Below, piece by piece: positions 1 to 64,000 of a stretch of DNA of 64,000 nucleotides. Numbering within the stretch: position 1 is the stretch's first letter; every line of letters begins with the position of its first letter. Below the pieces are notes generated by a model. That model ran no database searches. It saw only the letters and a program-made list of their open reading frames with translations, and was not told where the DNA came from. Where the stretch lies: NCBI GenBank assembly GCA_963733095.1, contig CAVTBV010000009.1:128001-192000 (forward strand), given 5' to 3'. A program made the position numbers and the translations under genes. The DNA comes from Candidatus Bathyarchaeota archaeon. Its GTDB lineage: Archaea > Thermoproteota > Bathyarchaeia > Bathyarchaeales > Bathycorpusculaceae.

Positions 1-359
1 ACCGCGGGAGACGTGTATATTTTAGCGCTGGCTGAGAAGTTCCAGATTTTTGTTCCATCCTTAGCATTCAGAGCATAGAGGTCGTTGTTTGAAGTGTTAA
101 AGTATCCTTTGTCGGAAGAAGTAAAGTAGACTACGCCGTTGACTATCGCTGGGGAAGATAGCACCCATCCGTTTGTGTTGAAAGTCCAGAGAGTCTGGTT
201 TGTGCTGGGTCCATTAGCATCAACATAGCCAGTGTGTGCTACGTCATGGTGGAACATCGGCCAAGATTCATCGCCTTGAGCGTTAACAGTGATTGAAACC
301 GATAAAATAGCTGATAAGCAGAGAATTGTCAAAGTTAATACCGCATAAAATTTTTTCAT
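1..359 (-). CDS. PQQ-binding-like beta-propeller repeat secreted protein (5' part; runs off window start)
   Basis: Manual translation MKKFYAVLTLTILCLSAILSVSITVNAQGDESWPMFHHDVAHTG...WTFNTNGWVLSSPAIVNGVVY...LYALNAKDGTKIW; signal peptide, WPMF motif and PQQ repeats. Confidence 0.85.
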   Translation of the reverse strand, partial: MKKFYAVLTLTILCLSAILSVSITVNAQGDESWPMFHHDVAHTGYVDANGPSTNQTLWTFNTNGWVLSSPAIVNGVVYFTSSDKGYFNTSNNDLYALNAKDGTKIWNFSASAKIYTSPA

Positions 360-544
360 AAACAATCAACTTACTATGTACAACTAGCTGTCTTTTGGAT
401 TTATATATTGCCCCTGAAACGTAAGGGCTTTTAGTTTTTTAATTTTGGTTGTTGGGTGTGTGCAGTCACATATTTTTAATAACTATCCAATCGCTAAGGT
501 ACTTGTTTTATGCCTGTCCGATTTTATGTCGGAGGTGAATGTTT

Positions 545-715
545 ATGACTGAAAATAATGACTGTTCTGATTGCAAGAGCACAGCGCCCCGAGTGACTGT
601 TCCTGAGCCTGAAATGACCAAGGACAAAAAATTCAAGTGCCCCATCGACCAAGAAGTTTACGATAACCGCCATGATTACAAGACGCACTGCAAAGAAGAA
701 CATGATGTCCTATAA
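545..715 (+). CDS. 56-aa C2H2-like zinc-finger microprotein
   Basis: MTENNDCSDCKSTAPRVTVPEPEMTKDKKFKCPIDQEVYDNRHDYKTHCKEEHDVL; SD GGAGGTGA just upstream; not in the ORF track. Confidence 0.7.
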   Translation: MTENNDCSDCKSTAPRVTVPEPEMTKDKKFKCPIDQEVYDNRHDYKTHCKEEHDVL

Positions 716-775
716 ACGTGTAAACTACAATTTGACTAAAGTTGTGAATAGGTCCTGTATGGAGCGCATGGCTGC

Positions 776-931
776 CTAACGGATTGCTTCATCTATTTTT
801 TGGTCACGTTTTGTTCGGGTGACTTCTTTGAATAGTTCCAAGCATTCTTCTTTTGTTGGCGCCTCAATGCCTATACTGCCATAGGCACCTATGTCGATTC
901 TGTATTTTCTTTTGTCTTCACTTTGGCTCAT
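776..931 (-). CDS. 51-aa hypothetical protein
   Basis: MSQSEDKRKYRIDIGAYGSIGIEAPTKEECLELFKEVTRTKRDQKIDEAIR; purine-rich GGGGAGAGGGG upstream; co-oriented with the upstream operon. Confidence 0.55.
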   Translation of the reverse strand: MSQSEDKRKYRIDIGAYGSIGIEAPTKEECLELFKEVTRTKRDQKIDEAIR

Positions 932-979
932 TTTAGCCCCTCTCCCCTTTCAATAGAGTTCAATTATCCATGTACACAA

Positions 980-1762
980 TTATAAGGTTAATGTATGATC
1001 ACTCAGTAAATCGAGGCTCTTTTTAGCATTAAAAACCACAAAAACCGAATTCCTCAGATACCTGCCCATAATCCCGACCAAACCAGCAGCGTTAGTTCCA
1101 AGTTTACAAGTAAGAGCATGCTCAAACATCCCCAAAGTCTCAACGTCAATCACATCCCGAGTCAACCGAGTTCGCTCAAGCACGTTATCGATCATTTCCT
1201 TTGAGGCGCCCAAAATGATTAGCCTATCCAAAAGAGACAACTGCCAAGCATGAAGCTTCTCAACCTGCTCCTCAGAAAGTTCAGCCTGAAACTCTTCAAC
1301 TTCACCAGTAATTGGGGGAACCGGTTTTATGCTTAATGGGGCGCGTTCCGCCAAAGCAAAAGTTTCTGCGATTTTTTTCAAATCAGCTTTTCTACCCTCG
1401 AATAGCTGAGCTTGCAAAGAAGCCAAAGAAACAGTTGCCAAAACTATTTTGGGTTCAAAAATCCCAACATCCACAACCAACTCTTGCTTGCCAAAGTCAA
1501 CCTTAGAAACATACCCTCTAAGCACAGGATAGTTTTTGGCGTTTTCAAGGCTTACGGGGCAGGTGCCTATTTCCCTTTTGATGTAGCTTTTGGCTACGGC
1601 TTCGTCTTCACCTGAAAGCGAAACCTGAATCCACCTATTCGCCGGGTTTGTTAAAACTTGAACTTCAACGTCTAGATTTTCAAACTGGTTTTTGAGTAAT
1701 TCATCTATTTGCTTTGCTTGCCCAAGGTTGGAGGCTTTAACTAGTAAAGTTAATGTTGTCAT
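980..1762 (-). CDS. DUF2110-like conserved archaeal protein
   Basis: 260 aa, overlaps the HD gene by 4 nt; C-terminal LTCKLGTNAAGLV motif; usual neighbour of tfe/trm56. Confidence 0.65.
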   Translation of the reverse strand: MTTLTLLVKASNLGQAKQIDELLKNQFENLDVEVQVLTNPANRWIQVSLSGEDEAVAKSYIKREIGTCPVSLENAKNYPVLRGYVSKVDFGKQELVVDVGIFEPKIVLATVSLASLQAQLFEGRKADLKKIAETFALAERAPLSIKPVPPITGEVEEFQAELSEEQVEKLHAWQLSLLDRLIILGASKEMIDNVLERTRLTRDVIDVETLGMFEHALTCKLGTNAAGLVGIMGRYLRNSVFVVFNAKKSLDLLSDHTLTL

Positions 1763-2289
1763 GGTTTGGTTCCTAGTAGACTGGTTATTTCTTCATGCAG
1801 CTTTCTAACTCTATCTGCTGCTTCAAACTTATTTTTCTTCTGCAGCCGGGCAATCTCCAATTCAATCGGAGCCCGTTTTGATCTATCGATTAGCTTGTCG
1901 GCGTAACAAACAACCTTCTCCTCCAGCGTTTGAGGAGCATAGATGTCTCTTGGCCAGCCAAACTTTGCTGCTTCTTGGGCGGTGATTCCGGCGCCGACAT
2001 GCCGCTTAATTATGTTGATTACGGGTTCTGGTAAGCCCATATTTTGGGCTATTTGTGCTCCGACCAATGAGTGGTCAACGCCATGGGTTTTTGATCGTCC
2101 GAGATCATGCAAAAGTGCACCCGCCTCAACCAACGGAATGTCAATTTTATAGCCTTTCTCTTCAAGTTTGCCTGCAGTTTCCACAGCCAAGCCCGCAACG
2201 GCTACACAGTGGCGTATAACTTGGGGTGGACAGTGGTTTTTGCAGAGAAGTTCAATAGCTTGCTCCCTGCTCGGAAGCCTGCTACTCAC
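1759..2289 (-). CDS. HD-domain phosphohydrolase (TIGR00295-like)
   Basis: HC..V, ALLHDLGR, IKRHVGAG, EEKVVCYADK motifs. Confidence 0.9.
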   Translation of the reverse strand: MSSRLPSREQAIELLCKNHCPPQVIRHCVAVAGLAVETAGKLEEKGYKIDIPLVEAGALLHDLGRSKTHGVDHSLVGAQIAQNMGLPEPVINIIKRHVGAGITAQEAAKFGWPRDIYAPQTLEEKVVCYADKLIDRSKRAPIELEIARLQKKNKFEAADRVRKLHEEITSLLGTKP

Positions 2290-2794
2290 CCAGTTCCTTC
2301 CTTAAAATCTCAACTTTCTCTGAAAGTCTACTTATCATTCTATCGTTTTCAAAATGCACCAGATTTTTACCGCACGTGGAACAATGGAACACCAGTTCAA
2401 CGGCTTCTTCGAACGGAACCCGTTTGCATTCCGGGCTGTCGCAATAATAGAAGTCATGGTTTCTTTCGTACTCTAATCGGACATTGAGTTTTTCTAAAAC
2501 ACGCCTTTTCTGGCTTAAAATGAAGCCTTCAAGTTGGTCGGGCTGCAGTTTCCAATGAAAAATAAACCATCCAGTTTTTGGGTCACGTGTCCTTCGCAGA
2601 CTAACAAGAGAATGGTCATAGAGTTTGTAGAGGATTTTGCGGACTGAATTGAGTCGGATGCCTGTTTTATTCGCGATTTCATCATCCGTTATCTCTTCTA
2701 CGCCTTTGAGATGAGATATAAGTTGTACTGCTTCTTCTCCACCTAACGCCAAAGCCACTTTCGTTAAGGTTGAATCATCAATAGTCGATAACAT
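2282..2794 (-). CDS. tfe: Transcription factor E alpha subunit
   Basis: wHTH (TDDEIA...VRKILYKL...TGWFIFHW) plus zinc ribbon (C..PEC...FEEA..F.CSTCG). Confidence 0.95.
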   Translation of the reverse strand: MLSTIDDSTLTKVALALGGEEAVQLISHLKGVEEITDDEIANKTGIRLNSVRKILYKLYDHSLVSLRRTRDPKTGWFIFHWKLQPDQLEGFILSQKRRVLEKLNVRLEYERNHDFYYCDSPECKRVPFEEAVELVFHCSTCGKNLVHFENDRMISRLSEKVEILRKELGE

Positions 2795-2856
2795 ACTCTA
2801 CTTTTCCTTTTTATACCCATAATATTGGAACATGCTGGAATAAAACCCTTCCCAAA

Positions 2857-3456
2857 TCAATAAGGTAAATTCACGTTGTTGGTGTGGCTTCTGATTTCTT
2901 TGCCTCTCTCTTTGGGGACAATTTCGATCTTGGCTTTATCAAAGGGTTTACCTAATTCTTTGCCTTCAAAGTAACGGTCCAAAAAAATGGCAAGCGAGGA
3001 ACACTCCGAATGCGGCTGATTTCCAACCGCCACATTAAAGTCTGAGACCTCGCTTGAGTAAAATTCGCCGGGAACCTTCTGGCTTCCCATAAGAAGCATC
3101 ACGTCCTTGTTTGAGGCTTTGATTCTTTTCATTACATCGCTGGTTTGGATATTTTCGCCATAAGCTGTCAAGTGGACTATGACTCCGCCTTTAGCTTTCC
3201 ATTCGCGCACGGCTCTTTTCCAGGGCGTTCCCATCTCAAAATAAAAGTTTCCGCCCCACGTTTTGGTAATTTTGGTGACGGTTTCCTGGATGTGCGAGTC
3301 GAGCGAGTCTGAGAGTATAAAGCCTGATGCACAAAGTGCACGGGCGGTTAGGGCAACATGAGTGGTTAACCTTACGTCGCGCTGTGGTCTGTGACCCCAT
3401 CGTAGCACAAAAATCTGGGGCGCCTCATTGGGCTGGGATGATTTGGAATCTTCCAT
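2857..3456 (-). CDS. trm56: tRNA (cytidine(56)-2'-O)-methyltransferase
   Basis: LRWGHRPQRDVRLTTHVALTARA, HLTAYG, GSQKVP, NQPHSE motifs. Confidence 0.95.
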   Translation of the reverse strand: MEDSKSSQPNEAPQIFVLRWGHRPQRDVRLTTHVALTARALCASGFILSDSLDSHIQETVTKITKTWGGNFYFEMGTPWKRAVREWKAKGGVIVHLTAYGENIQTSDVMKRIKASNKDVMLLMGSQKVPGEFYSSEVSDFNVAVGNQPHSECSSLAIFLDRYFEGKELGKPFDKAKIEIVPKERGKEIRSHTNNVNLPY

Positions 3457-4693
3457 TTAACTCTTCCACTTTTCTTCTGACTTGCTCAACCAACGACGGG
3501 GCAGATTCAAAAACCACTTCAACCGTCTCATTAGTAAAGATCTCTTTTTCAATGTGCGTTTTTTGGTGAACCCAAGAGATAAAAGGCATTGCCTTGCCTG
3601 TTAACGGGACAGAAAACTGGGCTTGCTGATAGTTTTCTAGGATTCGCAGAATTTGTTTTCTTAATTCATCAAGGTTTGTTTGGCATTTAGCTGAGAGGAG
3701 GATTGGGTTTTTGACTTTGTCTTTGAGGGCTTCAAGTTTCTGTTGTTGGGCGTCGGGGGTTAGTTTGTCGATTTTGTTTAGGGCTGTTATGGTTGGTATG
3801 TCGCATGCGCCGAGGCGCTCGATTGTTTCGAGGCAAACGTCGTTTTTCTTCTCGATTGTTTCGATAGGCTCGTTTAAGTCTATTAAGATAATTATCAGAT
3901 CGGAGAAGATGGTTTCTTCGAGGGTTGAATGGAATGCTTCAATGAGTGATATGGGTAAGCGGTCGATGAAGCCTACAGTATCTGTGATGAGGAATTTGCG
4001 GTTTGAGAACTCCACCATCCGCGTTGTGGTTGAAAGCGTTGTAAATAAGGCGTTGTCCACTTCGACTGTGTCCTGCGTTAATGCGTTGAAAAGGCTGCTT
4101 TTTCCAGCGTTAGTGTATCCTGCAAGCGAAACAGTGAGAAAACCAAGCTCTGTTCTTCTTTCCCGTTGCAGAATTCTTTTTTCCCGAACATGCTCGAGTT
4201 TTTTGAGGATAGTTTGAACTTGTCGTTTTATGGCGTCTCTGTAAACGTCTGCTTCGTAAGCGCCAAGACCCATGAAGCCTGGTTGTTCGCTACCTTTGGA
4301 TAAGCGCACTTTTTCTCTAGCGTGTTTTAGTTCATTTCGCACTATTGCCAGCTGTATTTGCAGTTGCGCTTCGGTTGTTGTGGCACGTTTTGTGAAGATT
4401 TCTAAGATAAGTTGGAAGCGGTCGATGACTTCGACTTTGGTTGCTTTTGCAAGGTTGTAGACTTGTGTTGTGCGGAGTTGGTTATCAAAAATTACTTTTG
4501 TTGCGCCGGTTTCCTCGACCATTCGGGATAATTCTTCGACTTTGCCCGTGCCAATCTGGTAACGTGAGTCGGGGGGGCGGGTCTGCTCCATCGTGCCGAC
4601 AACGGTGTAGCCAGCAGCTTGGGCTAATGCTTTGAGTTCATCTAAGGTTGACTCTTCACGGTTCAGTCTGCGTTGAGCTATGATGGCTTTCGT
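3425..4693 (-). CDS. hflX: GTPase HflX (N-terminus extends past the track ATG at 4591; start uncertain)
   Basis: GYTNAGKS, LFTTL, DTVGFI, NKID motifs. In-frame upstream KAIIAQRR..STLDELKALAQAAGYTVVG matches the HflX N-terminus. Confidence 0.92.
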   Translation of the reverse strand, partial: TKAIIAQRRLNREESTLDELKALAQAAGYTVVGTMEQTRPPDSRYQIGTGKVEELSRMVEETGATKVIFDNQLRTTQVYNLAKATKVEVIDRFQLILEIFTKRATTTEAQLQIQLAIVRNELKHAREKVRLSKGSEQPGFMGLGAYEADVYRDAIKRQVQTILKKLEHVREKRILQRERRTELGFLTVSLAGYTNAGKSSLFNALTQDTVEVDNALFTTLSTTTRMVEFSNRKFLITDTVGFIDRLPISLIEAFHSTLEETIFSDLIIILIDLNEPIETIEKKNDVCLETIERLGACDIPTITALNKIDKLTPDAQQQKLEALKDKVKNPILLSAKCQTNLDELRKQILRILENYQQAQFSVPLTGKAMPFISWVHQKTHIEKEIFTNETVEVVFESAPSLVEQVRRKVEELNGRFQIIPAQ

Positions 4694-5244
4694 TTTGTGG
4701 GCTCCTCCCCGCTGTTCTTAAATTCGACGAGGTCCCCTAAAGTCATTTCTTCATTTGCAGCTGCCCTATGAACTTGAGTGGTGGATTTTTCGTCCGCTAT
4801 TGGAACCATCAACTGGATTCTGAGAGCATGCTCCAGCTTGCTGGCTAACTGGTTATTGGGCGCCACCTTGCCTGTTTCGATGTGTCTAAGCAATGAGGCT
4901 TTTTCGTTGATTTTTTTGCCCAAATCTTCGTGGCTTAGGGCAAGCTTTTCTCTTGCAACCCGAATCTTTCCTGCGAACCCATCGACGAGTTCCGTGGTAA
5001 GTTGCACTTGAGTGATAGGTGGCTTTTTCAGAATAACTGGGAGGTGCATCGTTGATTTGGTTGAAGATGAAGATGGGTAACTGGTTACAGTGGTTCTTTG
5101 GGGCGCAGCAGGGAAATCTGCTACTTCATGCAGGATTACTTTTCCATGTTTGGAACACTCTAAACAGACGGTTAATCTGGCTCCTTCAATAACTGCTTTT
5201 ACTGGTTCATCATGTATTTTGCGTCCACAAACTTCACATCTCAA
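4678..5244 (-). CDS. mbf1: Archaeal multiprotein bridging factor 1
   Basis: N-terminal CEVCG..IEGA.L.VC..C zinc ribbon, HTH_3 domain and TLGD tail. Confidence 0.95.
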   Translation of the reverse strand: MRCEVCGRKIHDEPVKAVIEGARLTVCLECSKHGKVILHEVADFPAAPQRTTVTSYPSSSSTKSTMHLPVILKKPPITQVQLTTELVDGFAGKIRVAREKLALSHEDLGKKINEKASLLRHIETGKVAPNNQLASKLEHALRIQLMVPIADEKSTTQVHRAAANEEMTLGDLVEFKNSGEEPTKRKPS

Positions 5245-5324
5245 GAAACGTCACCTTTCACTGTGTTTATTATGTTGTTGTGTTTATACTTGTCGAAACA
5301 ACACCCCCTAAACGATGATGATGC

Positions 5325-5792
5325 ATGGAAGACAACTTGGCTAAAATAAGGAGCATTGCGGATTACCAATTTGGTAAGGGCGTAGGTGCACTCCTGTTTC
5401 CCGACAACATTGAAATCCAATATTCTCCGCGGACAGGCAGAATACGCTACATTAACCTCGACGGCGAGCGGTTGGCTACGTTGCGCCCCACCGACGGCGT
5501 GCTTTCATTAAGCCTCAAAGCCGCCCAGTTTATGGCACAAAGCACTCCTTTCGCCAAATGCTTTGTTACTGTTAAAAATGATGTTTCCAAGTTCATTGCT
5601 GCAGGAGGCGACGTTTTTGCAGTTCATGTTGTTAAGGTTGATGAGGAAGTAGGTGCCAAAGACGAAGTCATAGCACTCGACGAGAACGGGCAAGTTTTAG
5701 CAGTTGGACGCACCGTCCTCTCCAGCGACGAAATTAAAGCTTTCAAAACAGGAGTAGCCGTCAAGGTCAGACACGGTAGCCAGAAAAGTTAA
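5325..5792 (+). CDS. PUA-domain protein (archaeosine TGT C-terminal-like)
   Basis: IADYQFG, TGRIR, ATLR..DG, GVAVKVRHG motifs. Confidence 0.85.
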   Translation: MEDNLAKIRSIADYQFGKGVGALLFPDNIEIQYSPRTGRIRYINLDGERLATLRPTDGVLSLSLKAAQFMAQSTPFAKCFVTVKNDVSKFIAAGGDVFAVHVVKVDEEVGAKDEVIALDENGQVLAVGRTVLSSDEIKAFKTGVAVKVRHGSQKS

Positions 5793-6181
5793 ATTATCAC
5801 CTGTTTCGTTTTGGTTCAACTTAAAGCCAAGAAGACCTTATTTATTAAAATGGGTTTCAATGATTCTATACTGTCGCAAAATTAAAAAATGCATATAATC
5901 CATTACTTTTTTGGCTTTTATAGGGATCCGAATGGATTCATAGTTGAGAGTTTTTATTTCTCGATTTGAAAACCTAACCATCGCGAGATGTCAAGTTAAT
6001 TTTAACTAATTTGCAAAAAGCTACAGGACGAATTTACGGTGTACCCTGCCACTTTTATACTTTTCCAAAACTATTTAAATTTAAACATTCTATCTATAAA
6101 AGGTTGAGAAAAGCTATTTTCTGAAATTTTTTTTACACTTTCTCAACTAAAAATAAAAAATGAAAGGAAGAAAAAAACAAA

Positions 6182-8881
6182 ATGAATATGCGAAATCTAA
6201 CGAACAAAAATAGCGCTATTTTAGTCATTGTGCTTATGATCGTTTCAATGGTATCAGTAATTGCATCACAAACAGGAAATGTGCAGGCCGCAAATACTAT
6301 TCCAACATATGCGTACATTAACGTAGCTCCTAACCCCTGCGGCGTTGGTCAAACAGTGACAGTTAACTTCTGGCTTGCTGTACCAAACGCAGACCAAGAG
6401 CTTGTCACAAACATGACAGTTCTTATAACTCATCCAGATGGAACCACTGAGACACTTGGACCATTTACCTCAGATCTAACTGGCGGCACATATACTCATT
6501 ACACTCCAAACTCACTGGGTAACTATTCATTCCAATTCATATACGGCGGACAAACACTCATCGGAGCCCCTAACGCTTTCGGAGGCCCTACATTTGCAGG
6601 ATACGTTAACCTACCGAGCAAAAGTGCACCCGTAACTCTTTTAGTGCAACAAAGTCCAGCGACCGGCATTCCATTTACTCCACTTCCATCAAACTGGTGG
6701 CAGACTCCAATTAACGCTGAAAACGTTCAAAATTGGGCTTCCATAGGTGGAGGATGGATGGGATACGCTGCAAACACTTTCGCAATAACAGGCGGATATA
6801 ATGCTACCGGCAACTATAACCCATACACTACGGCCCCAACCACCGCCCATATACTTTGGACGAAGCCTTGGTGTATAGGAGGCGTAGCTGGTAGAGAACT
6901 TGGAAATGACGAACAAAACAGCGCATTTTGGACAACCTCGCAGTACAACCCCAAATTTGCGCCAGTCATAATGAACGGCATACTATACTCAACATGGTAC
7001 ACTACTACCACAAGCAGTCAACAAGGAATTATGGCCACAAACTTGTATACTGGAGCAACTATGTGGGTAATAAACACAACTAATCCACTAAGATGCGGTA
7101 TGATGGTCAACTTTGAAAACATAAACCAATATGGCGTTGTTGGTCCATATATCATTGCCCAAGAGGGCGGCGGTGGCATATTTGGCGGTGGAACAATCAA
7201 CTGGCTATTGTATGATGCCATGACAGGACAATACCTCTGCAAAATTGCCAACGCTCCAAGTTTCGTTTTCCTTGGTCAAGACGCGAATGGAAACATTATT
7301 GGTTATGCATTCAACAACACTGCTGGCACAATGCTCGCATACCCTAACGGACGATTTGGTGCGTTCGGCAATCCAATTCCTGGAGTATCCTATACCATTA
7401 AGAACACCACTACCTATGGACCCGCTTTGGAAATGTTCAACTTGACAGCAGCTATGCAGCAAACCGCTTTGAACTGGGGGATCTCACAAGGCACCGTATA
7501 TCAGTGGCAAGACGGACTAGAGTGGGTTGTTCAATCATTACCCCCTGTTGTTAACGGCATTGTCACGACAGGTCTGGGCACTTCTGCTTTCGGCTATTCA
7601 GCGTGGTCAGGTGATACGCTAGTCATGACTACCGGTGCAACTTCTGTCCAAGAAAACCTAGGATGGCAAGTCGAAGCAGGCTTTAGCACAAAAGATGGCT
7701 CATTGTTGTGGATACAAAACAGGACCGGAGGCGTATTCTCGCCTTTCACAAGAACAAACGGTCCGCCTTCAGCAGCAGCAGGAGTCTACGTTGAAATAAA
7801 CTTTGCAACATATGACATGGAGGCTTTCTCTCTAGCTACAGGTCAAAAAGTATGGGAAAATAGCCTCAACGTGCCAATGGCTAACGGTAAAATGCCAAAC
7901 ACCTACGACGAGTACGGCTTCCGATGTGTCCCAGACACAACCAACGGCGTATTGTACACTTGGGCATTAGGCGGAGATGTTTGGGCTGTTAACCTTACGA
8001 ATGGCGACATCATTTGGTCCTTTAGTACTGAACAGGTTAATGGAGATGCAGGCACTGAAACACCCTACGGTATCTACCCAATATGGGTCTTCTCTTGCGA
8101 AGCTTTGGCTGGTAGCCCGAGCCCAATACTATATCTCTCTGAAGGTCACGAATACAGTCCACCACTATTCCACAACGCACATAGATTTGCACTAAATGGC
8201 ACAACTGGAGAACTAATTTGGAGCAATCTTGCTTTCGACGACACGGCAACAGCAGTAGCATACGGCGTATTGACGACATTCAACTCCTACGACGGACAGA
8301 TTTACGCTTACGCCAGAGGACCAAGCCAAACAACAGTTAGCGCACCACAGCTCGGTGTAACAACCGCTACACCCGTGACAATTACGGGTTCAGTAACTGA
8401 TGTCTCTGCAGGATCACAGCAAGAGGCAGTTGCAGCAAACTTCCCCAACGGATTACCCTGTGTTTCCGATGACAGCATGACTCATTTCATGGAATCCGTA
8501 TATGAGCAACAGGAAATGCCACATAACATCACTGGAGTCCCAGTAACAATATCTGTTACTGACTCTAACGGCAACTACAGAGATATCGGCACTGCTATGA
8601 GCAATGCATATGGTACATACAGCTTAACTTGGACCCCTGATATTCCAGGTGATTACACCGTTACTGCAACTTTTGAAGGGACAGGAGGCTATTATCCATC
8701 ATCGGCAGCAACTGCTTTCTACGCCAGCGAATCAACGGCGGCAACTCCAGGGCCAACAGCATCCACTTCAAACTTAGCAACGATATCAGATCTAATGACC
8801 TACATAATCGGTGCAGCAATCGCAATAATTATAGTAATCGTCATAGTTGGCATTGTAATAGTGACGCGGCTCAAAAAGTAA
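6182..8881 (+). CDS. Large secreted, membrane-anchored PQQ-like beta-propeller protein with Ig-like domains
   Basis: Signal peptide; PNPCGVGQ Ig-like start; propeller repeats (TG..MW, YDAMTG, NLTNGDIIW); WTPDIPG.Y; Thr-rich linker; C-terminal TM helix ending RLKK. Confidence 0.8.
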   Translation: MNMRNLTNKNSAILVIVLMIVSMVSVIASQTGNVQAANTIPTYAYINVAPNPCGVGQTVTVNFWLAVPNADQELVTNMTVLITHPDGTTETLGPFTSDLTGGTYTHYTPNSLGNYSFQFIYGGQTLIGAPNAFGGPTFAGYVNLPSKSAPVTLLVQQSPATGIPFTPLPSNWWQTPINAENVQNWASIGGGWMGYAANTFAITGGYNATGNYNPYTTAPTTAHILWTKPWCIGGVAGRELGNDEQNSAFWTTSQYNPKFAPVIMNGILYSTWYTTTTSSQQGIMATNLYTGATMWVINTTNPLRCGMMVNFENINQYGVVGPYIIAQEGGGGIFGGGTINWLLYDAMTGQYLCKIANAPSFVFLGQDANGNIIGYAFNNTAGTMLAYPNGRFGAFGNPIPGVSYTIKNTTTYGPALEMFNLTAAMQQTALNWGISQGTVYQWQDGLEWVVQSLPPVVNGIVTTGLGTSAFGYSAWSGDTLVMTTGATSVQENLGWQVEAGFSTKDGSLLWIQNRTGGVFSPFTRTNGPPSAAAGVYVEINFATYDMEAFSLATGQKVWENSLNVPMANGKMPNTYDEYGFRCVPDTTNGVLYTWALGGDVWAVNLTNGDIIWSFSTEQVNGDAGTETPYGIYPIWVFSCEALAGSPSPILYLSEGHEYSPPLFHNAHRFALNGTTGELIWSNLAFDDTATAVAYGVLTTFNSYDGQIYAYARGPSQTTVSAPQLGVTTATPVTITGSVTDVSAGSQQEAVAANFPNGLPCVSDDSMTHFMESVYEQQEMPHNITGVPVTISVTDSNGNYRDIGTAMSNAYGTYSLTWTPDIPGDYTVTATFEGTGGYYPSSAATAFYASESTAATPGPTASTSNLATISDLMTYIIGAAIAIIIVIVIVGIVIVTRLKK

Positions 8882-8910
8882 CGCAGGTTCAAAAACAAAT
8901 AAAATCTCAC

Positions 8911-8923
8911 TTTCTCTTTTTTT
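8911..8923 (+). terminator. Oligo-T terminator candidate
   Basis: TTTCTCTTTTTTT about 30 nt after the stop codon. Confidence 0.45.
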
Positions 8924-9208
8924 AGTAAAACGACCAAAAAATAGAAATCAATCTTGGATCTCAGATTGCTACAAGTATTCCTCGCTCTTTTGTCACTGCA
9001 ATTATGAAAAATAAAATGGTGTTTGTATGGTTATAAAAAAAATATGAAAGATGCAATCGGGATAATGAAAACTGACTATAGATATGTTTGTTAGATGGAT
9101 GAACCCAACTTTTGTTGGAATACAAACCTTATTTTGCGTTCTTAAAATCATTGTCATAAGGTTAAGTATATCAAGTTCTAGCGCAGAATACTTTGTGGTG
9201 TAACCTCT

Positions 9209-9577
9209 ATGCATAAACGCATGAATCCCAGAGAGCAAAAACGTATGATGCAACGCATGGGCATGAACATGGACTCCGTAGCCTACGTCCAACAAGTCAT
9301 CATCCGAACAGCAGACAAAGACATAGTTATCGATGAGCCTGAGGTGGCTATTTTGCAGGTTCAGGGACAGAAAATGTACCAAGTCATCGGTGGACAAGTC
9401 AGCGAACAAGCACCTTCACAAATAGGTGCTCCTATGGCGGCGGCTAAACCAGCCTTCAGTGAAGAAGACGTGCAACTCGTCGCGGACCAAACGGGCAAAA
9501 GCCTCGAAAAAGCCAAAGAAGCACTCCAAGAATGCGGCGGCGACCTAGCTAAAGCAATTCTATTGCTCCAGTCTTAA
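9209..9577 (+). CDS. nac: Nascent polypeptide-associated complex protein
   Basis: MNPR..KRMMQRMG NAC domain plus UBA-like EEDVQLVA...GDLAKAI. Confidence 0.95.
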   Translation: MHKRMNPREQKRMMQRMGMNMDSVAYVQQVIIRTADKDIVIDEPEVAILQVQGQKMYQVIGGQVSEQAPSQIGAPMAAAKPAFSEEDVQLVADQTGKSLEKAKEALQECGGDLAKAILLLQS

Positions 9578-9743
9578 CGTTATTTTCCCCATTGTTTTTG
9601 GCATTTCAGCTCTACTCAGTCATAATTGGAGCCGAACAGAGGTCTATGTTGAAACCATATAGGGGTAAACTTTTCACTAAGGCGGGCAGGTCAGTAATGA
9701 TTTTCTTTAAGCCGTTAGGGCGTTTAAAATAGGTTCTTTGTCT

Positions 9744-10055
9744 TTAGATCACGTATGTTTCCTGGATGGTTACCAAACCGTCGTCGCCAATAATCTGCTT
9801 CAAATCTGGCAGTAACGGTTCAAGCTTTTCTTGAGTATCCACAACTTCAATAATCAGGGGCATGTTCACTGTTACACCTTCAATGTGCAGCGTTGACTTG
9901 CCACGTTTGCCAAACCCGTTCACGCCCGTCCAAACGGTTGCGCCTTCAATTCCAGCTTTCATCAGACAATCTATAATAAGTGCCTGAAGACGTTTGCCTC
10001 CCACTTCATCGTTCTTTTTTATTCTTATGGTTAGGTCCCACATTTTTTGTCTCAA
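9744..10055 (-). CDS. DUF190 (PII-like) protein
   Basis: GIEGATVWTGVNGFG, PLIIEVVD, GLVT; coupled to crcB. Confidence 0.9.
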   Translation of the reverse strand: MRQKMWDLTIRIKKNDEVGGKRLQALIIDCLMKAGIEGATVWTGVNGFGKRGKSTLHIEGVTVNMPLIIEVVDTQEKLEPLLPDLKQIIGDDGLVTIQETYVI

Positions 10056-10441
10056 TGCATAAACCTCGCTATAATTTCGTCACCAAGCAGTTTGCCGCCA
10101 AATATCGCGCCCAAAGACAATCCCACATTTGCTAAGATATTTAGTGCCATTAGGCTAAAACGGTTTGCGTCGGCGAGGTTGCTGGTTTCCAAAGCGAAAG
10201 AAGACATCGTAGTGAAGGAACCACAGAAACCGACTGCTGCAAGCAGAGTGTATTGGGGTTCCAAGTTTAACCCGACCGACAAAACAGAGAAGAGCCCCAG
10301 AATGAAGCTGCCTAAAACGTTCACGACTAAAACGTTAACGGGCAACCCATAAATCGCCACTGGCGACTCAACGAGTCGGTAACGTAAAAAAGCTCCAACT
10401 ATAGCGCCTACTGCCAAGAGACCAAACTCGATCCACTTCAT
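10052..10441 (-). CDS. crcB: Fluoride channel Fluc/CrcB (start at MKWIEF)
   Basis: GAFLRY, VNVLGSF.LG, GFCGSFTTMSSF motifs; GGAAGGT SD before the ATG at 10441. Confidence 0.95.
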   Translation of the reverse strand: MKWIEFGLLAVGAIVGAFLRYRLVESPVAIYGLPVNVLVVNVLGSFILGLFSVLSVGLNLEPQYTLLAAVGFCGSFTTMSSFALETSNLADANRFSLMALNILANVGLSLGAIFGGKLLGDEIIARFMH

Positions 10442-10464
10442 ATGCTTACCTTCCAACTTCTTGT

Positions 10465-10531
10465 AGGTAGGCATTATCAGCATCCACTTGGCTGCGGTTT
10501 TGGCGTTTGCCACGGCTAATGCCATAGCCCG
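10465..10531 (-). promoter_or_regulatory. Fluoride (crcB) riboswitch, variant
   Basis: Minus strand GGGCTATGGCATTAGCC-GTGGCAAACGCCA-AAACCGC...GCTGATAATGCCTAC: P1 GGCTA/TAGCC, pseudoknot GGCAT/ATGCC, conserved AAACCGC and GCTGAT..CCTAC; directly upstream of crcB. Confidence 0.88.
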
Positions 10532-10667
10532 ATTTTCTGAGCAATTCTATGTTATTAAAACTTTATCGAGTAAAAACAAAAATCGTATCTTCCGATAAGC
10601 CGTTTGCTTTTGGGAATGAGCTAATCCTATATATTAGCAGATTTAATATTCAAAGTGGATTAGAAAA

Positions 10668-11594
10668 ATGGCTTCCCAAAACTCCGACATAGCCGTAGTT
10701 GGACACTTATCAATCGACACCATCCTGTTGCCAAGCAGAACCAAGCCGTTTGTAGTTTTGGGCGGTGCAGCGACCTACGCCTCGTTTGCCGCAAGACGCC
10801 TCGACGCCACCGCTTCAGTTATCAGCAAAGTTGGCGGCAACTTCCCAGAAGCATACTTGTGGTGGCTGAGTCAAGAAGGCATCGACGTTTCGGCTGTAAC
10901 AAAAATTGATGATGAACCCTCGACCTGTTTTGAGCTTGCCTACAGCAAAGACCTCTCGAACCGAACATTGACACTTAAAAGCAAAGGACCCGCCTTAACC
11001 GCTGAGGATGTACCCAAAGACTTCCATGCCAAAGCCATCCATATTGCACCTATTGCAAACGAAATCCCCTACGAACTCGTAGAGCGCCTCAAGAGTCGCG
11101 CGGATGTTTTGTCAGTTGACCCTCAAGGTTTAATTCGAAGCTTCGACGAAGCAGGAAATGTATCCGAAAATGCCATCGTTGACAACCAGATTTTTAGTTT
11201 AGTCAACATTTACAAGTCATCAACGAACGAACTTTTCGCTTTAACTGGCGAGTCAGAGCTCAAACCAGCAATAAAAGTGATTCATGATGTTGGAGTTGAA
11301 ACCGTCATTGTGACCTTGGGTGCAAAAGGTTCCATGCTATCCGTCGAAGGCGCCCAATACCACATTGAAGCCTGCCCTTCGCAGGTTCTGATTGACCCAA
11401 CAGGCGCAGGAGATGTCTTCATCAGCAGTTTCCTAACGGAATACCTCCGCGGGAAAGATTCATTGTGGTGTGCCAGTGTTGGCTCCGCTGCAGCTTCCTG
11501 CGTTGTGGAGGGATTGGGTTCCACTTATTTTGGTAAGAAAGAAGAGATTTATCGGAGAGCCAATTCTTTATATGAAAAGAAAGTTAAGCAATAA
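10668..11594 (+). CDS. PfkB-family carbohydrate/nucleoside kinase
   Basis: GGAATY, VTLGAKG, DPTGAGD motifs. Confidence 0.9.
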   Translation: MASQNSDIAVVGHLSIDTILLPSRTKPFVVLGGAATYASFAARRLDATASVISKVGGNFPEAYLWWLSQEGIDVSAVTKIDDEPSTCFELAYSKDLSNRTLTLKSKGPALTAEDVPKDFHAKAIHIAPIANEIPYELVERLKSRADVLSVDPQGLIRSFDEAGNVSENAIVDNQIFSLVNIYKSSTNELFALTGESELKPAIKVIHDVGVETVIVTLGAKGSMLSVEGAQYHIEACPSQVLIDPTGAGDVFISSFLTEYLRGKDSLWCASVGSAAASCVVEGLGSTYFGKKEEIYRRANSLYEKKVKQ

Positions 11595-11631
11595 TGGCGT
11601 ATGTAACCTGTTAACTTGAGAGGCTTGGATT

Positions 11632-11832
11632 ATGGGACGTATCGATAAAGGTGTAAAATGTAGCGTTTGCGGGAAGGACGCTGAGCGTTCGTTGTCAGTT
11701 GCTAAAGTTAAAGCTGCCGGATTAAACGTTGGCAGTGCAGATAAACGTGCTTACCTCTGTAAAGACCACTACAAAGAGTTCAAGAAGAAAACCAAGAAAG
11801 ATAAGACTCTTGACAAGTGGCGCTACGGTTAA
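11632..11832 (+). CDS. Small basic zinc-binding conserved archaeal protein
   Basis: CSVC...YLCKDHYK; Lys-rich; in an operon with thrS. Confidence 0.75.
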   Translation: MGRIDKGVKCSVCGKDAERSLSVAKVKAAGLNVGSADKRAYLCKDHYKEFKKKTKKDKTLDKWRYG

Positions 11833-11847
11833 AACGAGGCATTTACC

Positions 11848-13755
11848 ATGCGGATTTTACAGTTACACTCAAACTTTATAGTTTTCAAACCAATCGAAAA
11901 AGAAATCAACATAGCCGAAGACGCCGAAAATGTGGAGACCCGCATTGAAGACGTCGTCGTTTTGTTCACTGCCATCGAAGAAGGAGACAACTCAGCCATG
12001 GCGCAAAAAGCCATCAACGACGTTCGGGCTTTTTTGGGCAAACTCAAAGTAAACCGCATCCTCATCTACCCATTTGCACATCTGAGCAGCGACCTCTCCC
12101 AACCTTCAGAGGCATTAAAAATCATCAAGGAAATGGAAGCCTACGCCAAAGAGAAGGGCATAGAAACTTACCGTGCACCCTTCGGCTGGAACAAACAATT
12201 CACCATATCAATCAAGGGACATCCGCTCGCTGAACAGGCACGTAGCTACGCTCCAACACAGGTAGCGGCGTCAACAGAGCCTATAGCTCCATGCGAGGGC
12301 AAAAAAGAAGAAGAAGAACCCGTCTCCGCAGCCCTCAAAGCCGAAGACACCATGAAATCCTACTGGCACATCCTCCAAACCGACGGCTCACTTGTGCCAA
12401 TCGAAGAATTTAAGTTCAAAGGACATACCAACCTGCAGAAATTCTCCAATTACGAAATCAAGAAAACACGCGCAGTTACCGTTATGCCCCCACACGTGCC
12501 GCTCATGAAACGTCTGGAAATCGCAGATTACGAGCCAGGAAGCGACCCGGGCAACATCCGCTGGTACCCCAAAGGGCGCATGATAAAATCGCTCCTCGAA
12601 CAGTATGTCACCCTCAAAGTGGCAGAGTATGGCGGCATGGAAGTCGAAACTCCGCTCATGTACGACTTCAACCATCCAAGCCTTAAAAGCTACCTGAACC
12701 GGTTCCCTGCACGCCAATATGTCCTCAAATCCGAGGATAAGGAGCTTTTCTTGAGGTTTGCAGCGTGTTTTGGTCAGTTCCTTATGGCGCACGATGCACA
12801 ATTCAGCTATAAACAAATGCCAATTAAACTCTACGAACTCACGCGCTACAGTTTCCGACGAGAAAAAAGCGGCGAAGTCGTCGGATTAAAACGTCTGCGT
12901 GCGTTCACTATGCCAGATTGCCATGCCTTCTGCACTGACCTTGAACAAGCTAAAAAAGAGTTCATGATCAGATTCAATCTCTGCATCGATGTGTTGAGTA
13001 ACATCGGTTTAGTCAAGGACGATTACGAGATTGCTATGCGCTTCACCAAAGACTTCTATTCGGAGCACAAAGACTTCATAACTGAGTTAGCCACGGCTTT
13101 TGGTAAGCCCATCTTAGCTGAAGTCTGGAATGAACGCTTCTTCTACTTTGCCTTGAAATGGGACCTCAACTTCATAGACAACCAAGATAAAGCCGCAGCG
13201 CTAAGCACAGACCAAATAGACGTCGAGAACGCCAAACGCTACGAAATAACCTTCGTTGACGAGAAGGGCGAGAAGCAGTATCCTTTGATTCTTCACTGTA
13301 GCCCAAGTGGCGCCATCGAACGAGACATCTATGCATTGCTTGAAAAGGCTTACCGAGAACAGATGGCAGGTAAAGCACCGATGCTTCCAATTTGGCTCTC
13401 ACCAACCCAAGTGCGGCTGATTCCGATTTCAGATAAATTCCTCGACAAAATGGAGGAATTAGCTAAACAAATCAGCGGCCACTGCATCCGCGTGGACATA
13501 GACGACTCAGCCTCAACATTGCAAAAGAAAATCCGTGAAGCCGAACAAGAATGGATACCCTACATCATCGTTGTCGGCGACAAAGAAATCGAGTCAGGTA
13601 CGCTTTCAGTGCGTGTTCGCGAGCTTAAGGGTCAACAGCAAAAAATGACTGCTGAACAGTTGATTGCGATTGTGTCGGAGAAAATCGCCGGCAAACCCTA
13701 CAAGCCCCTGCCCCTACCAATGAATCTCTCGAAGCGCCCCCAGTTCCACGGTTAA
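11848..13755 (+). CDS. thrS: Threonyl-tRNA synthetase (archaeal type with N-terminal editing domain)
   Basis: MRILQLHS, YPFAHLS, RAPFGW, GHPLAE, LRFAACFG, RAFTMPD.H, LHCSPSG. Confidence 0.97.
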   Translation: MRILQLHSNFIVFKPIEKEINIAEDAENVETRIEDVVVLFTAIEEGDNSAMAQKAINDVRAFLGKLKVNRILIYPFAHLSSDLSQPSEALKIIKEMEAYAKEKGIETYRAPFGWNKQFTISIKGHPLAEQARSYAPTQVAASTEPIAPCEGKKEEEEPVSAALKAEDTMKSYWHILQTDGSLVPIEEFKFKGHTNLQKFSNYEIKKTRAVTVMPPHVPLMKRLEIADYEPGSDPGNIRWYPKGRMIKSLLEQYVTLKVAEYGGMEVETPLMYDFNHPSLKSYLNRFPARQYVLKSEDKELFLRFAACFGQFLMAHDAQFSYKQMPIKLYELTRYSFRREKSGEVVGLKRLRAFTMPDCHAFCTDLEQAKKEFMIRFNLCIDVLSNIGLVKDDYEIAMRFTKDFYSEHKDFITELATAFGKPILAEVWNERFFYFALKWDLNFIDNQDKAAALSTDQIDVENAKRYEITFVDEKGEKQYPLILHCSPSGAIERDIYALLEKAYREQMAGKAPMLPIWLSPTQVRLIPISDKFLDKMEELAKQISGHCIRVDIDDSASTLQKKIREAEQEWIPYIIVVGDKEIESGTLSVRVRELKGQQQKMTAEQLIAIVSEKIAGKPYKPLPLPMNLSKRPQFHG

Positions 13756-13848
13756 TAAAGCCGCTGTAAATGAATCGTATGTATCATTGGGGTAAACTAT
13801 ATCAAACATTGGACAATATGAAACAGTCATCCAAGGAGTGGAAAACAA

Positions 13849-14733
13849 ATGACCAGCGAATTACAAGTCTACATAGATGGTGAATTCTACCCTAAATCAC
13901 AGGCTAAAATCTCCGTCTACGACCACGGTTTCCTCTATGGCGATGGCGTTTTTGAGGGAATCCGCGCGTACAATGGGGTCGTTTTCAAGCTCAAAGAACA
14001 CCTTGACCGATTGTATTGCAGCGCACAAGCCATTATGCTTCAAATACCCTTAACAAGACAGGAAATGGCAAAAGCCGTAGTTGAAACCCTGCGCAAGAAC
14101 AAGATGAAAGACTCATACATCCGCTTGGTCGTGTCCCGAGGCATTGGCGATTTAGGATTGGACCCCCGCAAATGTCCCAAACCAACAATCATAATCATAA
14201 CCGACATCATAAACATCAAAGCAGGTAGCGCCAAAGAAGTCGGCATCACAACCATGTTCAGCTGGGTCCGCAGAAACCCCGTTGACGCCACAACCCACGA
14301 GATAAAATCACTCAACTACCTAAATAGCGTGCTTGCAAAGATTGAAGCGAACGCATGCGGAGTCGACGAAGCCATCTGCCTAGAAGAGAGCGGCTGCATA
14401 GCAGAAGGCGTCGGAGAAAATATCTTCATAGTTAAGGACGGAGAAGTCTTTACGCCGCCTACTTCAACAGGCGCTCTTGCAGGCATCACCGCAGATGTCG
14501 TCTCTGAACTTTGTGCAAAACTCGACCTTGACCTTATCATAACTAACCTGACTCCGTTCATGCTCTTTACTGCAGACGAAGCATTCTTCACCGGAACCGC
14601 CATGGAAATGGTGCCCATCCGCGAAGTCAATAAACGCATAATCGGCAACGGCAAACCTGGACCAATCACAAAGAAGTTGATGGTTGAGTTCCAGAAAGCA
14701 ATCGAAGACCCAAAAAACGGCACAAAAATCTAA
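13849..14733 (+). CDS. ilvE: Branched-chain amino acid aminotransferase
   Basis: DHGFLYGDGVFEGIR, KSLNYLNS, L.GIT, TGT..E. Confidence 0.95.
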   Translation: MTSELQVYIDGEFYPKSQAKISVYDHGFLYGDGVFEGIRAYNGVVFKLKEHLDRLYCSAQAIMLQIPLTRQEMAKAVVETLRKNKMKDSYIRLVVSRGIGDLGLDPRKCPKPTIIIITDIINIKAGSAKEVGITTMFSWVRRNPVDATTHEIKSLNYLNSVLAKIEANACGVDEAICLEESGCIAEGVGENIFIVKDGEVFTPPTSTGALAGITADVVSELCAKLDLDLIITNLTPFMLFTADEAFFTGTAMEMVPIREVNKRIIGNGKPGPITKKLMVEFQKAIEDPKNGTKI

Positions 14734-14738
14734 GTTTA

Positions 14739-15977
14739 TTAGCCGTATCCCACGTGGCTGCGGTTTTCTTTCTTTTGTTTCTTCTTCATGAACTGTTCTA
14801 GGCTGTTGAAAGCTTCTTCGAGTTCTTCGCAGGGTGGCAAGAAAACTATTCTGGCGTGCTCTTTACCGTAGATTGGGTCGAAGCCTGAACCGTTGACGAT
14901 TAACACGCCCGTTTCTTTGAGCAGTTCCACCACGAAATCCATATCCGTTTTCCATCTGGTGCCGACGTCGCGGATTTTCGGGAAGATGTAGAATGCGCCT
15001 TCAGGTTTTGTGGCGCTGATGCCTTCTATTTCGTTTATGCGTTTCCATGCGTAGTCTCGTCTTTCTTTGAGGCGGTCAACGATGTCTTTGACGAAGTCTT
15101 GGGGGCCGTCAAGTGCTGCGGCTCCTGCAATTTGGACGGGTGTGTTTGCGCATAGGCGGATTCGGCATTGTTTCTCCACACCGAGCTTTAGGTCGTCGAG
15201 TTGCTTGCGCTCGCCCCTGAAGTACATGTAACCTAAGCGCCAACCAGTCATCTGGTACACTTTTGAAAATCCGTTCAACCCCACCACCGGCACATCCTTG
15301 GCAAGGTGTGCGGTGCTTACGAATGGTTTCTCGTAAGTTAACTGGTCATAAATCTCGTCGGAAAGCACAGGCAGGTTATGTTCGCCTGCGATGTCGAGCA
15401 TTTCCTTGATGCATTTTTCGCTATAAACAGAACCAGTGGGATTGTTGGGGTTAGTGATTACGATAGCGCGAGTTTTGGATGAGATTTTGCTGCGTAGATC
15501 ATCGATGTTTGGCACCCAACCCTCTTTTTCGATGGTTTCATACGCTACTGGGGTACCTTCAAAGAATTTGGTGTAAGAAATGTAGGGTGGATAAGTTGGT
15601 CCTGGAAAGAGGATTTCGTCGCCCTTCTCAACCAGCGCCGCCAGAATCATCTGGATACCTTCCGAGATGCCTTCAGTGATGAGCACGTTGTTGGCGGTTA
15701 TATCTACGTCGTTGACTCTTTTTTCTTTACGCACTATAGCTTCTCGAAGTTCCACTCTGCCTTCAGAAGGTGAATAGTAGTTGTCGTCACAATCGATTGC
15801 TTTGCATAGGGCATCTTTGACGTATTGGGGCGTTTTAAAGTCGAATGCGGCTGGGTCGCCGATGTTTAGGTAATAGATTTTTTTGCCGTTCTTGATAAGT
15901 TCTTGAGTGTGAACTATAACGTCTCGTATGGCATACTCGATGTTGCTTGCCCTTTTTGTGACCTTAACGTGCTCCAA
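14739..15977 (-). CDS. Class I/II PLP aminotransferase (alanine aminotransferase-like)
   Basis: YAIR, LNIGDP, NPNNPTG, DEIYD, GFSK...GWRLG. Confidence 0.9.
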   Translation of the reverse strand: MEHVKVTKRASNIEYAIRDVIVHTQELIKNGKKIYYLNIGDPAAFDFKTPQYVKDALCKAIDCDDNYYSPSEGRVELREAIVRKEKRVNDVDITANNVLITEGISEGIQMILAALVEKGDEILFPGPTYPPYISYTKFFEGTPVAYETIEKEGWVPNIDDLRSKISSKTRAIVITNPNNPTGSVYSEKCIKEMLDIAGEHNLPVLSDEIYDQLTYEKPFVSTAHLAKDVPVVGLNGFSKVYQMTGWRLGYMYFRGERKQLDDLKLGVEKQCRIRLCANTPVQIAGAAALDGPQDFVKDIVDRLKERRDYAWKRINEIEGISATKPEGAFYIFPKIRDVGTRWKTDMDFVVELLKETGVLIVNGSGFDPIYGKEHARIVFLPPCEELEEAFNSLEQFMKKKQKKENRSHVGYG

Positions 15978-16189
15978 GCTATGTTACCTGTACCCAACAC
16001 ACTTGATAGCCCAAAAAATAAATCTTCCGAACAACAACCCTACTCAACCCCTTCGAAGTCAGAATTTTTTTTGTGAACTATCCTATTAGGAACTCATTGT
16101 AGAAACTATAGAGGGTAGGTCAGTATTGCGCTGAATACTTGTTCTAAACACATTTTTATTTCCCAATCCCATAAATTACAAACGGAGTT

Positions 16190-18019
16190 TTGGTGAATAC
16201 AATGCGGGGATGGACAGGTTTTTTCCTGAAAGCAGATTTAAGTAAAAGCCACGCCACAGCTGAGCAATACAGCAAAGATTTGGCTTTGAATTTTTTGGGC
16301 GGAAGGGGCTTTGCAATCAAGATTCTCTGGGACACCCTCAAATCGGGAACTGACCCCCTCTCACCCGAAAACAAACTAATCTTTGCCACCGGACCATTAA
16401 CGGGCATTGGGTTGCCTAACAGCGGCAAACTAGTCATCGCATCAAAAAGCCCCTTAACCGGCGGTTACGGCGACGGCAACTCTGGTAGTTGGGCAGCTGT
16501 GAACATACGCAAAGCCGGCTACGACGCCCTCGTCATCGAAGGTAAAGCATCCAAACCCGTCATATTACACATAAAAGATAAAATATGTGAGTTTCTGGAC
16601 GCCTCCGATTTGTGGGGCAAAAGCTCCTTTGAAGTCGAAGAGCAGCTGAGAAAAAAATATTCCAAGTTAGCAGGCATTGTATCCATCGGACCTGCGGGTG
16701 AAAACCTCGTCAAATTCGCCACAGTCGTTTCCCAAAACGGGCGCTCAGGCGGTCGACCGGGAATGGGCGCAGTCATGGGCTCCAAGAATCTTAAAGCCAT
16801 CGTAGTCGAAGGAACCCAACCAATCCCACTAGCATACCCCGACGAGATGAAGCGACTGGCTGTAGATGGCTACAAGGAGCTTTTAGCTAAACCCGTCTAC
16901 AGTTTCTGGAAACGACAAGGCACAATGTCAACTGTTGAGTGGTGCCAAGAAAACAGTTGCCTGCCCACGTACAATCACAGGCAGGGCGTTTTTGATAAAG
17001 CGGAAGGAATAAGCGGCTTTGCCATGGAGAAGATGAAGGTTTCTAACCGTGGATGCCCCCAGTGCAACATGACCTGCGGCAACGTCGTTAAAGACAGCGA
17101 AGGGCAAGATTCCGAGTTGGATTATGAGAACGTGGTTATGCTGGGTTCTAACATAGGTGTAGGCGACCTTACACAGGTCGCTACCCTCAACCGTCTGGCG
17201 GACGAATTCAGCTTTGACAGCATTTCTCTTGGGAGCGTTATCGGGTTTGCGATGGAAGCTTCCGAGAAAGGGCTTATTCCCGAGAAGATTGGGTGGGGCG
17301 ACTTTGAAGCAATTAGGGCGTTGATTAACGATATTGCTTACAGGCGCGGTTTAGGGGCTGTTTTAGCTGAAGGCGTCCGCTCTGCATCCGCAGCAATAGG
17401 TAAGGGCTCTGGCGATTGGGCGATGCATGTTAAGGGCTTAGAAGTCTCGGCTTACGACTGCCACATTGCACCCGGCATGGCGTTGGCGTACGGAACCAAC
17501 TCGATTGGCGCTCACCATAAAGACGCTTGGATAATCATATGGGAACAAAAAGCCGGACGAGAAAAATACGACGAAGCAAAAGTCAACCACCTAATCCAGA
17601 CCCAAATCCTCCGCGGAGGAATCTTTGAAGCCTTAACCGTTTGCCGTTTTCCCCATGGCTCCTTGGGCTTTGAGTTTGAATGGTACCAAAAGTACCTGCG
17701 GGCGTCAACTGGGCAGGAATTTTCTATGGCACAGCTAAACCAGATTGGCGACCGAATTCTCAATTTAATCCGTGCTTTCTGGGTGCGAGAATACGGGGAA
17801 AAGTGGAGTCGAAATTTGGATGTTCCACCCATGCGATGGTTCAAAGAACCCTTAACCGATGGTCCCCTCAAGGGCGCCGTGCTTGACCTTGAAAAATACA
17901 ACATGATGCTGGACATTTACTATCAGAAACGCGGTTGGGACCGAGGGGGAGTTCCCAAAAAAGAAACCCTGGAAAAATTAGGGTTGGCTGATGGGGCAAG
18001 TCAGCTTAAGTTGCGCTAA
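16190..18019 (+). CDS. aor: Tungsten aldehyde:ferredoxin oxidoreductase family protein
   Basis: LGGRG, KSPLTG, IGPAGEN, GR.GMGAVMGSKNLKA, CxxCxxxC, DYE, HVKGLE, YY..RGW. Confidence 0.93.
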   Translation: MVNTMRGWTGFFLKADLSKSHATAEQYSKDLALNFLGGRGFAIKILWDTLKSGTDPLSPENKLIFATGPLTGIGLPNSGKLVIASKSPLTGGYGDGNSGSWAAVNIRKAGYDALVIEGKASKPVILHIKDKICEFLDASDLWGKSSFEVEEQLRKKYSKLAGIVSIGPAGENLVKFATVVSQNGRSGGRPGMGAVMGSKNLKAIVVEGTQPIPLAYPDEMKRLAVDGYKELLAKPVYSFWKRQGTMSTVEWCQENSCLPTYNHRQGVFDKAEGISGFAMEKMKVSNRGCPQCNMTCGNVVKDSEGQDSELDYENVVMLGSNIGVGDLTQVATLNRLADEFSFDSISLGSVIGFAMEASEKGLIPEKIGWGDFEAIRALINDIAYRRGLGAVLAEGVRSASAAIGKGSGDWAMHVKGLEVSAYDCHIAPGMALAYGTNSIGAHHKDAWIIIWEQKAGREKYDEAKVNHLIQTQILRGGIFEALTVCRFPHGSLGFEFEWYQKYLRASTGQEFSMAQLNQIGDRILNLIRAFWVREYGEKWSRNLDVPPMRWFKEPLTDGPLKGAVLDLEKYNMMLDIYYQKRGWDRGGVPKKETLEKLGLADGASQLKLR

Positions 18020-18026
18020 CCGCAGG

Positions 18027-19469
18027 TTAGTAAGACCTAGCGAAGTAAGCTGTTTCCTTACCTTTCTCTCCACAAACGATGCAGTTGCTTGTCGGCTGCT
18101 CGATTTGGAAGGGTCGAATGCGAATGGTGGCGCCTGTTTCATCCTTTACCTTGGCTTCGCAGTCCGCGCTCCCACACCATGCTGCCTTGATGAACCCGCC
18201 TTTTTCCTCCAACACCTTCTTGAATTCATCGTAGCTTTGCACCGTAGAGGTTTCTTCCTGTAGGATAGTTTTGGCTTTGGCAAGCATGTTATCTTGGATT
18301 TCCTGAAGCAGCTTCTCCACGGTTGTCGGGATGTCTGCCTCTTTAACTGGGGTTTTCTGGCAAGTGTCTCGTCGTACCATCACTACTTGTTCTTGTTTTA
18401 AGTCGCGTGGACCGAGTTCTATGCGTATTGGGATGCCTTTTAGTTCCCACTGGTGGAATTTCCAGCCAGGAGTGTATTCGTTTCGGTCATCTAAGATTAC
18501 GCTGATGCCTTTGGCTTTGAGGGACGCCTCGATATGCTTAGTTTTCGCGGCGATTGCTTCGGCTTCTTGACCCTTGAACGGTATTGGAACGATAACAACC
18601 TGTGTCGGCGCAACTTTGGGCGGCATGATTAAGCCTTTGTCATCGCCGTGAACCATAATCATAGCGCCAATAAGCCGCGTGGTTATGCCCCAGCTGGTCT
18701 GCCAAACGTAGTGGTCCTGTTTATCTTCACCTATGAATTTTACATCGAACACTTTAGCAAAATGTTGACCCAAGTTATGGCTTGTCCCCATCTGCAACGC
18801 TTTCCCATCAGGCATGATGGATTCGAGCGCTGTGGTGTAGAGGGCGCCAGCAAACTTTTCGCTGTCACTCTTGGTGCCGATGACCACAGGGATGGCTAAG
18901 TAATTTTCTATCAAGTCTTTGTACATGTTTAGGGCATACATGACTTCAGCTTCGGCTTCCTCAGCGGTTGTATGGGCTGTGTGTCCTTCTTGCCAGAGAA
19001 ATTCGCGGGTACGCAAAAACAGCTTCGTCGCCTTGGTTTCCCAACGAACAATGTTGCACCACTGGTTAATCTTCAGGGGCAGGTCTCGCCAGCTCCGAAT
19101 CCACTTGCTAAACATGGCGTACATGATGGTTTCGCTTGTGGGGCGAACAGCAAGTTTCTCTTCAAGAGGGGTATCTCCTCCTTGCGTTATCCATGCGACT
19201 TCTGGAGTGAAACCTTCGAAATGTTCGGCTTCTTTTTTAAGGAAAGCTTCAGGTATGAACATTGGGAAGTAGGTGTTCCGGTGGCCTGTGGCTTTGATTT
19301 TTTGGTTGACGACTTCTTGGATTTTTTCCCAAACTGCGTAGGCGTCTGGGCGGATAATCATGCATCCTTTCACCGGCGCGTAATCGGCAAGTTCAGCTTT
19401 CAAGACGACTTCAACGTACCATTCGCTAAAATCTTCACATTTCTTTACGGTTACTCCAGTATCAGACAT
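18027..19469 (-). CDS. proS: Prolyl-tRNA synthetase (archaeal/eukaryotic type)
   Basis: FSEWY, EAEHFEGF.PE, RPTSET, FLRTREFLWQEGHT, C-terminal ARSY; start placed at MSDTG. Confidence 0.97.
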   Translation of the reverse strand: MSDTGVTVKKCEDFSEWYVEVVLKAELADYAPVKGCMIIRPDAYAVWEKIQEVVNQKIKATGHRNTYFPMFIPEAFLKKEAEHFEGFTPEVAWITQGGDTPLEEKLAVRPTSETIMYAMFSKWIRSWRDLPLKINQWCNIVRWETKATKLFLRTREFLWQEGHTAHTTAEEAEAEVMYALNMYKDLIENYLAIPVVIGTKSDSEKFAGALYTTALESIMPDGKALQMGTSHNLGQHFAKVFDVKFIGEDKQDHYVWQTSWGITTRLIGAMIMVHGDDKGLIMPPKVAPTQVVIVPIPFKGQEAEAIAAKTKHIEASLKAKGISVILDDRNEYTPGWKFHQWELKGIPIRIELGPRDLKQEQVVMVRRDTCQKTPVKEADIPTTVEKLLQEIQDNMLAKAKTILQEETSTVQSYDEFKKVLEEKGGFIKAAWCGSADCEAKVKDETGATIRIRPFQIEQPTSNCIVCGEKGKETAYFARSY

Positions 19470-19674
19470 GAGGATTCTCTTCTTGCATTTGTATTCCTGC
19501 ATCTGTATATAAAACCGTAACGGGAACAACTTGCCAAATCAACAGTAAACAACTTGTTTTCCAATTTAACTCATCTTTCTATTACGATTGGACTGCAAGC
19601 TTGAGGATGTATTGTGTTTTCTGAGACAAGCAGTTAAACTTAACAGTGATTATCTATATTTCTTTGAGAATGAA

Positions 19675-19878
19675 ATGATACCTGGTCAGACGACAAAACA
19701 AAGGTTAAAGAATCTTCTTCTGTACCCTTTGCTGGTTTACCTTATCATCTCCGTCGAGATTGCTGTTTTTGTTGCATTGGGTCTTGAGACGGATACACTC
19801 TGGGTATGGGTTGTAACCACTGGCTTTGTGACAGCCTTGTTGATTGTTTTTGCTGCGAAGGCTAAACCCTCGGCATAA
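19675..19878 (+). CDS. Small two-TM membrane protein
   Basis: Two hydrophobic segments; ATG at 19675. Confidence 0.5.
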   Translation: MIPGQTTKQRLKNLLLYPLLVYLIISVEIAVFVALGLETDTLWVWVVTTGFVTALLIVFAAKAKPSA

Positions 19879-20163
19879 AGGAGGGGCTGGTTTTTGGGCT
19901 TGTTTGGGCGAGCGTGTTTCTTTTATTGGATATGCTGATAGTAGCACTGCCGTTCACAGGCTTGGTTTATTTTATGGACTTTAGAATTTGGATTCCATAC
20001 CTTCTAAGTATCCTAATTCTATCATCTACTGGAAAACTGGTTGAAAACAGACAGAGCACTCAATAGTTGAATGCGATTTGCCTGAAAGCTTAAAAAAATG
20101 AGGAAAAGCCCCAAAAAGACCTAAATATCGTTTTCCAATTGACTAAACAAAAAAAGAAAAAGG

Positions 20164-20319
20164 CTATTTTTTGAAGAGACCCTTCTTCTCAGGGTAGTCT
20201 TTGCATTCATAGATTCGCAGTTGTCTTTGCGGCTCTATGCGACAGCGTTTGCGCGCGTTCTTACGCCTCAAAAGCGGCGCCAATTGAAAGAAGGGGCATT
20301 TGGAACAGAGTGTGCTCAT
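20164..20319 (-). CDS. 51-aa basic four-Cys microprotein
   Basis: MSTLCSKCPFFQLAPLLRRKNARKRCRIEPQRQLRIYECKDYPEKKGLFKK; starts 12 nt after the permease stop; T-tract follows. Confidence 0.6.
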   Translation of the reverse strand: MSTLCSKCPFFQLAPLLRRKNARKRCRIEPQRQLRIYECKDYPEKKGLFKK

Positions 20320-20331
20320 TTTTCTCTGATC

Positions 20332-21525
20332 CTACCTTGTCATCATCCGTCTGAACACTGGCATTGCAATTGCTATCATGACTACGCCGAACACTATCAG
20401 TACGATGAGATCTGTAGATATCTGTGGTATACCTGCACCGAGCACCATGACTTTTCGTAGAGCGTCGGAAGCATAGGTTAGTGGCAGTACTTTGCTTATG
20501 TCCTGCATGTACCATGGCATCTGCTGTATTGGGAAGAACACTCCAGATAGGAACATCATTGGGAACATCAGTGTCATCATGAGCATCTGTGCGGTTTCTT
20601 GGTCTTTGGTGAATGACGTTATGACTATGCCTAAGCCAACGAAGCTAAACACGCCCAGCAACAGCAACGCAAACACTAGCAACAAGCTGCCCTGTATGGC
20701 GACCCCGAATATTCCGATGGCTAACCCCAAGATTATGAGACCTTGGATTAAGCCTCGGGCCGTCTGCGCTCCAGTCTTGCCAAGCAGAATCGATAGTCTG
20801 TTAACTGGCGCAACCATCATGCCGTCCATTGTTCCAATTTCTTTCTCCTGTGAAATTGCAACTGGAAGCCCTGTCATAACGCTCATCATGACGGTCATAG
20901 CCATTATGCCTGGGGCGATGAAGTCAAAGTAGCTTGGGTGACCTGAAACTACACCTTGAGTTTGTATGCTGTAAGGCTGTACGACTGCAAGCGGATTGGG
21001 TGCATTCAACGGCAAAACGTTGTTGACAGCAGTCTGTTGACCCATAGCATTGAAAATAGTCATTAAGACGCCTTGGATGGTTGCGGATATTTGTGGGTTA
21101 GATTCGTCACTGATGATTATGAGGGTACCTTGCTGTCCAGATGCCATGCTTTGGCTGAAGTTGCTGGGTAAAACGATGCCGCCTTCAAGTTCGCCTCTCT
21201 GCACCTTGTCTTTGAGGTCTGCTGTGGTGTTTATATTGGTGATTATGAGGGCGTGGGTTTGGTTGTTGATTTGTTGTAAACCCGTAATGAAACTTTGGCT
21301 TGCAGTAAAGTTGCCGTTAAAGCCTGAATCCTCGTTGACTAATCCAACTTGCAAGTTGCTAACTGTACCATTAGATGGATAGATGAATCCAACCATAACC
21401 ATCATGAACAACGGCATGACGATTAAGAGCACTAATCCGAGTCGGTTGCGGAATAGTTCCGTTAAGTCTTTTTTAGCAATTCTAAAGCTATGCTGTAAAA
21501 TAGTTTGTGCGGTCATGTCTATCAC
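20332..21525 (-). CDS. ABC-2 type exporter permease
   Basis: N-terminal TM, extracellular loop, YFDFIAPG, EKEIGT, FLSGVFFP, PLTY. Confidence 0.92.
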   Translation of the reverse strand: MIDMTAQTILQHSFRIAKKDLTELFRNRLGLVLLIVMPLFMMVMVGFIYPSNGTVSNLQVGLVNEDSGFNGNFTASQSFITGLQQINNQTHALIITNINTTADLKDKVQRGELEGGIVLPSNFSQSMASGQQGTLIIISDESNPQISATIQGVLMTIFNAMGQQTAVNNVLPLNAPNPLAVVQPYSIQTQGVVSGHPSYFDFIAPGIMAMTVMMSVMTGLPVAISQEKEIGTMDGMMVAPVNRLSILLGKTGAQTARGLIQGLIILGLAIGIFGVAIQGSLLLVFALLLLGVFSFVGLGIVITSFTKDQETAQMLMMTLMFPMMFLSGVFFPIQQMPWYMQDISKVLPLTYASDALRKVMVLGAGIPQISTDLIVLIVFGVVMIAIAMPVFRRMMTR

Positions 21526-22565
21526 CTTACTCTGCTTCGAGCTGCACCAAACCTTGGTCCATGCTCCTGCTTGATTTTCTGGTCTGCGCTGTCTCTTACT
21601 TCGTGTCCTGTAATATGCAGGAATATGTCTTCAAGAGAAGGCTGCAGATTCGCCATTGAAGTTATCTTTCCATTTGTCTTTCTGATTGAATTAATAATAG
21701 AGTCGAAAGCTTCTTCGCCGTGCACTATAACGTGCAGGGTTGTAGAGTTTTCTTGGGTTACCGCATCTGCGCAGCTGAGCGATTTTACGGTGGCTACCAT
21801 GTTGGGTGTTAGGTTTGCTACTTCAAGTTTAATTATCATGGTGTCTCCGCCTGAAATTATTTTTTTAAGATTAGTCGAAGTGTCGAGCGCTATGATTTTT
21901 CCGTGGTCCACGATAGCTATGCGGTCGCAGAGCAAGTCAGCGTCAAGCATCATGTGTGTAGTTATTATTACAGTGGTTCCGTTTTCTTGGTTGAGTTTTC
22001 TCACGAACTCCCTGATTTCCACTGACGACTGAGGATCTAAACCCAACGTTGGCTCATCGAGAAATAGTACTTGAGGCATGTTGAGTAAGGCGCGGACAAC
22101 GTTCATTCTTTGGCGCATGCCGGTTGAGAACGTGCCAACTTGAGAGTCCTTGAACTTGGTTAGTTGAACAAGCTCCAGTAAGTCGTCGATTCTTTTGTTT
22201 AATGTGTCTTTTGGGATGTTGAAGAGGCTGCCAAAGAACCAGAGGTTCTCTTTAGCGGTTAAACGGTTGTAAATGATCATTTTTTCTGATACGATGCCGA
22301 TTAGCTTGCGCACTTCCATGTCGTTCTTTACGGTGTCGTATCCGCCGATGGTGGCCGTTCCCTTTGTGGGTCTGGACAGTGTGGAGAGCATTCGCAGTGT
22401 GGTGCTTTTGCCTGCTCCGTTGGGACCTAGTAACCCGAAGATTTCGCCTTTTTTGACATCGAATGAGATGTCATCAACAGCTGTGAACTTGTTGAACATC
22501 TTTGTTAGGTGGTCAACTTGGATGATGGATTCGTTTGCCATTTTTGATTCTCCGTTAATTTGCAA
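21522..22565 (-). CDS. ABC exporter ATP-binding protein (DrrA-like)
   Basis: GPNGAGKST, FSTGMRQR, LDEPTLGLDP, TTH. Confidence 0.95.
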   Translation of the reverse strand: MQINGESKMANESIIQVDHLTKMFNKFTAVDDISFDVKKGEIFGLLGPNGAGKSTTLRMLSTLSRPTKGTATIGGYDTVKNDMEVRKLIGIVSEKMIIYNRLTAKENLWFFGSLFNIPKDTLNKRIDDLLELVQLTKFKDSQVGTFSTGMRQRMNVVRALLNMPQVLFLDEPTLGLDPQSSVEIREFVRKLNQENGTTVIITTHMMLDADLLCDRIAIVDHGKIIALDTSTNLKKIISGGDTMIIKLEVANLTPNMVATVKSLSCADAVTQENSTTLHVIVHGEEAFDSIINSIRKTNGKITSMANLQPSLEDIFLHITGHEVRDSADQKIKQEHGPRFGAARSRVR

Positions 22566-22634
22566 TATTATTCAGTGCAATATATAGCGGTAAAATATAA
22601 GTATTACCCATTTACAATATAGTTTTGAAAGCAA

Positions 22635-23228
22635 ATGGCAACCGAAACAGACGACAAGACAACCGCAAACTGGATGAAAGAAGCCCAAAAAGGCATCATA
22701 CGCATGGGCGTACTGATCCTCATAAACAAAAAACCCAGCCACGGCTACGAAATCATGAAAGAAATCAACAGCCGAACAAAAGGCTTCTGGCAACCCACAG
22801 CAGGCGGAGTCTACCCAATCCTGCGAGACCTCGAAAAATCAGGATACATAAAAGGACACTGGGAAACCCAAAAGAACCGACGCCTCAAAGTCTACCAAAT
22901 CACCGAATCAGGCGAACAAATCCTAAGAAAAGCCATCCTAAAACAAACAGAAATCACCAACAACATCGGCAACCTTTTTCGAGAATTCGCCCGAGACGTC
23001 CTAAACATCGAATTGGAAAATTGGTCCGTGCCAAACATGCCATCACCGCTATCGCCTTTTCTTGGAGAAAAAATTGGCAGTGAATGCAACATCAAACAGT
23101 TAGAGCACCAACGAAAACATCTATCCGATACGGTAAAGACAATGCGGAACCGCCTAAAACTTCTCGATAGAAGAATTGCCGAAATCAAAAAAGAAGAAAA
23201 AAGCGATTCTTCAACTGTACCATCTTAG
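22635..23228 (+). CDS. PadR-family transcriptional regulator
   Basis: HGYEIMK, G.VYP.L..LE, R.KVY.IT..G; divergent from the ABC operon. Confidence 0.92.
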   Translation: MATETDDKTTANWMKEAQKGIIRMGVLILINKKPSHGYEIMKEINSRTKGFWQPTAGGVYPILRDLEKSGYIKGHWETQKNRRLKVYQITESGEQILRKAILKQTEITNNIGNLFREFARDVLNIELENWSVPNMPSPLSPFLGEKIGSECNIKQLEHQRKHLSDTVKTMRNRLKLLDRRIAEIKKEEKSDSSTVPS

Positions 23229-23347
23229 ATGAATTGTGAAACCGTTATTTTGCGACTGCCCGGAGAGTAGGCATATGGCAGTATGGAAAGCTGCCTTTAG
23301 TTGGTGTAAAGAATTAAATCTGTGACTGCCTACTTTCTTAGAAGAGT

Positions 23348-23680
23348 GTGAAAAGCTTGTTCCGCGTTAGAGTCAACAAAATCGAATCTACCCGCGACTT
23401 AGACGGTAACATGGGAAAAAGAATCGAACTTCTTGAAGAACGAGAAGTAAATCCTTACATAGTAAGACCCCAATCCGATGAAGCAAAAATGGCCCAAGAC
23501 ATCATGCAAGCACTTCAAACCCAAATGCCCTTCCTACCGCAACGCACGCAGATGGCGACACCGAAAATTATTCTATTCTTAACCGAGCACGAATACGACA
23601 GCTTAGGCATAAATTTTGACGTTAACCAAGTCTACGAGGTAGCTTTGGAGAACCAATCTATAAGGTTTAGGAAAGTTTAA
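23348..23680 (+). CDS. Arcadin-1-like protein
   Basis: D..G...RIEL.EE, DEA..AQ, PF, P.I.LFLTE.E, DV...EV..EN pattern recalled from Pyrobaculum arcadin-1. Confidence 0.7.
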   Translation: MKSLFRVRVNKIESTRDLDGNMGKRIELLEEREVNPYIVRPQSDEAKMAQDIMQALQTQMPFLPQRTQMATPKIILFLTEHEYDSLGINFDVNQVYEVALENQSIRFRKV

Positions 23681-24023
23681 GCAGCTCACTTCTCATTTGT
23701 GCCAGCGCAGGATGCTTTGGGTGAAAAGACAAGACAAACATCATGCTCTTCAATGCACTGCTTATTTCTTTTAAGCCCGACATTTTTCCCTCATCACAGT
23801 ATAGTGGAATTGGCTCTTCTCCATCGAACTCTTCATAGTACACATAAATCGGAGATTGTGCCCTCTCGAAGCGTACCATTTCAAATTCTAAGTTTAGCCG
23901 CTTAGCCATTTCTTTGGCGGCAGTTCTAACAGACTCCAATCGCTCCCTGCCTGGAACGCCAGTTGAGGCATAAACCATCAGTTTCCCACAATTTTCCTTA
24001 AACATAATAACCACAAATGACAA
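23667..24023 (-). CDS. Hypothetical protein
   Basis: 118-aa ORF with ordinary composition (IYVYYE..PIPLYCD..MFVLSFHP). Confidence 0.7.
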   Translation of the reverse strand: MSFVVIMFKENCGKLMVYASTGVPGRERLESVRTAAKEMAKRLNLEFEMVRFERAQSPIYVYYEEFDGEEPIPLYCDEGKMSGLKEISSALKSMMFVLSFHPKHPALAQMRSELLKLS

Positions 24024-24187
24024 TCAGTGAAAAACTCTTTTAAAGCAACTTAGCAAACGACAACTTTTGGTAGCAGAGGGATAAGTGAAAGTGAACCAGT
24101 ATAACCTCCAAATTGTTGCTGTGAAAGGGTAACCACAACAGCTTAAATGCTTAACGAAAATTCCTGTTTTAATTAGAAGGTTAAACA

Positions 24188-24616
24188 ATGGTTGTTGGCG
24201 AGAAATTATGGGAAGGCAAAGGCAAAAGTGAAGGTCTGGGCTTAATAAAATCCATCGGAATGGAAGGCATAAAGTCCATTTATTCGTGGTCTGCTGAAAT
24301 GAAAGGCGTGGGACAAGCAAAAGACTTTGACGGCAACATACACGTAACAGCTAAGATGAAGAGTCCGATTAAGGGCACAACTGCGGCTAAAGATCAAGGA
24401 ATATTCATGATGAAAACCGGAGATATGTGTGTGGTGAAAGGTTTCGATTTGATGAAAATGATAATGGGAAGCAATCTAACGGCAGTAGGATTATGGAGCT
24501 TCATGACAATATCCGAGAAACTTTTCTGGCTGAACAACACAATTGCCATAGTCACTTTTGAAGCACAAGACCCAATGTGGATGGAATCCAAAATAACAAT
24601 CTATGAATGGAAGTAA
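24188..24616 (+). CDS. Hypothetical beta-rich protein
   Basis: 142 aa; F.T.SEKL.WLN and terminal YEWK. Confidence 0.7.
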   Translation: MVVGEKLWEGKGKSEGLGLIKSIGMEGIKSIYSWSAEMKGVGQAKDFDGNIHVTAKMKSPIKGTTAAKDQGIFMMKTGDMCVVKGFDLMKMIMGSNLTAVGLWSFMTISEKLFWLNNTIAIVTFEAQDPMWMESKITIYEWK

Positions 24617-24633
24617 TTAAAGAGCTGAATTTT

Positions 24634-25092
24634 ATGCAGGAACACGAAGGTTGGCATATGCCTGAATGGTGGTGCCGAGACAAAAGGCCCTCCAACGATA
24701 AAGTATACTTTGAAAACATGTGCAGAGTTATTTTTCAAGCAGGCTTAAACTGGCAAGTAATAGACAAAAAGTGGTCAACGACAAAGAAGGATTTTGCAGA
24801 TTTTGATATCCATGAAGTTGCTAACTTTACCAACACTGACGTTGAAAGACTCATGAGAGACCCGGGAATCATAAGAAACAGAGGCAAAATTAAAGCAATT
24901 ATACAAAACGCACAGAACTTCTTAGCCATAGAAAAGAAGTCTGGGTCATTCCAAAAATACCTCGATAGCCTAGATAAAACAAAAAACTATGCAAACGTCG
25001 TCAAGGATTTGGTCAACAAATTCAAGTGGTTAGGTCCACCTTCAGCGAGCCTTTTCTTATACACCGTGGGCGAAAAAATAGAGCCATGGTAA
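24634..25092 (+). CDS. tag: DNA-3-methyladenine glycosylase I family protein
   Basis: FQAGLNW, F.DFD...VA.F, GIIRNRGKI.A.I.NA, FKWLGP. Confidence 0.88.
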   Translation: MQEHEGWHMPEWWCRDKRPSNDKVYFENMCRVIFQAGLNWQVIDKKWSTTKKDFADFDIHEVANFTNTDVERLMRDPGIIRNRGKIKAIIQNAQNFLAIEKKSGSFQKYLDSLDKTKNYANVVKDLVNKFKWLGPPSASLFLYTVGEKIEPW

Positions 25093-25159
25093 ACAACTCC
25101 TTTTTCCCTTTTTGTTTAAACTATATTTTTAAACCCTATATTCCCTTTTAATTCGAAGA

Positions 25160-25438
25160 ATGTGTATGAAGGTTAGAGCACACTTATTTGTTTCTGGGCG
25201 AGTTCAGGGCGTTTTTTTTAGACAGAGCACTCTAATTGAGGCGCAATACTTGGGCGTTACCGGTTGGGTGCGAAATCTGATGGATGGGCGGGTGGAAGCG
25301 GTTTTTGAAGGTGAAGAACACGCGGTTAAAATGCTCGTTAACTATTGCCGCAGTGGTCCTCCTGCTGCAAGAGTGAATAATCTGGATGTCAGTTATGGCT
25401 CTTTTAAAGGCGAATTTTCAAATTTCACTGCGCTTTAA
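25160..25438 (+). CDS. acyP: Acylphosphatase
   Basis: SGRVQGVFFR, GWVRNL.DGRVE, GPP.ARV. Confidence 0.95.
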   Translation: MCMKVRAHLFVSGRVQGVFFRQSTLIEAQYLGVTGWVRNLMDGRVEAVFEGEEHAVKMLVNYCRSGPPAARVNNLDVSYGSFKGEFSNFTAL

Positions 25439-25443
25439 TTTCG

Positions 25444-25881
25444 TTACGCTTTTTTCTTGGGTACCCTAAAATGCGAATCTTTCCCTAAGCTAATGTATTC
25501 TCCGCCCATACCGCGCACGGCAGAAGCAATCTTTGCAAAATTCTCGGACCCCAAAAACTGCTTGGGCTTGATGATGATATAGTCGCCTTTTTCGTCGAAG
25601 CTTAGTCTGGCTTCAAGTTCTTCAGGGAAGGACATGCGGATGTCGTCAATGGATCTTTGTTTTGAGGGTTCAGTCGGCGGAGCCATAACAGGTGCTGATG
25701 GCTTGGGTTCTGCAATTGAAGATGGTATAGTAACTGTTTTAGACTGTGTAATTTGTCCAACTGCAAGTGACTTTAATGATGCAGAAACCGACCGCAACTC
25801 TTCTGAAATTTGATTCAAACTGATAGTAATTTCCTCAACTCTTCCTAGCAACTGATTTAATTTATCCTTGTCACTGCTCAC
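25444..25881 (-). CDS. Hypothetical protein (coiled coil, Pro-rich linker, small C-terminal domain)
   Basis: GTG start after GAGGGAG SD; heptad-like N-terminus; IIKPKQFLGSENF..GGEY..GKDSHFRVP domain. Confidence 0.75.
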   Translation of the reverse strand: MSSDKDKLNQLLGRVEEITISLNQISEELRSVSASLKSLAVGQITQSKTVTIPSSIAEPKPSAPVMAPPTEPSKQRSIDDIRMSFPEELEARLSFDEKGDYIIIKPKQFLGSENFAKIASAVRGMGGEYISLGKDSHFRVPKKKA

Positions 25882-25960
25882 AAAGCTCCCTCTTAAACTC
25901 CTAAATAATCCCAGAAGCTTATTAATTGTTTGCAAACCAACCAGTTAGTGAAGAAACTGC

Positions 25961-26995
25961 ATGATTGAAATTGATGGAAGTCAAAAAAGCGGAAGCGGCA
26001 CGATTCTTCGCTTATCCGTAGCCATGGCAGCAATCATCCAACAGCCTCTCCATATAACTAACATAAGGCAGAGCCGTCCTCAACCAGGCTTAAAACCTCA
26101 ACATCTTGAAGCCGTATTGACCGCAGGCAAACTTTGCAACGCCAAAATCGAAGGCGCAAAATTGGGTTCGAGGGAGCTTTGGTTTATGCCTCAGGAAATT
26201 AAAGGAGGCAAAATTGAAGCTTTGATCGAAACTGCAGGAAGCATACCCATGCTACTGTTGGCAGCTTTGCCTATTTGTCTGTTTGCCAAGAACCCTGTGC
26301 GTTTGCATGTTGAAAAGGGCGGAACAGACACAATTCATGCTCCAACTATCAATTACCTGCGTTTTGTGTTCTTTCCAGCACTAAGGCAGATGGGGATTGA
26401 ATCTGACTTGACGGTTCAGAAATATGGTTATTACCCCAAAGGCATGGGCGAGGCAACCTTAGAGGTTAAACCAAACCCCCAACTAAAAGCCGTAACTTTT
26501 AAAAGCTTTGGGAACTTGAAGAGCATTAATGGTATTTCTGTATGCACTTTTCTGGCTGATAGGCAGGTGGCTGAGCGGCAAGCAAAAGCAGCAAAGGATT
26601 ACCTCGCCCAAAACGGTTACAAAGCCGACATTCAAGTTGTAAACGACCAGTCAAACCCGATTCAAAAAGGCAGTTCAATCGTTCTGTGGGCTGAAACCGA
26701 CACGGGCATCATCATTGGTGCCGACTCCATAGGGGAGCTTAGGAAAATGAGTGAGGCAGTGGGAAAGGAAGCTGCGCAAAGGCTAATCGATGAGTTGTCT
26801 TTCAAGCCCACAGTGGACGTTTTCCTCGCCGACATGCTTATTCCCTACATGGCGCTGGCACAGAGTAAATCAGTTTATCTGACAAGAACAATCTCTGAGC
26901 ATATCGACTCGAACATTTGGCTTACTGAAAAAATGTTAAACGTTAAATTCATCATCGAAAAAATAAACAACCTCTACAGAATAGAAAAAAGCTGA
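25961..26995 (+). CDS. rtcA: RNA 3'-terminal phosphate cyclase
   Basis: IDGS..SGSG.ILR, IR..RP.PGL..QH, TAGS, GGT, GYYP.G.G. Confidence 0.93.
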   Translation: MIEIDGSQKSGSGTILRLSVAMAAIIQQPLHITNIRQSRPQPGLKPQHLEAVLTAGKLCNAKIEGAKLGSRELWFMPQEIKGGKIEALIETAGSIPMLLLAALPICLFAKNPVRLHVEKGGTDTIHAPTINYLRFVFFPALRQMGIESDLTVQKYGYYPKGMGEATLEVKPNPQLKAVTFKSFGNLKSINGISVCTFLADRQVAERQAKAAKDYLAQNGYKADIQVVNDQSNPIQKGSSIVLWAETDTGIIIGADSIGELRKMSEAVGKEAAQRLIDELSFKPTVDVFLADMLIPYMALAQSKSVYLTRTISEHIDSNIWLTEKMLNVKFIIEKINNLYRIEKS

Positions 26996-27001
26996 ATATC
27001 C

Positions 27002-28072
27002 ATGCCTAAACCGTCAGTCTGCATTAAAGTTCCAAAAACAAGCGGCGAAAAAACCATTTCGTTATTAACAAAGTTTGGGCTTGCAGACAAAACTCTGGTT
27101 ATTCAACGAGACGAAGATAGCCTCTGCATTCCCTTGGTTCGGGAACCTGAAGGCATTGAGTTGGCAACGCTGAATAGTCAAAATCCAAAATTCGCAGTCT
27201 ATACAGCTGTTTTCAGCGAGAAGCAGCTTCCCCCTGAAACCCTCACCCAAGCCCTCCAAGAAAAATTGCCCCCTGATTTACTTGCCAAAGTTCCTCAAGC
27301 CTTCGACATCATAGGCAACATAGTCATACTCGACATTCCACTACAACTCAAACCCTACCAGAACCTGATTGGCGAGGCAATTCTGCAAACCCAAAAAAAC
27401 GTTAAAACCGTCCTTGCGAAAGCAAGCGACATAAGCGGCGTTTTTCGTGTGCGCAACTACGACTATATCGCTGGTGAACATAAAACCCAAACAATCCACC
27501 GCGAATTCGGTTGTCAATACCATGTCGACATGGCAAAAGCGTATTTTTCTCCAAGGCTATCGCATGAACATGAGCGGGTGGCGGCTCAGGTTCAGGATGA
27601 CGAAGTGGTGGCGGATTTGTTTGCTGGAGTTGGACCATTCGCTGTGCTTATTGGTAAGCGGAATCCGACTGTGAAGGTTTATGCTGTGGACCTAAACCCT
27701 GATGCGGTAGAGTTGCTCAAGGTTAACGTTCGAGTTAACAAGGTTGACGGTAACGTTTATCCTGTTCTCGGCAACGCCAGAGAAGTCGCTCAAACCAAAC
27801 TGAGAGCCTCAGTTGACCGAGTCATCATGAATCTGCCTGAAACAGCCATAGAATTCGTCGACGTAGCCTGCAACGCAATCAAGCCCCAGGGCGGAGTGGT
27901 GCATTTTTATGGGTTTGTCCGTGCACCTGACTCGATAGAGAACCTAAAGCAACGCTTCTCGGATTTGGTGGAGAAGAATGTGCGACGGGTCGAGGAGTTT
28001 CTTCTTGCAAGGAGTATTCGTGAGACTGCTCCTTTTGAGTCGCAGGTTGTTTTAGACGCCAAAATCAGTTAA
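27002..28072 (+). CDS. trm5: tRNA (guanine-37-N1)-methyltransferase, Trm5 family
   Basis: FDIIG.I, YFSPRL..E, DLFAGVGPF, DLNP, MNLP. Confidence 0.88.
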   Translation: MPKPSVCIKVPKTSGEKTISLLTKFGLADKTLVIQRDEDSLCIPLVREPEGIELATLNSQNPKFAVYTAVFSEKQLPPETLTQALQEKLPPDLLAKVPQAFDIIGNIVILDIPLQLKPYQNLIGEAILQTQKNVKTVLAKASDISGVFRVRNYDYIAGEHKTQTIHREFGCQYHVDMAKAYFSPRLSHEHERVAAQVQDDEVVADLFAGVGPFAVLIGKRNPTVKVYAVDLNPDAVELLKVNVRVNKVDGNVYPVLGNAREVAQTKLRASVDRVIMNLPETAIEFVDVACNAIKPQGGVVHFYGFVRAPDSIENLKQRFSDLVEKNVRRVEEFLLARSIRETAPFESQVVLDAKIS

Positions 28073-28500
28073 GTTTCAACGGTTAGCGTTATTTTGATTT
28101 TTTGGCTAGAGTCCTGTAGTTTCTTGACGAGCGCTCTTGGTAAATCAACTGCGGATTTGTCAGCACAAATCGCCAACGTTCTCTGGCAGATATAGTCGCT
28201 TTTCCTGATTACTATATCAGTTGCATGGCACAAACAGAGCTTAGGGGAGCCGCATGCCCTGATTTCTTCTCTGAGGTCGTCTGCTTCGATAGTGACGGTG
28301 ACCTTTGCGTTTGGCTTTTGAAGTTCCTCTTTGAATTTGTCGCTTAAATCTACAACCGATTTGTCAGTTGCCATTGCAACTATGCAGTCACCGTTCTTTG
28401 AAACATGAATATCCTTAGTAAACATCAGCGTGGTGGGGTGGACTGCCTGAATATTTGCATGTCCTATTCCCCAGAATGTTTCAAATACTTTTTTGCTCAC
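28069..28500 (-). CDS. DUF371 protein
   Basis: GH.NI.A.HPTT..FTKD, GDCI, IRKS.Y..RTL.I.ADK.A.D. Confidence 0.9.
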   Translation of the reverse strand: MSKKVFETFWGIGHANIQAVHPTTLMFTKDIHVSKNGDCIVAMATDKSVVDLSDKFKEELQKPNAKVTVTIEADDLREEIRACGSPKLCLCHATDIVIRKSDYICQRTLAICADKSAVDLPRALVKKLQDSSQKIKITLTVET

Positions 28501-28511
28501 TTACTCGTCAC

Positions 28512-29474
28512 TTACTCGTTAACCTCGATTGAATCTACTTTGCCATCGCCGTCCAAATCAAACCCGTGAACAGCAACTGCAAAGGTATCTTCTCCCTTAT
28601 ATTTTTCGAGGGTTTTCTTCCAAAAATTCGTCAACGCCAACACACATGCTTTGGTTCCTACCGCTTTGTTACCAGCCAAAACCACGATGCGTTTGGTGTT
28701 GTCCCAAGGATTCACGATCTTAGCCACAACACCCCAAACATCCGAAGTGTAAACCTGCCCCGTTTTCTTCGACGACAAACCGCCAAGCAAAAACCCTTGC
28801 CCCGAGGATTGCATGATGAACTTGATGGGTAAATATTCGTTGACTTCCTGCGTTAGCAGGTTGGTTCCTGGACCGCCGACGAGTATAAGGTTGTTTTTTT
28901 CCTCCTTCTCCACCTTCACGTCAACGTCCAACTTTACCGCAAATTCGGTTGGCATCTTGGCGAATTGCCCCAAGAAAAGTGCTAAATGAGCTGAGTAGTG
29001 GCCGTCTCTGGCGCTGGTTTTAAAAGGTCCATGAGGCTGCGGACTGCCTACTACAATTTTTCCGTCAAAGATGTCGTGATTTATGAATTCTTGGAAGAAT
29101 TTCTGCAGCGGCTCATCGAGGCTTAGGGTGCAAATGTTCTGGATATGTTTGTAGCCTTGAGGAAACTCTATTCCAAACGCTGGTGAGACGGTTCTGTAGT
29201 ATTTTGCTGTTGCGCCCTTCTTTTTTTCTTCCTTGACAACAGTTATGGCTCCTGCTTTTGCGAGTTTTCGTATGTGGTAGTATATTTTTTGTTCGTGCAT
29301 GCCGAGTTGTTTGGCGACTTCAAGGGGGTACATTTCTTTTTTTGAGAGTAGAGTGAGGATTTTCCAGCTGAGGCCGCCGAGTATGTTTTTGAGTTTTTGG
29401 GAGTCGGTTAGGATGATGATTTCTTTGGCTTCTTGGGTGTTGCCGTTGTCTTGGAGGAGGAGTTTTTTTTGCAT
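28512..29474 (-). CDS. wHTH regulator fused to an S-layer-C-like domain
   Basis: ArsR-like HTH (YPLEVAKQL..HEQKIYYHIRKL); NLILVGGP.TN motif; C-terminal DLDGDGKVD; divergent from glmS. Confidence 0.8.
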   Translation of the reverse strand: MQKKLLLQDNGNTQEAKEIIILTDSQKLKNILGGLSWKILTLLSKKEMYPLEVAKQLGMHEQKIYYHIRKLAKAGAITVVKEEKKKGATAKYYRTVSPAFGIEFPQGYKHIQNICTLSLDEPLQKFFQEFINHDIFDGKIVVGSPQPHGPFKTSARDGHYSAHLALFLGQFAKMPTEFAVKLDVDVKVEKEEKNNLILVGGPGTNLLTQEVNEYLPIKFIMQSSGQGFLLGGLSSKKTGQVYTSDVWGVVAKIVNPWDNTKRIVVLAGNKAVGTKACVLALTNFWKKTLEKYKGEDTFAVAVHGFDLDGDGKVDSIEVNE

Positions 29475-29701
29475 GTTAATCTTAGGGACTAAAGATGCAG
29501 GTACTATAAAAAATTTCTTTATAACGGTATGTACACTTCTGTTGTGGGCTTAGGTGCAGGTATCGGTTTGTCCGTACAAACAGCAATAAGCACTAACAAA
29601 AAATTTTTAGCGGTCAAACTCTAATATTAAAAATACTTATTAACAAAACTTACGCTCATCCATAATATCGCAATAGTTATGACGCGAAGGCTTAGAAAAA
29701 C

Positions 29702-31531
29702 ATGTGCGGAATTTTTGGCTGTATTTTAAAAGAAGGCAACGCTGCCCCCCTAATCCACTCTTCCCTTAAACGTCTTGAATACCGAGGATACGACTCCGTC
29801 GGGATAGCAACCATCTCTGGTGGAAAAATTTTTGTTAAAAAAGACTCGGGAAAAATCGACGAAGTCGACCGAATCGTCAACCTCGACGACATGCTGGGTA
29901 GCGTAGGAATTGGTCACACCCGCTGGGCTACCCACGGTGCCCCCTTAAAAGTCAACTCTCACCCCCACATAGACTGCACAGGCGAAATCGCAGTTGTCCA
30001 CAACGGCATAATAGAAAACTTTATGGAACTCAGAACTGAACTGGAAAACCTCGGTCACAAATTTGTCTCAAAAACAGACACAGAAGTAATGCCGCATCTA
30101 ATCGAAGAAACCCTAAAACAAAACCCTAAATTAACCCTCCAACAAGCCGTGATGGATAGCCTCAAACGCATAGAAGGCTCCTACGCATTCGCCATAATCT
30201 CCACACGTGAACCAGACAAGATAATCTGCGCCCGAAACGAAAGCCCTCTTGTTTTAGGAATCAACGGCAAGGGCGTCTTCTGCGCCAGCGACATTCCAGC
30301 GTTTTTGGAAGTAACCAACAAAGCCGTCATGATAAACAACGGAGAACTCGTTATCCTCACGGCTGGGGGCTACGAAATCCGCAAAATCGCCGATAACAGC
30401 CTCATTACACGCGACCCCATAACTGTGGAGTGGACCGCAGAGATGGCGGTAAAGCAAGGGTACCCGCATTTTATGATTAAAGAAATCCATGAACAACCCG
30501 AAACCCTCCGCAACACTCTGCGTATCCAGGACCACTACTTGGATCTGCTCTCAACTTTTCTTGACCGGGCCAACGAAGTTTTCTTGGTTGCATGCGGAAC
30601 AAGCTACCACGCATGCCTGGCAGCTTCATATATGTTCTCTAAACTGGCCTTTTTACCCGCCTACCCAGTTTATGCTTCCGAGTTTTTAGAACAATATGGC
30701 AAATCCGTTAACATCGACAGCACCATATTGGCTGTGAGTCAATCAGGCGAAACTGCAGATACAATTGCCGCTGTGTCTTGTGCACAGCAACGAGCGGCAA
30801 CCGTGCTAAGCTTGACTAACGTAATCGGCTCAACTATGACTCGTATTTCCCGAGTATATATCGGAACGCAGGCAGGTCCAGAAATCGGCGTTGCCGCAAC
30901 CAAAACCTTCACCTCTCAACTTTCTGTCTTAGCCCAACTCGCTTTGAAGTTGTCAAAGAAACGGGGGAAAATCTCTCAAGATGAAATCGATAGCCTAGAA
31001 GAGAACCTCAAAAAGATGCCTGAAGACGTCGACACGATTGTTCGAACACAGGAGGAAAAGATTAAGCAAATCGCCAAAAAATACGCGGTTTCTAAGGTGT
31101 TCTTCTTCCTTGGGAGGGGCATCAGCACCGCCACCGCGTTTGAAGGTCGACTCAAACTCATGGAAATCGCCTACATCCCATCCATCGCGTTCCCAGCAGG
31201 TGAAAGCAAACATGGACCCATCAGCCTAATCGAAAACGGTTTCCCAGTCGTATTCATATGCCCAAGAGACGACACCCACAAAACAGTAATCGGCAACATA
31301 ATGGAGATGAAAGCCCGAGGCGCCCACATAATCTCAGTTATCGAGGAAGGCGATGAAGAAATCAAGTCTTTATCGGAAGAATACATCGAGGTTCCAAAGG
31401 GTATTCCAAGTGTGCTCTCGCCAATTCCTTTTGCGGTTCCACTTCAGTTGCTGGCATATTATGTGTCTTTGGAGAAAGGCGTTAACCCTGACATGCCCCG
31501 GAACTTGGCAAAGTCGGTTACCGTAAAGTAA
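29702..31531 (+). CDS. glmS: Glutamine-fructose-6-phosphate transaminase
   Basis: MCGI, LEYRGYDS, GHTRWATHG, SQSGET, PRNLAKSVTV. Confidence 0.98.
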   Translation: MCGIFGCILKEGNAAPLIHSSLKRLEYRGYDSVGIATISGGKIFVKKDSGKIDEVDRIVNLDDMLGSVGIGHTRWATHGAPLKVNSHPHIDCTGEIAVVHNGIIENFMELRTELENLGHKFVSKTDTEVMPHLIEETLKQNPKLTLQQAVMDSLKRIEGSYAFAIISTREPDKIICARNESPLVLGINGKGVFCASDIPAFLEVTNKAVMINNGELVILTAGGYEIRKIADNSLITRDPITVEWTAEMAVKQGYPHFMIKEIHEQPETLRNTLRIQDHYLDLLSTFLDRANEVFLVACGTSYHACLAASYMFSKLAFLPAYPVYASEFLEQYGKSVNIDSTILAVSQSGETADTIAAVSCAQQRAATVLSLTNVIGSTMTRISRVYIGTQAGPEIGVAATKTFTSQLSVLAQLALKLSKKRGKISQDEIDSLEENLKKMPEDVDTIVRTQEEKIKQIAKKYAVSKVFFFLGRGISTATAFEGRLKLMEIAYIPSIAFPAGESKHGPISLIENGFPVVFICPRDDTHKTVIGNIMEMKARGAHIISVIEEGDEEIKSLSEEYIEVPKGIPSVLSPIPFAVPLQLLAYYVSLEKGVNPDMPRNLAKSVTVK

Positions 31532-31627
31532 CTTCATTTCTCTCTCTTTTCTGTAGTTTGTTTTTCAGAAATAGAAAGTTGGCTCAATCGACAAAATTTT
31601 TAAGTGTAAATCGGGTAGTTTTAACCT

Positions 31628-31771
31628 ATGAGTGATATCTTGACCCAAGATGCAATACTGAGTGCAACTCTTCTAAAAGCATGTGTTGTCTGTGGGCACC
31701 CAAGAGGCGCCCATCAACAAGACCAACAATGCACCATCAAAGGATGCACCTGCCAAAAATTCACCCCATAG
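31628..31771 (+). CDS. 47-aa Cys/His-rich microprotein
   Basis: MSDILTQDAILSATLLKACVVCGHPRGAHQQDQQCTIKGCTCQKFTP; TTTAAG box about 25-30 nt upstream. Confidence 0.65.
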   Translation: MSDILTQDAILSATLLKACVVCGHPRGAHQQDQQCTIKGCTCQKFTP

Positions 31772-31777
31772 ATTGGA

Positions 31778-32806
31778 TTAGCCGAACCATTTTTCCAACG
31801 AAACCTTTCCCTTCTGCTTCTTTGTGCCCGCAGTCATCCGTTCCAAGGATTTTTTAATTCGTTCTTCGCCGAATTCTTTTTCGCGGATCATAAAATCGAT
31901 TAAACCTGCTTCGTCGGGCTCTTTCCACTCTATCTTGTACTTGTCGGTGACTTTTGGGCATAGGAAGATTTGTTGTATTTCTTCTATTTTGTTTGCGAAG
32001 GTTACGTTCTCTATATGTGGCAGAGCGTTTTTGAGGGTGCCGTGTTGCTTTATGAGTTTGAGGGCGGTTTTTGGGCCTATTCCTTTTACACCGTCGGGGT
32101 TAAAGTCGGTTCCAATCAAGATTCCAACGTCGATGAGTTGCTCACGTGTTAAACCGCATTCATGGAGTGTTTTAGGTAACTCTACGACCTCAGGCACAAC
32201 TTCAATCGTGACTTTTCCTCTTTTTCTTCTCCCAGAAATCGTTAGGTTCCTAAGTAGCTTACATGCCCCAAACAGAAGACTGTCATAATCTTGGCTTGCA
32301 CAGTAGTCCGCATCGCCCTTTATGTTCATGTGGGCAGCTTGAGCTTCACCTTCACCTGGTGCCTGAACCCACGGCAAACCCATAAGCCCTAAAAGTTTCT
32401 GACTGTCACCCAACATGTAATCTTTCATGCTGGTCGATGCCTGAGCGTACATGAACATTTTTTCTGTATCGCCTTTTGCAGCAGCCTTCTCGTAATGGGC
32501 GGTTGCTTCAACTTTTACTTGTCTTCGCCTCTCGACTTCTGTTGTTTTCAGCGTTGGGGATTCGCCGTCAAAGACATAAATGGGTTTTATTCCCATTTCG
32601 ATTAGGTTGCTGGTTCGGTAGAAGAGTCCGCTTAGGTGGCTGGTGATTTTGCCCGTGCTGTCCTTGAGGGGGGTGCCATCGGGTTGGCGGATTATGCTGA
32701 GGAACTGGTAGATGGCGTTGTATGCGTCTATGGCTATGATTTTGCCGCCAAGGTCTTCTAGTTTAACGGGGGTTTTTGGTATGAGGTCTTTGAAGTTTAC
32801 GCCCAA
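31778..32806 (-). CDS. fen: Flap endonuclease 1
   Basis: AIDAYN..YQFLS.IR..DG.PL, EGEAQAA, SQDYD, GTDFN, PIP-box-like SLEKWF; start moved to TTG (MGVNF). Confidence 0.97.
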   Translation of the reverse strand: MGVNFKDLIPKTPVKLEDLGGKIIAIDAYNAIYQFLSIIRQPDGTPLKDSTGKITSHLSGLFYRTSNLIEMGIKPIYVFDGESPTLKTTEVERRRQVKVEATAHYEKAAAKGDTEKMFMYAQASTSMKDYMLGDSQKLLGLMGLPWVQAPGEGEAQAAHMNIKGDADYCASQDYDSLLFGACKLLRNLTISGRRKRGKVTIEVVPEVVELPKTLHECGLTREQLIDVGILIGTDFNPDGVKGIGPKTALKLIKQHGTLKNALPHIENVTFANKIEEIQQIFLCPKVTDKYKIEWKEPDEAGLIDFMIREKEFGEERIKKSLERMTAGTKKQKGKVSLEKWFG

Positions 32807-32904
32807 AACGATTCCACAAAATATGTAGGCAAGAAACAATCTTAAGAGGTTTGCGAATGACTAAATTTCAGAAAAAGAAAACAGGCAATAATCTTGAGTC
32901 GTTG

Positions 32905-33645
32905 CTAAATTCTCTTCCTTAACAAGACAAGTGTCGCTGCCAAAATTATAACGATTAAAATGATTATAGCGATTATGTAGATTGTTAGGCTGTTTTGTGT
33001 GGGGTTTGCCGGGGTTGGGTTGGTCGACGTGGTGCTGAAAATATTTGTCTGGGTGATGCTGTAGGCGTATTCTGAAGTGACTGGACCCGTTTCCCCCTGA
33101 ACGGTCGTAATGGAAGAAGATTCGAGCAGCATGCCTGAAGCTTTGTCGTAGATGTAGGTTAGGCTTGAGTTGTAATCTGGAGTGGATATTGTTGTGCTGA
33201 GGATGTTGACGCTTCGGGTGACTCCTATGTACTGGCGGTTTTCGGTGTTATTTACAGCGTAGGTGCCTGGAGGTGGGATGGGCTCGCCTACGTTGAGGTT
33301 AGCGGCGATTATGGGTCCTTGAGTGTTTGGCGCTCCATTCTCTGTTCCTGCAGAAACATCCCAAACTGAAACCGTATCGTTGCCTGGGATGGCGGTGCTA
33401 TTCTTGAACTGTCCAGTTGAAAGCAAAGTAACCTGGCTTCCAGCAACGTTGGTTACTTGTAGGGTGAGCGCGTCGTAGTCGCCGAAGGCTTCAAACCCCG
33501 GACCCGTTCCTACAAAATTTCCATACTTTACGTAATCCCCGGTCGTTACACCAGGTACGTATGTTGCTGCCAAAACTGGAACAACTAACGTAGCAACAAG
33601 AAAAACTGTGACTAAGAATATGAAAAATTGTTTAGAATTGGGCAT
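32905..33645 (-). CDS. Secreted, membrane-anchored hypothetical protein
   Basis: Signal peptide, GV..GD.V.Y, YDK.SG.L.E, C-terminal TM ending RKRI. Confidence 0.8.
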   Translation of the reverse strand: MPNSKQFFIFLVTVFLVATLVVPVLAATYVPGVTTGDYVKYGNFVGTGPGFEAFGDYDALTLQVTNVAGSQVTLLSTGQFKNSTAIPGNDTVSVWDVSAGTENGAPNTQGPIIAANLNVGEPIPPPGTYAVNNTENRQYIGVTRSVNILSTTISTPDYNSSLTYIYDKASGMLLESSSITTVQGETGPVTSEYAYSITQTNIFSTTSTNPTPANPTQNSLTIYIIAIIILIVIILAATLVLLRKRI

Positions 33646-33705
33646 TTTAGAATTGCTCCCTTTACTTCTGAACCTGCTTGGGTTTTAAAGAGTTTTTGAT
33701 TTCTG

Positions 33706-33867
33706 TTATGCTGTTCTTTTGGCTCCGCAGTTTGGGCAAAACGTCGCTGTTTGCTGGAAGAGGGCTCCACAATACTTGCATGGAACCATAACTACTTCTC
33801 GAACTGTCACCCTCTCTTTTCTTTCATCGTTAGAGTTTGACCCGCAACCACATCCACAACCAAACAT
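33706..33867 (-). CDS. 53-aa zinc-ribbon protein with N-terminal CGCGCG
   Basis: MFGCGCGCGSNSNDERKERVTVREVVMVPCKYCGALFQQTATFCPNCGAKRTA; directly downstream of the ArsR gene. Confidence 0.75.
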   Translation of the reverse strand: MFGCGCGCGSNSNDERKERVTVREVVMVPCKYCGALFQQTATFCPNCGAKRTA

Positions 33868-33879
33868 CCAAACATCATC

Positions 33880-34230
33880 CTATTCTTGAAATGTTCTCGC
33901 TATTTCCTGTTTTTGGCTAAGCTGTTCTAAAAGGACTCCGCGTACCATGTCGCAGGCTTGACTGATCTTTGGGCTTGAAACACGGTAGTAGATGTTTGAG
34001 CCGTCTTTTCGGGTTTTAACGATTTGTCTTTGCCTCAAAATTGCCAGATGCTGGGAAACGTTGGATTGGCTTGCACCAAGTGTTTGGGTGAGTTCGTTGA
34101 CGGTTTTTTCTCCGCTCTTTAAGTTATGCAGAATAGCTAGCCTCAGAGGGTGAGCTAATGTTTTTGAAATCTCTGCCTGTAGTTCGTATATGGTCATGTC
34201 GAATTCTGGTTTAGACATAGGTTCACTCAC
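33880..34230 (-). CDS. ArsR/SmtB-family regulator
   Basis: KTLAHP.RL.IL..L, V.EL, SQ..VSQHL..LR, YY. Confidence 0.93.
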   Translation of the reverse strand: MSEPMSKPEFDMTIYELQAEISKTLAHPLRLAILHNLKSGEKTVNELTQTLGASQSNVSQHLAILRQRQIVKTRKDGSNIYYRVSSPKISQACDMVRGVLLEQLSQKQEIARTFQE

Positions 34231-34231
34231 A

Positions 34232-34245
34232 TTCGAATATTCTAA
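34232..34245. promoter_or_regulatory. Candidate ArsR auto-operator
   Basis: Imperfect palindrome TTCGAATATTCTAA (12/14 symmetric) next to the arsR start codon. Confidence 0.45.
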
Positions 34246-34315
34246 CGTTTTCTCACCTTTTATATGTTACAGTTAAATCAAGAAACTAAAGAAAAAAGGC
34301 TAATGTGAGTTCTTT

Positions 34316-35101
34316 TTAACTCACATCTAGTTCTTGTATGAAGGTTCCATGCCAGGTATGATACCAGACTTGCCCAGTGTAGCCATTGACACTTAGCATA
34401 CCATAGTTGGTGCCGTTAACCATAGCCATAACGTGGTAGTACCCATAGAACGGGAAAACTTCTCCAACAGTAGCTCCAGGGTAGTAGGTGTTTAGGAACT
34501 GCTGTGCATCCACTTTCGCTTGGTCTGCTGAAACTGGCATGTTTGCTGTTGGGGCACCATAGATTCCGCCTAGTATGCCGCTTCTCATCATGCCGTATTT
34601 GAGGTTCCACATCATGTTAGGCCCCATCTCTGGGTAGATACTGCCAGTGTACTTGTTAACCAACAGTTCAAATGCGCCTATGCCAGTGTTCTTCTCGTAG
34701 ACTTGAACATAGAAGTTTTGTGAGTATTCTTCAACTTCTTTGACTGCTAAGTCAGGGTTGTTTAAAGATGCGACGTAGTTCTGGCCGATTTGCGCTGCAG
34801 TGGTTATGTTAAGTTCACCTCCGGTGTAAGCGTAGGGTGCCGTTGTTGTATATCCGTATCCGCCAAAGCCTAAGCCCATGCATCCGCCACCGTATTGGTA
34901 GGGGTAGACTGGCTGGTAATACTGGGTTGTTTGTGTTGCCGTCGTTTGGGTGGGATAGCCATATCCGTAGCTCCCTCCGATCATTCCACCGTAGCCTCCG
35001 TATGGGCCTCCCATCATGGCTGCCGTGAAAGCAGATGTGGTTAGCAGGGCAACTGCAACTACTGTGACACTAACCAATGTTATTATTTTCCAAATTTTCA
35101 T
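34316..35101 (-). CDS. Secreted Gly/Met/Tyr-rich protein with PepSY-like repeats
   Basis: Signal peptide; MMGG/GGM linker; ELLVN..TG.IYPE.GPNMMWN.KYG; FYGYY; LSVNG.TGQVWYH.WHG. Confidence 0.8.
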   Translation of the reverse strand: MKIWKIITLVSVTVVAVALLTTSAFTAAMMGGPYGGYGGMIGGSYGYGYPTQTTATQTTQYYQPVYPYQYGGGCMGLGFGGYGYTTTAPYAYTGGELNITTAAQIGQNYVASLNNPDLAVKEVEEYSQNFYVQVYEKNTGIGAFELLVNKYTGSIYPEMGPNMMWNLKYGMMRSGILGGIYGAPTANMPVSADQAKVDAQQFLNTYYPGATVGEVFPFYGYYHVMAMVNGTNYGMLSVNGYTGQVWYHTWHGTFIQELDVS

Positions 35102-35163
35102 TTTTTATACCTCACTTTTTCATTATTATATGCTAACGTCTTGGGGGTGGTAAGATAGTTCGC

Positions 35164-35192
35164 TGAAACAGATGTGAAACAGTTTTGAAACA
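35164..35192. promoter_or_regulatory. Triple direct repeat TGAAACA with 11-bp period
   Basis: Copies at 35164, 35175 and 35186, upstream of the 35101 start codon. Confidence 0.55.
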
Positions 35193-35582
35193 ATTGTTGA
35201 AGTCGGTGGTGTTCATGTTTTTTAGTTGTGGTTTGACATCTCACCACACAATGACAGGATTATGGTTGTTTCGCAGTCAATTATCCAAAAACCCATCATG
35301 CGTCCTATTGGGACTATTTCATTTACAACCACGCGGGGACTTGAGTAACGCAAGCATTTGGTTCTTAATATCCAATCTCTGCAGAAAACCTATAAAGGGA
35401 TAGTGTAATTCACCGACCTGTTAGGATCCAAATATCATATCATTGCAGACACCTATGGGGATCGGCTGATTATCAGTTTTTTAAGCCAAACAAAAAAATT
35501 GTATTTACACACAAAGCCGAGTATCCAAGCATAGCAGTTATAAGGAACCCTAACAATTATGACGGCACAGAAGTGATAGTTC

Positions 35583-35762
35583 ATGTCAGAAAAGTTGTCC
35601 TTAGTCACATGTACAAGTTGCGGAAAACCAATCCCGCCAGGCAGCGAATCTACAAAGTTCCTATGCCCACAATGCGGAGATATCCAGATTAAACGAGATG
35701 GAAAATGCCGCAAATTCGGCCGCCTCTACAAATGCCCCAAATGCGGGTTCAGTGGACCATAA
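35583..35762 (+). CDS. Zinc-ribbon protein (DUF1610/HVO_2753-like)
   Basis: MSEKLSLVTCTSCGKPIPPGSESTKFLCPQCGDIQIKRDGKCRKFGRLYKCPKCGFSGP; usual position upstream of EF-1beta. Confidence 0.9.
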   Translation: MSEKLSLVTCTSCGKPIPPGSESTKFLCPQCGDIQIKRDGKCRKFGRLYKCPKCGFSGP

Positions 35763-35775
35763 AAAGGCGAACTGA

Positions 35776-36054
35776 ATGGGCAGTGTACTAGTAACCTACA
35801 AGGTTTTTCCCGAAGATATAATGCCAAGTTTTGACGGTTTAAAAGCACAAATCAAAACTATTCTGCCCGAATTTGCCCAAATTGAAGGATACGGCGAAGA
35901 ACCTGTAGCTTTTGGACTCGTTGCGCTCCTTGTTCAAATCAAATACCCTGAAGATAAATCAGGTTTAGTTGATGAATTCGAGGAAAAACTTGCAAAAATC
36001 CCTGGTGTAAGCCAAGCTCAAACCTTCCAAGTGCGCCGAACAAGTCGCGATTAA
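35776..36054 (+). CDS. ef1b: Translation elongation factor 1-beta
   Basis: KVFPED, EPVAFGL.AL. Confidence 0.93.
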   Translation: MGSVLVTYKVFPEDIMPSFDGLKAQIKTILPEFAQIEGYGEEPVAFGLVALLVQIKYPEDKSGLVDEFEEKLAKIPGVSQAQTFQVRRTSRD

Positions 36055-36203
36055 ACAGGTAAACCCCGACAAGCAATCTTTCTTTTCTCTAATTTGCTCT
36101 TGAATGTCTTAGAGCTTACACTTTAAAGTTTATATAGGCATTACGGCTTTTTCAAACACAAACCCCTAAACAGAAAGTCAGGATTATTTGGGAGATATTC
36201 TTC

Positions 36204-38375
36204 ATGAGTGAAGTACAGCTACGCGTTGGAGACGCACGACAAAGAGATGTTGGCAGAGGAATCGCCAGAATTGACCAGCGAACCATGCAGAAGCTTGGCA
36301 TAAGCGCTGGAGACGTTATCGAAATTGTGAATAAACGCACTACATCTGCCATTGCTTGGCCAGCATACAGTGAAGACCAGAACCGCGACATAATTCGCAT
36401 CGACGGGTTCACCCGCAAAAACAGCGGAGTCGCCATAAACGAATACGTCGTCATCCGTCCCGCAAAGGTCAAAACCGCCCTCTCCATAACACTTGCGCCA
36501 GTTGACATGCGCCTAAACGTCGACGAAGACTTCACGAATTTCGTCAAAAACCGCCTTATGGAACGCACCCTTGTTGAAGGCGACACCACCTTAGTTATGA
36601 TGCTAGGACACGCAATTCCATTCACAGTTTCAAAAACACGTCCTCATGGCATCATTAAAGTTACAGCAGAAACCCGATTAACAATCCTCAACGAACCCGC
36701 CCCAGAAGGCAAAGGGCTACCACGGACAAACTATGAAGACATCGGAGGATTGCACACCGAAATCCAGCGCGTCCGCGAAATGGTCGAGTTGCCCCTTCGC
36801 CATCCTGAGTTGTTCCAGCGTTTAGGAATTGAACCGCCAAAAGGCGTACTTCTCCATGGTCCACCAGGCTGCGGCAAAACCCTGTTGGCGCGAGCAGTAG
36901 CAAACGAGTCTGAAGCAAACTTCTACTCAATCAACGGACCAGAAATCATGAGTAAATTCTACGGTGAATCCGAAGCACGTCTGCGAGAGATTTTCCAGCA
37001 AGCTCAACAGAACGCGCCCAGCATAATCTTTGTGGATGAACTCGATGCCATTGCGCCTAAACGTGAGGAAGTCACGGGAGAAGTTGAAAGACGCGTCGTT
37101 GCCCAACTCCTTGCATTGATGGATGGGTTGTCAGGCAGAGGAAACGTCATAGTCATAGGTGCAACCAACCGCCCAGGAGCTCTTGACCCAGCTCTGCGTC
37201 GACCAGGACGGTTCGACCGGGAAATAGAAATCGGTGTTCCAGACAAGAAAGGACGCTACGAAGTTCTCCAAATCCACACACGCGGCATGCCCCTCGCAGA
37301 AGACGTTGACCTTACAAAACTCTCAGGCATGACTCACGGCTACACAGGCGCCGATCTATCCGCACTCGGCAGAGAAACCGCAATGAAAGCCCTAAGACGG
37401 TATTTGCCACAGATTAATCTGGAAGAAGAACGCATCCCCCCCGCAGTGCTAGAGAAAATGGAGGTAAAAATGGATGATTTCTTGGGCGCTTACAAAGAAG
37501 TTACGCCTACAGCCATGCGCGAAGTCTACATTGAAGTCACAACTGTCCACTGGGAAGACGCCGGCGGACTTGACGACGTAAAACAGCATCTCATCGAAGC
37601 GGTAGAATGGCCTATAAAGACCCCGGAAATATTTACCAAACTTGGAATTAGACCGCCCAAAGGCATCTTGCTCTATGGTCCACCGGGCTGCGGCAAAACC
37701 TTGCTTGCACGTGCAGTAGCGACGGAAAGCGAAGCTAACTTCATATCAATCAAGGGACCCGAAGTGTTCAGCAAATGGGTAGGTGAATCAGAAAAAGCTA
37801 TCCGCGAAGTCTTCCGCAAAGCACGCATGGCAGCGCCCGCAGTAGTGTTCCTAGACGAAATCGATTCTCTCACGCCAAAACGCGGTATGGGTATGTCCGA
37901 CAGCGGAGTATCGGAACGCGTAATAAGCCAACTGCTAACTGAAATGGACGGCATCACGACTCTGCAAGACATCGTGGTTATTGCCGCAACTAACCGTCCA
38001 GACATGGTTGATTCTGCAGTTTTGCGTCCCGGACGCTTTGACCGCTTAATCTACGTGCCTGAGCCTGACGAGAAGAGCCGTTTGCAAATCCTCAAAATCT
38101 ACACCAAAGGCATGCCAATCTCCACGGACGTTGACTTAAACCAGATTACAATTGCAACCAAGTACTATTCTGGTGCTGACATAGAATCCCTCTGCCGCGA
38201 AGCAGCAATGCATGCACTGCGAAAGAACGTAAACTCCGTCGAAGTCACCATGAAAGATTTCCAAGACGCTTTAAAAGAAATGGGACCCTCAATAACACCC
38301 GACATGGAAAAATGGTACAAGAGCTTCATGCAGCAAATCCGACAAGTACAAAAGCCAGCAACCCCAGTTGCATAA
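36204..38375 (+). CDS. cdc48: CDC48/VCP AAA+ ATPase
   Basis: [12 protein letters not shown]-domain; two [11 protein letters not shown] modules; RPGRFDR twice. Confidence 0.98.
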
Positions 38376-38388
38376 GAAGGAACGCTTG

Positions 38389-38625
38389 ATGCCGCAAATA
38401 AAAACTTGGAAAACACGCCCAGCCTACTTCTACCTCTTAGAAGTTTTAACTAAGAAGGGAGACCTTACCGACGACGACCTCTACGACCAACTAAAAGATG
38501 AGTACGAAGATTTAGGGTTCAAAGACTTCAACGAACTGCTGCTGAAACTTGAGGTAAGCGGTAAAATCCGCACTTCATCGATGTCTAGGGGCAAGCGCCG
38601 AATCGAACTAGTAGTTCACCATTAA
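38389..38625 (+). CDS. Small winged-helix protein
   Basis: L..KG.LTD..LY..L...FN..LLKLE..GKI; follows cdc48. Confidence 0.7.
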   Translation: MPQIKTWKTRPAYFYLLEVLTKKGDLTDDDLYDQLKDEYEDLGFKDFNELLLKLEVSGKIRTSSMSRGKRRIELVVHH

Positions 38626-38977
38626 ACCAGCTTTTTCTTCAAACTTTTATTTTCTATGATCCATTGGAAATGAAATTTAAGTCTGTTTTGCGCTTTTCTG
38701 TATTTATGCTGTCTTAAGCTAACTTGGATATAAACATTATTTTTTGTTTATAGTTCCCTTATTTTAAGCACGAAAATTTAACATGCTATTAGCTTGAAAA
38801 ATGGTCAACAAAGACCTACCCCTCTTAGGGCAAATGGTGGCACGTACTCCTCTATCGTTTCTGCATCGAACTGATAGGGACCCTATTAGGCTCCAAATAT
38901 GTGCTGGTAAACCGCAAACTCAAAGCTTAGCCGACATGCCCTTTTGCTTAAATACGATTTAGCTCCATTGCATAATT

Positions 38978-40228
38978 ATGCCCTCGCTCAAGCTGCAACC
39001 TTCCTCCTACTCGCATGAAGTAATAGTTGTTGGTGGTGGACCCGTTGGTTGCTATGCTGCCGAAAACTTGGCAAAAAAAGGCGCAAAAGTCACAGTTTTT
39101 GAGGAACACCCTGAGATTGGGTTACCGTCGCATTGTGCTGGGCATATCAGCATACGAAGCTTAAGAACCATGGGGCTGTATCCTCTGCCAAAGGGAATAG
39201 TTGAGAATACCTTTTGCGCTGCCAACTTTTATTCGCCCGTTGGCTCAAAGTTTTCGCTTCATCTTTCCTGTCCAGTTACCACAGCTTTGAACAGGGCTCT
39301 GTTTGATCAGTACTTGGCCAAAAAGGCTCAGGACGCTGGGGCAAACTTTGTTCTGAACTCTCGTGTGCAATCGCTGTTGAAGGCAGATGGCTTTGTTAGA
39401 GGCGTTATAGCTGAGCGAACTGGTGGTTTTGAAGAGGATTTTAATTCTAAAATCGTAATAGACGCTGAAGGTATATCTTCAAGGCTTCTAAGGCAAGCCA
39501 GATTACAAACACTCAAACCCAGCGGTTTAGTTTATGCGGTTGAAGCTGAGGTGGATGGCGTTAGGGATGTTGAGTTTGACGCCGTTGAGGTTTATTTTGG
39601 CAAAGCTTATGCACCAGGCTTTTACGGCTGGCTTATCCCACGGCCTGATGGCTCGGCGAAGGTGGGTTTAGCAACAAACCATGGCAACCCACGCGAGTAC
39701 CTTAAGCGACTCATGATCAAGCATCCAGTAGCATCGAAGCAGCTTGCCAAAGCCAAAATAACACAAGTCGGCTACCATGCCATAACATTGGGTGGTCCAA
39801 TCAACAGGTCATACGCGGATGGTTTTCTTGCCGTAGGCGACTGCGCTTCACAAGTTAAGCCCACGACGGGTGGCGGAGTAATCTTTGGATTAAAATGTGC
39901 TAAGTTGGCTGCAGAAGTTGCAAGCCAAGCTCTAAAGAAAGATGATGTTTCATCCTATCTCCTGCAAAACTACCAAAAACGATGCAGTGACCAGTTGAGT
40001 TTTGATTTCCTCGTCATGCTCAGACTCAGGCGGTTTCTTAATTCTCTTTCAGACGAGAAATTAGATGAGATGCTTCGGGTCTGTGGAAAGTTAGGTGTGG
40101 ACAAAGCTTTGAAAGATGTTGATGAGATTGATTTTCAAGGCAAAATGCTTCTAACTGCAATGAGGAAACCGTCAATGGCTGCAGCTCTAGCTTACTTTGG
40201 TTTACTCTACCTGTCTGCAAACCCTTAA
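38978..40228 (+). CDS. Geranylgeranyl reductase-family FAD oxidoreductase
   Basis: GGGP.G, P.HCAG, R..FD, GFYGWLIP, VGD.A.QVKPTTGGG. Confidence 0.9.
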   Translation: MPSLKLQPSSYSHEVIVVGGGPVGCYAAENLAKKGAKVTVFEEHPEIGLPSHCAGHISIRSLRTMGLYPLPKGIVENTFCAANFYSPVGSKFSLHLSCPVTTALNRALFDQYLAKKAQDAGANFVLNSRVQSLLKADGFVRGVIAERTGGFEEDFNSKIVIDAEGISSRLLRQARLQTLKPSGLVYAVEAEVDGVRDVEFDAVEVYFGKAYAPGFYGWLIPRPDGSAKVGLATNHGNPREYLKRLMIKHPVASKQLAKAKITQVGYHAITLGGPINRSYADGFLAVGDCASQVKPTTGGGVIFGLKCAKLAAEVASQALKKDDVSSYLLQNYQKRCSDQLSFDFLVMLRLRRFLNSLSDEKLDEMLRVCGKLGVDKALKDVDEIDFQGKMLLTAMRKPSMAAALAYFGLLYLSANP

Positions 40229-40265
40229 AATCTCGAGTGCTAACCTAGAGGCGGGATAATGTTAA

Positions 40266-40628
40266 ATGGGCGAATTTGAATACAAGCAAGTCCTCGTTTT
40301 CCGAACTGACCTGCAGATGGGCAAAGGCAAAATTGCAGCACAAGCAGGACATGCAGCCATATCCGCGGCTCAAGACGCTTTTGTACACCATAAAAAATGG
40401 TGGGACGCCTGGCTGTATGAAGGACAAAAGAAGGTTGCGGTTAAAGTTCAGACTGAAAAAGAACTATGCGAGTTGGAGGAGGCTGCTGAGGATTTAGGTT
40501 TACCTCATGCCTTGATTGTTGACCGTGGTTTAACTCAGATTCCTGAGGGCTCTATTACTTGCTTGGGAATTGGTCCCGCGCCCTCAGCAATGGTTGATCG
40601 GTTAACTGGCAAACTTAAACTGTTATAG
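40266..40628 (+). CDS. pth2: Peptidyl-tRNA hydrolase 2
   Basis: RTDL.MGKGK.AAQ.GHA, GQKKV, D.G.TQI, GIGP. Confidence 0.96.
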   Translation: MGEFEYKQVLVFRTDLQMGKGKIAAQAGHAAISAAQDAFVHHKKWWDAWLYEGQKKVAVKVQTEKELCELEEAAEDLGLPHALIVDRGLTQIPEGSITCLGIGPAPSAMVDRLTGKLKLL

Positions 40629-40637
40629 GCGACTTTT

Positions 40638-42011
40638 TTGTTTGTTCCCGACCTTGACAAGCTGCTCGGCATGGATGTTTATGCTACGAAAACTCAAGGT
40701 GTCGGCGGCAGAATTAAAGCGTCAGTTGAGGATTTTTTTGTTGAAGAAGTATTGGTTGATGGCTCCAAAGCCAACGTGAATGGGGAGGTTCCCTCGAGGG
40801 TTCTGGGGTCTACGGCACAGGGGCAGCGTTTTTTGCTGTGTGTTTTGATTAAGCGCAACTGGGACACTTTCATCGCCTTGAAAAATATCGCAAAGTCTTT
40901 GGGAATTGATCAGGCAAGGGTTCAGTTTGCCGGAATCAAGGATGCTAAAGCTGTTACTGCACAACACATCACCATAGAGAACATTTTGATGGAAGATGCC
41001 GCGAAGGTTGCAATTAAAGAAATCGAGGTTCACCCAGTCGGATACATTCGGGAAATGCTCTCCGTATTCTACCTGTTGGGCAACAATTTTACAATAACAA
41101 TCAAATCCGTCACTGACTTAGAAGAAACTATTGAACAAAATATCACCCAAACAATGCAAGAACTCGATGCAGTCGGCGGCATCCCCAACTTTTTTGGTCA
41201 CCAACGCTTCGGAACGACTCGTCCAATAACACATTTAGTTGGAAAAGCGCTCGTCCGAGGCAAGTTTGAGGAGGCGGCAATGCTCTTTTTGGCTAAACCT
41301 AGCGTTCATGAACATCCCGGGTCAAGGCAAGCCCGCCAAGACCTGCAGTTAACCCGAAATTTTAAGCAAGCTCGAGAGAATTTTCCCAAACAACTCCGCT
41401 TTGAACGAATGATGCTCAACCATTTAGCTAATAACCCCGAGGACTTTGTTGGGGCCTTCCAAAAGTTACCGTTGAAGCTTCAAGCGCTCTTTGTCCAAGC
41501 GCATCAATCCTACTTGTTTAACCGTTTTCTAAGCGAGCGGGTTAAGCATGGTTTGCCTTTCAATGAGGCGGTGGAGGGAGACTATGTAGTTGGTGTTGAG
41601 CGTTCGGGGTTGCCTCTTACTAATGTGGCTAAGGTTGCGACAGCGGAGAACTTGTCTGAAGTTAATGCTCAGGCTAAGGCGGGTCGGTTGCGTGTTGCTC
41701 TTCCGATTTTTGGTGTAAAACAGAGGCTATCCCAAGGCGTTATGGGGCAGATAGAACGTGGAGTTCTTGAACAGGAAGGTGTCGAAATGGAGAATTTGCG
41801 ATTTAACGAGTTGTCAAGAGCTGGTGGGAAAGGCGGTTTGCGTGCGGCTGTTACTCCAATAAAGGACTTTCGGCTACAAGATGTTTCTGCGAATAAGGCT
41901 GGCGTAGGGTACTGGGCAAAGGTGAGTTTTATGTTGCTAAGGGGCTCCTATGCGACGGTTTTGTTAAGGGAACTAATGAAGCCTTCTGACCTTGTGGCTG
42001 CTGGTTTCTAA
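40638..42011 (+). CDS. truD: tRNA pseudouridine(13) synthase
   Basis: DF.VEE, AGIKD..AVT.Q, GN.F, NFFG.QRFG, G.YAT..LRE. Confidence 0.95.
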   Translation: MFVPDLDKLLGMDVYATKTQGVGGRIKASVEDFFVEEVLVDGSKANVNGEVPSRVLGSTAQGQRFLLCVLIKRNWDTFIALKNIAKSLGIDQARVQFAGIKDAKAVTAQHITIENILMEDAAKVAIKEIEVHPVGYIREMLSVFYLLGNNFTITIKSVTDLEETIEQNITQTMQELDAVGGIPNFFGHQRFGTTRPITHLVGKALVRGKFEEAAMLFLAKPSVHEHPGSRQARQDLQLTRNFKQARENFPKQLRFERMMLNHLANNPEDFVGAFQKLPLKLQALFVQAHQSYLFNRFLSERVKHGLPFNEAVEGDYVVGVERSGLPLTNVAKVATAENLSEVNAQAKAGRLRVALPIFGVKQRLSQGVMGQIERGVLEQEGVEMENLRFNELSRAGGKGGLRAAVTPIKDFRLQDVSANKAGVGYWAKVSFMLLRGSYATVLLRELMKPSDLVAAGF

Positions 42012-42070
42012 AGTGTTGCGGTAAAGCTGATAAGTAAGCGATTAATTCAGTATTGTTAGGAGCTTCTTTT

Positions 42071-42637
42071 ATGGAAAACGAATCGCCTCGTCAATGCGTT
42101 ATTCCGCTTCATAAGCCCAGTGTTAAAGAGTTAATTTTCTTTTTTGCTTCAGGATTCTTGGTCAGTATTCCTTTTGCGGTTTTCTACGAGTCGCTTTTCC
42201 CAGCTGGATTTTCTGTTGCTTTGCTCATAGTGGTTTTGGCTCCCTTCATCGAGGAATTAGCCAAAGTCTTCCCCTTATTCTATCGACACGGTGAAACAGA
42301 ACGCTCACTTGTAACTTTGGGCCTACTACTGGGGTTAGGCTTTGGTATAGCAGAGTTTTTTGAGTACATTTTCATTACAGGTGCTCCAATTATTGCAAGT
42401 TTTTCCCACATTATCTTTCATGCTTCAAGCGCAACCATAGTTGCTTACGGAATAGCTACAAAGAAACCGTTACCATACTACTTGATTGCGGTTTCGCTCC
42501 ATATAGTGAACAACTTTTTTGCTCTTTCAGGCGACATCTTCTTGGGGCTTTTTGCTGAACTGCTAGTGCTAATTACCGTTTACTTGCTGGCTTGGCGCTT
42601 TTATCACCAGGCTTCAAAGGATAAGATGGTTGTTTAG
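42071..42637 (+). CDS. PrsW-family intramembrane metalloprotease-like protein
   Basis: APFIEELAK, GLGFGIAE, two His in TM helices (SHIIFH, LHIVNN). Confidence 0.8.
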   Translation: MENESPRQCVIPLHKPSVKELIFFFASGFLVSIPFAVFYESLFPAGFSVALLIVVLAPFIEELAKVFPLFYRHGETERSLVTLGLLLGLGFGIAEFFEYIFITGAPIIASFSHIIFHASSATIVAYGIATKKPLPYYLIAVSLHIVNNFFALSGDIFLGLFAELLVLITVYLLAWRFYHQASKDKMVV

Positions 42638-43161
42638 CTGACTCTGTCGGTTCTTGCCAAGTCTCGGAGCCTGTTAACTCCATCTATCTCCAAGATGAAG
42701 TCAGCCACACTTTTTGGCACAAGTTCAGTCCAGCTGTTATCTTTAATCATTTTCTCCCGTACCACAGTTGACATGTAGACTTTTCTCTCGAAAAGCGGGA
42801 TGGTTTTGACTTCATAGCCGGCTTCCATGAAGAGCCTCTTGGTTAGGGGTTCGTTGGAGAATAAGGCTTTGAATTTGGGTGTGTAGCCTTCGACTGCGCT
42901 AACCCATAGCATGTGCAGGTGAACGTCTGGAACGGGTACGATCCACAGTTTAGAATCCTCAACTCCCGCCTCCCGAAGTGCCTGACGAACCATAAAAAGT
43001 CGTTCGCCAGCAGTAAATGGGTTGTTTGTATTGTGGCTGTATTGGGCGCTGCCTATTACTATTACGAGTTCATCTACTTCGTTTAAGACGTATTTGATGG
43101 CGTCTAGGTGTCCTAAATGGAAAGGCTGAAATCTTCCAACGTAGAGACCTCGATTAACCAT
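42634..43161 (-). CDS. nadM: Nicotinamide-nucleotide adenylyltransferase
   Basis: GRFQPFHLGH, GSAQ.SH..NPFTAGER. Confidence 0.95.
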   Translation of the reverse strand: MVNRGLYVGRFQPFHLGHLDAIKYVLNEVDELVIVIGSAQYSHNTNNPFTAGERLFMVRQALREAGVEDSKLWIVPVPDVHLHMLWVSAVEGYTPKFKALFSNEPLTKRLFMEAGYEVKTIPLFERKVYMSTVVREKMIKDNSWTELVPKSVADFILEIDGVNRLRDLARTDRVS

Positions 43162-43216
43162 GGTGCTCACTTGCTTTGAGTGGGCCCACCTGCATTTATC
43201 ATTTGCGTAAACCCGT

Positions 43217-43801
43217 TTAAACAAAATTTCTTAAAACATGTTCAACTGGAAAAACAGTCATTTGCTTCCCCTCAACTTGAATTTCTTTTGGAACAGGAAA
43301 CCCCCTTTTCTCCTTTCCCAAAAGCTCCATCTTTGCTTTTAAGCCAAAGCCGTAACCGCCTAACGAAAAATCTGCCCTGACAACTCTGTGACAGGGAACG
43401 ATGGGGGCAAAGGGGTTGGATGCCATGATGTTTCCGACAGCTCTGGGTCCACCGCCGACAGCCTTAGCGATTGCACCGTAGGAGGTTACATAGCCGAGGG
43501 GAATTGCCGAGGTTGCTTTGAGGACTCTTTTGGTGTAGGCTGGTAAATGAGCTGTTGCCAGAGACAGGTTGGGTTGGGCTTCTTCTCCGTCGTATATGGT
43601 TTTCAATGTTGTAAGTGTGTGTTTGGCTGAGGCTACTGGCTCATGGAAAACTTGAAAGGGCAAGTTGAATGGTACGTTACCTAAAACGTTTTTTAATGCT
43701 GTATGTTGGTTTGCTCCAAAAGAAGATGTTACGATTTGTCGTTTGTTAACGGCGACTGCAAACCATGTGTCTTCGATGTTTTGGGAGTAGATTTCTATCA
43801 T
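43217..43801 (-). CDS. ogt: Methylated-DNA-protein-cysteine methyltransferase
   Basis: IP.G.V.SYG, RAVG, NP....PCHRVV. Confidence 0.92.
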   Translation of the reverse strand: MIEIYSQNIEDTWFAVAVNKRQIVTSSFGANQHTALKNVLGNVPFNLPFQVFHEPVASAKHTLTTLKTIYDGEEAQPNLSLATAHLPAYTKRVLKATSAIPLGYVTSYGAIAKAVGGGPRAVGNIMASNPFAPIVPCHRVVRADFSLGGYGFGLKAKMELLGKEKRGFPVPKEIQVEGKQMTVFPVEHVLRNFV

Positions 43802-43836
43802 CTGGCAGGTCCGCAATGTTGAATGTTTTATTTATG

Positions 43837-44007
43837 TTAAAAGTTTCTGCGGTAAAAGCTATTTTGGCTGGAGCAATCCATGCATGTAGCAACCAACCTT
43901 ACCTTATCCACTGCAGGTTTAGCTGTCAAGAAACTTTTTGGGGTAACGGAGACGTAACCGACGGGTTTGCCGCATTTTTGGCACCTTAACGGTTCAGACT
44001 TACTCAT
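43837..44007 (-). CDS. Small zinc-finger protein
   Basis: MSKSEPLRCQKCGKPVGY...ATCMDC. Confidence 0.65.
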   Translation of the reverse strand: MSKSEPLRCQKCGKPVGYVSVTPKSFLTAKPAVDKVRLVATCMDCSSQNSFYRRNF

Positions 44008-44088
44008 GCAAGCCACTTCACTTACTCTATAATGGTTATAAGTAACCTTAATAATTTGTCTTGTGTATATCAAGAAAAGGCGAAAATT

Positions 44089-44787
44089 ATGGAAGGTTAT
44101 GGACCACAATTACCAACTTTACCCAATATTCCACAAATCCAACTGATGCCGCAAGAACAGCAGCAAGGTCAAGGCAACCAAGCCCAACAGGGCATTGCAT
44201 GGATGCCAGGCGCAACCACCGTGGGTGCAATCTTCAAAGACGGTGTAATCTTAGCTTCAGAAAAAAGAGTAACCTACGGCAATTTCATAATGAGTAAAGG
44301 CGGCAAAAAAGTCTTCAAAGTAACAGACCGCATCGGCGTTGCATGCGCTGGTCTTATTGGAGATATGCAAATTCTCGCCAAAGAAATGCAGGCACAAGCT
44401 AACCTCTTCAGCATGGATGTTGGAAGACCAATTAGCGTGCGTTCTGCAGCGAAGCTTTTGGCTAACGTACTATTTAACCGCAGATACTCACCATTGTTCA
44501 CGCAAACCATCGTCGGCGGCTTAGATGAAGAAGGTGGATCACTCTACGTGCTTGACGTCTTAGGCTCCTTAATCCCCGATAAATATGCAGTTGTTGGTTC
44601 AGGAACAGAAATCGCCATGGGAGTCCTCGAAGAAGGCTACAAAGAAACCATGAGCGCCGAAGAAGCAAAAGAACTCGTTACCCGCTCGATAAAATCCGCC
44701 GTTAGCAGAGATTCCATGAGCGGCGACGGCATAGACTTCCTTATCATAACTAAGGAAGGCATCGCCGAAGAATCCATAAAGTTTTAA
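44089..44787 (+). CDS. psmB: Proteasome beta subunit (probably non-catalytic)
   Basis: MPG-ATTVG, DGVILASEKR, GSG, RD..SGDG. Confidence 0.93.
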   Translation: MEGYGPQLPTLPNIPQIQLMPQEQQQGQGNQAQQGIAWMPGATTVGAIFKDGVILASEKRVTYGNFIMSKGGKKVFKVTDRIGVACAGLIGDMQILAKEMQAQANLFSMDVGRPISVRSAAKLLANVLFNRRYSPLFTQTIVGGLDEEGGSLYVLDVLGSLIPDKYAVVGSGTEIAMGVLEEGYKETMSAEEAKELVTRSIKSAVSRDSMSGDGIDFLIITKEGIAEESIKF

Positions 44788-44853
44788 CTCTTTATTTTTT
44801 TAATATTTTTTAGTTTATTTAGTGTTTGAGTAGCCTTGCATGGGTGGAATGGT

Positions 44854-45477
44854 ATGTCGTTTGAACTAACTGATGAAGAAGGAAAATTTCTAATCAACTT
44901 AGCCCGAAAAACAGTGGAACAATACTTGCAAACAGGCAAAGTCCCCAAACCGCCCAAAGAAACACCAGAAAAACTCTTCGCGCACTGCGGGGTATTTGTG
45001 ACCATAAACAGCGTCAGCAGTGGAGCGAAGGAGCTACGAGGATGCATTGGTTATCCCTATCCTACCAGCCCACTTGTGGAAGCAGTGATTGACAGCGCCA
45101 TCAACGCGGCAACAGAAGACCCACGCTTTGAACCCTTAACTGCCCAAGAGTTGGGCAAAGTTGTTTTCGAAGTCAGCGTGCTAACGCCGCCCGAACCAGT
45201 AGACGTAGCAAATCCCAAAGAGTACCTGAGCAAAATCAAGGTTGGCGAAGATGGCTTAATAGTTGAACGCGGACCCTACAAGGGGCTGCTTTTGCCGCAG
45301 GTTCCAGTGGAGTGGGGCTGGTGTGAAGAAGAATTCCTCTGCCAATGCTGCATGAAAGCAGGGTTGCCGCCAGATTCTTGGTTAACGAAAGATGCAAGAC
45401 TCTACAAGTTCAAAGCCATAATCTTTGATGAACAAACCCCAAACGGCGAAGTCAAACGCCTAAAACTAACCAAATAA
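44854..45477 (+). CDS. AMMECR1-domain protein (TIGR00296)
   Basis: GVFVT, LRGCIG, DPRF, EVSVL, GLLLPQV, KAG. Confidence 0.93.
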   Translation: MSFELTDEEGKFLINLARKTVEQYLQTGKVPKPPKETPEKLFAHCGVFVTINSVSSGAKELRGCIGYPYPTSPLVEAVIDSAINAATEDPRFEPLTAQELGKVVFEVSVLTPPEPVDVANPKEYLSKIKVGEDGLIVERGPYKGLLLPQVPVEWGWCEEEFLCQCCMKAGLPPDSWLTKDARLYKFKAIIFDEQTPNGEVKRLKLTK

Positions 45478-45479
45478 AC

Positions 45480-46619
45480 TCAATCAAGCAGGGTTTCTAT
45501 GATTGAAACTGCCCTATCCAAACCGTTGAACTTGTTTGAGAACTCATTTAGTTCCGCCATATTTTTGTTGTAGGCTTCTTTTTCATTTTCCAATTTTTGA
45601 ACGGCTTTTTTGAGCTCCTTCTTGTTCTTTACGGTGATGGAGCAGTTTAGGTCTTGAAGTTTTGCTGCGTTGCCCAGCTGTTCAGGCTGGGTTGGGATGC
45701 AGATGCTTGGTTTAGCATACTTGATTGTTTCAAAGCATGTTGCGTGTCCGCCGCTGAAGATTACGAATTTGGCGTTTTTCATGGCTTTCTCTCTTTCTTG
45801 GGGAGTTAGCCATGTGTGGAGTTCGCAGTTGCCGATTTTAGTTGAAACCCTCTTTCCCGGGGTGCCCAGGCTTATGATGCATTTGGTTTTGAGTTTTTCG
45901 AGCACGGGAATAAGCGTTTTTGTTAGTTTTGCTCTTGTTCCGACGGGTCCGCTTATTGCGGCGTAGATGTGTTCTTGAGAACCCTCTACAGGTGAGGTGT
46001 CAACGAAGGCTCCTACATACTCGAAATTTTCTTTTAATCCGACATGGTCTAAATCGCCGATGCTGTATTCGGATACCGTGTAGGGTGGGGGGTTGTCAGG
46101 AATTATGATTTTTGAACACTGTTTCACGTACCGCTCAACTACGCGCTCACCCGGACTAAGAAAAGCTGAGAAGCCATAGCTGGGCCTTATCATGTTGGCG
46201 ATGTACACTGATGGAATTTTCCATCTTTGTGCCAGCCGAAGAGCGTTTATGTCGCCGTCCGCGATGAGCATGTCGGGTGCAATGTCATGGAGGTTTTTTC
46301 TTAAATCGTAGTAGCGGTTGATGGTTTCCATAGCGTTAGATTTCTTTAGTTCAAACCTGTTCTGCTCCATGTTAAAGAGAGGCAAAGGCACAAGAAGGTT
46401 CAGAAGCGAAGCCGAAGTGATTATGCCATGAGCGTTCTCGTACCAGGACACAGGGGTGCATTCGTAAACATGCTTGAACTCTCTTTGAAGCATTTCGTAG
46501 GCTTTGCCGCCTGAAAAAAAGAACATTTCGTGGCCGTTTTTCTCCAGCCGTTTTCCTAAAGGAATAATTCGCGAAACATGTCCTAATCCAAGTTCGGAAC
46601 AACTCAATAGCAATCGCAT
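45480..46619 (-). CDS. GT-B glycosyltransferase (GT28/MJ1255-like)
   Basis: GLGH.SR, SGGH.T..E, P....P.QPEQ..NA. Confidence 0.85.
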   Translation of the reverse strand: MRLLLSCSELGLGHVSRIIPLGKRLEKNGHEMFFFSGGKAYEMLQREFKHVYECTPVSWYENAHGIITSASLLNLLVPLPLFNMEQNRFELKKSNAMETINRYYDLRKNLHDIAPDMLIADGDINALRLAQRWKIPSVYIANMIRPSYGFSAFLSPGERVVERYVKQCSKIIIPDNPPPYTVSEYSIGDLDHVGLKENFEYVGAFVDTSPVEGSQEHIYAAISGPVGTRAKLTKTLIPVLEKLKTKCIISLGTPGKRVSTKIGNCELHTWLTPQEREKAMKNAKFVIFSGGHATCFETIKYAKPSICIPTQPEQLGNAAKLQDLNCSITVKNKKELKKAVQKLENEKEAYNKNMAELNEFSNKFNGLDRAVSIIETLLD

Positions 46620-46712
46620 ATTGATACAGGTTAATACAAGATTATATTTGAACTATCCCTTAAAAGGGGAAAAAAGGCAAGCAATTTAAGGCGTAAGCAT
46701 TAAAGTACACGT

Positions 46713-47567
46713 ATGTTTGTTCCCCGAAGGCTTGTAGAGGAAAAGCTCAAGCAATTTCTCGCCGACGACATCGGGCAGGGCGACGTGTCGGCAGCCGCGG
46801 CTATTCCTTCGAATTTAACCGTTAAAGCAGAGATTATTGCGAAGGAAGATGGCGTAGCGGCTGGAATCGAAGAAGCCACATTTCTCGCTGAGTACTTGGG
46901 GTTGATAGTTAAGACCAAAGTTGCTGATGGAGAAAAAATCAAAAACAAACAAGTCCTAATGAAAATTTCGGGAGATGCCCAAACAATACTTTCAGCTGAA
47001 CGAACCGTGCTTAATCTTCTTTCGCGAATGAGCGGCATCGCAACCAAAACACACGCTTTGGCTGAGAGGCTTGAGAGGGCAAACGTAAAAGCGAAAATTG
47101 CGGCGACACGCAAATCTGCACCGGGATTGCTCTACTTTGACAAAAAAGCAGTTGTAATTGGTGGCGGTGACCCGCATAGGCTGCATTTAGACGACATGGT
47201 ACTGCTTAAAGATAATCATTTGGTTATTGTGGGAAGCGTCGAAGAAGCCATCAGAAATGCTAAAGCTAATTCATCCTTCTCCAAAAAAATCGAAGTTGAA
47301 GTCGCAGACCTCGCAGACGCCTTGAAAGCCGCAAACGCGGGTGCAGATATCATTATGCTGGATAATTTTTCTCCCAAACAAGCCAAGGCGACTGGTGAAG
47401 CCCTAAGAAAAGCTGGATTTGCCAAAGTGCTGCTGGAAGTTAGCGGCGGAATCACGGGCGAAAACCTATTAGAGTTTGCCCAGGCAGAGGTTGACGTCAT
47501 AAGTATGGGCGAGTTGACTCATAGCGTTAAGGCACTTGACATCAGTTTGGAAATAGTGAAGACGTAG
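46713..47567 (+). CDS. nadC: Quinolinate phosphoribosyltransferase
   Basis: ER..LN, SGIAT, TRK..PG, HR..L.D, KDNH, EVEV, MLDN, SGG. Confidence 0.96.
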   Translation: MFVPRRLVEEKLKQFLADDIGQGDVSAAAAIPSNLTVKAEIIAKEDGVAAGIEEATFLAEYLGLIVKTKVADGEKIKNKQVLMKISGDAQTILSAERTVLNLLSRMSGIATKTHALAERLERANVKAKIAATRKSAPGLLYFDKKAVVIGGGDPHRLHLDDMVLLKDNHLVIVGSVEEAIRNAKANSSFSKKIEVEVADLADALKAANAGADIIMLDNFSPKQAKATGEALRKAGFAKVLLEVSGGITGENLLEFAQAEVDVISMGELTHSVKALDISLEIVKT

Positions 47568-47588
47568 AAAGAAAGGCTTTTTCCTGTT

Positions 47589-48182
47589 TTAGGCTGCAAG
47601 ATTTATTAGCCAAACTTCTACCACAGCGCCTATAGCAAGCAGACCCGCGCAGGTGCCAATGGATAATACCAACCATTTTAGTTCACGCCAAAGTATCCTT
47701 CGACCGCCATGCGGCACCTTGGATTTACCTGCCTGTATCAACCTTCTAATCAGCCAAATGCTCTCAGCCATAGCGATGGAGTAGGCTGCAAATTCCAGCC
47801 AGAACACTGGGGTCACTATCAAACTTGCAAGACCCAGCCATACAGGGTAGCCTTGTGTGGTTGCTATAGCGTTGAGGGCAATTCCTGTGTCGAATAGTAT
47901 GAACATTCCCACTGCAGCCCCCGCTAATGGCAAGAACATTAGCAAGCAGATGGAGAAGTTGTTTATGAAAATGTATTCTGTCAAGGTGTTGTTGGCTTTG
48001 TGCTGGTTTAATGTAGCATTTACCTGATTACTCAGCGTTGTGGCGTCTTGTGAACTTAGAGGTATGTAGGATCCAATTAATGTGACTATGAATGCAACAA
48101 GGAATATGGCTGTGATTGAATAGATTCTTTTTCGTCTTGGTGAAGCGTTCTTCCAAAAAGATAAATCAAGTTTCATAATCAA
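47589..48182 (-). CDS. SpoIIM/DUF95-like membrane protein
   Basis: IF.NN...L, P....LE..AY, A.VE. Confidence 0.8.
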   Translation of the reverse strand: MIMKLDLSFWKNASPRRKRIYSITAIFLVAFIVTLIGSYIPLSSQDATTLSNQVNATLNQHKANNTLTEYIFINNFSICLLMFLPLAGAAVGMFILFDTGIALNAIATTQGYPVWLGLASLIVTPVFWLEFAAYSIAMAESIWLIRRLIQAGKSKVPHGGRRILWRELKWLVLSIGTCAGLLAIGAVVEVWLINLAA

Positions 48183-48189
48183 ACCAGCT

Positions 48190-48882
48190 TTAATTCATTG
48201 GCTTAATCTTTAGGGCTCGGAATCCTCTTGCAATAGGGTTTAAGGTTTCTGATAATTTAACCTTTGTTAGAACTTTTTGCGTATCAACGCTGAATCCGCG
48301 AAGGTCATGCTCGTTTGCTATAAGAGAATGAAGATACACCCAGTTACCTAAGAATCTGGGCTGGCACATTAACGGCAACCCCAACAAAACACTTTCTTTC
48401 TCTTCCACCGCTCTTTGGGCGGCAAACAGAATTGCCTCTGCCCCAGCTGTTAATTCAGCAATCCGCACAGGCATGCTCTCTTTGCCAATAGCCAACATGT
48501 CTATGGCGTGAAGACGCTTTATTTCACAGGCAATCTTTCTGAGCCTTGGCAGAATCTTTAGAATGTTTTGTCTTCCCTTACCGGATGCTCTAAGATTCAA
48601 TAGTTCCACTGGCGATAGCTCTTCGACGGAAACTCCGCCCAGCGTCATATCCAAATGTACAACATCAGCCCTCATCATGTCCAGTAGACTTCTGCAAAGC
48701 TCAGCTTCGTGCACAATCACATCAAACCCCGTTTCGACTTCCCTGAAAATCGGTTCAGCTAAACGAAATGCAGGTTCCCTGTAAGGCGGCTCAACTAAAA
48801 CAGAAACGGAAGCCACATGGAGCAACGGCTTAAACTGATCGTCTAAAATGGCTGCTGCAGAATCCGCCGAAATAACCTTCAA
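48190..48882 (-). CDS. DUF4152-like protein
   Basis: AD..AA.LD..F.P, V.PPY, E..L, D..HLD...GG, GK.S..VRIAEL. Confidence 0.7.
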   Translation of the reverse strand: MKVISADSAAAILDDQFKPLLHVASVSVLVEPPYREPAFRLAEPIFREVETGFDVIVHEAELCRSLLDMMRADVVHLDMTLGGVSVEELSPVELLNLRASGKGRQNILKILPRLRKIACEIKRLHAIDMLAIGKESMPVRIAELTAGAEAILFAAQRAVEEKESVLLGLPLMCQPRFLGNWVYLHSLIANEHDLRGFSVDTQKVLTKVKLSETLNPIARGFRALKIKPMN

Positions 48883-48920
48883 GCCTTACACCTGACTATA
48901 AGAAGAGTTGAGCGGGAAAA

Positions 48921-49562
48921 TTAGTTTTCCCCTTCACATTCACACGCCGTTTTCAAGCCCAACGCTAAAAGGTACATTTCGCTGCTTTGTTGTCGGCTTG
49001 CCTGAGGCTTCACCAATTTTACCTCTTCAAAGAGGGTTTTCACGTGTAGAAGGAAGTCGTTTAGCAGATCGCCTTCGAAGACTTTGACAAAAAAGTTTCC
49101 GTTTACTCGCAGTACACATTGGGCGATTTCTAGGGCTTGGGTCGCTAAGTCGATTTGTCTTGCGTGGTCAACTTCCCATACGCCTGTGATGTTTGGGGCA
49201 GCGTCGCAGAGAACGACGTCCGCTTTGCGTGGAATAAACGAGATAATTTGGTCAACTACGCCTGGTTCTGTGAAGTCGGCGATGATTGTTCTGATATATT
49301 CTTGCGTGAAGGGGTCAATCGGCTTTAAGTCTAAGCCTAAAACAAAGCCGTGTTTGCCTGTCATTTTTCTTGCCGCTTGAATCCAGCCGCCTGGAGCCGC
49401 ACCTAAATCTACAACGACATCGCGCAGTTTGATGAAGCCGTATTTCTCGTTAGCTTGAACCAGTTTGTATGTGGATCGGCTACGATAATTTTCTTCTTTG
49501 GCTTTTTTATAGTAATATTCGTTTTTTCTCTCACGTATCCAAGCTTTCGGCAACGGAATCAT
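48921..49562 (-). CDS. rlmE: 23S rRNA 2'-O-methyltransferase RlmE/FtsJ
   Basis: YRSR..YKL, DLGAAPGGW, D.APN.TG, KVF.G, KP.ASR..S.E.Y. Confidence 0.95.
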   Translation of the reverse strand: MIPLPKAWIRERKNEYYYKKAKEENYRSRSTYKLVQANEKYGFIKLRDVVVDLGAAPGGWIQAARKMTGKHGFVLGLDLKPIDPFTQEYIRTIIADFTEPGVVDQIISFIPRKADVVLCDAAPNITGVWEVDHARQIDLATQALEIAQCVLRVNGNFFVKVFEGDLLNDFLLHVKTLFEEVKLVKPQASRQQSSEMYLLALGLKTACECEGEN

Positions 49563-49980
49563 CCTCTGGTATGCTTGGCTCTGGTGCTGAGGCGCTTTGA
49601 CCTTCAGTGTCAGTAACTGCTGGCGCTGGCGGTTTTCCTAAGTTCAGTATCCAATCGGTTAGTTTGGGGCAACTTTTGGGGGAAAGGGCGGTTGTGGGGT
49701 CGCAGCGTGCGTTGTCTGGGCATAATAAGCATGGGCAATCCACGATGGTTTCTATGGATGCAGGCAGCCTTTTGGGGTAGAGCCTATAGGTCCATCTGCC
49801 TTCTTGGAGTTCTTTTTCCCTGCGGATAAGCCCCTTCTCTTCTAGTTTAATCGACACGCGAGAACCTTCGCGGCTGCTTGCGCCGAGTTCACGCCATAAA
49901 TCTGATTGCAGTACACCCTGATAACCTGTACCGACGACGTAGTGAAGTGCTTTCTGTTCAAGGTCATTACGCTTAGGCAT
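49531..49980 (-). CDS. TFE-beta / RPC39(C34)-like wHTH-[4Fe-4S] protein
   Basis: GVLQS.LW..L...SRE.SR...KLE wHTH plus PC..CP....C......P..C..L..W cluster motif. Confidence 0.85.
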   Translation of the reverse strand: MPKRNDLEQKALHYVVGTGYQGVLQSDLWRELGASSREGSRVSIKLEEKGLIRREKELQEGRWTYRLYPKRLPASIETIVDCPCLLCPDNARCDPTTALSPKSCPKLTDWILNLGKPPAPAVTDTEGQSASAPEPSIPEDDSVAESLDT

Positions 49981-50017
49981 TTATGATCAGTTCCAAATAA
50001 TACAGTAATATAAGCGT

Positions 50018-50025
50018 TGGATTCA
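50018..50025 (+). repeat. Candidate attL core TGGATTCA
   Basis: Identical 8-mer at 60164-60171; nearby imperfect repeats. Confidence 0.4.
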
Positions 50026-50119
50026 CATAAAAATATGTTTCCTTAGCTGTAGCTGAGAATATATCTACCATCTTTAGTTTTTTTGAAAAGCTTTTTAACG
50101 ATAGAGAGGTTGTTAGCAA

Positions 50120-51490
50120 TTGAGCGATTTGACTCAAGCTAATGAAAAATGGGTTCTATCCTTTGAAAGTGGTCGCAATTGGCTACCTCACTTGCCTAGT
50201 TCAAGTACTAAAGAGCCGTTCATTCGACACCTAAAGAAATACTCTCTATGGGCTAAAATGAATCCTGATGAATTGATAAATTTCAAGATTGAAGGTTTAA
50301 AAGCAGTAGCAACAGAAAAGGAATTCCAAGCCGAAAGAATGCTAGAGAAGTATCTTAGACAAACTGGAATGACGCAATCAGTTGCAGCATACGCCAAAAA
50401 CGCCATTATTAGCTTCTATAAGCACAATTGGAGAGAACTTAATTCAGAAGTCGCTAGAGATATTGAGCCACCAGAAGCAAAAAAGAGAACGCCTAAGCTA
50501 GAAGAAATTCAAGAGCTAGAAAGCAACTGTACAACCGCTAGAGATAGGGCTTTAATTTGGTTTTTCCCGTCTACTGGTTTTAGGATAGGAACGCTAACCA
50601 AGCTATTTAGAAATGACCTTAAACCTACTGGTGACGCTGAAGTACCTTATTATCTGGAAATAGAAGCTAAGAGACTAAAAGGCTCTGGAATTGGTAAGTA
50701 CAAAGGGCTTAAACAAATCACCTTTGTTAACAGCTTTGTTTGGGCTAAGATGCAAGATTACTTCGCTGAAGCTAAAAGAAGAGGTTTTAATCTAACTGAG
50801 GATTCACCGCTATTTATCGGATACAAAGGTCGATTTACTAAAGAAGAAAGAAAGCTATCCGTTAAACCCAAAAAAGTTAGAGCAATGACTGAAGGAGCAA
50901 TCAATAACACTTATGACAATGCATCACTAGCCGCTTGGAAAGACTTAGAGGTAAAACGCTTTTCTCCCCATGACAACAGAGATGTTTTACAGAGTGCTTT
51001 AGAGAATGTCGTTAACGATAACATGATAGCTCCTATGTTAGCCCATAAACCAAAAAACGCTGTTGACTTCCACTATTCAAGCCACTTATGGCAAGAGCTA
51101 TTACCAAAATACAAATTGGCATTACCAAAACTAATCCCACAAACCACAGCAGAACTTAAAATAGAAATAAACCAACAGAAAGCAACTAACCAAAAACAGC
51201 AATCCGAAATAGAAGCCATAAAAGAAGAAATGAATGCAAGATTTGAAAAACTAGCTTCTCTTTTGAAAAGTGATGCAAAAGTATTACCGCCTGAAAATCA
51301 AGATGAAATATTTAGATTAAAGACAAATGGATTACTATCGGAAAGTGAAATAGCACAAAAGCTTAAACTTAAACTTAAGGCAACGGAAGACCATTATATT
51401 GATGAAAACGGAAAAGAATTAGACCCTAAAACTTTAACGGAAGAGCAAAAGAAGAAATTTAAATCTGTAACGGAGTATTGGGAACTTTAA
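50120..51490 (+). CDS. int: Tyrosine recombinase/integrase with coiled-coil and HTH-like C-terminal extension
   Basis: RDRAL..F..STGFR (Arg), LKG (Lys), SPHDNR (HxxR), LAH (His), FHY (Tyr). Confidence 0.9.
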   Translation: MSDLTQANEKWVLSFESGRNWLPHLPSSSTKEPFIRHLKKYSLWAKMNPDELINFKIEGLKAVATEKEFQAERMLEKYLRQTGMTQSVAAYAKNAIISFYKHNWRELNSEVARDIEPPEAKKRTPKLEEIQELESNCTTARDRALIWFFPSTGFRIGTLTKLFRNDLKPTGDAEVPYYLEIEAKRLKGSGIGKYKGLKQITFVNSFVWAKMQDYFAEAKRRGFNLTEDSPLFIGYKGRFTKEERKLSVKPKKVRAMTEGAINNTYDNASLAAWKDLEVKRFSPHDNRDVLQSALENVVNDNMIAPMLAHKPKNAVDFHYSSHLWQELLPKYKLALPKLIPQTTAELKIEINQQKATNQKQQSEIEAIKEEMNARFEKLASLLKSDAKVLPPENQDEIFRLKTNGLLSESEIAQKLKLKLKATEDHYIDENGKELDPKTLTEEQKKKFKSVTEYWEL

Positions 51491-51711
51491 TTTACGCTCT
51501 TTTCCCACATCTTTTTTATTCTCTTTTTACCCTAAGATTCTAAATTATAGCCAACTATCAAAGATTGATACTAAGATAGTATGTGATTCTAAACTAAGAT
51601 AGTATAGATAATATAATATAGGTAGTAAAGTTAGTGTAATAAGTACACCCATAGCATAGTTAACGACTAAATTTTCTGTTGATTCTATTGGACCTAGCCT
51701 ACATTTTCGCT

Positions 51712-52214
51712 TTAGTTTGTCGGATAGTGGCTTTAGTCACTATCAATAATCTTGTCTTATCATGGACTCAATAAGGGATATTGTTAATTATCTAGAGTAA
51801 ATTGTGCGGATACATCGCTAGTGATTTTTATCCGACACAATATTTTAGGAATAAAGCAGAGAGTTAACTAACAGACTACAGCGAACAGTTTAATCTTGGA
51901 TAATGTCGGCTCTGGTTGTGTCGGTCTTCAAATAAGAAGATAAAGAGCCGAAAGTGTCGGTCATATGGGAAGACTGCTATCTCTGGGCTATAAGAGTTTG
52001 TCGTATAGATAACTGAGATAACTTATGCTTTAGCCCATATTCCCGACAGAACGGCACTATCTTATCGCCTATTCCTTATTATAATATCTATACCGACACA
52101 GAGAACACCAGAATATAGATAAGATTATAAATTAACTAAGATAACCTACACTTATAGACAGATAACCGACAAACTAACTCCGCTACCCGATTGAATCCGA
52201 CACCAAATCCGACA
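51712..52214. repeat. Non-coding region with 10 CCGACA/TGTCGG hexamers and nested inverted repeats
   Basis: TGTCGG at 51718, 51904, 51919, 51955; CCGACA at 51832, 52043, 52093, 52166, 52197, 52209. Confidence 0.8.
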
Positions 52215-52315
52215 GCCAGCATCCATAGTTAAGCTACCCCTGAAAGAAAATCATTGTCCTCACGATGGCTATTCTGAAGCCTGAATATTAGGTTTATTTT
52301 TCATGGTTTCTTTGT

Positions 52316-52699
52316 TTAGTGAAGATTTTTTATTTCCTTATAACAAGTATCTAATTTTCTTAAGAGTTTAACAACTCCATAATACGCAATCAATGAAGTT
52401 ATTGCAGCTACGAAAAATAAAAAAGTATTTATGGTGAAAGCTGGAGGTTGGTTTATGAATAATTGTATTGCAAATACTGTAAAAGTGACTCCACCAGCAA
52501 AAAACCCAAAAATTCCAGCTAAGTAGATTTGAAGGTCTGAATTGAGTTGGGCTAACCTGATTTGTAAGGCTCTATCTTCAATTATAGCATTTCTATTTTG
52601 AATAGCAAAGGCTTTTTCAATCTTTTCTTTAATGGCTAAATATTTGTCTAGCGCTTTATTGAATTGGTCTAAGCCTTTATCAACATCACTATCAGGCAT
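52316..52699 (-). CDS. Element membrane protein (two TM)
   Basis: Helical N-terminus followed by two hydrophobic segments. Confidence 0.7.
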   Translation of the reverse strand: MPDSDVDKGLDQFNKALDKYLAIKEKIEKAFAIQNRNAIIEDRALQIRLAQLNSDLQIYLAGIFGFFAGGVTFTVFAIQLFINQPPAFTINTFLFFVAAITSLIAYYGVVKLLRKLDTCYKEIKNLH

Positions 52700-52755
52700 T
52701 TTTATCTGGTTGTTCGTATGGCGTTAACTGCTTAAAAGTTTTATCTTTAGTTTTG

Positions 52756-52938
52756 TTATCGGTGTCTATCATAGTCGTTTTTAGATAACACATAACCAGC
52801 TAGAGAAATTAAGAGAAAACCGACAACGCTCATGATAATTTGACCGATTAAACTTAAAGCCAAAACGTTAACTAAACCAAAAAGCAAAACAACTACTCCT
52901 AAAGCAAGAACAAATTTGAAAGCGTCTACTAATCCCAT
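52756..52938 (-). CDS. Element small hydrophobic protein (two TM)
   Basis: 60 aa; GAGGT SD upstream. Confidence 0.75.
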   Translation of the reverse strand: MGLVDAFKFVLALGVVVLLFGLVNVLALSLIGQIIMSVVGFLLISLAGYVLSKNDYDRHR

Positions 52939-52950
52939 ATTATTTACCTC

Positions 52951-53277
52951 TTAGAAGTCAAACGGTGAACGCTTTTTCTTTTTTCTGCTCGGTGGCTCAC
53001 CTAAGAAGGCATTTTCATTAACTTGAGGAACTTCCCACATCTTGTTAAGCCTCTTATTGTACGCTATTCGGTCACGTTCATCTTGCCGTCTTTCTCTTTC
53101 TTCATTCTGCACAAAAGCTTGACCTCTGGCATATCCTCTTCCAGCATGATAATGTTCTCTTTCAATTTGAGCGTAATATTGCCTATCTTGCTCTTGTATT
53201 CGTTTTCTTGCTTCATTCTCACGGTAGGCTCTTTGAATACCTCTTCCGAGCAATTTACCAAATATCCATAGACCCAT
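52951..53277 (-). CDS. Element Arg/Glu-rich hypothetical protein
   Basis: 108 aa, amphipathic N-terminus, basic tail; in an operon with the 60-aa gene. Confidence 0.7.
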   Translation of the reverse strand: MGLWIFGKLLGRGIQRAYRENEARKRIQEQDRQYYAQIEREHYHAGRGYARGQAFVQNEERERRQDERDRIAYNKRLNKMWEVPQVNENAFLGEPPSRKKKKRSPFDF

Positions 53278-53469
53278 TCCAAAATAGTAAAAAGTTTTAC
53301 CAAATCCTATAAGAATTCTCTTGCCGATATTCTTTGAATTTGCCGTTTTAGATTCCAGCTTGTAAGTGTTTGTTTGAAAGTCTATTTATAATCTGTGGTA
53401 AACTCTTTCACTCGCTTTTTTGCATCGCTTGTTTTGCCTTAGTTCTTGTTTGTGTTTTGCTTGTGAAAA

Positions 53470-54117
53470 CTAACTAGGTGTTAAACCTAGAAAATTTGCC
53501 AGAATGAAGGAAATAAAGATAGCAGTTATGAAAAGAGCGAAAGAAATATAGAAAATTCTAAGGTATATTTTTGTGCGCATTTTACCCGTAAATTGTTTCT
53601 GTCCTGAGAGTTTGCAAATATGTTTTTCAAGTGACCTTGTTATTATTGGTGAAATAAAAACTTGAGATACCATTAATCCCATAGCAAATGCGTTTTTAAC
53701 GCTCTGTAAAAGGATGGGATTTGTTGAATTAAGGATTACATTTAACGCTATGAATGGAGTTACCAAATAATATATCAAACAGCTAAAAAGCAAACCCCAC
53801 GAAAGAATACGATACTCCATTGAGTCAGTCAACATTCCCCTTAACCCTATAGAATACGAAGCTAAGAGTGAGAGAATAATTCCTATTATTGAGAGTGCAA
53901 AACTGCTTGAAAATCTGTTAAAGAAAAAGGCGTGTTGACTTACAAGGATTCCAAGAGAGAATGTTGCAATTGCCACTAGGATGTTGTATAAACTATCTAT
54001 CTTATTGAGAACATTATCTCTTTTTCGCTCTTTTTTCGAGTTCAGAGATTCTTCTAGAAGTATGTCGATTTTTTGCTCTAAGGATTTGCTTTCTTCTGTT
54101 ACCACATATTTTCGCAC
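53470..54117 (-). CDS. Element polytopic membrane protein
   Basis: About 5 hydrophobic segments. Confidence 0.7.
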   Translation of the reverse strand: MRKYVVTEESKSLEQKIDILLEESLNSKKERKRDNVLNKIDSLYNILVAIATFSLGILVSQHAFFFNRFSSSFALSIIGIILSLLASYSIGLRGMLTDSMEYRILSWGLLFSCLIYYLVTPFIALNVILNSTNPILLQSVKNAFAMGLMVSQVFISPIITRSLEKHICKLSGQKQFTGKMRTKIYLRIFYISFALFITAIFISFILANFLGLTPS

Positions 54118-54194
54118 TCGATAGATTGTTTTAGGAAAGCTTTTAGTTTTTGCTCTTTTGCGCTTTTTGAATTTAATGACTTAGTTATTTAATA

Positions 54195-54926
54195 TTACTT
54201 GATGTTCTCTAACTCTAGTGTAAGCTGTTGAATTTCGTTATCAACCTCTTCATTCTCTTTAAGCTCTTTTGAATAGAGTTCTCGAGTTTTAATTTGAAAT
54301 TGTTCAAAGAAATTATCGACCAAAGATTGATATTGATTTAGTGCAAGCTTTAAATCAATCTCATTGTGATTTTCGATATATCTTACAAAACCTTCACGTT
54401 CAAGTATTGGGTAAAGTTCTTCTTTTCTTTCAAGCAAGCTTTCCTTTGTTAAGAGTATGCTCTGTCTAAATGGTTGACCAATTCCCATTCTAGAGAAGTG
54501 TGCTACCAAATCTAGTAATTCATAGTGTTGGGTTAAATGTCGCAAGCATCTGCTAAAATTATATGAATCATCGGACTGTAAAGAACCAATTTTTGTTTTA
54601 TAAAAATCACTTATTCTTTCGTACCTTTCACTTAACTTCTTCCCCTGAGCAATCAATGTATAGGTGCTAGCAAGGTAGTTATGAAGTAATCTGGAAAGTT
54701 CTGCAAAGAACAAAACTCTTTCTTTCATTATGTTTATCAAAAATGTTGTATTTGCTTCATAGCTATTAATTGCCGTAGACAACTCTTGATAGTTTTTGTT
54801 AACCGCATAATGAGTGTTTCTAAAGTTATTGAGCATCTGAGAAACTTTAGTGCCGTACAATGTTCCTTTCTTTTCGTCTAGTAACGCCAATTTTTCTAAA
54901 ATTTGCAGTCTTCTATTTTGGCTCAT
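54195..54926 (-). CDS. HEPN-like protein (RxxxxH)
   Basis: All-helical; R.LHNYLAS..TL followed by LRHLTQHY; start at MSQNRR. Confidence 0.6.
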   Translation of the reverse strand: MSQNRRLQILEKLALLDEKKGTLYGTKVSQMLNNFRNTHYAVNKNYQELSTAINSYEANTTFLINIMKERVLFFAELSRLLHNYLASTYTLIAQGKKLSERYERISDFYKTKIGSLQSDDSYNFSRCLRHLTQHYELLDLVAHFSRMGIGQPFRQSILLTKESLLERKEELYPILEREGFVRYIENHNEIDLKLALNQYQSLVDNFFEQFQIKTRELYSKELKENEEVDNEIQQLTLELENIK

Positions 54927-55216
54927 TAGTATCTTTTGATAAGTGTACACTTTACTTTTAGTTCTTTGCCCTTTTGCCCTTATGTAAAAGTTAGGTACTC
55001 TCTGGAAAAATAAGAAGCCCAAACTAAGCCCCGTTAGAAAAAAATATACTCACACAACCTAAAAAGACCTATAATGACTTATTTTTTAAATTGGTTTAAA
55101 ATTTATGCCCTAAAAAAAAATTGCGCTCTGATTCTTCCTTCTTCTGTACGTTAATAGGGTGTCCACTAGTATATTATAATATAATATTATTTTATATTAT
55201 AACTACTAAACTATAA

Positions 55217-55882
55217 CTAACTACTACTAACTAACCCTCTATTCCCATATCTCTGATTATTGATTGGCTCACTATCGTTCGCTTCTGTGTCACATATGGG
55301 TATAGAGTGATAATTATCTAAGGAAGGATTGATATCCTGTGAGTGTATAATTTTTTCTTGGGCTATCTTTTTATTTTCTTCTATTTGCTTAAGTTGGTTA
55401 ATAATAAAGTCATTTTTAATTTTACATAAACGGTTGAATTCTTCATTTATGAGGTTTGAATCTAGAAAATAGCGTGTATTGTTATCTGGTAGTATGTTGT
55501 CATTGACCGTTATGTGTGAGTCTGGGTTTTGTCTAAGATATTTACCCGCTAGCAATGCATCGGTGAAGTCATAAAAAACCAATCGGTCAACTTTAGTTTT
55601 GGCTATGTTAAATTGTCGGTAATAATCCAGAATTGCTTCTTTTATTTTAAGTTTTAAATCGTGCCTATTTATAACGCCTTTTTTAGCTACCAAGTTTGGA
55701 TGTTGTTCTAACTGTCTAGCTCTAACCGTCTTTTGCCAATCGGTCAGGTTATTTTCAGTTTCTTCTTGTTCGTCAATATAGTTTTTCAGAACTAAAAGTA
55801 CATGACTGAATTTCCATTGCTCAGAACTTAGACCCGTTAACTCTTCTCTACTCTTCATACTTTTTCCCTTCACTTTTGACAT
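55217..55882 (-). CDS. Element hypothetical protein
   Basis: 221-aa ORF with no recognised motif. Confidence 0.7.
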   Translation of the reverse strand: MSKVKGKSMKSREELTGLSSEQWKFSHVLLVLKNYIDEQEETENNLTDWQKTVRARQLEQHPNLVAKKGVINRHDLKLKIKEAILDYYRQFNIAKTKVDRLVFYDFTDALLAGKYLRQNPDSHITVNDNILPDNNTRYFLDSNLINEEFNRLCKIKNDFIINQLKQIEENKKIAQEKIIHSQDINPSLDNYHSIPICDTEANDSEPINNQRYGNRGLVSSS

Positions 55883-56437
55883 TAGAAATAGCCTTAAGCT
55901 ATACTCTATCGTAAGTATTAAATGTTACGATACTATTTAAATATTTTTCCTTTAAAAAATAAATGTTGTTACATGTCCTAAAAAAGACATATGTTAATAG
56001 AAGGGAAGGTTCGTGTTAGTCGAACCTGAAGAGTTAATTAACATATATGTGCTTCCACCCTTATAAGCTTTATGGCGTAATAAGACACCATATATGGCGA
56101 AAGTTAACGTTAAAAGAGCAAACCCGTGTTAGTCGGGAATGCCAAAGTTGAAGGATTTTTTAGGTTAAAAAAAGAGTGTCTATGGTGGTGAAATGGATGA
56201 AATGTATAAGCTACCTATGCCGACACCCAAACATAGGATAATAGCTTATAAGTGAAGTTCACGAATTTAAATATTTTTATTGCTAGCAACAATCAATTAT
56301 TTTGTAGTTAGGAATATGGTTATATTATACATATTAACCGCAAAATCACTAAAAAGAGTTATTGGAAATAAAAAGACATAAATAGCTATATGAAGCTATA
56401 CGACTCTATAGCAAATATTAATATGGGAGATATGTAA

Positions 56438-56716
56438 ATGGCAAAACATGTTCAAAAACAATATTCAATAAACACTAGTTTAGATATTAATGAAAACCTA
56501 AGAATCCTGCGTTATAAGACTAATATGAACAATGCAGCTATTCTAAGCCAAATCATAACGCCACTAGCAGAGAAATTAGGCAACCAAGAAAAACCATGCG
56601 GTTTTATAGTTTATACCGTTAATGACCAAATAATCATTCAAACATATGGTTTTGGCAGTATTGTTTGTTCTGGTAAAGCCACCGCAACATTAAGCGATAT
56701 TTTAGGAGTTGCTTAA
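56438..56716 (+). CDS. Element hypothetical protein (possible ribbon-helix-helix N-terminus)
   Basis: QKQYSINTS strand followed by two helices; first gene of the rightward operon; GGGAG SD. Confidence 0.65.
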   Translation: MAKHVQKQYSINTSLDINENLRILRYKTNMNNAAILSQIITPLAEKLGNQEKPCGFIVYTVNDQIIIQTYGFGSIVCSGKATATLSDILGVA

Positions 56717-56718
56717 CC

Positions 56719-56925
56719 GTGACTAAACAAAATCCTCAAACATTGAAAGAATCTACTGACCTTATCATTCAAGGGATTCAAGCCAAACAACTAAGAGAAA
56801 AAACATTAAACGGTGAAATTATCCAAACCTATGATGTTAAAGGTGAACTTGATTCAATCCCAAGAAATTTTGCTAGAAAGCTAGACAAACCTTGCGATGA
56901 GCTATCTAAAGAGAAGGAAGTCTAG
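56719..56925 (+). CDS. Element hypothetical protein
   Basis: AGGAG SD, tight operon spacing. Confidence 0.7.
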   Translation: MTKQNPQTLKESTDLIIQGIQAKQLREKTLNGEIIQTYDVKGELDSIPRNFARKLDKPCDELSKEKEV

Positions 56926-56927
56926 CC

Positions 56928-57506
56928 ATGACTGAAGACGAAAAAGAAAATACCTATTCCGTTCCATTGCCAAAAGACAGTAAAACAATTAAGATGACCA
57001 TTGACGCAACAGCTAGAGAACAGCGTTTACTAGAAGACCTAAACAAAGCTAACCAAACTATAGGCGCACTCATGGGGCAACATAAAAAAGAATTCATCGA
57101 AGGAGAACAACGACCAGCCCCGAACGGTGACCAAGAGGATACTTCAACTATTGACCGTGAAGATAGAGCTAGAAACGGAAACGATACAAGAATACAATCT
57201 GCTGGGAGCTACGTAGATGTAGATTGGGTTAAAGGTTCAACGGTTCCAGAGGTCATTGAGAAGATTGAGTACTTAAGTAAGGTTGCAGATAACAAAGAAG
57301 TTTTTAAGAAAATCCATAATTCTCTGGTAAAAAAGGTGCTTCATGGGAAGCCAATTTCTATACAGTTTGAAGGTAGCCTAAAACAATTAGCCACTACAAG
57401 AGAAAAACAAATTCCAGAATTTTGTGATGACTCAACACGAAAACAGCTTCAATCTTGGAACACTAAAGTTAGAGCCAATAGGGTAAATTGGTCGGAGATA
57501 GAATAA
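56928..57506 (+). CDS. Element hypothetical protein
   Basis: 192 aa, tight operon spacing. Confidence 0.75.
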   Translation: MTEDEKENTYSVPLPKDSKTIKMTIDATAREQRLLEDLNKANQTIGALMGQHKKEFIEGEQRPAPNGDQEDTSTIDREDRARNGNDTRIQSAGSYVDVDWVKGSTVPEVIEKIEYLSKVADNKEVFKKIHNSLVKKVLHGKPISIQFEGSLKQLATTREKQIPEFCDDSTRKQLQSWNTKVRANRVNWSEIE

Positions 57507-58003
57507 TGTCACTAGAAAAGAAACATGTTCCAAAAAGTGGATTTTGGAAACAAGAACATGACGGAAAAATGTATTGGGTCGAAAGTGACAAATTTGGAAA
57601 CCTAATAAAACTTTATGACCCCTTAGAAATTGAAGGCATAAGTCGTAGTGCAAATTACACTATAGTTTTTTTACGTGAATACACAGATACAAATTCTTTC
57701 AACGGCAAAATAAAAAAATGGTTTGCACAAGACATAAAGATGCATATAGGAGAAAATGTTGATTCATCGATAGTGATAAGGTTCGATTCTTATTCACGTA
57801 AATTCTTTATATCTGATTTAAAACCCGTTGGTCAAACTTTTTTAGCTCCACTTGAAAGCACACCTGAGTTAATTGTTACAAAAAGCGAACCTTACCCCGT
57901 AGACCAAATACAAGCGAAAGAAATCTTAGCTAAATATTCCTATGGATTCGGCAAGGTCGAAGTTGACGCTCAGGGAAATATCGAATATTATCAGACCTGT
58001 TGA
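57506..58003 (+). CDS. Element hypothetical protein
   Basis: TAATG coupling to the previous gene; GGAG SD. Confidence 0.7.
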   Translation: MSLEKKHVPKSGFWKQEHDGKMYWVESDKFGNLIKLYDPLEIEGISRSANYTIVFLREYTDTNSFNGKIKKWFAQDIKMHIGENVDSSIVIRFDSYSRKFFISDLKPVGQTFLAPLESTPELIVTKSEPYPVDQIQAKEILAKYSYGFGKVEVDAQGNIEYYQTC

Positions 58004-58007
58004 TTCT

Positions 58008-58202
58008 ATGACCCGTTGCGACTATTGCCACCAAGTTATTTTTCACAAAAATAATGAACGATTTTGTAACAGAGACCATAGTCACGCATATGTTCGCAAA
58101 CTGAGCGAAGTTTCAAGACGCTACATGTATAATTCACCTGAGCAACTTGAAGCCATAAAATTATATAAAAAACTAGGGAAGGATTACAAAAATGGTTTAT
58201 GA
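58008..58202 (+). CDS. Element small zinc-binding protein
   Basis: MTRCDYC...RFCNRDH (treble-clef/TRASH-like). Confidence 0.6.
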   Translation: MTRCDYCHQVIFHKNNERFCNRDHSHAYVRKLSEVSRRYMYNSPEQLEAIKLYKKLGKDYKNGL

Positions 58203-58323
58203 AAATTATAATGAATGTTCATGTGGCTTCGATAAAGCTGAGACCCGTATAGTTAATGGTCAAGTCTGGATAGTTTGCAGTAATCCCTTATGTCAAAAAG
58301 TACGTTATCGTTCATGGTTCTAA
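58192..58323 (+). CDS. Element 43-aa zinc-ribbon microprotein
   Basis: MVYENYNECSCGFDKAETRIVNGQVWIVCSNPLCQKVRYRSWF. Confidence 0.6.
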   Translation: MVYENYNECSCGFDKAETRIVNGQVWIVCSNPLCQKVRYRSWF

Positions 58324-58821
58324 ACCACTCTCCCCCTAGTTGGAGATTATATACTAATCAAATAATCTCAAAAAAATATGGGCTATTCTAAGGCTGTTTT
58401 TCTTTCTCTCACATAATCGCCTTATTTCCTCACTATAGCTTTTAGGCTAGCTTTTCTTTTTTGGCTTATGCATATCGATTATTATGCTATATCGACCATA
58501 ATAAAATAAAATCAGAGCTAACCCTAAAAATAATTTTTCAAAATATTTTTTGTTTTAGGTCTCTCTATGTGTAAAAAGTTGAAAAAAGGGGCTTAAAATG
58601 GGCTTCTTTTCCATTTTTTTCAAAATTTTCCCTATTTTAGACCCTATTTAAACCAAAAGTTTGTTAAGTTTGCTTCTCAAATCGCTTAAAATACAACTTT
58701 TGGTCCATGCTCACCCAGAGTATTAAAATATTTTCAAAAAGGAGCGTGAAAAAAGACGAAAAATGATAAAACGAAAAAATCTAAGACGGAACCTCAAAAA
58801 GAAGCGTTAAATTACAATTCG

Positions 58822-60111
58822 TTGATAAAAAAAATTGCTGAGAATGGTGACCTTTGCGTTCTCGGCATGAAAGGCACATGTAAAACCACTCTGCTTATGC
58901 ACTTAGCTAGAAACATAATGGAAGACCTAGACAACCACTTGATTATATTTGAGACCTTCCCGAAATGGCAAAAGGAATTCGATATTATACCCTACATGAT
59001 AATAAGCGATAGTGACGTTCAAGAAAAAGAAAATTCGCCATATATGCAAGAAAATTATTCTTATATTCAATGGTCTAAAAACTATGAGATAGCTAACGAA
59101 AGCGAAGTTTTAGAATTTCTAAAGACTAATAGAAATTGCTTATTCCTTATCGAAGCTGAAGACATGGAACGAATAAGCGCCTTTATGGAATTCGTGATTT
59201 ATACATGCTACAGAAAACAATACTTGAGAGCTAAAGCTGAAAACTTAGAGACTGTTAACGCTAATTATTGGTTCTTATGCGAAGAGGCACATAACCTTTT
59301 AGACAGTACAGTACTATCTAAAAAAACCTTTAACAAACTCCGAAAAATGCAGAGCGAATTCAGAAACTTAAAGATGCATCTTATAGTTGTGACTTTACGG
59401 TTACAATCACTTAGCCCAAAAATTAGAAGTACCATGTCTCTTTTGTGTTCCCGTGTAAGTTTGGATGACTACATGCTTAAGCTGAGAGCGTTATTAAGAA
59501 ATAGCGAATACAGAGACCTTATCACAACATTACCCAAAGGCGAATTTGTTTTTCCAGAGACAGACCAAAAATTAACAACTAAGCCATTTAATCAAGCTGG
59601 AAAGCCATATGAATGGAAACCAGAACCAGAGCCAACTATAGAAGAGACCACAGAAGAGCCTAGCTCAGAACCAGAACAGCCTAAAACCATTATGGGATTT
59701 ATAAAGAATCTATTCCACAAAAGCAAACCTGAGATTATAACCCAAAAAGAATACGATAGACTAAACAACTTAGACGATAAAGAATCAGAACCAGAGATAA
59801 AGATAGTTAGGGAAAAAGTTATAGCTATCACAATTAAGAAACCCAGAGCCACAAAACCAAAAACTACAGAGCCGATTAAAGAACCTGAAAAATCAAATAT
59901 GGAAAAGCTAAGAGATGTTTATTCCTCAGATAGCCAAGCATCTAAAGATTATGAAGCTTGGAAGAAAAAAGCTTTAGCCGAAAAGAAGCAAACAGAAACT
60001 AAAGAAGCAGAAACCGAAAGCAAAGAGAGGGAAGACAACATAAATGAAGATTCAAAAGGCGATTTTTTAGCCCTAAATGATGATGATTTAATGTTTAGTG
60101 AAGAGGAATAA
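58822..60111 (+). CDS. FtsK/HerA-superfamily P-loop ATPase with long charged low-complexity tail
   Basis: Walker A GMKGTCKTT, Walker B FLCEEAH, FRN..hhhhT.R...LSP.IR, LPKGEF. Confidence 0.75.
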   Translation: MIKKIAENGDLCVLGMKGTCKTTLLMHLARNIMEDLDNHLIIFETFPKWQKEFDIIPYMIISDSDVQEKENSPYMQENYSYIQWSKNYEIANESEVLEFLKTNRNCLFLIEAEDMERISAFMEFVIYTCYRKQYLRAKAENLETVNANYWFLCEEAHNLLDSTVLSKKTFNKLRKMQSEFRNLKMHLIVVTLRLQSLSPKIRSTMSLLCSRVSLDDYMLKLRALLRNSEYRDLITTLPKGEFVFPETDQKLTTKPFNQAGKPYEWKPEPEPTIEETTEEPSSEPEQPKTIMGFIKNLFHKSKPEIITQKEYDRLNNLDDKESEPEIKIVREKVIAITIKKPRATKPKTTEPIKEPEKSNMEKLRDVYSSDSQASKDYEAWKKKALAEKKQTETKEAETESKEREDNINEDSKGDFLALNDDDLMFSEEE

Positions 60112-60163
60112 AAAAAATGAACAACCACAAAAGTCAAAAATCATATATCCTTAGTTGGGGCTG

Positions 60164-60171
60164 TGGATTCA
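60164..60171 (+). repeat. Candidate attR core TGGATTCA
   Basis: Identical to 50018-50025; 19 nt upstream of the kae1 ATG. Confidence 0.4.
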
Positions 60172-60190
60172 AATATGTATCCCTAGTTAA

Positions 60191-61231
60191 ATGTGGAATG
60201 ACATGAGAAAAACCAAGAACGATGATTCAGGCAAATACTGTTTAGGCGTTGAATCTTCAGCTGACGACTTTGGAGTCGGCATCGCGAGCTTTAGCGGCGA
60301 AATTCTGGCTAACAAATCAGAAGGCTATATCCCAGCAGAAGGCGGAATCCACCCGAGAGAAGCCGCAAGGCACCATTCCGAGGTTGCGGACAAAGTTCTA
60401 AAAGAAGCCTTATCCAAAGCTGGCGTGAAACCGCGGGAATTGTCCGTTATTGCCTTCTCTCAAGGTCCAGGCTTAGGACCTAGCCTGCGAACAGGAGCCA
60501 CAGTTGCCCGAGCTTTAGCCTCATTCCTTGAGGTTCCTTTGGTAGGCGTCAATCATTCCATTGCCCACATCGAAATTGGAAAACTCAAAACAGGAGCCAA
60601 AGACCCCGTTACGCTTTATGCTTCAGGCGGCAACACTATGGTCACAGCTTTCGAGTCGGGACGCTACCGTGTCTTTGGCGAAACCTTAGATATTGCATTG
60701 GGTAACTGCCTTGACGTTTTCGCAAGGGAAGCAGGGCTTAAACATAAGAAGGGTCTGCCTCTTGGCGCAGCCGTGGAGCAGTTGGCGGCTAAGGGTGAGC
60801 GGCTTGTTTCCTTGCCGTATGTGGTTAAAGGCATGGATTTGTCGCTTAGCGGCTTATTGACTGCAGCTATAACCCACTTACAAAAGGGTGATTGTCGGCT
60901 CGAGGACCTGTGTTATAGTCTTCAAGAACACGCTTTCTCCATGGTAACAGAGGTGACTGAGCGGGCGTTGGCACACACCGAGAAGAAAGAAGTTTTGCTC
61001 ACGGGCGGAGTTGCAGCCAATAAACGACTCCAATTGATGCTTAACTCGATTGCTTTAGAACATGATTCAAGCTTTAGCGTGGTTCCCCTAGAGTTTGCAA
61101 CTGACAACGGCGCTATGATTGCTTGGACAGGCGTTTTGGCGTTTAAACATGGGTTGTTTACGGCTTTGGATGAGAGTTTTGTAAAACTACGTTGGCGAGT
61201 CGACAAGGTGGATGTGCCATGGATACAATAG
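60191..61231 (+). CDS. kae1: KEOPS subunit Kae1 (t6A synthesis)
   Basis: LG.ESSA, GGIHP.EA..HH, GPGLGP.L, NH..AH, SGG.T, GET.D.A.G, DNG.MIA. Confidence 0.96.
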   Translation: MWNDMRKTKNDDSGKYCLGVESSADDFGVGIASFSGEILANKSEGYIPAEGGIHPREAARHHSEVADKVLKEALSKAGVKPRELSVIAFSQGPGLGPSLRTGATVARALASFLEVPLVGVNHSIAHIEIGKLKTGAKDPVTLYASGGNTMVTAFESGRYRVFGETLDIALGNCLDVFAREAGLKHKKGLPLGAAVEQLAAKGERLVSLPYVVKGMDLSLSGLLTAAITHLQKGDCRLEDLCYSLQEHAFSMVTEVTERALAHTEKKEVLLTGGVAANKRLQLMLNSIALEHDSSFSVVPLEFATDNGAMIAWTGVLAFKHGLFTALDESFVKLRWRVDKVDVPWIQ

Positions 61232-61887
61232 ATAAAGTCAACTCGGCAAGGCTGCTAAAGAAAGGTGCCGAAGCCAGCTTATTCCTCTCTGAATGGCATC
61301 AGCGAAAAGTAATCATTAAAGTCCGTATTCCAAAAAAGTACCGTCCGCCACAGTTGGATGAGCAAATCCGCAGCTACCGCACCGTCCATGAACCGCAACT
61401 GATGCATGAAGCCAAAATTGCCGGGGTAACGACACCTTTGATTTACATGGTTGACGTGCCTCAATCAACCATCATCATGGAGTTTATTGAGGGCCAACAG
61501 GTAAAACAGGTTCTAAACAAGGTTACAAAAATGGAACGCCACGATTTATGCGTGAGCATCGGTGAATCCATCGCGCGGCTACATATACGCGGATTAATCC
61601 ATGGTGACCTAACCACTTCCAACTTGATTCTAAACCCAAAAGACAAAATCTTCTTTGTGGATTTTGGATTGGGCGAAAAAAACCCAGAGCTTGAAGCCCA
61701 GGGGGTAGACTTGCATCTGCTCAAGCGCGCCCTGCAGAGCACACATTACCCGTTCTGGGAAGAATGCTTCCAGAACGTTCTATGTGGTTATTCATCCATC
61801 GTAGGTGCTGAGTCATTGGAAAAGGTTTATGAGAAAATCCGTGAGATTGAGAGACGTGGACGTTATGTCGAAGAGCGCAAACAGTAA
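61219..61887 (+). CDS. bud32: KEOPS kinase Bud32
   Basis: KGAEA, K.R.PK.YR, HGDLTTSN, DFGL, RGRY. Confidence 0.95.
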   Translation: MDTIDKVNSARLLKKGAEASLFLSEWHQRKVIIKVRIPKKYRPPQLDEQIRSYRTVHEPQLMHEAKIAGVTTPLIYMVDVPQSTIIMEFIEGQQVKQVLNKVTKMERHDLCVSIGESIARLHIRGLIHGDLTTSNLILNPKDKIFFVDFGLGEKNPELEAQGVDLHLLKRALQSTHYPFWEECFQNVLCGYSSIVGAESLEKVYEKIREIERRGRYVEERKQ

Positions 61888-62479
61888 CCTGTGTCTGCTT
61901 CCAAAACGCAAAATTGTCTTCTTTGCAACAGGCAACATTAACAAGTTCAACGAAGCACGCAGTATCCTTAGCCAATTTCGCGTTGCTGTAGGCATGTTAA
62001 AGCTCAAAGGCGACGAAATCCAGAGTGAAAGCCTAAAAGAAATCGCCCAGAAAAGCGCCCTAAACGCCTACAAACGTTGCCACCTTCCCATCTTTGTTGA
62101 GGATGCAGGCTTGTTTGTAGATGCTCTTGGAGGTTTTCCCGGTCCATACGCCGCCTACGTTTTCCACACTATCCACAACAGCGGCATCCTAAAACTTTTG
62201 GAAAACAAGGCTGATAGAAACGCCAAATTCCAGTCAGTTATAGCTTTCCTAGACGAACAAACCCCCTGTGGACCAATCTGCTTTGACGGCGAATCCAAGG
62301 GTGAAATCACCACAACCGAACACAAAGAAAAAGGCAAATCAGGCTTTGGCTTTGATCCCATCTTCCAGCCAGATGGAAGCGGCAAAACTTTTGCGGAGAT
62401 GACTATCGAGGAAAAGAACGTTTACTCGCATAGGGCAGCGTCCATACGCAAATTTGCCCAGTGGTACACACGCGAGTGA
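61865..62479 (+). CDS. rdgB: Non-canonical purine NTP pyrophosphatase (RdgB/HAM1)
   Basis: ATGN..KF.E, EDAGL...ALGGFPGPY, GFG.DP.F, EKN..SHR. Confidence 0.95.
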   Translation: MSKSANSNLCLLPKRKIVFFATGNINKFNEARSILSQFRVAVGMLKLKGDEIQSESLKEIAQKSALNAYKRCHLPIFVEDAGLFVDALGGFPGPYAAYVFHTIHNSGILKLLENKADRNAKFQSVIAFLDEQTPCGPICFDGESKGEITTTEHKEKGKSGFGFDPIFQPDGSGKTFAEMTIEEKNVYSHRAASIRKFAQWYTRE

Positions 62480-62526
62480 GACTCCTAAAAACAAAGTGTT
62501 ATATCCTTATTGTTACATAAGCAGAA

Positions 62527-63057
62527 TTGGATAGGCGGCGGGGTATGATTCACAACGCTGTTAGACAAAGGTCGATAAGTGAAGGTTTAATCACGGCTTT
62601 AGCTGTTGGTGGATTCTTCATCATATTAGGTTCAGTGTTTGCCTTTGCACCTGGCATCGTGAAAAATTCAAACGCCTTCTTCTCAGACCTAACAACTGTA
62701 ACATTTCCGTTTGGCAATCCAGGTTCAACGGTGAGTCTGGTCGCTCCAGCCCACCCAGCCGACCACCAGGCTTTCTACGCTGCGGTGATGAATTTCCTTG
62801 TAGGCGTGGCGGTTCTGCAGATCGTAATCTTAGCTCTAAGGTTGGCGGTGCATTCGCGGATTAGACGAATAGGTCAAAGCGTAGGTGACTTGGTTTTTTG
62901 GCTAGGCGCCGCAGTGGTAGCGAACGTTTTCCTTTCGGCAGGGACATTTACTGGCTGGTTCCAGTTTTGGTCATCACTAATTGTGCTAGTTGGCTTATCG
63001 TTGATTGCAAGGTTCTTTGTGTATTTAGCAGGCAGGTTTAGACGGGAACATGAATAG
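62527..63057 (+). CDS. Membrane protein (about 4 TM)
   Basis: Hydrophobic segments. Confidence 0.7.
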   Translation: MDRRRGMIHNAVRQRSISEGLITALAVGGFFIILGSVFAFAPGIVKNSNAFFSDLTTVTFPFGNPGSTVSLVAPAHPADHQAFYAAVMNFLVGVAVLQIVILALRLAVHSRIRRIGQSVGDLVFWLGAAVVANVFLSAGTFTGWFQFWSSLIVLVGLSLIARFFVYLAGRFRREHE

Positions 63058-63146
63058 GTAACCAAAGAAACTCGGTTTTTTCTGCAGAAGGGATTACTTT
63101 TAAATATTCGTTGGGTGTGGATAAGGGTGCAGTTTAAGGTGTAAGC

Positions 63147-63587
63147 ATGCCAAAGCAAGAAAAAGGGAAATCCCATTCGATGCGTCCTGTCAGCAGGCGC
63201 CCTCCAAGCTGGTGCAAGTATCAGCCTGAAGAAGTTGAATCATTCATAATTAAATTGGCTAAAGAAGGACACTCACTCAGCAGTATAGGAACCATCCTGA
63301 GAGACCAATATGCCATTCCACTCGTAAAACCAATCACGGGCAAGAGCATAAGTGACACACTCAAAGCCTCAAGTCTCGCTCCAGCCATGCCAGAAGACCT
63401 CACAAACCTCATGAAAAAAGCGCAGGGTCTTGCAGTTCACATGGACAAGAACAAGAAAGACCTACATAACAAACGCAACATGCAAATCATCGAAGCCAGA
63501 ATCCACAAGCTCAGCCGCTACTACAAGCGTGAAGGCATTTTAGAGAAGAAATGGAAGTACGTTCCAAAAATCGCTTCCGTAACCTAA
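63147..63587 (+). CDS. rps15: 30S ribosomal protein uS15
   Basis: GKS.S.RP, IG..LRDQY, PEDL..L, KD.HN.R, E.RI.KL.RYY. Confidence 0.97.
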   Translation: MPKQEKGKSHSMRPVSRRPPSWCKYQPEEVESFIIKLAKEGHSLSSIGTILRDQYAIPLVKPITGKSISDTLKASSLAPAMPEDLTNLMKKAQGLAVHMDKNKKDLHNKRNMQIIEARIHKLSRYYKREGILEKKWKYVPKIASVT

Positions 63588-63680
63588 ACATTACCTTTCT
63601 TTTTAATTTTGTATTTTACCGTTTCTTGATGCGCCAGCTTTAAATCCAATTACCGCCTTTAAGCCCGAGAAGTGAGAGGC

Positions 63681-64000
63681 ATGGCTGCACAGCAACAACA
63701 AAACATCGATGGCTTCTTAGCAGCGGCGAACGAAGCGGCAAAAGTAATTTTAGAAACGGTCAAAAAAGACGGTTTTATTTTGGTGTTTTCGCATTTAGAC
63801 GCCGACGGCGTTGCTGCAGCTGGAATCATGGGCAAAATGCTCAGTCGACTCGACGCCCGGTTCCGCATAAAGGTTATGCAGTGGATGGACGATAAAATCG
63901 TCGGCGAAGTCATCATAGACAAACCCCAACTGGTAATCATGACTGATTTTGGCAGCGGCTACCTTGACCTGCTCAACGAAAAAATCCCAAACTTCAAGGT
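63681..64000 (+). CDS. DHH-family RecJ-like protein (5' part; runs off window end)
   Basis: MAAQQQQNIDGFL...FSHLDADGVAAAG...TDFGSG; usual position after rps15. Confidence 0.88.
   Translation, partial: MAAQQQQNIDGFLAAANEAAKVILETVKKDGFILVFSHLDADGVAAAGIMGKMLSRLDARFRIKVMQWMDDKIVGEVIIDKPQLVIMTDFGSGYLDLLNEKIPNFK

What the first reader, a model, noticed from the sequence alone, without database searches (positions are those of the whole stretch)
50018..60171. Compact integrated element of unrecognised type with no identifiable Rep or capsid gene
Seen in sequence: intact integrase, a structured gap, a leftward block (membrane proteins, HEPN-like protein, 221-aa orphan), a second structured gap, a rightward operon of six small orphans, and an FtsK/HerA-like ATPase. 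Established knowledge: this ATPase superfamily covers viral packaging ATPases and VirB4/coupling proteins, and small archaeal enveloped viruses pair such ATPases with small TM proteins. Inference: a new small provirus, satellite or integrative plasmid of Bathyarchaeia. No HK97 or jelly-roll capsid, MCM, primase-polymerase or HUH Rep is recognisable by eye.
Basis: partly seen in the sequence, partly recalled or inferred. Interest (0 to 1): 0.7.

Follow-up and report, generated by a model that had tools for sequence, protein, structure and literature searches.

The report
Small integrated Bathyarchaeia mobile element family
A 10-kb piece of foreign DNA sits in the promoter region between two housekeeping genes of a Bathyarchaeia archaeon; it belongs to a widespread, undescribed family of small mobile elements built around an integrase and a DNA-pumping ATPase, with no recognisable capsid or replication gene.

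Summary
A 10,140-bp block (window 50039-60178, 34.2 % GC against 45.4 %) lies between TFE-beta and kae1. These genes are about 70 bp apart in 20 of 23 same-genus genomes sampled. The block is bounded by an 8-bp repeated core (AAATATGT) and carries an intact tyrosine integrase at one end. At the other end is a stand-alone HerA/FtsK-superfamily ATPase (VIA Z 21 to HerA, 18.4 to STIV2 B204).

It is not an orphan. The ATPase marks a family with 105 other protein clusters, 65 metagenome loci and 22 of 120 genus genomes. All 9 named genome records are Bathyarchaeota MAGs, and IMG/VR gave no hit.

The shared backbone is integrase, ATPase, and a small-gene operon: an RHH-like protein, a coiled-coil protein, a 165-aa protein with no detectable structural relative, and Zn-ribbon proteins. 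The rest is variable cargo. Relatives carry SIR2, TIR and restriction-modification genes, and two carry an HK97-like capsid gene.

Six other copies occupy the same site, several of them decayed. No capsid, Rep, MCM or primase was found in this element.

Best reading: a new family of cryptic integrative elements whose ATPase pumps the excised DNA circle. Virus, plasmid or satellite remains unresolved.

The parts
50031..50055 (.). attL. The 8-bp core AAATATGT is at 50031-50038. An element-side arm TCCTTAGCTGTAGCTG follows at 50040-50055.
   Evidence: Alignment with empty sites. The same core and arm occur in other occupied sites: L030, L107, L108, L110 and L109. Coordinates.
50120..51490 (+). 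Tyrosine integrase, 456 aa, intact, with a C-terminal coiled-coil extension.
   Evidence: Pfam Phage_integrase E 2e-4, 21.6 bits, below the 27.1-bit cut-off. PHROG 216 integrase E 0.003. The family alignment A6 has invariant R287 and Y319, and K187 in at least 90 % of rows; this protein has H284-x-x-R287, H310 and Y319. Relatives pass the Pfam cut-off (L061 29.8 bits, L068 42.9 bits).
51718..52214 (.). Iteron-like array: 10 copies of CCGACA. Four of the first five are on the - strand and the last five are on the + strand. Candidate origin or protein-loading site.
   Evidence: 10 copies in 497 bp against 36 in the rest of the 64-kb window. Sequence read. Other family members have their own repeat clusters (L068 8 copies, L061 7, L046 8).
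52316..52699 (-). 127-aa protein with two C-terminal hydrophobic helices (cargo).
   Evidence: No family hit. No relative among the loci held.
52756..52938 (-). 60-aa, almost wholly hydrophobic protein (cargo).
   Evidence: An 82 % identical copy lies in L039 beside the 108-aa gene's homologue.
52951..53277 (-). 108-aa highly charged protein (cargo).
   Evidence: An 83 % identical copy lies in L039.
53470..54117 (-). 215-aa membrane protein with four predicted hydrophobic segments (cargo).
   Evidence: No family hit.
54195..55022 (-). 275-aa ORF. The likely true product is 243 aa, starting at M33 (54195-54926). It carries invariant RLLHN and LR[HN]xxQH (Rx4H) motifs and is a possible HEPN-type protein (cargo).
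   Evidence: 20 homologues, all about 228-262 aa, starting at the internal Met. Alignment A3. No Pfam hit in 19 of 19 members and no significant PDB profile hit.
55217..55882 (-). 221-aa protein with the conserved motif QNP[TD]SHIT..N..ILPDN[DN]T[RK]Y. Function unknown; possibly DNA-binding.
   Evidence: 17 distant homologues among 1.84 billion representatives. Alignment A4. Only 1 of 16 members gives a weak MCM_C winged-helix hit, E 0.007.
55988..56140 (.). Two hairpins whose loops hold the identical 11-mer CGTGTTAGTCG (56012-56022 and 56125-56135). The first is nested in an 11-bp inverted repeat. They lie between the divergent gene blocks.
   Evidence: DNA z -3.74; RNA z -2.60; two exact copies, both here.
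56438..56716 (+). 92-aa backbone protein with an RHH-like N-terminus.
   Evidence: Homologues head the same operon in L042, L064, L068, L103, L104 and L105. Profile A7 against PDB: CopG over its full length, but only E 0.5.
56719..56925 (+). 68-aa protein, no relatives found.
56928..57506 (+). 192-aa coiled-coil protein, a member of the family-wide c26/c43 superfamily (backbone).
   Evidence: It is linked to the superfamily through its L050 homologue. Alignment A5. The superfamily is present in 13 of 17 elements that carry both integrase and ATPase.
57488..58003 (+). 171-aa ORF (probably 165 aa from the Met at 57506). Beta-rich backbone protein with no detectable structural relative.
   Evidence: Homologues (11 loci). 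AF2 pLDDT 86.4. Best VIA Z is 3.7 among 48,161 PDB representatives. No BFVD hit at E <= 0.001.
57942..58202 (+). 86-aa Zn-binding (CxxC...C..H.H) backbone protein.
   Evidence: 16 proteins in 14 loci.
58192..58323 (+). 43-aa Zn-ribbon protein.
   Evidence: Read. A homologue lies in L027.
58822..60111 (+). Stand-alone HerA/FtsK-superfamily ATPase, 429 aa.
- The core is residues 1-270.
- Walker A is GMKGTCKT.
- Walker B is WFLCEEAHN.
- A disordered tail ends in an acidic motif.
   Evidence: Alignment A1. AF2 pLDDT 79.5, with the core mostly above 85. Foldseek and VIA matches.
60148..60178 (.). attR. The element-side arm TCCTTAGTTGGGGCTG is at 60148-60163. The core AAATATGT is at 60171-60178, 12 nt before the kae1 ORF.

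Best explanation
**What it is.** This is a site-specifically integrated, 10.1-kb mobile element. It belongs to a previously undescribed, Bathyarchaeia-restricted family of small cryptic integrative elements.

**Shown.**
- The element's tyrosine integrase recombined an attP with an 8-bp core (AAATATGT). The core lies in the roughly 70-bp divergent promoter region between TFE-beta and kae1.
- In the integrated state the integrase gene lies at the TFE-beta end and the ATPase gene at the kae1 end. An excised circle would therefore read ATPase, attP, integrase. That is the gene order on a related contig with terminal overlap (L061).
- The family backbone is the integrase, a stand-alone HerA/FtsK-type ATPase, and an operon of small proteins. 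The operon encodes an RHH-like protein, a coiled-coil protein, a 165-aa beta protein with no detectable structural relative, and Zn-ribbon proteins.
- The remaining genes are swappable cargo.

**Inferred.**
- The ATPase forms a hexameric double-stranded-DNA pump that moves the excised circle, either by packaging it or by exporting it. This is the job of every known element-encoded member of this superfamily that has the same minimal architecture.
- The CCGACA array and the paired hairpins are binding or loading sites, or an origin, for the element's small DNA-binding proteins.
- The leftward block (three membrane proteins and an Rx4H protein) is cargo. It may be defensive, as SIR2, TIR and restriction-modification genes are in relatives.
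- The element brings its own version of the sequence just upstream of kae1, so this essential gene stays expressed.

**Open.** No capsid gene is present. The particle or route of transfer comes either from unrecognised backbone proteins or from a helper.
For: **Insertion and empty sites.**
- 20 of 23 same-genus genomes have TFE-beta and kae1 about 70-130 bp apart. Two are occupied and one contig ends at the site.
- GC is 34.2 % against 45.4 %.

**att sites.** The core and element-side arms are shared by the other occupied copies of the site where those ends are held (L030, L037, L107, L108, L109, L110).

**Integrase.** The catalytic residues are conserved.

**ATPase fold (VIA; Foldseek).**
- HerA 8xaw_D: Z 21.1, rmsd 3.0, 232 residues aligned.
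- S. solfataricus HerA 4d2i_B: Z 20.2.
- STIV2 B204 4kft_C: Z 18.4, rmsd 2.6, 191 of 204 residues aligned.
- VirB4 18.2, TrwB 17.4, FtsK 15.7.
- Foldseek TM-score normalised to target is 0.67-0.70 for B204.
- The best viral matches are the Haloarcula virus PH1 ATPase and a Corticoviridae NTPase.

**Family size.**
- 106 proteins at E <= 1e-3 among 4,152 candidates, one of them the window's own.
- 22 of 120 genus genomes.
- 65 relatives among 226 pattern matches in metagenome contigs.
- 9 of 9 named genome records are Bathyarchaeota or Bathyarchaeia MAGs.

**Backbone and cargo.**
- Among 17 elements with both integrase and ATPase, the coiled-coil protein is in 13, the 165-aa protein in 7, the RHH-like protein in 7 and the Zn protein in 7.
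- The integrase-to-ATPase span is 5.9-11.0 kb in 14 loci.
- Cargo in 6 of 18 relatives scanned: SIR2_2 (L104, L077), CAP12/Pycsar TIR (L105, L047), methylase plus Mrr (L042) and MazE (L068).

**Circular relative.** L061 has a 99-nt terminal direct repeat, with the ATPase gene directly followed by the integrase gene.

**Other.**
- Repeat arrays; hairpins.
- Decayed copies at the same site are typical of selfish elements: the ATPase is reduced to 77 aa in L107 and 113 aa in L108, and split in L110.
Against: - No transfer or particle gene was identified, so the pump's role is an inference from fold and architecture alone.
- VIA scores HerA-type chains, which are helicases and defence proteins, slightly above the viral packaging ATPase. 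The fold does not discriminate between these functions.
- By sequence the ATPase matches no solved protein better than E 0.089 and no Pfam family above its cut-off.
- The ATPase has no membrane segment and no conserved membrane partner. That is awkward for cell-to-cell export.
- The smallest relatives (5-6 kb: L030, L107, L108) have no room for a structural module.
- No relative was found in IMG/VR with either the single protein or the alignment.
- No circular junction could be tested, because no sequencing run was listed.
- Only one of the unknown proteins was folded. A capsid or Rep fold among the others is not excluded.
- The ATPase ORF has 24 open codons upstream without a start, and an out-of-frame ATG. 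Its N-terminus may be affected by an indel.
Confidence: 0.5

Rival explanations
1. An autonomous small provirus. The ATPase would be a PRD1/STIV-type genome-packaging enzyme, and one or more unknown proteins would be unrecognised capsid or membrane structural proteins. Candidates are the 192-aa coiled-coil 'scaffold', the 165-aa beta protein and the small membrane proteins. The model is the 9.5-kb ArcVen-P3 element of Archaeoglobus.
For: - The ATPase has the minimal single-domain architecture of B204-type packaging ATPases. Its best viral matches are the PH1, corticovirus and STIV enzymes.
- ArcVen-P3 combines an integrase, RHH proteins, a Zn-binding domain, a coiled-coil protein and an FtsK-like ATPase in 9.5 kb (PMC4158269, passages read).
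- Two relatives carry HK97-like major head protein genes inside the element: L071 (PHROG 283, E 4.6e-11) and L061 (PHROG 267, E 5.5e-6).
- The element has three membrane proteins.
Against: - The only conserved beta-rich protein is not a jelly roll. Its best Z is 3.7 against 48,161 chains, and there is no BFVD hit.
- No capsid, portal or terminase hit appears in Pfam or PHROGs.
- The membrane proteins are not conserved in the family.
- Relatives of 5-6 kb hold only small DNA-binding-type proteins.
- IMG/VR gave no hit.
Confidence: 0.2
2. A purely plasmid-like integrative replicon. The ATPase would be the replicative helicase or initiator, loaded at the inverted CCGACA iteron array by the small DNA-binding proteins. 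No dedicated transfer function would exist.
For: - The ATPase is the only large gene besides the integrase that is conserved throughout the family. In small replicons that place is usually held by the replication protein.
- The iterons lie in two opposed sets, and relatives have element-specific repeat clusters.
- From my own knowledge, not from a call: cellular HerA is reported to have helicase activity.
Against: - From my own knowledge, not from a call: no known replicative helicase belongs to the FtsK-HerA clade.
- A DnaB-type helicase appears only at rank 46 of the viral Foldseek list, E 9e-4.
- The position of the repeat clusters relative to the ATPase gene is not conserved.
Confidence: 0.15
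3. A satellite that relies on a helper virus for particles. It would use its own ATPase and small DNA-binding proteins to get its DNA packaged, and would carry defence cargo as known phage satellites do.
For: - Small size, no capsid gene, and defence-type cargo in relatives.
- Occasional lone HK97-like capsid genes occur in relatives.
- Decayed copies are frequent.
Against: - No helper is known.
- The Bathyarchaeia viruses described so far are tailed, filamentous or spindle-shaped (PMC10848311, passages read). From my own knowledge, these types do not use FtsK/HerA-type packaging enzymes.
- No similarity to any viral contig was found.
Confidence: 0.08
4. A defence island. The HerA-like ATPase would work with variable effectors (SIR2, TIR, nuclease, and here the Rx4H protein) as in SIR2-HerA and DUF4297-HerA systems. 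The integrase would merely mobilise the island.
For: - The top structural matches are defence HerA complexes (8xaw, 8wof, 8ziq).
- A SIR2 gene lies directly upstream of the ATPase gene in L072 and L077.
- PADLOC gives a weak mad8 hit, E 7.7e-6.
Against: - The ATPase lacks the N-terminal barrel and helical parts of HerA. Its Walker A motif starts at residue 15.
- It keeps a fixed place next to the att site whatever the cargo is.
- Effectors are usually not adjacent to it. Here the Rx4H gene is 3.8 kb away on the other strand. The TIR gene of L047 is 8 kb away.
- Most family members show no defence domain at all.
Confidence: 0.05
5. An archaeal inovirus-like (filamentous) provirus. The ATPase would be the pI morphogenesis protein, and the 60-aa hydrophobic protein would be the coat protein.
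For: - pI is an FtsK-HerA ATPase and the only conserved inovirus marker.
- Inoviruses are small, often integrated, and have 30-90-aa coat proteins with one membrane segment (PMC6813254, passages read).
- The element has a 60-aa hydrophobic protein.
Against: - The ATPase gives no Zot hit at E <= 0.1.
- It has no membrane segment.
- No rolling-circle Rep was found.
- No inovirus protein is among the 50 best BFVD matches.
- The 60-aa protein is not conserved in the family.
Confidence: 0.02

Closest known systems
Cryptic integrated elements (CIE) of archaea, as catalogued in Thaumarchaeota (Krupovic et al. 2019, PMC6563490; passages read)
   Same: - An integrase-bearing insertion with short att sites. 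In that catalogue att sites are as short as 8 bp, and 15 of 68 elements lie in intergenic regions.
- No viral or conjugative hallmark genes.
- Restriction-modification and other cargo.
- Occasional lone HK97 capsid genes, treated there as relics (NitKor-E1).
   Different: - Thaumarchaeal CIE have no signature gene beyond the integrase, and their median size is 17 kb.
- This family is smaller (about 5-11 kb) and has a defined backbone: the HerA/FtsK ATPase and a conserved small-gene operon.
ArcVen-P3, a 9.5-kb putative provirus of Archaeoglobus veneficus (Makarova et al. 2014, PMC4158269; passages read)
   Same: Nearly the same size and parts list: integrase, RHH proteins, a Zn-binding protein, a coiled-coil protein and a divergent FtsK-like ATPase.
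   Different: - ArcVen-P3 has an SSV-type integrase that is split on integration into a tRNA gene, and a VP16-like single jelly-roll capsid protein near the ATPase gene.
- Here the integrase stays intact and the target is a promoter region.
- The one conserved beta protein is not a jelly roll.
- No sequence comparison with ArcVen-P3 proteins was possible, because none were at hand.
pT26-2 plasmid family of Thermococcales and Methanococcales (Badel et al. 2019, PMC6972569; passages read)
   Same: - Integrative elements with a conserved core module that includes an ATPase resembling VirB4 and B204.
- A variable region.
- The core is conserved even in copies that have lost replication genes.
- The authors propose a DNA-transfer role.
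   Different: - pT26-2 elements are 17-38 kb, have seven core genes rich in membrane proteins, and use split SSV-type integrases.
- This family is 2-4 times smaller and has no conserved membrane protein.
Genome-packaging ATPases of membrane-containing icosahedral viruses (STIV/STIV2 B204, PH1/SH1, corticovirus and A32 types)
   Same: A single RecA-like domain of about 200-270 residues without accessory domains. VIA gives Z 18.4, rmsd 2.6, with 191 of 204 residues of B204 aligned. The best BFVD hits are of this type.
   Different: - No jelly-roll capsid gene accompanies the ATPase.
- Sequence identity is 10-13 %.
- This ATPase has a long disordered C-terminal tail with an acidic end motif.
SIR2-HerA / DUF4297-HerA anti-phage systems and cellular HerA
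   Same: Highest structural scores (Z 20-21). A SIR2 gene lies next to the ATPase gene in two relatives.
   Different: - The ATPase lacks the HAS-barrel and helical domains.
- It is a backbone gene of a mobile element, not an effector-linked pair.

Membership tests
Tyrosine recombinase (integrase) | Catalytic R...K...H-x-x-R...H/W...Y set | tested here: met
   Alignment A6 of 14 family integrases has invariant R287 and Y319, and K187 in at least 90 % of rows. This protein has H284-x-x-R287, H310 and Y319.
Tyrosine recombinase (integrase) | Pfam Phage_integrase score above the gathering cut-off | tested here: inconclusive
   21.6 bits against a 27.1-bit cut-off for this protein. Family members L061 (29.8) and L068 (42.9) pass.
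FtsK-HerA superfamily of P-loop ATPases | RecA-like core with Walker A and a Walker B of the hhhh[DE]EAH type, and structural similarity to members | tested here: met
   GMKGTCKT and WFLCEEAHN; K21, E154 and E155 are conserved in A1. VIA Z 15.7-21.1 to FtsK, TrwB, VirB4, B204 and HerA over residues 1-262.
HerA proper (cellular or defence) | N-terminal HAS barrel and helical insertion domain flanking the ATPase core | tested here: not met
   Walker A starts at residue 15. The model aligns only to the core of HerA chains, for example 8xaw_D residues 138-542. No DUF87/HerA Pfam hit.
Viruses with FtsK/HerA-type packaging ATPase (PRD1/STIV lineage, sphaerolipovirus-like, ArcVen-P3) | Jelly-roll capsid protein encoded with the ATPase | tested here: inconclusive
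   Only the 165-aa protein was folded, and it has no jelly-roll match (best Z 3.7). The other ORFs were tested by sequence profiles only, with no hit.
Inovirus-like proviruses (Roux et al. 2019 criteria) | pI-like ATPase whose closest domain is Zot and which has 1-2 transmembrane segments | tested here: not met
   Zot is not among the Pfam hits at E <= 0.1. The ATPase has no hydrophobic segment.
HK97-type (tailed-virus-like) elements | HK97-fold major capsid protein | tested here: not met
   No Pfam or PHROG capsid hit in the window's element. The HMM built from the L071 and L061 capsid-like proteins finds nothing in the window. The feature is present in relatives L071 and L061 only.
HEPN domain (275-aa ORF) | Conserved Rx4-6H motif in an all-helical domain | tested here: inconclusive
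   R129 and H134 (LR[HN]xxQH) are invariant in 19 sequences. None of the 19 members hits a HEPN Pfam family, and there is no PDB profile hit. The fold was not predicted.
SIR2-HerA / DUF4297-HerA defence systems | Effector gene adjacent to and co-oriented with a full-length HerA gene; recognised by PADLOC models | tested here: not met
   PADLOC gives only a weak mad8 hit, E 7.7e-6. No effector gene is adjacent to the ATPase gene in this element.
Cryptic integrated element (CIE) | Integrase plus att sites, insertion absent from relatives, no viral or conjugative hallmark genes | tested here: met
pT26-2 plasmid family | Seven core genes (t26-5p, 6p, 7p, 11p, 13p, 14p, 15p) | not tested
   No pT26-2 sequences were at hand. 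Size and gene content differ according to the paper's description.

The most novel reading that the evidence does not exclude
The family is a new lineage of very small archaeal viruses. A HerA/FtsK-type motor would package DNA into particles built from proteins of unknown fold: the conserved 165-aa beta protein with the coiled-coil 'scaffold'. In some members (L061, L071) the particles would be built from an HK97-fold capsid protein. That would be the first pairing of an FtsK/HerA packaging ATPase with a non-jelly-roll capsid. It would break the rule, stated in PMC4158269, that such ATPases occur only in jelly-roll viruses.
Probability: 0.12. Interest if true: 0.85.

Novelty: new variant of a known kind. 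Interest (0 to 1): 0.55.

Why it matters
- Bathyarchaeia are among the most abundant archaea in sediments. The papers found here describe only four virus families for them and no plasmid or small integrative element family.
- This family is common: about 100 protein clusters, and roughly one genus genome in five. It has a compact, definable backbone and a swappable cargo slot that carries SIR2, TIR and restriction-modification genes. It is therefore a likely vehicle of defence-gene exchange in this class.
- It could also serve as a starting point for genetic tools, because it offers an integrase with a defined 8-bp core site.
- It adds a case of a stand-alone HerA/FtsK motor without any recognisable capsid. 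It also adds a conserved protein with a confident predicted structure and no detectable structural relative.
- Its target, the promoter of the essential kae1 gene, is unusual for archaeal integrases, which mostly use tRNA genes.

Tried and rejected
- **tRNA target.** No tRNA gene lies in the window or at the element borders of 31 related loci.
- **Known RNA families.** None in 49500-60500 at E <= 1.
- **Promoter and terminator scans.** Not above chance: 36 promoter-like sites against 36.3 in shuffles, and 7 terminator-like sites against 6.5.
- **IMG/VR.** No relative was found with the single ATPase (13 pattern matches, 0 confirmed) or with the alignment (86 matches, 0 confirmed).
- **Sequencing runs.** None was listed for the element, and no RNA holder was listed. 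Circular-junction and expression tests could not be made.
- **CRISPR.**
  - The genome's one array (contig C1, 29 spacers) has no spacer matching the element or any of the loci held.
  - The best hits are 14-16 nt, at chance level.
  - Spacers of other genomes were not searched.
- **ATPase profile against PDB sequences.** Best E is 0.089.
- **The 165-aa protein.** No PDB or BFVD structural match.
- **The 275-aa protein.** The Atlas gives only unnamed clusters. Pfam and PDB profiles give nothing.
- **The 221-aa protein.** No usable Atlas hit. Pfam gives nothing beyond one weak winged-helix hit.
- **DNA upstream of the ATPase gene.** Not conserved among 9 relatives; mean column identity 42 %.
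- **The CCGACA array.** Not shared by relatives except L090/L091.
- **Complex prediction.** The job (ATPase residues 1-275 with the 165-aa protein) could not be run, because the queue was full at every try.
- **KOPS-like guide to attP.** I considered that the repeat array might guide the ATPase toward attP. I dropped the idea because the orientation switch lies about 2 kb from attP.
- **HUH endonuclease in the 221-aa protein.** I considered this for the SHIT...Y motif and dropped it. The His and Tyr are only 15 residues apart and no other HUH motif is present.

Full report
**1. The observation**

The window shows a sharp compositional island. GC falls from 45-49 % to 29-40 % between about 50000 and 60200. 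The inserted block is 34.2 % GC, against 45.4 % for the rest of the window.

- a 456-aa integrase gene (50120-51490, + strand);
- a leftward block of 127, 60, 108, 215, 275 and 221 aa;
- six rightward small ORFs of 92, 68, 192, 171, 86 and 43 aa;
- a 429-aa P-loop protein (58822-60111, + strand).

It gives a Pfam B-block_TFIIIC/MarR-type hit. On the right are Kae1 (TsaD family, E 1.4e-80) and a Bud32-like ORF. The window holds no tRNA gene.

**2. It is an insertion**

I searched 40 relatives with the TFE-beta protein. I then examined the locus in the 23 same-genus genomes that had a hit.
- In 20 of them, TFE-beta and kae1 are divergent neighbours about 70-130 bp apart (11 loci; 9 loci).
- Two are occupied (G004 and G019).
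- In one (G020) the contig ends at the site.

I aligned the empty sites with the two junctions.
- The host sequence runs unbroken up to an 8-bp core, AAATATGT.
- The core is present once in empty sites and twice here, at 50031-50038 and 60171-60178.
- The inserted DNA is 10,140 bp.
- On the element side of each core lies a 16-nt arm, TCCTTAG.TG..GCTG (50040-50055 and 60148-60163).

The core sits 12 nt upstream of the kae1 ORF, in an A/T-rich stretch of the roughly 70-bp divergent intergenic region. I infer that this is the kae1 promoter and that the element supplies a replacement upstream half. No transcript data were available to test this.

**3. The same site is used repeatedly**

A genus-wide search with the integrase and fetched loci found related elements between TFE-beta and kae1 in five more genomes, plus one metagenome contig.

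| Genome or locus | Size | State |
|---|---|---|
| G115 (L030) | 6.2 kb | Integrase 72 % identical with an N-terminal frame break; ATPase 72 % identical and intact |
| G004 (L107) | 5.1 kb | ATPase reduced to 77 aa |
| G019 (L108) | 5.1 kb | ATPase reduced to 113 aa |
| G078 (L110) | 9.2 kb | ATPase split into 173 + 204 aa |
| G067 (L109) | unknown | Integrase next to TFE-beta; contig ends |
| Metagenome contig L037 | unknown | ATPase gene followed by kae1 |

Wherever those junctions are held, these copies share the AAATATGT core and closely similar arms. Their middle genes are mostly unrelated to those in the window. This is what independent or long-diverged integrations of a modular element family look like. 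It is not a vertically inherited host locus.

Other family members sit at other intergenic sites. One such site is next to ilvD, in L031, L032 and L033. No tRNA gene lies at the borders of the 31 loci scanned.

**4. The integrase**

Library scores are weak: Pfam Phage_integrase E 2e-4, below its cut-off; PHROG 216 E 0.003; NCBIfam XerA-like E 4e-7, far below its cut-off.

An iterative profile search unites this integrase with the roughly 380-aa integrases of the related elements: 24 proteins in 22 loci. In an alignment of 14 of them, R287 and Y319 are invariant and K187 is nearly so. The window's protein has H284-x-x-R287, H310 and Y319. The gene stays intact on integration, unlike SSV-type integrases.

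**5. The ATPase**

*Sequence.* The protein has a Walker A motif GMKGTCKT at residues 15-22 and a Walker B motif WFLCEEAHN.

*Model.* With a 43-sequence alignment, AlphaFold2 gives a mean pLDDT of 79.5. Residues 1-270 are mostly above 85, and the C-terminal tail is disordered.

*Foldseek against PDB.* The top hits are HerA complexes (8wj3_D E 4.3e-9; 8ziq, 9x1m, 4d2i) and the STIV/STIV2 B204 packaging ATPase (4r2h E 6.3e-8). TM-score normalised to target is 0.67-0.70 for B204.

*VIA-align re-scoring.*

| Chain | Protein | Z |
|---|---|---|
| 8xaw_D | Defence HerA | 21.1 (rmsd 3.0, 232 aligned) |
| 4d2i_B | Sulfolobus HerA | 20.2 |
| 7es4 | DndH C-terminal domain | 18.8 |
| 4kft_C | STIV2 B204 | 18.4 (rmsd 2.6, 191 of 204 residues) |
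| 4ag5_A | VirB4 | 18.2 |
| 1gl6_A | TrwB | 17.4 |
| 6t8o_F | FtsK | 15.7 |

*Viral models.* The best matches are the Haloarcula virus PH1 ATPase (E 1.8e-8), a Corticoviridae NTPase, STIV and A32-type packaging ATPases.

*Sequence-level searches.* The family profile finds no solved protein below E 0.089.

*Conclusion on the ATPase.* Membership of the FtsK-HerA superfamily is established by fold and motifs. The protein is not a HerA proper, because it has no N-terminal barrel or helical domain. In architecture it is the minimal, single-domain form seen in viral packaging ATPases. The fold alone cannot tell packaging from other DNA-pumping roles.

*Other features.*
- The tail ends in an acidic, hydrophobic motif that recurs across the family.
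- Upstream of the TTG start, 24 codons are open without a start codon, and an ATG lies out of frame among A-runs. The extreme N-terminus may carry an indel.

**6. A large family restricted to Bathyarchaeia**

The ATPase retrieves:
- 106 proteins at E <= 1e-3 among 4,152 candidates. One is the window's own, 97 are 54-78 % identical, and none has an informative name;
- hits in 22 of 120 genomes of the genus, counting G000;
- 65 confirmed loci among 226 pattern matches in metagenome contigs;
- 9 confirmed loci among 48 matches in species-representative genomes. All 9 records are titled Bathyarchaeota or Bathyarchaeia MAGs, and 3 of them duplicate loci I already held.

IMG/VR gave no relative.

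**7. Backbone and cargo**

I called ORFs in 90 sources (the loci and the window) and ran iterative profile searches. Four protein families recur with the integrase and ATPase:
- an RHH-like protein, to which the window's 92-aa ORF belongs;
- a coiled-coil protein superfamily, to which the 192-aa ORF is linked through its L050 homologue;
- the family of the 171-aa ORF;
- a small Zn-binding protein, to which the 86-aa ORF belongs.

Seventeen elements hold both integrase and ATPase. Among them the coiled-coil protein occurs in 13, and the other three in 7 each.

In L042, L103, L104, L064 and L035 this operon points leftward next to the integrase, and variable genes lead rightward to the ATPase. 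In the window, and in L020 and L050, the operon points rightward and directly precedes the ATPase. Integrase-to-ATPase spans are 5.9-11.0 kb in 14 loci.

Homologues of the 171-aa protein also sit beside very divergent ATPases, only 19-24 % identical to this one, in L020, L025 and L027. That suggests a functional tie between the two proteins.

The variable genes of 18 relatives (150 proteins scanned) include:
- SIR2_2 in L104 and L077;
- the CAP12/Pycsar TIR domain in L105 and L047;
- a DNA methylase fused to Mrr_cat in L042;
- MazE in L068.

The rest gave nothing. Membrane proteins are frequent in the family but not conserved.

**8. The 171-aa protein**

With 16 sequences, AlphaFold2 gives pLDDT 86.4 for the 165-aa form. 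The model has twelve strands and one helix. VIA-align against 48,161 PDB representatives finds no chain at Z 5 or above; the best is 3.7. Foldseek against BFVD finds nothing at E <= 0.001.

So the protein is not a jelly roll and has no detectable structural relative. Its function is unknown.

**9. Capsid genes in relatives**

Two relatives carry HK97-like major head protein genes inside the element:
- L071: PHROG 283, E 4.6e-11;
- L061: PHROG 267, E 5.5e-6, and Pfam Phage_capsid_4, E 2.1e-5, below its cut-off.

The two proteins are 27 % identical to each other, E 6e-18.

L061 is an 11,600-bp contig with a 99-nt terminal direct repeat, so it is probably a complete circle. In it the ATPase gene is directly followed by the integrase gene. 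That is the order expected for the excised form of the window's element.

L061 has no portal-sized or terminase-sized ORF. The window's element has no such capsid gene.

**10. Cargo of this element**

*The 275-aa ORF.* It most likely starts at M33, giving 243 aa. It has 20 homologues with invariant RLLHN and LR[HN]xxQH motifs. The second fits the Rx4H signature of HEPN domains. No HEPN or other Pfam family is hit by any of 19 members, and no solved structure is hit by the profile. HEPN therefore remains a lead only.

*The 221-aa ORF.* It has 17 distant homologues among 1.84 billion representatives, and a conserved QNP[TD]SHIT...PDN.T.Y motif. No function can be assigned.

*The 60- and 108-aa ORFs.* They recur together, 82-83 % identical, in L039.

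PADLOC recognises none of these proteins.

**11. The non-coding regions**

*First gap.*
- It holds 10 CCGACA words within 51718-52214.
- Four of the first five are on the - strand, and all of the last five are on the + strand.
- The remaining 63.5 kb of the window holds 36 copies.
- Several relatives have their own clustered repeats: 8 copies in L068, 7 in L061 and 8 in L046. Only L090 and L091 share the CCGACA word.
- Element-specific iterons of this kind are typical of origins or of loading sites for sequence-specific proteins. Which protein binds them is unknown.

*Second gap.*
- It lies between the divergent gene blocks.
- It holds two hairpins with the identical 11-mer CGTGTTAGTCG in and around the loop, and with different stems.
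- The region folds better than shuffled sequence, z -3.7 as DNA and -2.6 as RNA.

No Rfam family matches.

**12. How it most likely works**

*Shown:*
- site-specific integration by a tyrosine recombinase at an 8-bp core in the TFE-beta/kae1 intergenic region;
- a modular family with a conserved backbone and swappable cargo;
- frequent decay of integrated copies.

*Inferred:*
- the element excises as a circle of about 10.1 kb;
- its small DNA-binding proteins act at the iterons and hairpins, in replication, regulation or recognition;
- the ATPase is a hexameric double-stranded-DNA pump that moves the element's DNA into a particle or out of the cell.

I favour the pump reading for two reasons. 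First, all element-encoded FtsK-HerA ATPases that I know of act in packaging, extrusion or conjugative transfer. Second, this one has the minimal architecture of the packaging enzymes. This point rests on established knowledge of the superfamily (Iyer et al. 2004, recalled) and on PMC4158269 and PMC6813254, of which I read passages.

Because no capsid is recognisable, I file the element as a cryptic integrative element rather than a virus. I give that reading a confidence of 0.5.

*Rivals:*

| Rival reading | Confidence |
|---|---|
| Autonomous virus with unrecognised structural proteins | 0.2 |
| Plasmid whose ATPase is the replicative helicase | 0.15 |
| Satellite of a helper virus | 0.08 |
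| Defence island with a HerA-like component | 0.05 |
| Inovirus-like provirus | 0.02 |

**13. Comparison with what is known**

*Closest category.* This is the cryptic integrated elements of archaea (PMC6563490, passages read). Those have short att sites, are often intergenic, and have no signature gene.

*Closest single element.* This is ArcVen-P3 (PMC4158269, passages read). It has nearly the same size and parts list, but also a split SSV-type integrase, a tRNA target and a jelly-roll capsid protein.

*Closest functional analogue.* This is the pT26-2 plasmid family (PMC6972569, passages read). It has an integrase plus a conserved core with a VirB4/B204-like ATPase proposed to transfer DNA, but it is 17-38 kb and rich in membrane proteins.

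*Bathyarchaeia literature.*
- The Bathyarchaeia virus survey describes four families, none resembling this element (PMC10848311, passages read).
- A Bathy-6 genome paper reports only a 46.8-kb tailed provirus (PMC11697101, passages read).
- Four full-text searches found no description of this family. I did not look at the supplements of these papers, and they could list such islands without naming them.

*Earlier notes of this scan.* They describe small integrase-plus-HerA/FtsK elements in other phyla. I did not test them. They suggest that the theme is general.

**14. Verdict**

The element is a member of a common but undescribed family: a new variant of a known kind. Its mechanism is only partly resolved.

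Noticed in passing
L061 1-11600 (metagenome contig): This is probably a complete circular relative, with a 99-nt terminal repeat. It carries an HK97-like major head protein gene (8410-9315, - strand), a histone-fold protein (7999-8325), a winged-helix protein (877-1215), three HNH/Zn-type proteins and 7 copies of a CTCTCTAT-type repeat (9861-10236). It has no portal-sized or terminase-sized ORF.
   Followed up: partly
L072 3254-4294 and L077 8719-9765: A SIR2_2-domain gene lies directly upstream of the family ATPase gene in two relatives. The arrangement recalls SIR2-HerA defence pairs, although the ATPase here is a backbone gene.
   Followed up: partly
L031 11792-11866: ARAGORN calls a tRNA-Ser(GCT) gene inside the decayed element of G115 contig C4. 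In that element both the integrase and the ATPase are frame-broken.
   Followed up: no
L020, L025, L027 (genus genomes G082, G075, G072): Homologues of the 171-aa protein (29-48 % identical) sit next to ATPases that are only 19-24 % identical to the window's. This is a second, very divergent ATPase clade with the same partner gene.
   Followed up: partly
G000 contig C1:190709-192912 (outside the window): The genome's only CRISPR-like array found by a simple k-mer scan has 30 copies of a 37-nt repeat and 29 spacers of 32-58 nt. No spacer matches the element family.
   Followed up: partly
window 58750-58830: The ATPase reading frame is open for 24 codons upstream of its TTG start without any start codon. 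An ATG at 58763 lies in another frame among A-runs. This could be a real frameshift, an assembly indel, or genuine use of the TTG start.
   Followed up: no
L031, L032, L033 (next to ilvD); L029, L035, L036 (next to isopropylmalate/isocitrate dehydrogenase and aconitase-family genes): Other family members lie beside branched-chain amino-acid pathway genes. This suggests further preferred intergenic integration sites.
   Followed up: no
window 60191-61887: The kae1 ORF and the following bud32-like ORF overlap by 40 nt. In some relatives ORF-calling extends kae1 upstream across the att core (for example L030), so automatic annotation may hide the att site.
   Followed up: no

Follow-up and report, generated by a model that had tools for sequence, protein, structure and literature searches.

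A box-rich, self-complementary non-coding gap in a 10-kb archaeal mobile element: a candidate replication-control region

The signals used by archaeal viruses and plasmids for replication, packaging and segregation are almost unknown beyond a few cultured models. In bacterial oriC, with its DnaA boxes, and in the iteron origins of plasmids, short boxes for the initiator are clustered. The intergenic regions of inoviruses and the single-strand origins of rolling-circle replicons span several hundred non-coding nucleotides with strong hairpin potential. Ter fork traps and the KOPS/dif system of FtsK rely on short polar sites, arranged in two groups of opposite orientation at the place of replichore convergence, and lambda-like attP sites contain arrays of arm-type sites in both orientations.

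We analysed a stretch of 64,000 nt from a Candidatus Bathyarchaeota genome (the window), which carries a mobile element of about 10 kb with a long non-coding gap filled with copies of the hexamer CCGACA. In organisation, the element recalls ArcVen-P3, a 9.5-kb archaeal provirus that encodes an integrase together with a divergent, FtsK-like ATPase for packaging (PMC4158269): it has a similar size (~10 kb), direct repeats, a terminal integrase, an ATPase of the FtsK/HerA class, and mostly unknown or membrane proteins. Unlike ArcVen-P3, it lies between protein genes instead of in a tRNA gene, and no jelly-roll capsid protein was recognised in it. The passages of PMC4158269 drawn on here describe no comparable non-coding array for proviruses of this type. 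More generally, neither the element family nor such an array is described in the parts of the searched literature that we drew on, including PMC10848311 and PMC4158269, whose supplementary tables could list similar proviruses.

The gap has no sequence relation to known origins. The feature is real and striking, and by its type it would be a variant of the repeat-box control regions already known. It shares with box origins the many short boxes in both orientations, their irregular spacing, the additional site families and the small replicon that carries it; its flanks are AT-rich too, though within an element that is itself low in GC. It differs from them in its 6-bp core, in the convergent genes around it, in its long nested dyad, and in having no recognised initiator gene as a neighbour.

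Limits and gene content of the mobile element

The element is integrated between a MarR-like gene and kae1, and over 50.0-60.1 kb the GC content drops to 31-37% from a level of about 45%. To its left lie the MarR-like gene, ftsJ and other housekeeping genes, and to its right kae1 (60191) and bud32-like genes. A 16-bp imperfect direct repeat, AAATATGTWTCCYTAG, is found at 50031 and 60171 and nowhere else in the window; its two copies are identical at 14 of 16 positions. The same chromosomal site is occupied in two genomes of the same genus (G004 and G019) by different elements of about 5 kb, whose integrases show 75% and 66% identity to the integrase studied here (int). The break of homology in the alignment of the three junctions, together with the 16-bp repeat, thus delimits an element of 10.15 kb (Table 1). 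No tRNA was found in the window. Among the sequencing runs listed as containing part of this DNA there is none of RNA and one of DNA, with a small share; its coverage comes from four 151-nt contigs and is confined to 49626-50543, the 5' region of int, so that none falls on the gap.

Two arms of genes leave a divergent region at 55883-56437, which is as rich in repeats as the gap and has the highest inverted-repeat count of the window. On the excised circle, it would lie 4.1 kb from the gap in one direction and 6.0 kb in the other. The leftward arm converges with int on the gap. Its proteins p127, p60 and p215 are hydrophobic by eye, and thus putative membrane proteins, and p108 is basic; none of the proteins of this arm matched a family in Pfam, PHROGs, NCBIfam or PADLOC. 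In the element as a whole, 8 of the 10 proteins tested had no match in these four databases, and none of the 10 matched Rep, primase, Orc1 or HUH families there. For p275, only unnamed clusters were found in the Atlas. A possible ribbon-helix-helix was noticed by eye at the N-terminus of p92, which has no sequence match in the PDB.

The protein p429 has a tail that is acidic and looks disordered. In its family, 7 of 12 members match Pfam DUF87 (HerA). The top Foldseek matches of its AF2 model (pLDDT 84.9) are HerA hexamers and the B204 packaging NTPase of STIV and STIV2 (E from 3e-8 to 1e-6, probability 1.0); PADLOC returned a weak mad8 match only. On this predicted structure, p429 is an ATPase of the HerA/FtsK fold that resembles STIV B204. 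When the sequence was read by eye, no hydrophobic or membrane segment was seen in it. The model of p171 is also confident (pLDDT 83.6) and rich in beta strands. The idea that p171 is a capsid protein was not supported, the best TM-score in PDB and BFVD being at most 0.24.

Table 1. Features of the element and of its non-coding gap (positions in the window). Boxes read as CCGACA on the forward strand are marked + and those read as TGTCGG are marked -.
Feature	Position	Strand	Description
attL core	50031-50046	+	AAATATGTTTCCTTAG; left element end; homology with same-site elements in two genomes breaks here
Tyrosine integrase (int), 456 aa	50120-51490	+	Weak matches to Pfam Phage_integrase (E 2e-4) and NCBIfam XerA
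Non-coding gap	51491-52315		825 nt; longest ORF inside 35 aa; separates convergent genes
Left AT-rich module	51510-51660		GC 0.22-0.27; families D1, D3, D4, D6, I1
Box 1	51718-51723	-	Outer arm; partner is box 8 (I4)
Box 2	51832-51837	+	Sole + box of the left half
Boxes 3, 4, 5	51904, 51919, 51955 (51904-51960)	-	I10, I2, I6, D12
Nested-dyad centre	51984-52037		TGGGCTA ... TAGCCCA; D2, D5
Boxes 6, 7	52043, 52093 (52043-52098)	+	Partners of boxes 5 and 4 (I6, I2)
Right AT-rich module	52076-52146		I1, I5, D3, D4; GC 0.25 over 52080-52170
Boxes 8, 9, 10	52166, 52197, 52209 (52166-52214)	+	D11, I4
Leftward arm p127, p60, p215, p108, p275, p221	52316-55882	-	Reads towards the gap
Core module p92-p68-p192-p171-p86	56438-58202	+	Common to ~10-kb low-GC elements of the same genus
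p429	58822-60111	+	Predicted N-terminal HerA/FtsK-fold P-loop ATPase (residues 1-273)
attR core	60171-60186	+	AAATATGTATCCCTAG; right element end, just before kae1

Boxes, repeats and complementarity within the gap

A preliminary description of this DNA had reported a self-complementary region without ORFs of 60 aa or more between int and the next gene, which is p127 (52316-52699, minus strand, 127 aa), and had counted in it ten exact CCGACA/TGTCGG hexamers. That the region is non-coding and self-complementary was borne out, and the box counts and shuffle tests that follow show it to be statistically exceptional. No ORF reaches 60 aa, and the ten hexamers are where they had been placed, within a span of 497 nt. 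The window contains 46 boxes, against 19.0 ± 4.1 in shuffled sequences, none of which (0 of 100) reached 46. The 2.84-Mb genome has 1,107 copies, or 0.39 per kb, so only 0.2 are expected per 500 nt, and the probability of at least ten in a given stretch of 500 nt is, from the genome-wide density, 1.8e-14. The gap is the densest cluster of boxes in the genome, which elsewhere never has more than six per 500 nt. Two other clusters, C1:118665-118927 and C1:156513-157399, are in or over coding sequence and were treated as chance; the former consists partly of Pro-Thr codons when read by eye.

A scan for hexamer clusters gave p = 1.9e-13 for the gap. In the same scan of 15 other loci, the best clusters of 13 had values from 1e-5 to 1e-8. 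The exceptions were the iterons of one related element (L058, 3e-10) and 13 copies of GCTCCA/TGGAGC in another locus (L057, 2.2e-15), which the ORF table places inside an ORF of 506 aa. At least one triplet of CCGACA occurs in 49 of the 332 genomes of the host family. Among the matches listed, most are fixed-period tandem or coding repeats and none is an irregular array in two orientations like that of the gap; 53 further matches lie outside those listed.

The boxes share a 6-bp core within the weak consensus WWCCGACAMA and are irregularly spaced (12 to 114 nt); about three degenerate sites accompany the ten exact ones. They had been described as polarised. Nine of the ten do fall into two groups of opposite orientation, with the change near 52000, but this polarity is weak: 8.6% of random assignments of orientation give such a layout (P = 0.086), and it blurs further once the degenerate boxes are included. 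The spacing is not mirror-symmetric: to the left it is 201 and 36 nt, to the right 73 and 50 nt.

Besides the boxes, the gap holds four more repeat families, in direct and inverted copies. Two AT-rich modules flank the boxes, with GC contents of 0.22-0.27 and 0.25 in an element that has only 31-37% GC overall. The left module contains GATTCTAAA twice, GTATAGATAATATAATA once, and ACTAAGATAGTAT twice, at 51570 and 51593, which accounts for the repeated word previously seen near 51571-51605. The right module contains TATTATAATATCTATAC, which is left-module sequence inverted, and TATAGATAAGATTATAAATTAACTAAGATAAC, which is a direct copy. The shorter word CTAAGATA occurs three times, at 51571, at 51594 and in the right module. 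Between the modules, a degenerate box, AGTTTGTCGTATAG (51995), lies within the centre of the dyad along with the tandem words AGATAACTG/AGATAACTT, and cumulative GC skew has its maximum at 52019-52049. Boxes 9 and 10 are two copies of AATCCGACA 12 nt apart. In the minimum free energy (MFE) structures, box 2 forms a hairpin with the degenerate box TGTGCGGATA near 51803.

The pairings and repeats listed earlier were all recovered, some over longer stretches. The outer arms, 51712-51726 and 52163-52177, match at 14 of 15 positions (93%, I4). Further in, 51917-51925 is complementary to 52092-52100 as part of pair I2, 51955-51969 matches 52034-52048 at 13 of 15 positions, and TGGGCTA pairs with TAGCCCA around the nested centre. 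Three pairs of boxes thus have matching flanks (51718/52166, 51919/52093 and 51955/52043), and with TGGGCTA/TAGCCCA they make four helices nested around ~52005. The local hairpin of 51723-51744 is present, and 51899-51913 pairs with 51944-51958.

Folding against shuffled sequences, which had been put forward as a check, gave better values than shuffles on both strands and with both parameter sets. For the 531-nt core, RNA parameters gave z = -3.79 on the plus strand and -4.40 on the minus strand (0 of 100 shuffles as good), and DNA parameters gave -4.19 and -3.01, again with no shuffle as good. When the ten boxes were held fixed and the rest was shuffled, z was still -3.15 and -3.90 (0 of 150 as good), so the complementarity involves more than the boxes. 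Four controls as long as the core, taken elsewhere in the element, had z = -2.2 and -1.1 when intergenic and +0.3 and +2.4 when coding. The RNA centroid structures are close to the MFE structures (-143 vs -147 kcal/mol on the minus strand, -121 vs -131 on the plus strand), unlike those of the controls (-39 to -75 vs -93 to -111 kcal/mol). G-U pairs are 14 of 157 on the plus strand and 17 of 161 on the minus strand. The self-complementarity of the gap favours neither strand.

Relatives and their motif arrays

The gap has no similar DNA elsewhere in its own genome, in 60 related genomes or in 102 loci searched with blastn. At the translated level, tblastx gave 0 matches at E ≤ 0.1 in the 102 loci (818 kb) and the self-match only in the genome. 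Related integrases are present in 27 of the 60 other genomes. The preliminary description had tied the region to the integrase; this link was not supported, as the eight regions examined downstream of related integrases contain neither CCGACA boxes nor a homologous non-coding module, and as the att core is found at the ends of the element. The gaps behind related integrases in three loci have z values of -1.4 and -2.2 (L123), -0.7 and 0.1 (L013), and 0.3 and -0.1 (L011), and have no array. Since these gaps next to integrases show neither an array nor excess folding, there is no conserved module to lean on.

A family of elements is defined by p171. Its members are ~10 kb long and low in GC, have p92-p68-p192-p171 and the ATPase in common, and were seen in 15 of the 332 host-family genomes, most of which belong to this genus. 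The closest relatives of p171 are known as proteins only (P0002, 77%; P0003, 71%). No relatives were found in the viral contig collection with the ATPase part of p429, int, the p171 alignment or the ATPase alignment as queries. The p171 alignment found none in the genome contig collection either, and in the metagenome contig collection it found a single contig of 1.1 kb.

The CCGACA array is absent from the related p171-family elements, some of which have arrays of their own. One locus (L077), which has p221, p92 and p68 in common with this element, carries GTATCTTA 14 times in non-coding DNA at the distal end of its p221 arm, including two perfect palindromes of 18 bp. The core of this motif is CTAAGATA, the word present three times in the gap. 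L058 has two tandem arrays of 10-bp iterons, and in L061 an 805-nt gap behind int holds GCTAA 13 times, with z = -2.4 and -3.0. Short-motif arrays specific to the single element thus recur in the family, and that of the gap is unique in its sequence. The array of L077 ends the p221 arm and int is elsewhere, which also speaks against a link to the integrase. The position of the gap beside int looks incidental; the gap looks to go with the end of the p221 arm.

Candidate roles of the gap

We read the gap as a predicted hub for protein binding on double-stranded DNA, most likely a place where replication of the element starts or is controlled, and give this reading a probability of roughly 0.45. 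The preliminary description had listed an origin or partition site among its options, and such a DNA site fits best; as to function, we infer protein binding, and replication in preference to partition, packaging or transcriptional control. A sequence-specific protein, from the element or the host, would coat the two roughly opposed groups of CCGACA boxes. The AT-rich modules (51510-51660 and 52080-52170) would provide easily melted DNA, and the nested dyad near 52005 could extrude as a cruciform or as hairpins after unwinding. The region would act in the excised circular form, as its origin or in the control of its replication.

Several lines of reasoning point this way. The clustering of the boxes exceeds chance by far, further repeat families and AT-rich modules accompany them, the self-complementarity prefers no strand, and the gap has the CTAAGATA core in common with the L077 array. 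With their 6-bp core, weak flanks and irregular spacing, the boxes look like protein sites and not like a single helix. Pairs of proteins and sites that co-evolve would give the pattern of differing motif arrays in related elements. As a mobile replicon with defined limits that encodes an integrase and an ATPase of the DNA-translocase type, the element needs cis sites for replication or packaging, and where a small mobile replicon has a region of this kind, its most ordinary function is that of an origin or replication-control region. Against this, neither the element as a whole nor the neighbourhood of the gap has a recognised replication initiator, the gap is located where the gene arms converge, and the divergent region at 55883-56437 is an alternative candidate for the origin. 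Complementarity beyond the boxes and four nested helices are not required of pure binding sites, and the gap is a singleton, with no conserved module behind related integrases.

The main rival is a reading in which a folded single strand is what matters, TGTCGG and CCGACA being the two sides of helices. The region would then be a structured ncRNA of ~470-530 nt, or a single-stranded DNA signal (single-strand origin or packaging) of the replicating excised element. We consider this possible, if rather unlikely. It would explain why z is -3.0 to -4.4 on both strands with RNA and DNA parameters, why the excess persists with the boxes fixed, why the RNA ensemble is well defined, unlike that of the controls, and why the flanks match pair by pair in helices that nest around ~52005. 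The gap also resembles inovirus and rolling-circle regions in being non-coding, several hundred nucleotides long and hairpin-rich within a small integrating element. However, neither energy nor G-U use shows the strand preference of such a signal, boxes 9 and 10 take no part in the pairing, nor do several of the repeat families, and no HUH or rolling-circle Rep was recognised. The ATPase has the predicted dsDNA-translocase fold of HerA and STIV B204, with no membrane segment seen by eye, unlike the membrane-anchored pI/Zot of inoviruses. The ncRNA option of the preliminary description gained no specific support. That description had recognised no known family in the region, and Rfam 15 gave no match at the gathering score and, at E ≤ 10, only a snoRNA match at chance level (E = 6.8). 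No terminator-like site was found in the gap. The sole TATA-like match, TTTATAAT at 52131 on the minus strand, lies upstream of the core and counts in favour of an RNA, but one such match is expected by chance in AT-rich DNA. If the opposed layout of the boxes is instead what matters, they could be polar signals: a KOPS/dif-like guide that steers the HerA/FtsK-type translocase of the element to the centre, or a Ter-like fork trap at the terminus of the circle, opposite an origin at 55.9-56.4 kb. The gap, whose boxes with one exception in ten form two opposed groups on either side of about 52000, lies where the arms converge, opposite the divergent region rich in inverted repeats, and the replicon encodes both an ATPase of the HerA/FtsK fold and a tyrosine recombinase. 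We hold this to be highly improbable: the polarity is not significant, the centre has neither a copy of the att core nor a recognisable recombination core, and the pair-specific complementary flanks and nested helices would be superfluous. We know of no polar system of the KOPS/Ter type in archaea, and to our knowledge no archaeal virus or plasmid has been described with directional DNA signals of the kind. That the gap represents something new, whether a large folded element (~470 nt, four nested helices made of CCGACA/TGTCGG pairs) serving as ssDNA or RNA scaffold for replication or packaging in an undescribed ~10-kb family with a HerA ATPase, or a KOPS/Ter-like polar device at the terminus of the circle, is distinctly unlikely.

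A relic without function, such as a palindromic duplication, a decayed gene or an insertion that keeps repeated words by chance, would suit a singleton with no relative in the 60 genomes (DNA) or the 102 loci (blastn, tblastx), as would the fact that related elements manage without the gap; one inverted duplication followed by decay can yield nested dyads. Ten exact hexamers amid diverged flanks nevertheless argue for selection on the box, the spacing of the boxes lacks mirror symmetry, and we find this account very unlikely. The lack of translated similarity leaves no recognisable decayed gene, and a multicopy MITE or an IS-derived insertion was rejected, the gap being present as a single copy in the 2.84-Mb assembly. 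Hardly credible is the notion that the boxes, which adjoin int, are the arm-type sites of its attP. The only copies of the core in question are at 50031 and 60171, at the ends of the element. Re-formed attP would thus lie upstream of int, with 1.67 kb or more between it and the closest box, and the gap is not attP. Moreover, the integrases with 75% and 66% identity act at the same site without boxes.

The interest of the gap is that of a candidate cis element with sharp limits and one clear 6-bp box, carried by a replicon that is itself small and bounded and belongs to a family whose proteins are nearly all unannotated. The array offers a handle on a DNA-binding protein among about a dozen candidates, and through it on the strategy of replication or packaging in the family. 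Even an ordinary origin would still be the first cis site proposed for these elements, and nested helices, if functional, would make a new structured element. Its value is limited by being a single instance.

The host's own type of origin was considered as well and rejected. As in archaeal oriC (Orc1/Cdc6, ORB), opposed groups of boxes flank a centre in the gap. Unlike in such origins, ORB is not above chance: the gap has one ORB match with two mismatches, and 49 of 100 shuffles reach the total of the window. The element lacks orc1/cdc6, and CCGACA is absent from the candidate origin of the host, which is marked by ORB-like repeats (TCCAGTAGAA...GGGGTG) upstream of orc1/cdc6.

An integration hot spot beside kae1

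The intergenic stretch that separates kae1 from a MarR-like gene is a hot spot for integration. It is occupied in three genomes of the genus, each time by a different element (10.15 kb, ~5 kb and ~5 kb); the three have related integrases and the same att core, the 16-bp imperfect direct repeat found at the ends of the 10.15-kb element. No tRNA gene is involved at this site. We also observed that the last gene before attR has a similar 3' end in all three elements; the remainder of this gene differs between them, and in the 10.15-kb element its product has the C-terminal end ...DLMFSEEE.

Isolated fragments matching just the N-terminal 30-120 residues of the integrase family are scattered through related genomes, and may be the remnants of earlier integrations.

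A family of low-GC elements and its proteins

The genes for p92, p68, p192 and p171 (element proteins named by their length in residues), together with the one encoding the HerA-fold ATPase, recur across a family of integrated elements, ~10 kb in size and low in GC, which is present in 15 of the 332 genomes of the host's family. Nearly all the proteins of these elements lack annotation, and our search of the literature found no description of the family. One of them, p171, is a conserved beta-rich protein of 165-171 aa for which AF2 produced a confident model (pLDDT 83.6, pTM 0.75). Comparison of this model with PDB and BFVD revealed no structural neighbour (best TM-score ≤0.24, none at E ≤ 0.001), and p171 as modelled may represent a new fold.

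Candidate origins, motif arrays and a riboswitch

The p221 and p92 genes diverge from a region that is very AT-rich. Its inverted-repeat count, 27 pairs of complementary 8-mers per 600 nt vs a median of 3, is the highest in the window; the region folds as RNA with z = -2.2 and is a candidate alternative origin or promoter hub. A candidate for the replication origin of the host itself lies upstream of an orc1/cdc6 gene and carries ORB-like repeats, TCCAGTAGAA...GGGGTG, in both direct and inverted copies.

The sole Rfam match within the whole window is a fluoride riboswitch at 10461-10538 (-), assigned to RF01734 with 39.6 bits vs a gathering score of 34.

Two kinds of motif array were observed in other loci. 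Paired modules consist of a conserved leader of ~50 nt (GTTT.GGGTTGCTTTCTTGAA...TTTGCAGGT), 4-7 tandem 10-bp repeats whose sequence varies from module to module, and a tail that is likewise conserved. One genome carries these modules in many copies (65 matches to the pattern). The second array, on the margin of a related element beside a host CBS-domain gene, comprises 14 copies of the motif GTATCTTA, placed on both sides of a doubtful 150-aa ORF and through it. Two of this set are perfect 18-bp palindromes (GTATCTTAATTAAGATAC).

Locations of the features (window positions unless a locus, L, or a genome and contig, G:C, is named; G000 is the genome of the window)
Feature	Location
MarR-like/kae1 site	49980-60191; L010 (G004:C22); L011 (G019:C2)
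3' end of last gene before attR	59900-60190; L010; L011
N-terminal integrase fragments	G010:C1; G029:C11; G016:C4; G003:C1; G031:C21
~10-kb low-GC family	56438-60111; L054; L055; L056; L057; L061; L077; L123
p171	57488-58003 (+)
p221/p92 divergent region	55883-56437
Candidate host origin	G000:C1:63314-64124 (L078 1-700)
Paired 10-bp-repeat modules	L058 5902-6779; L092 1440-1900; further places in G278 contigs C4, C8, C9, C10
GTATCTTA array	L077 7440-8040
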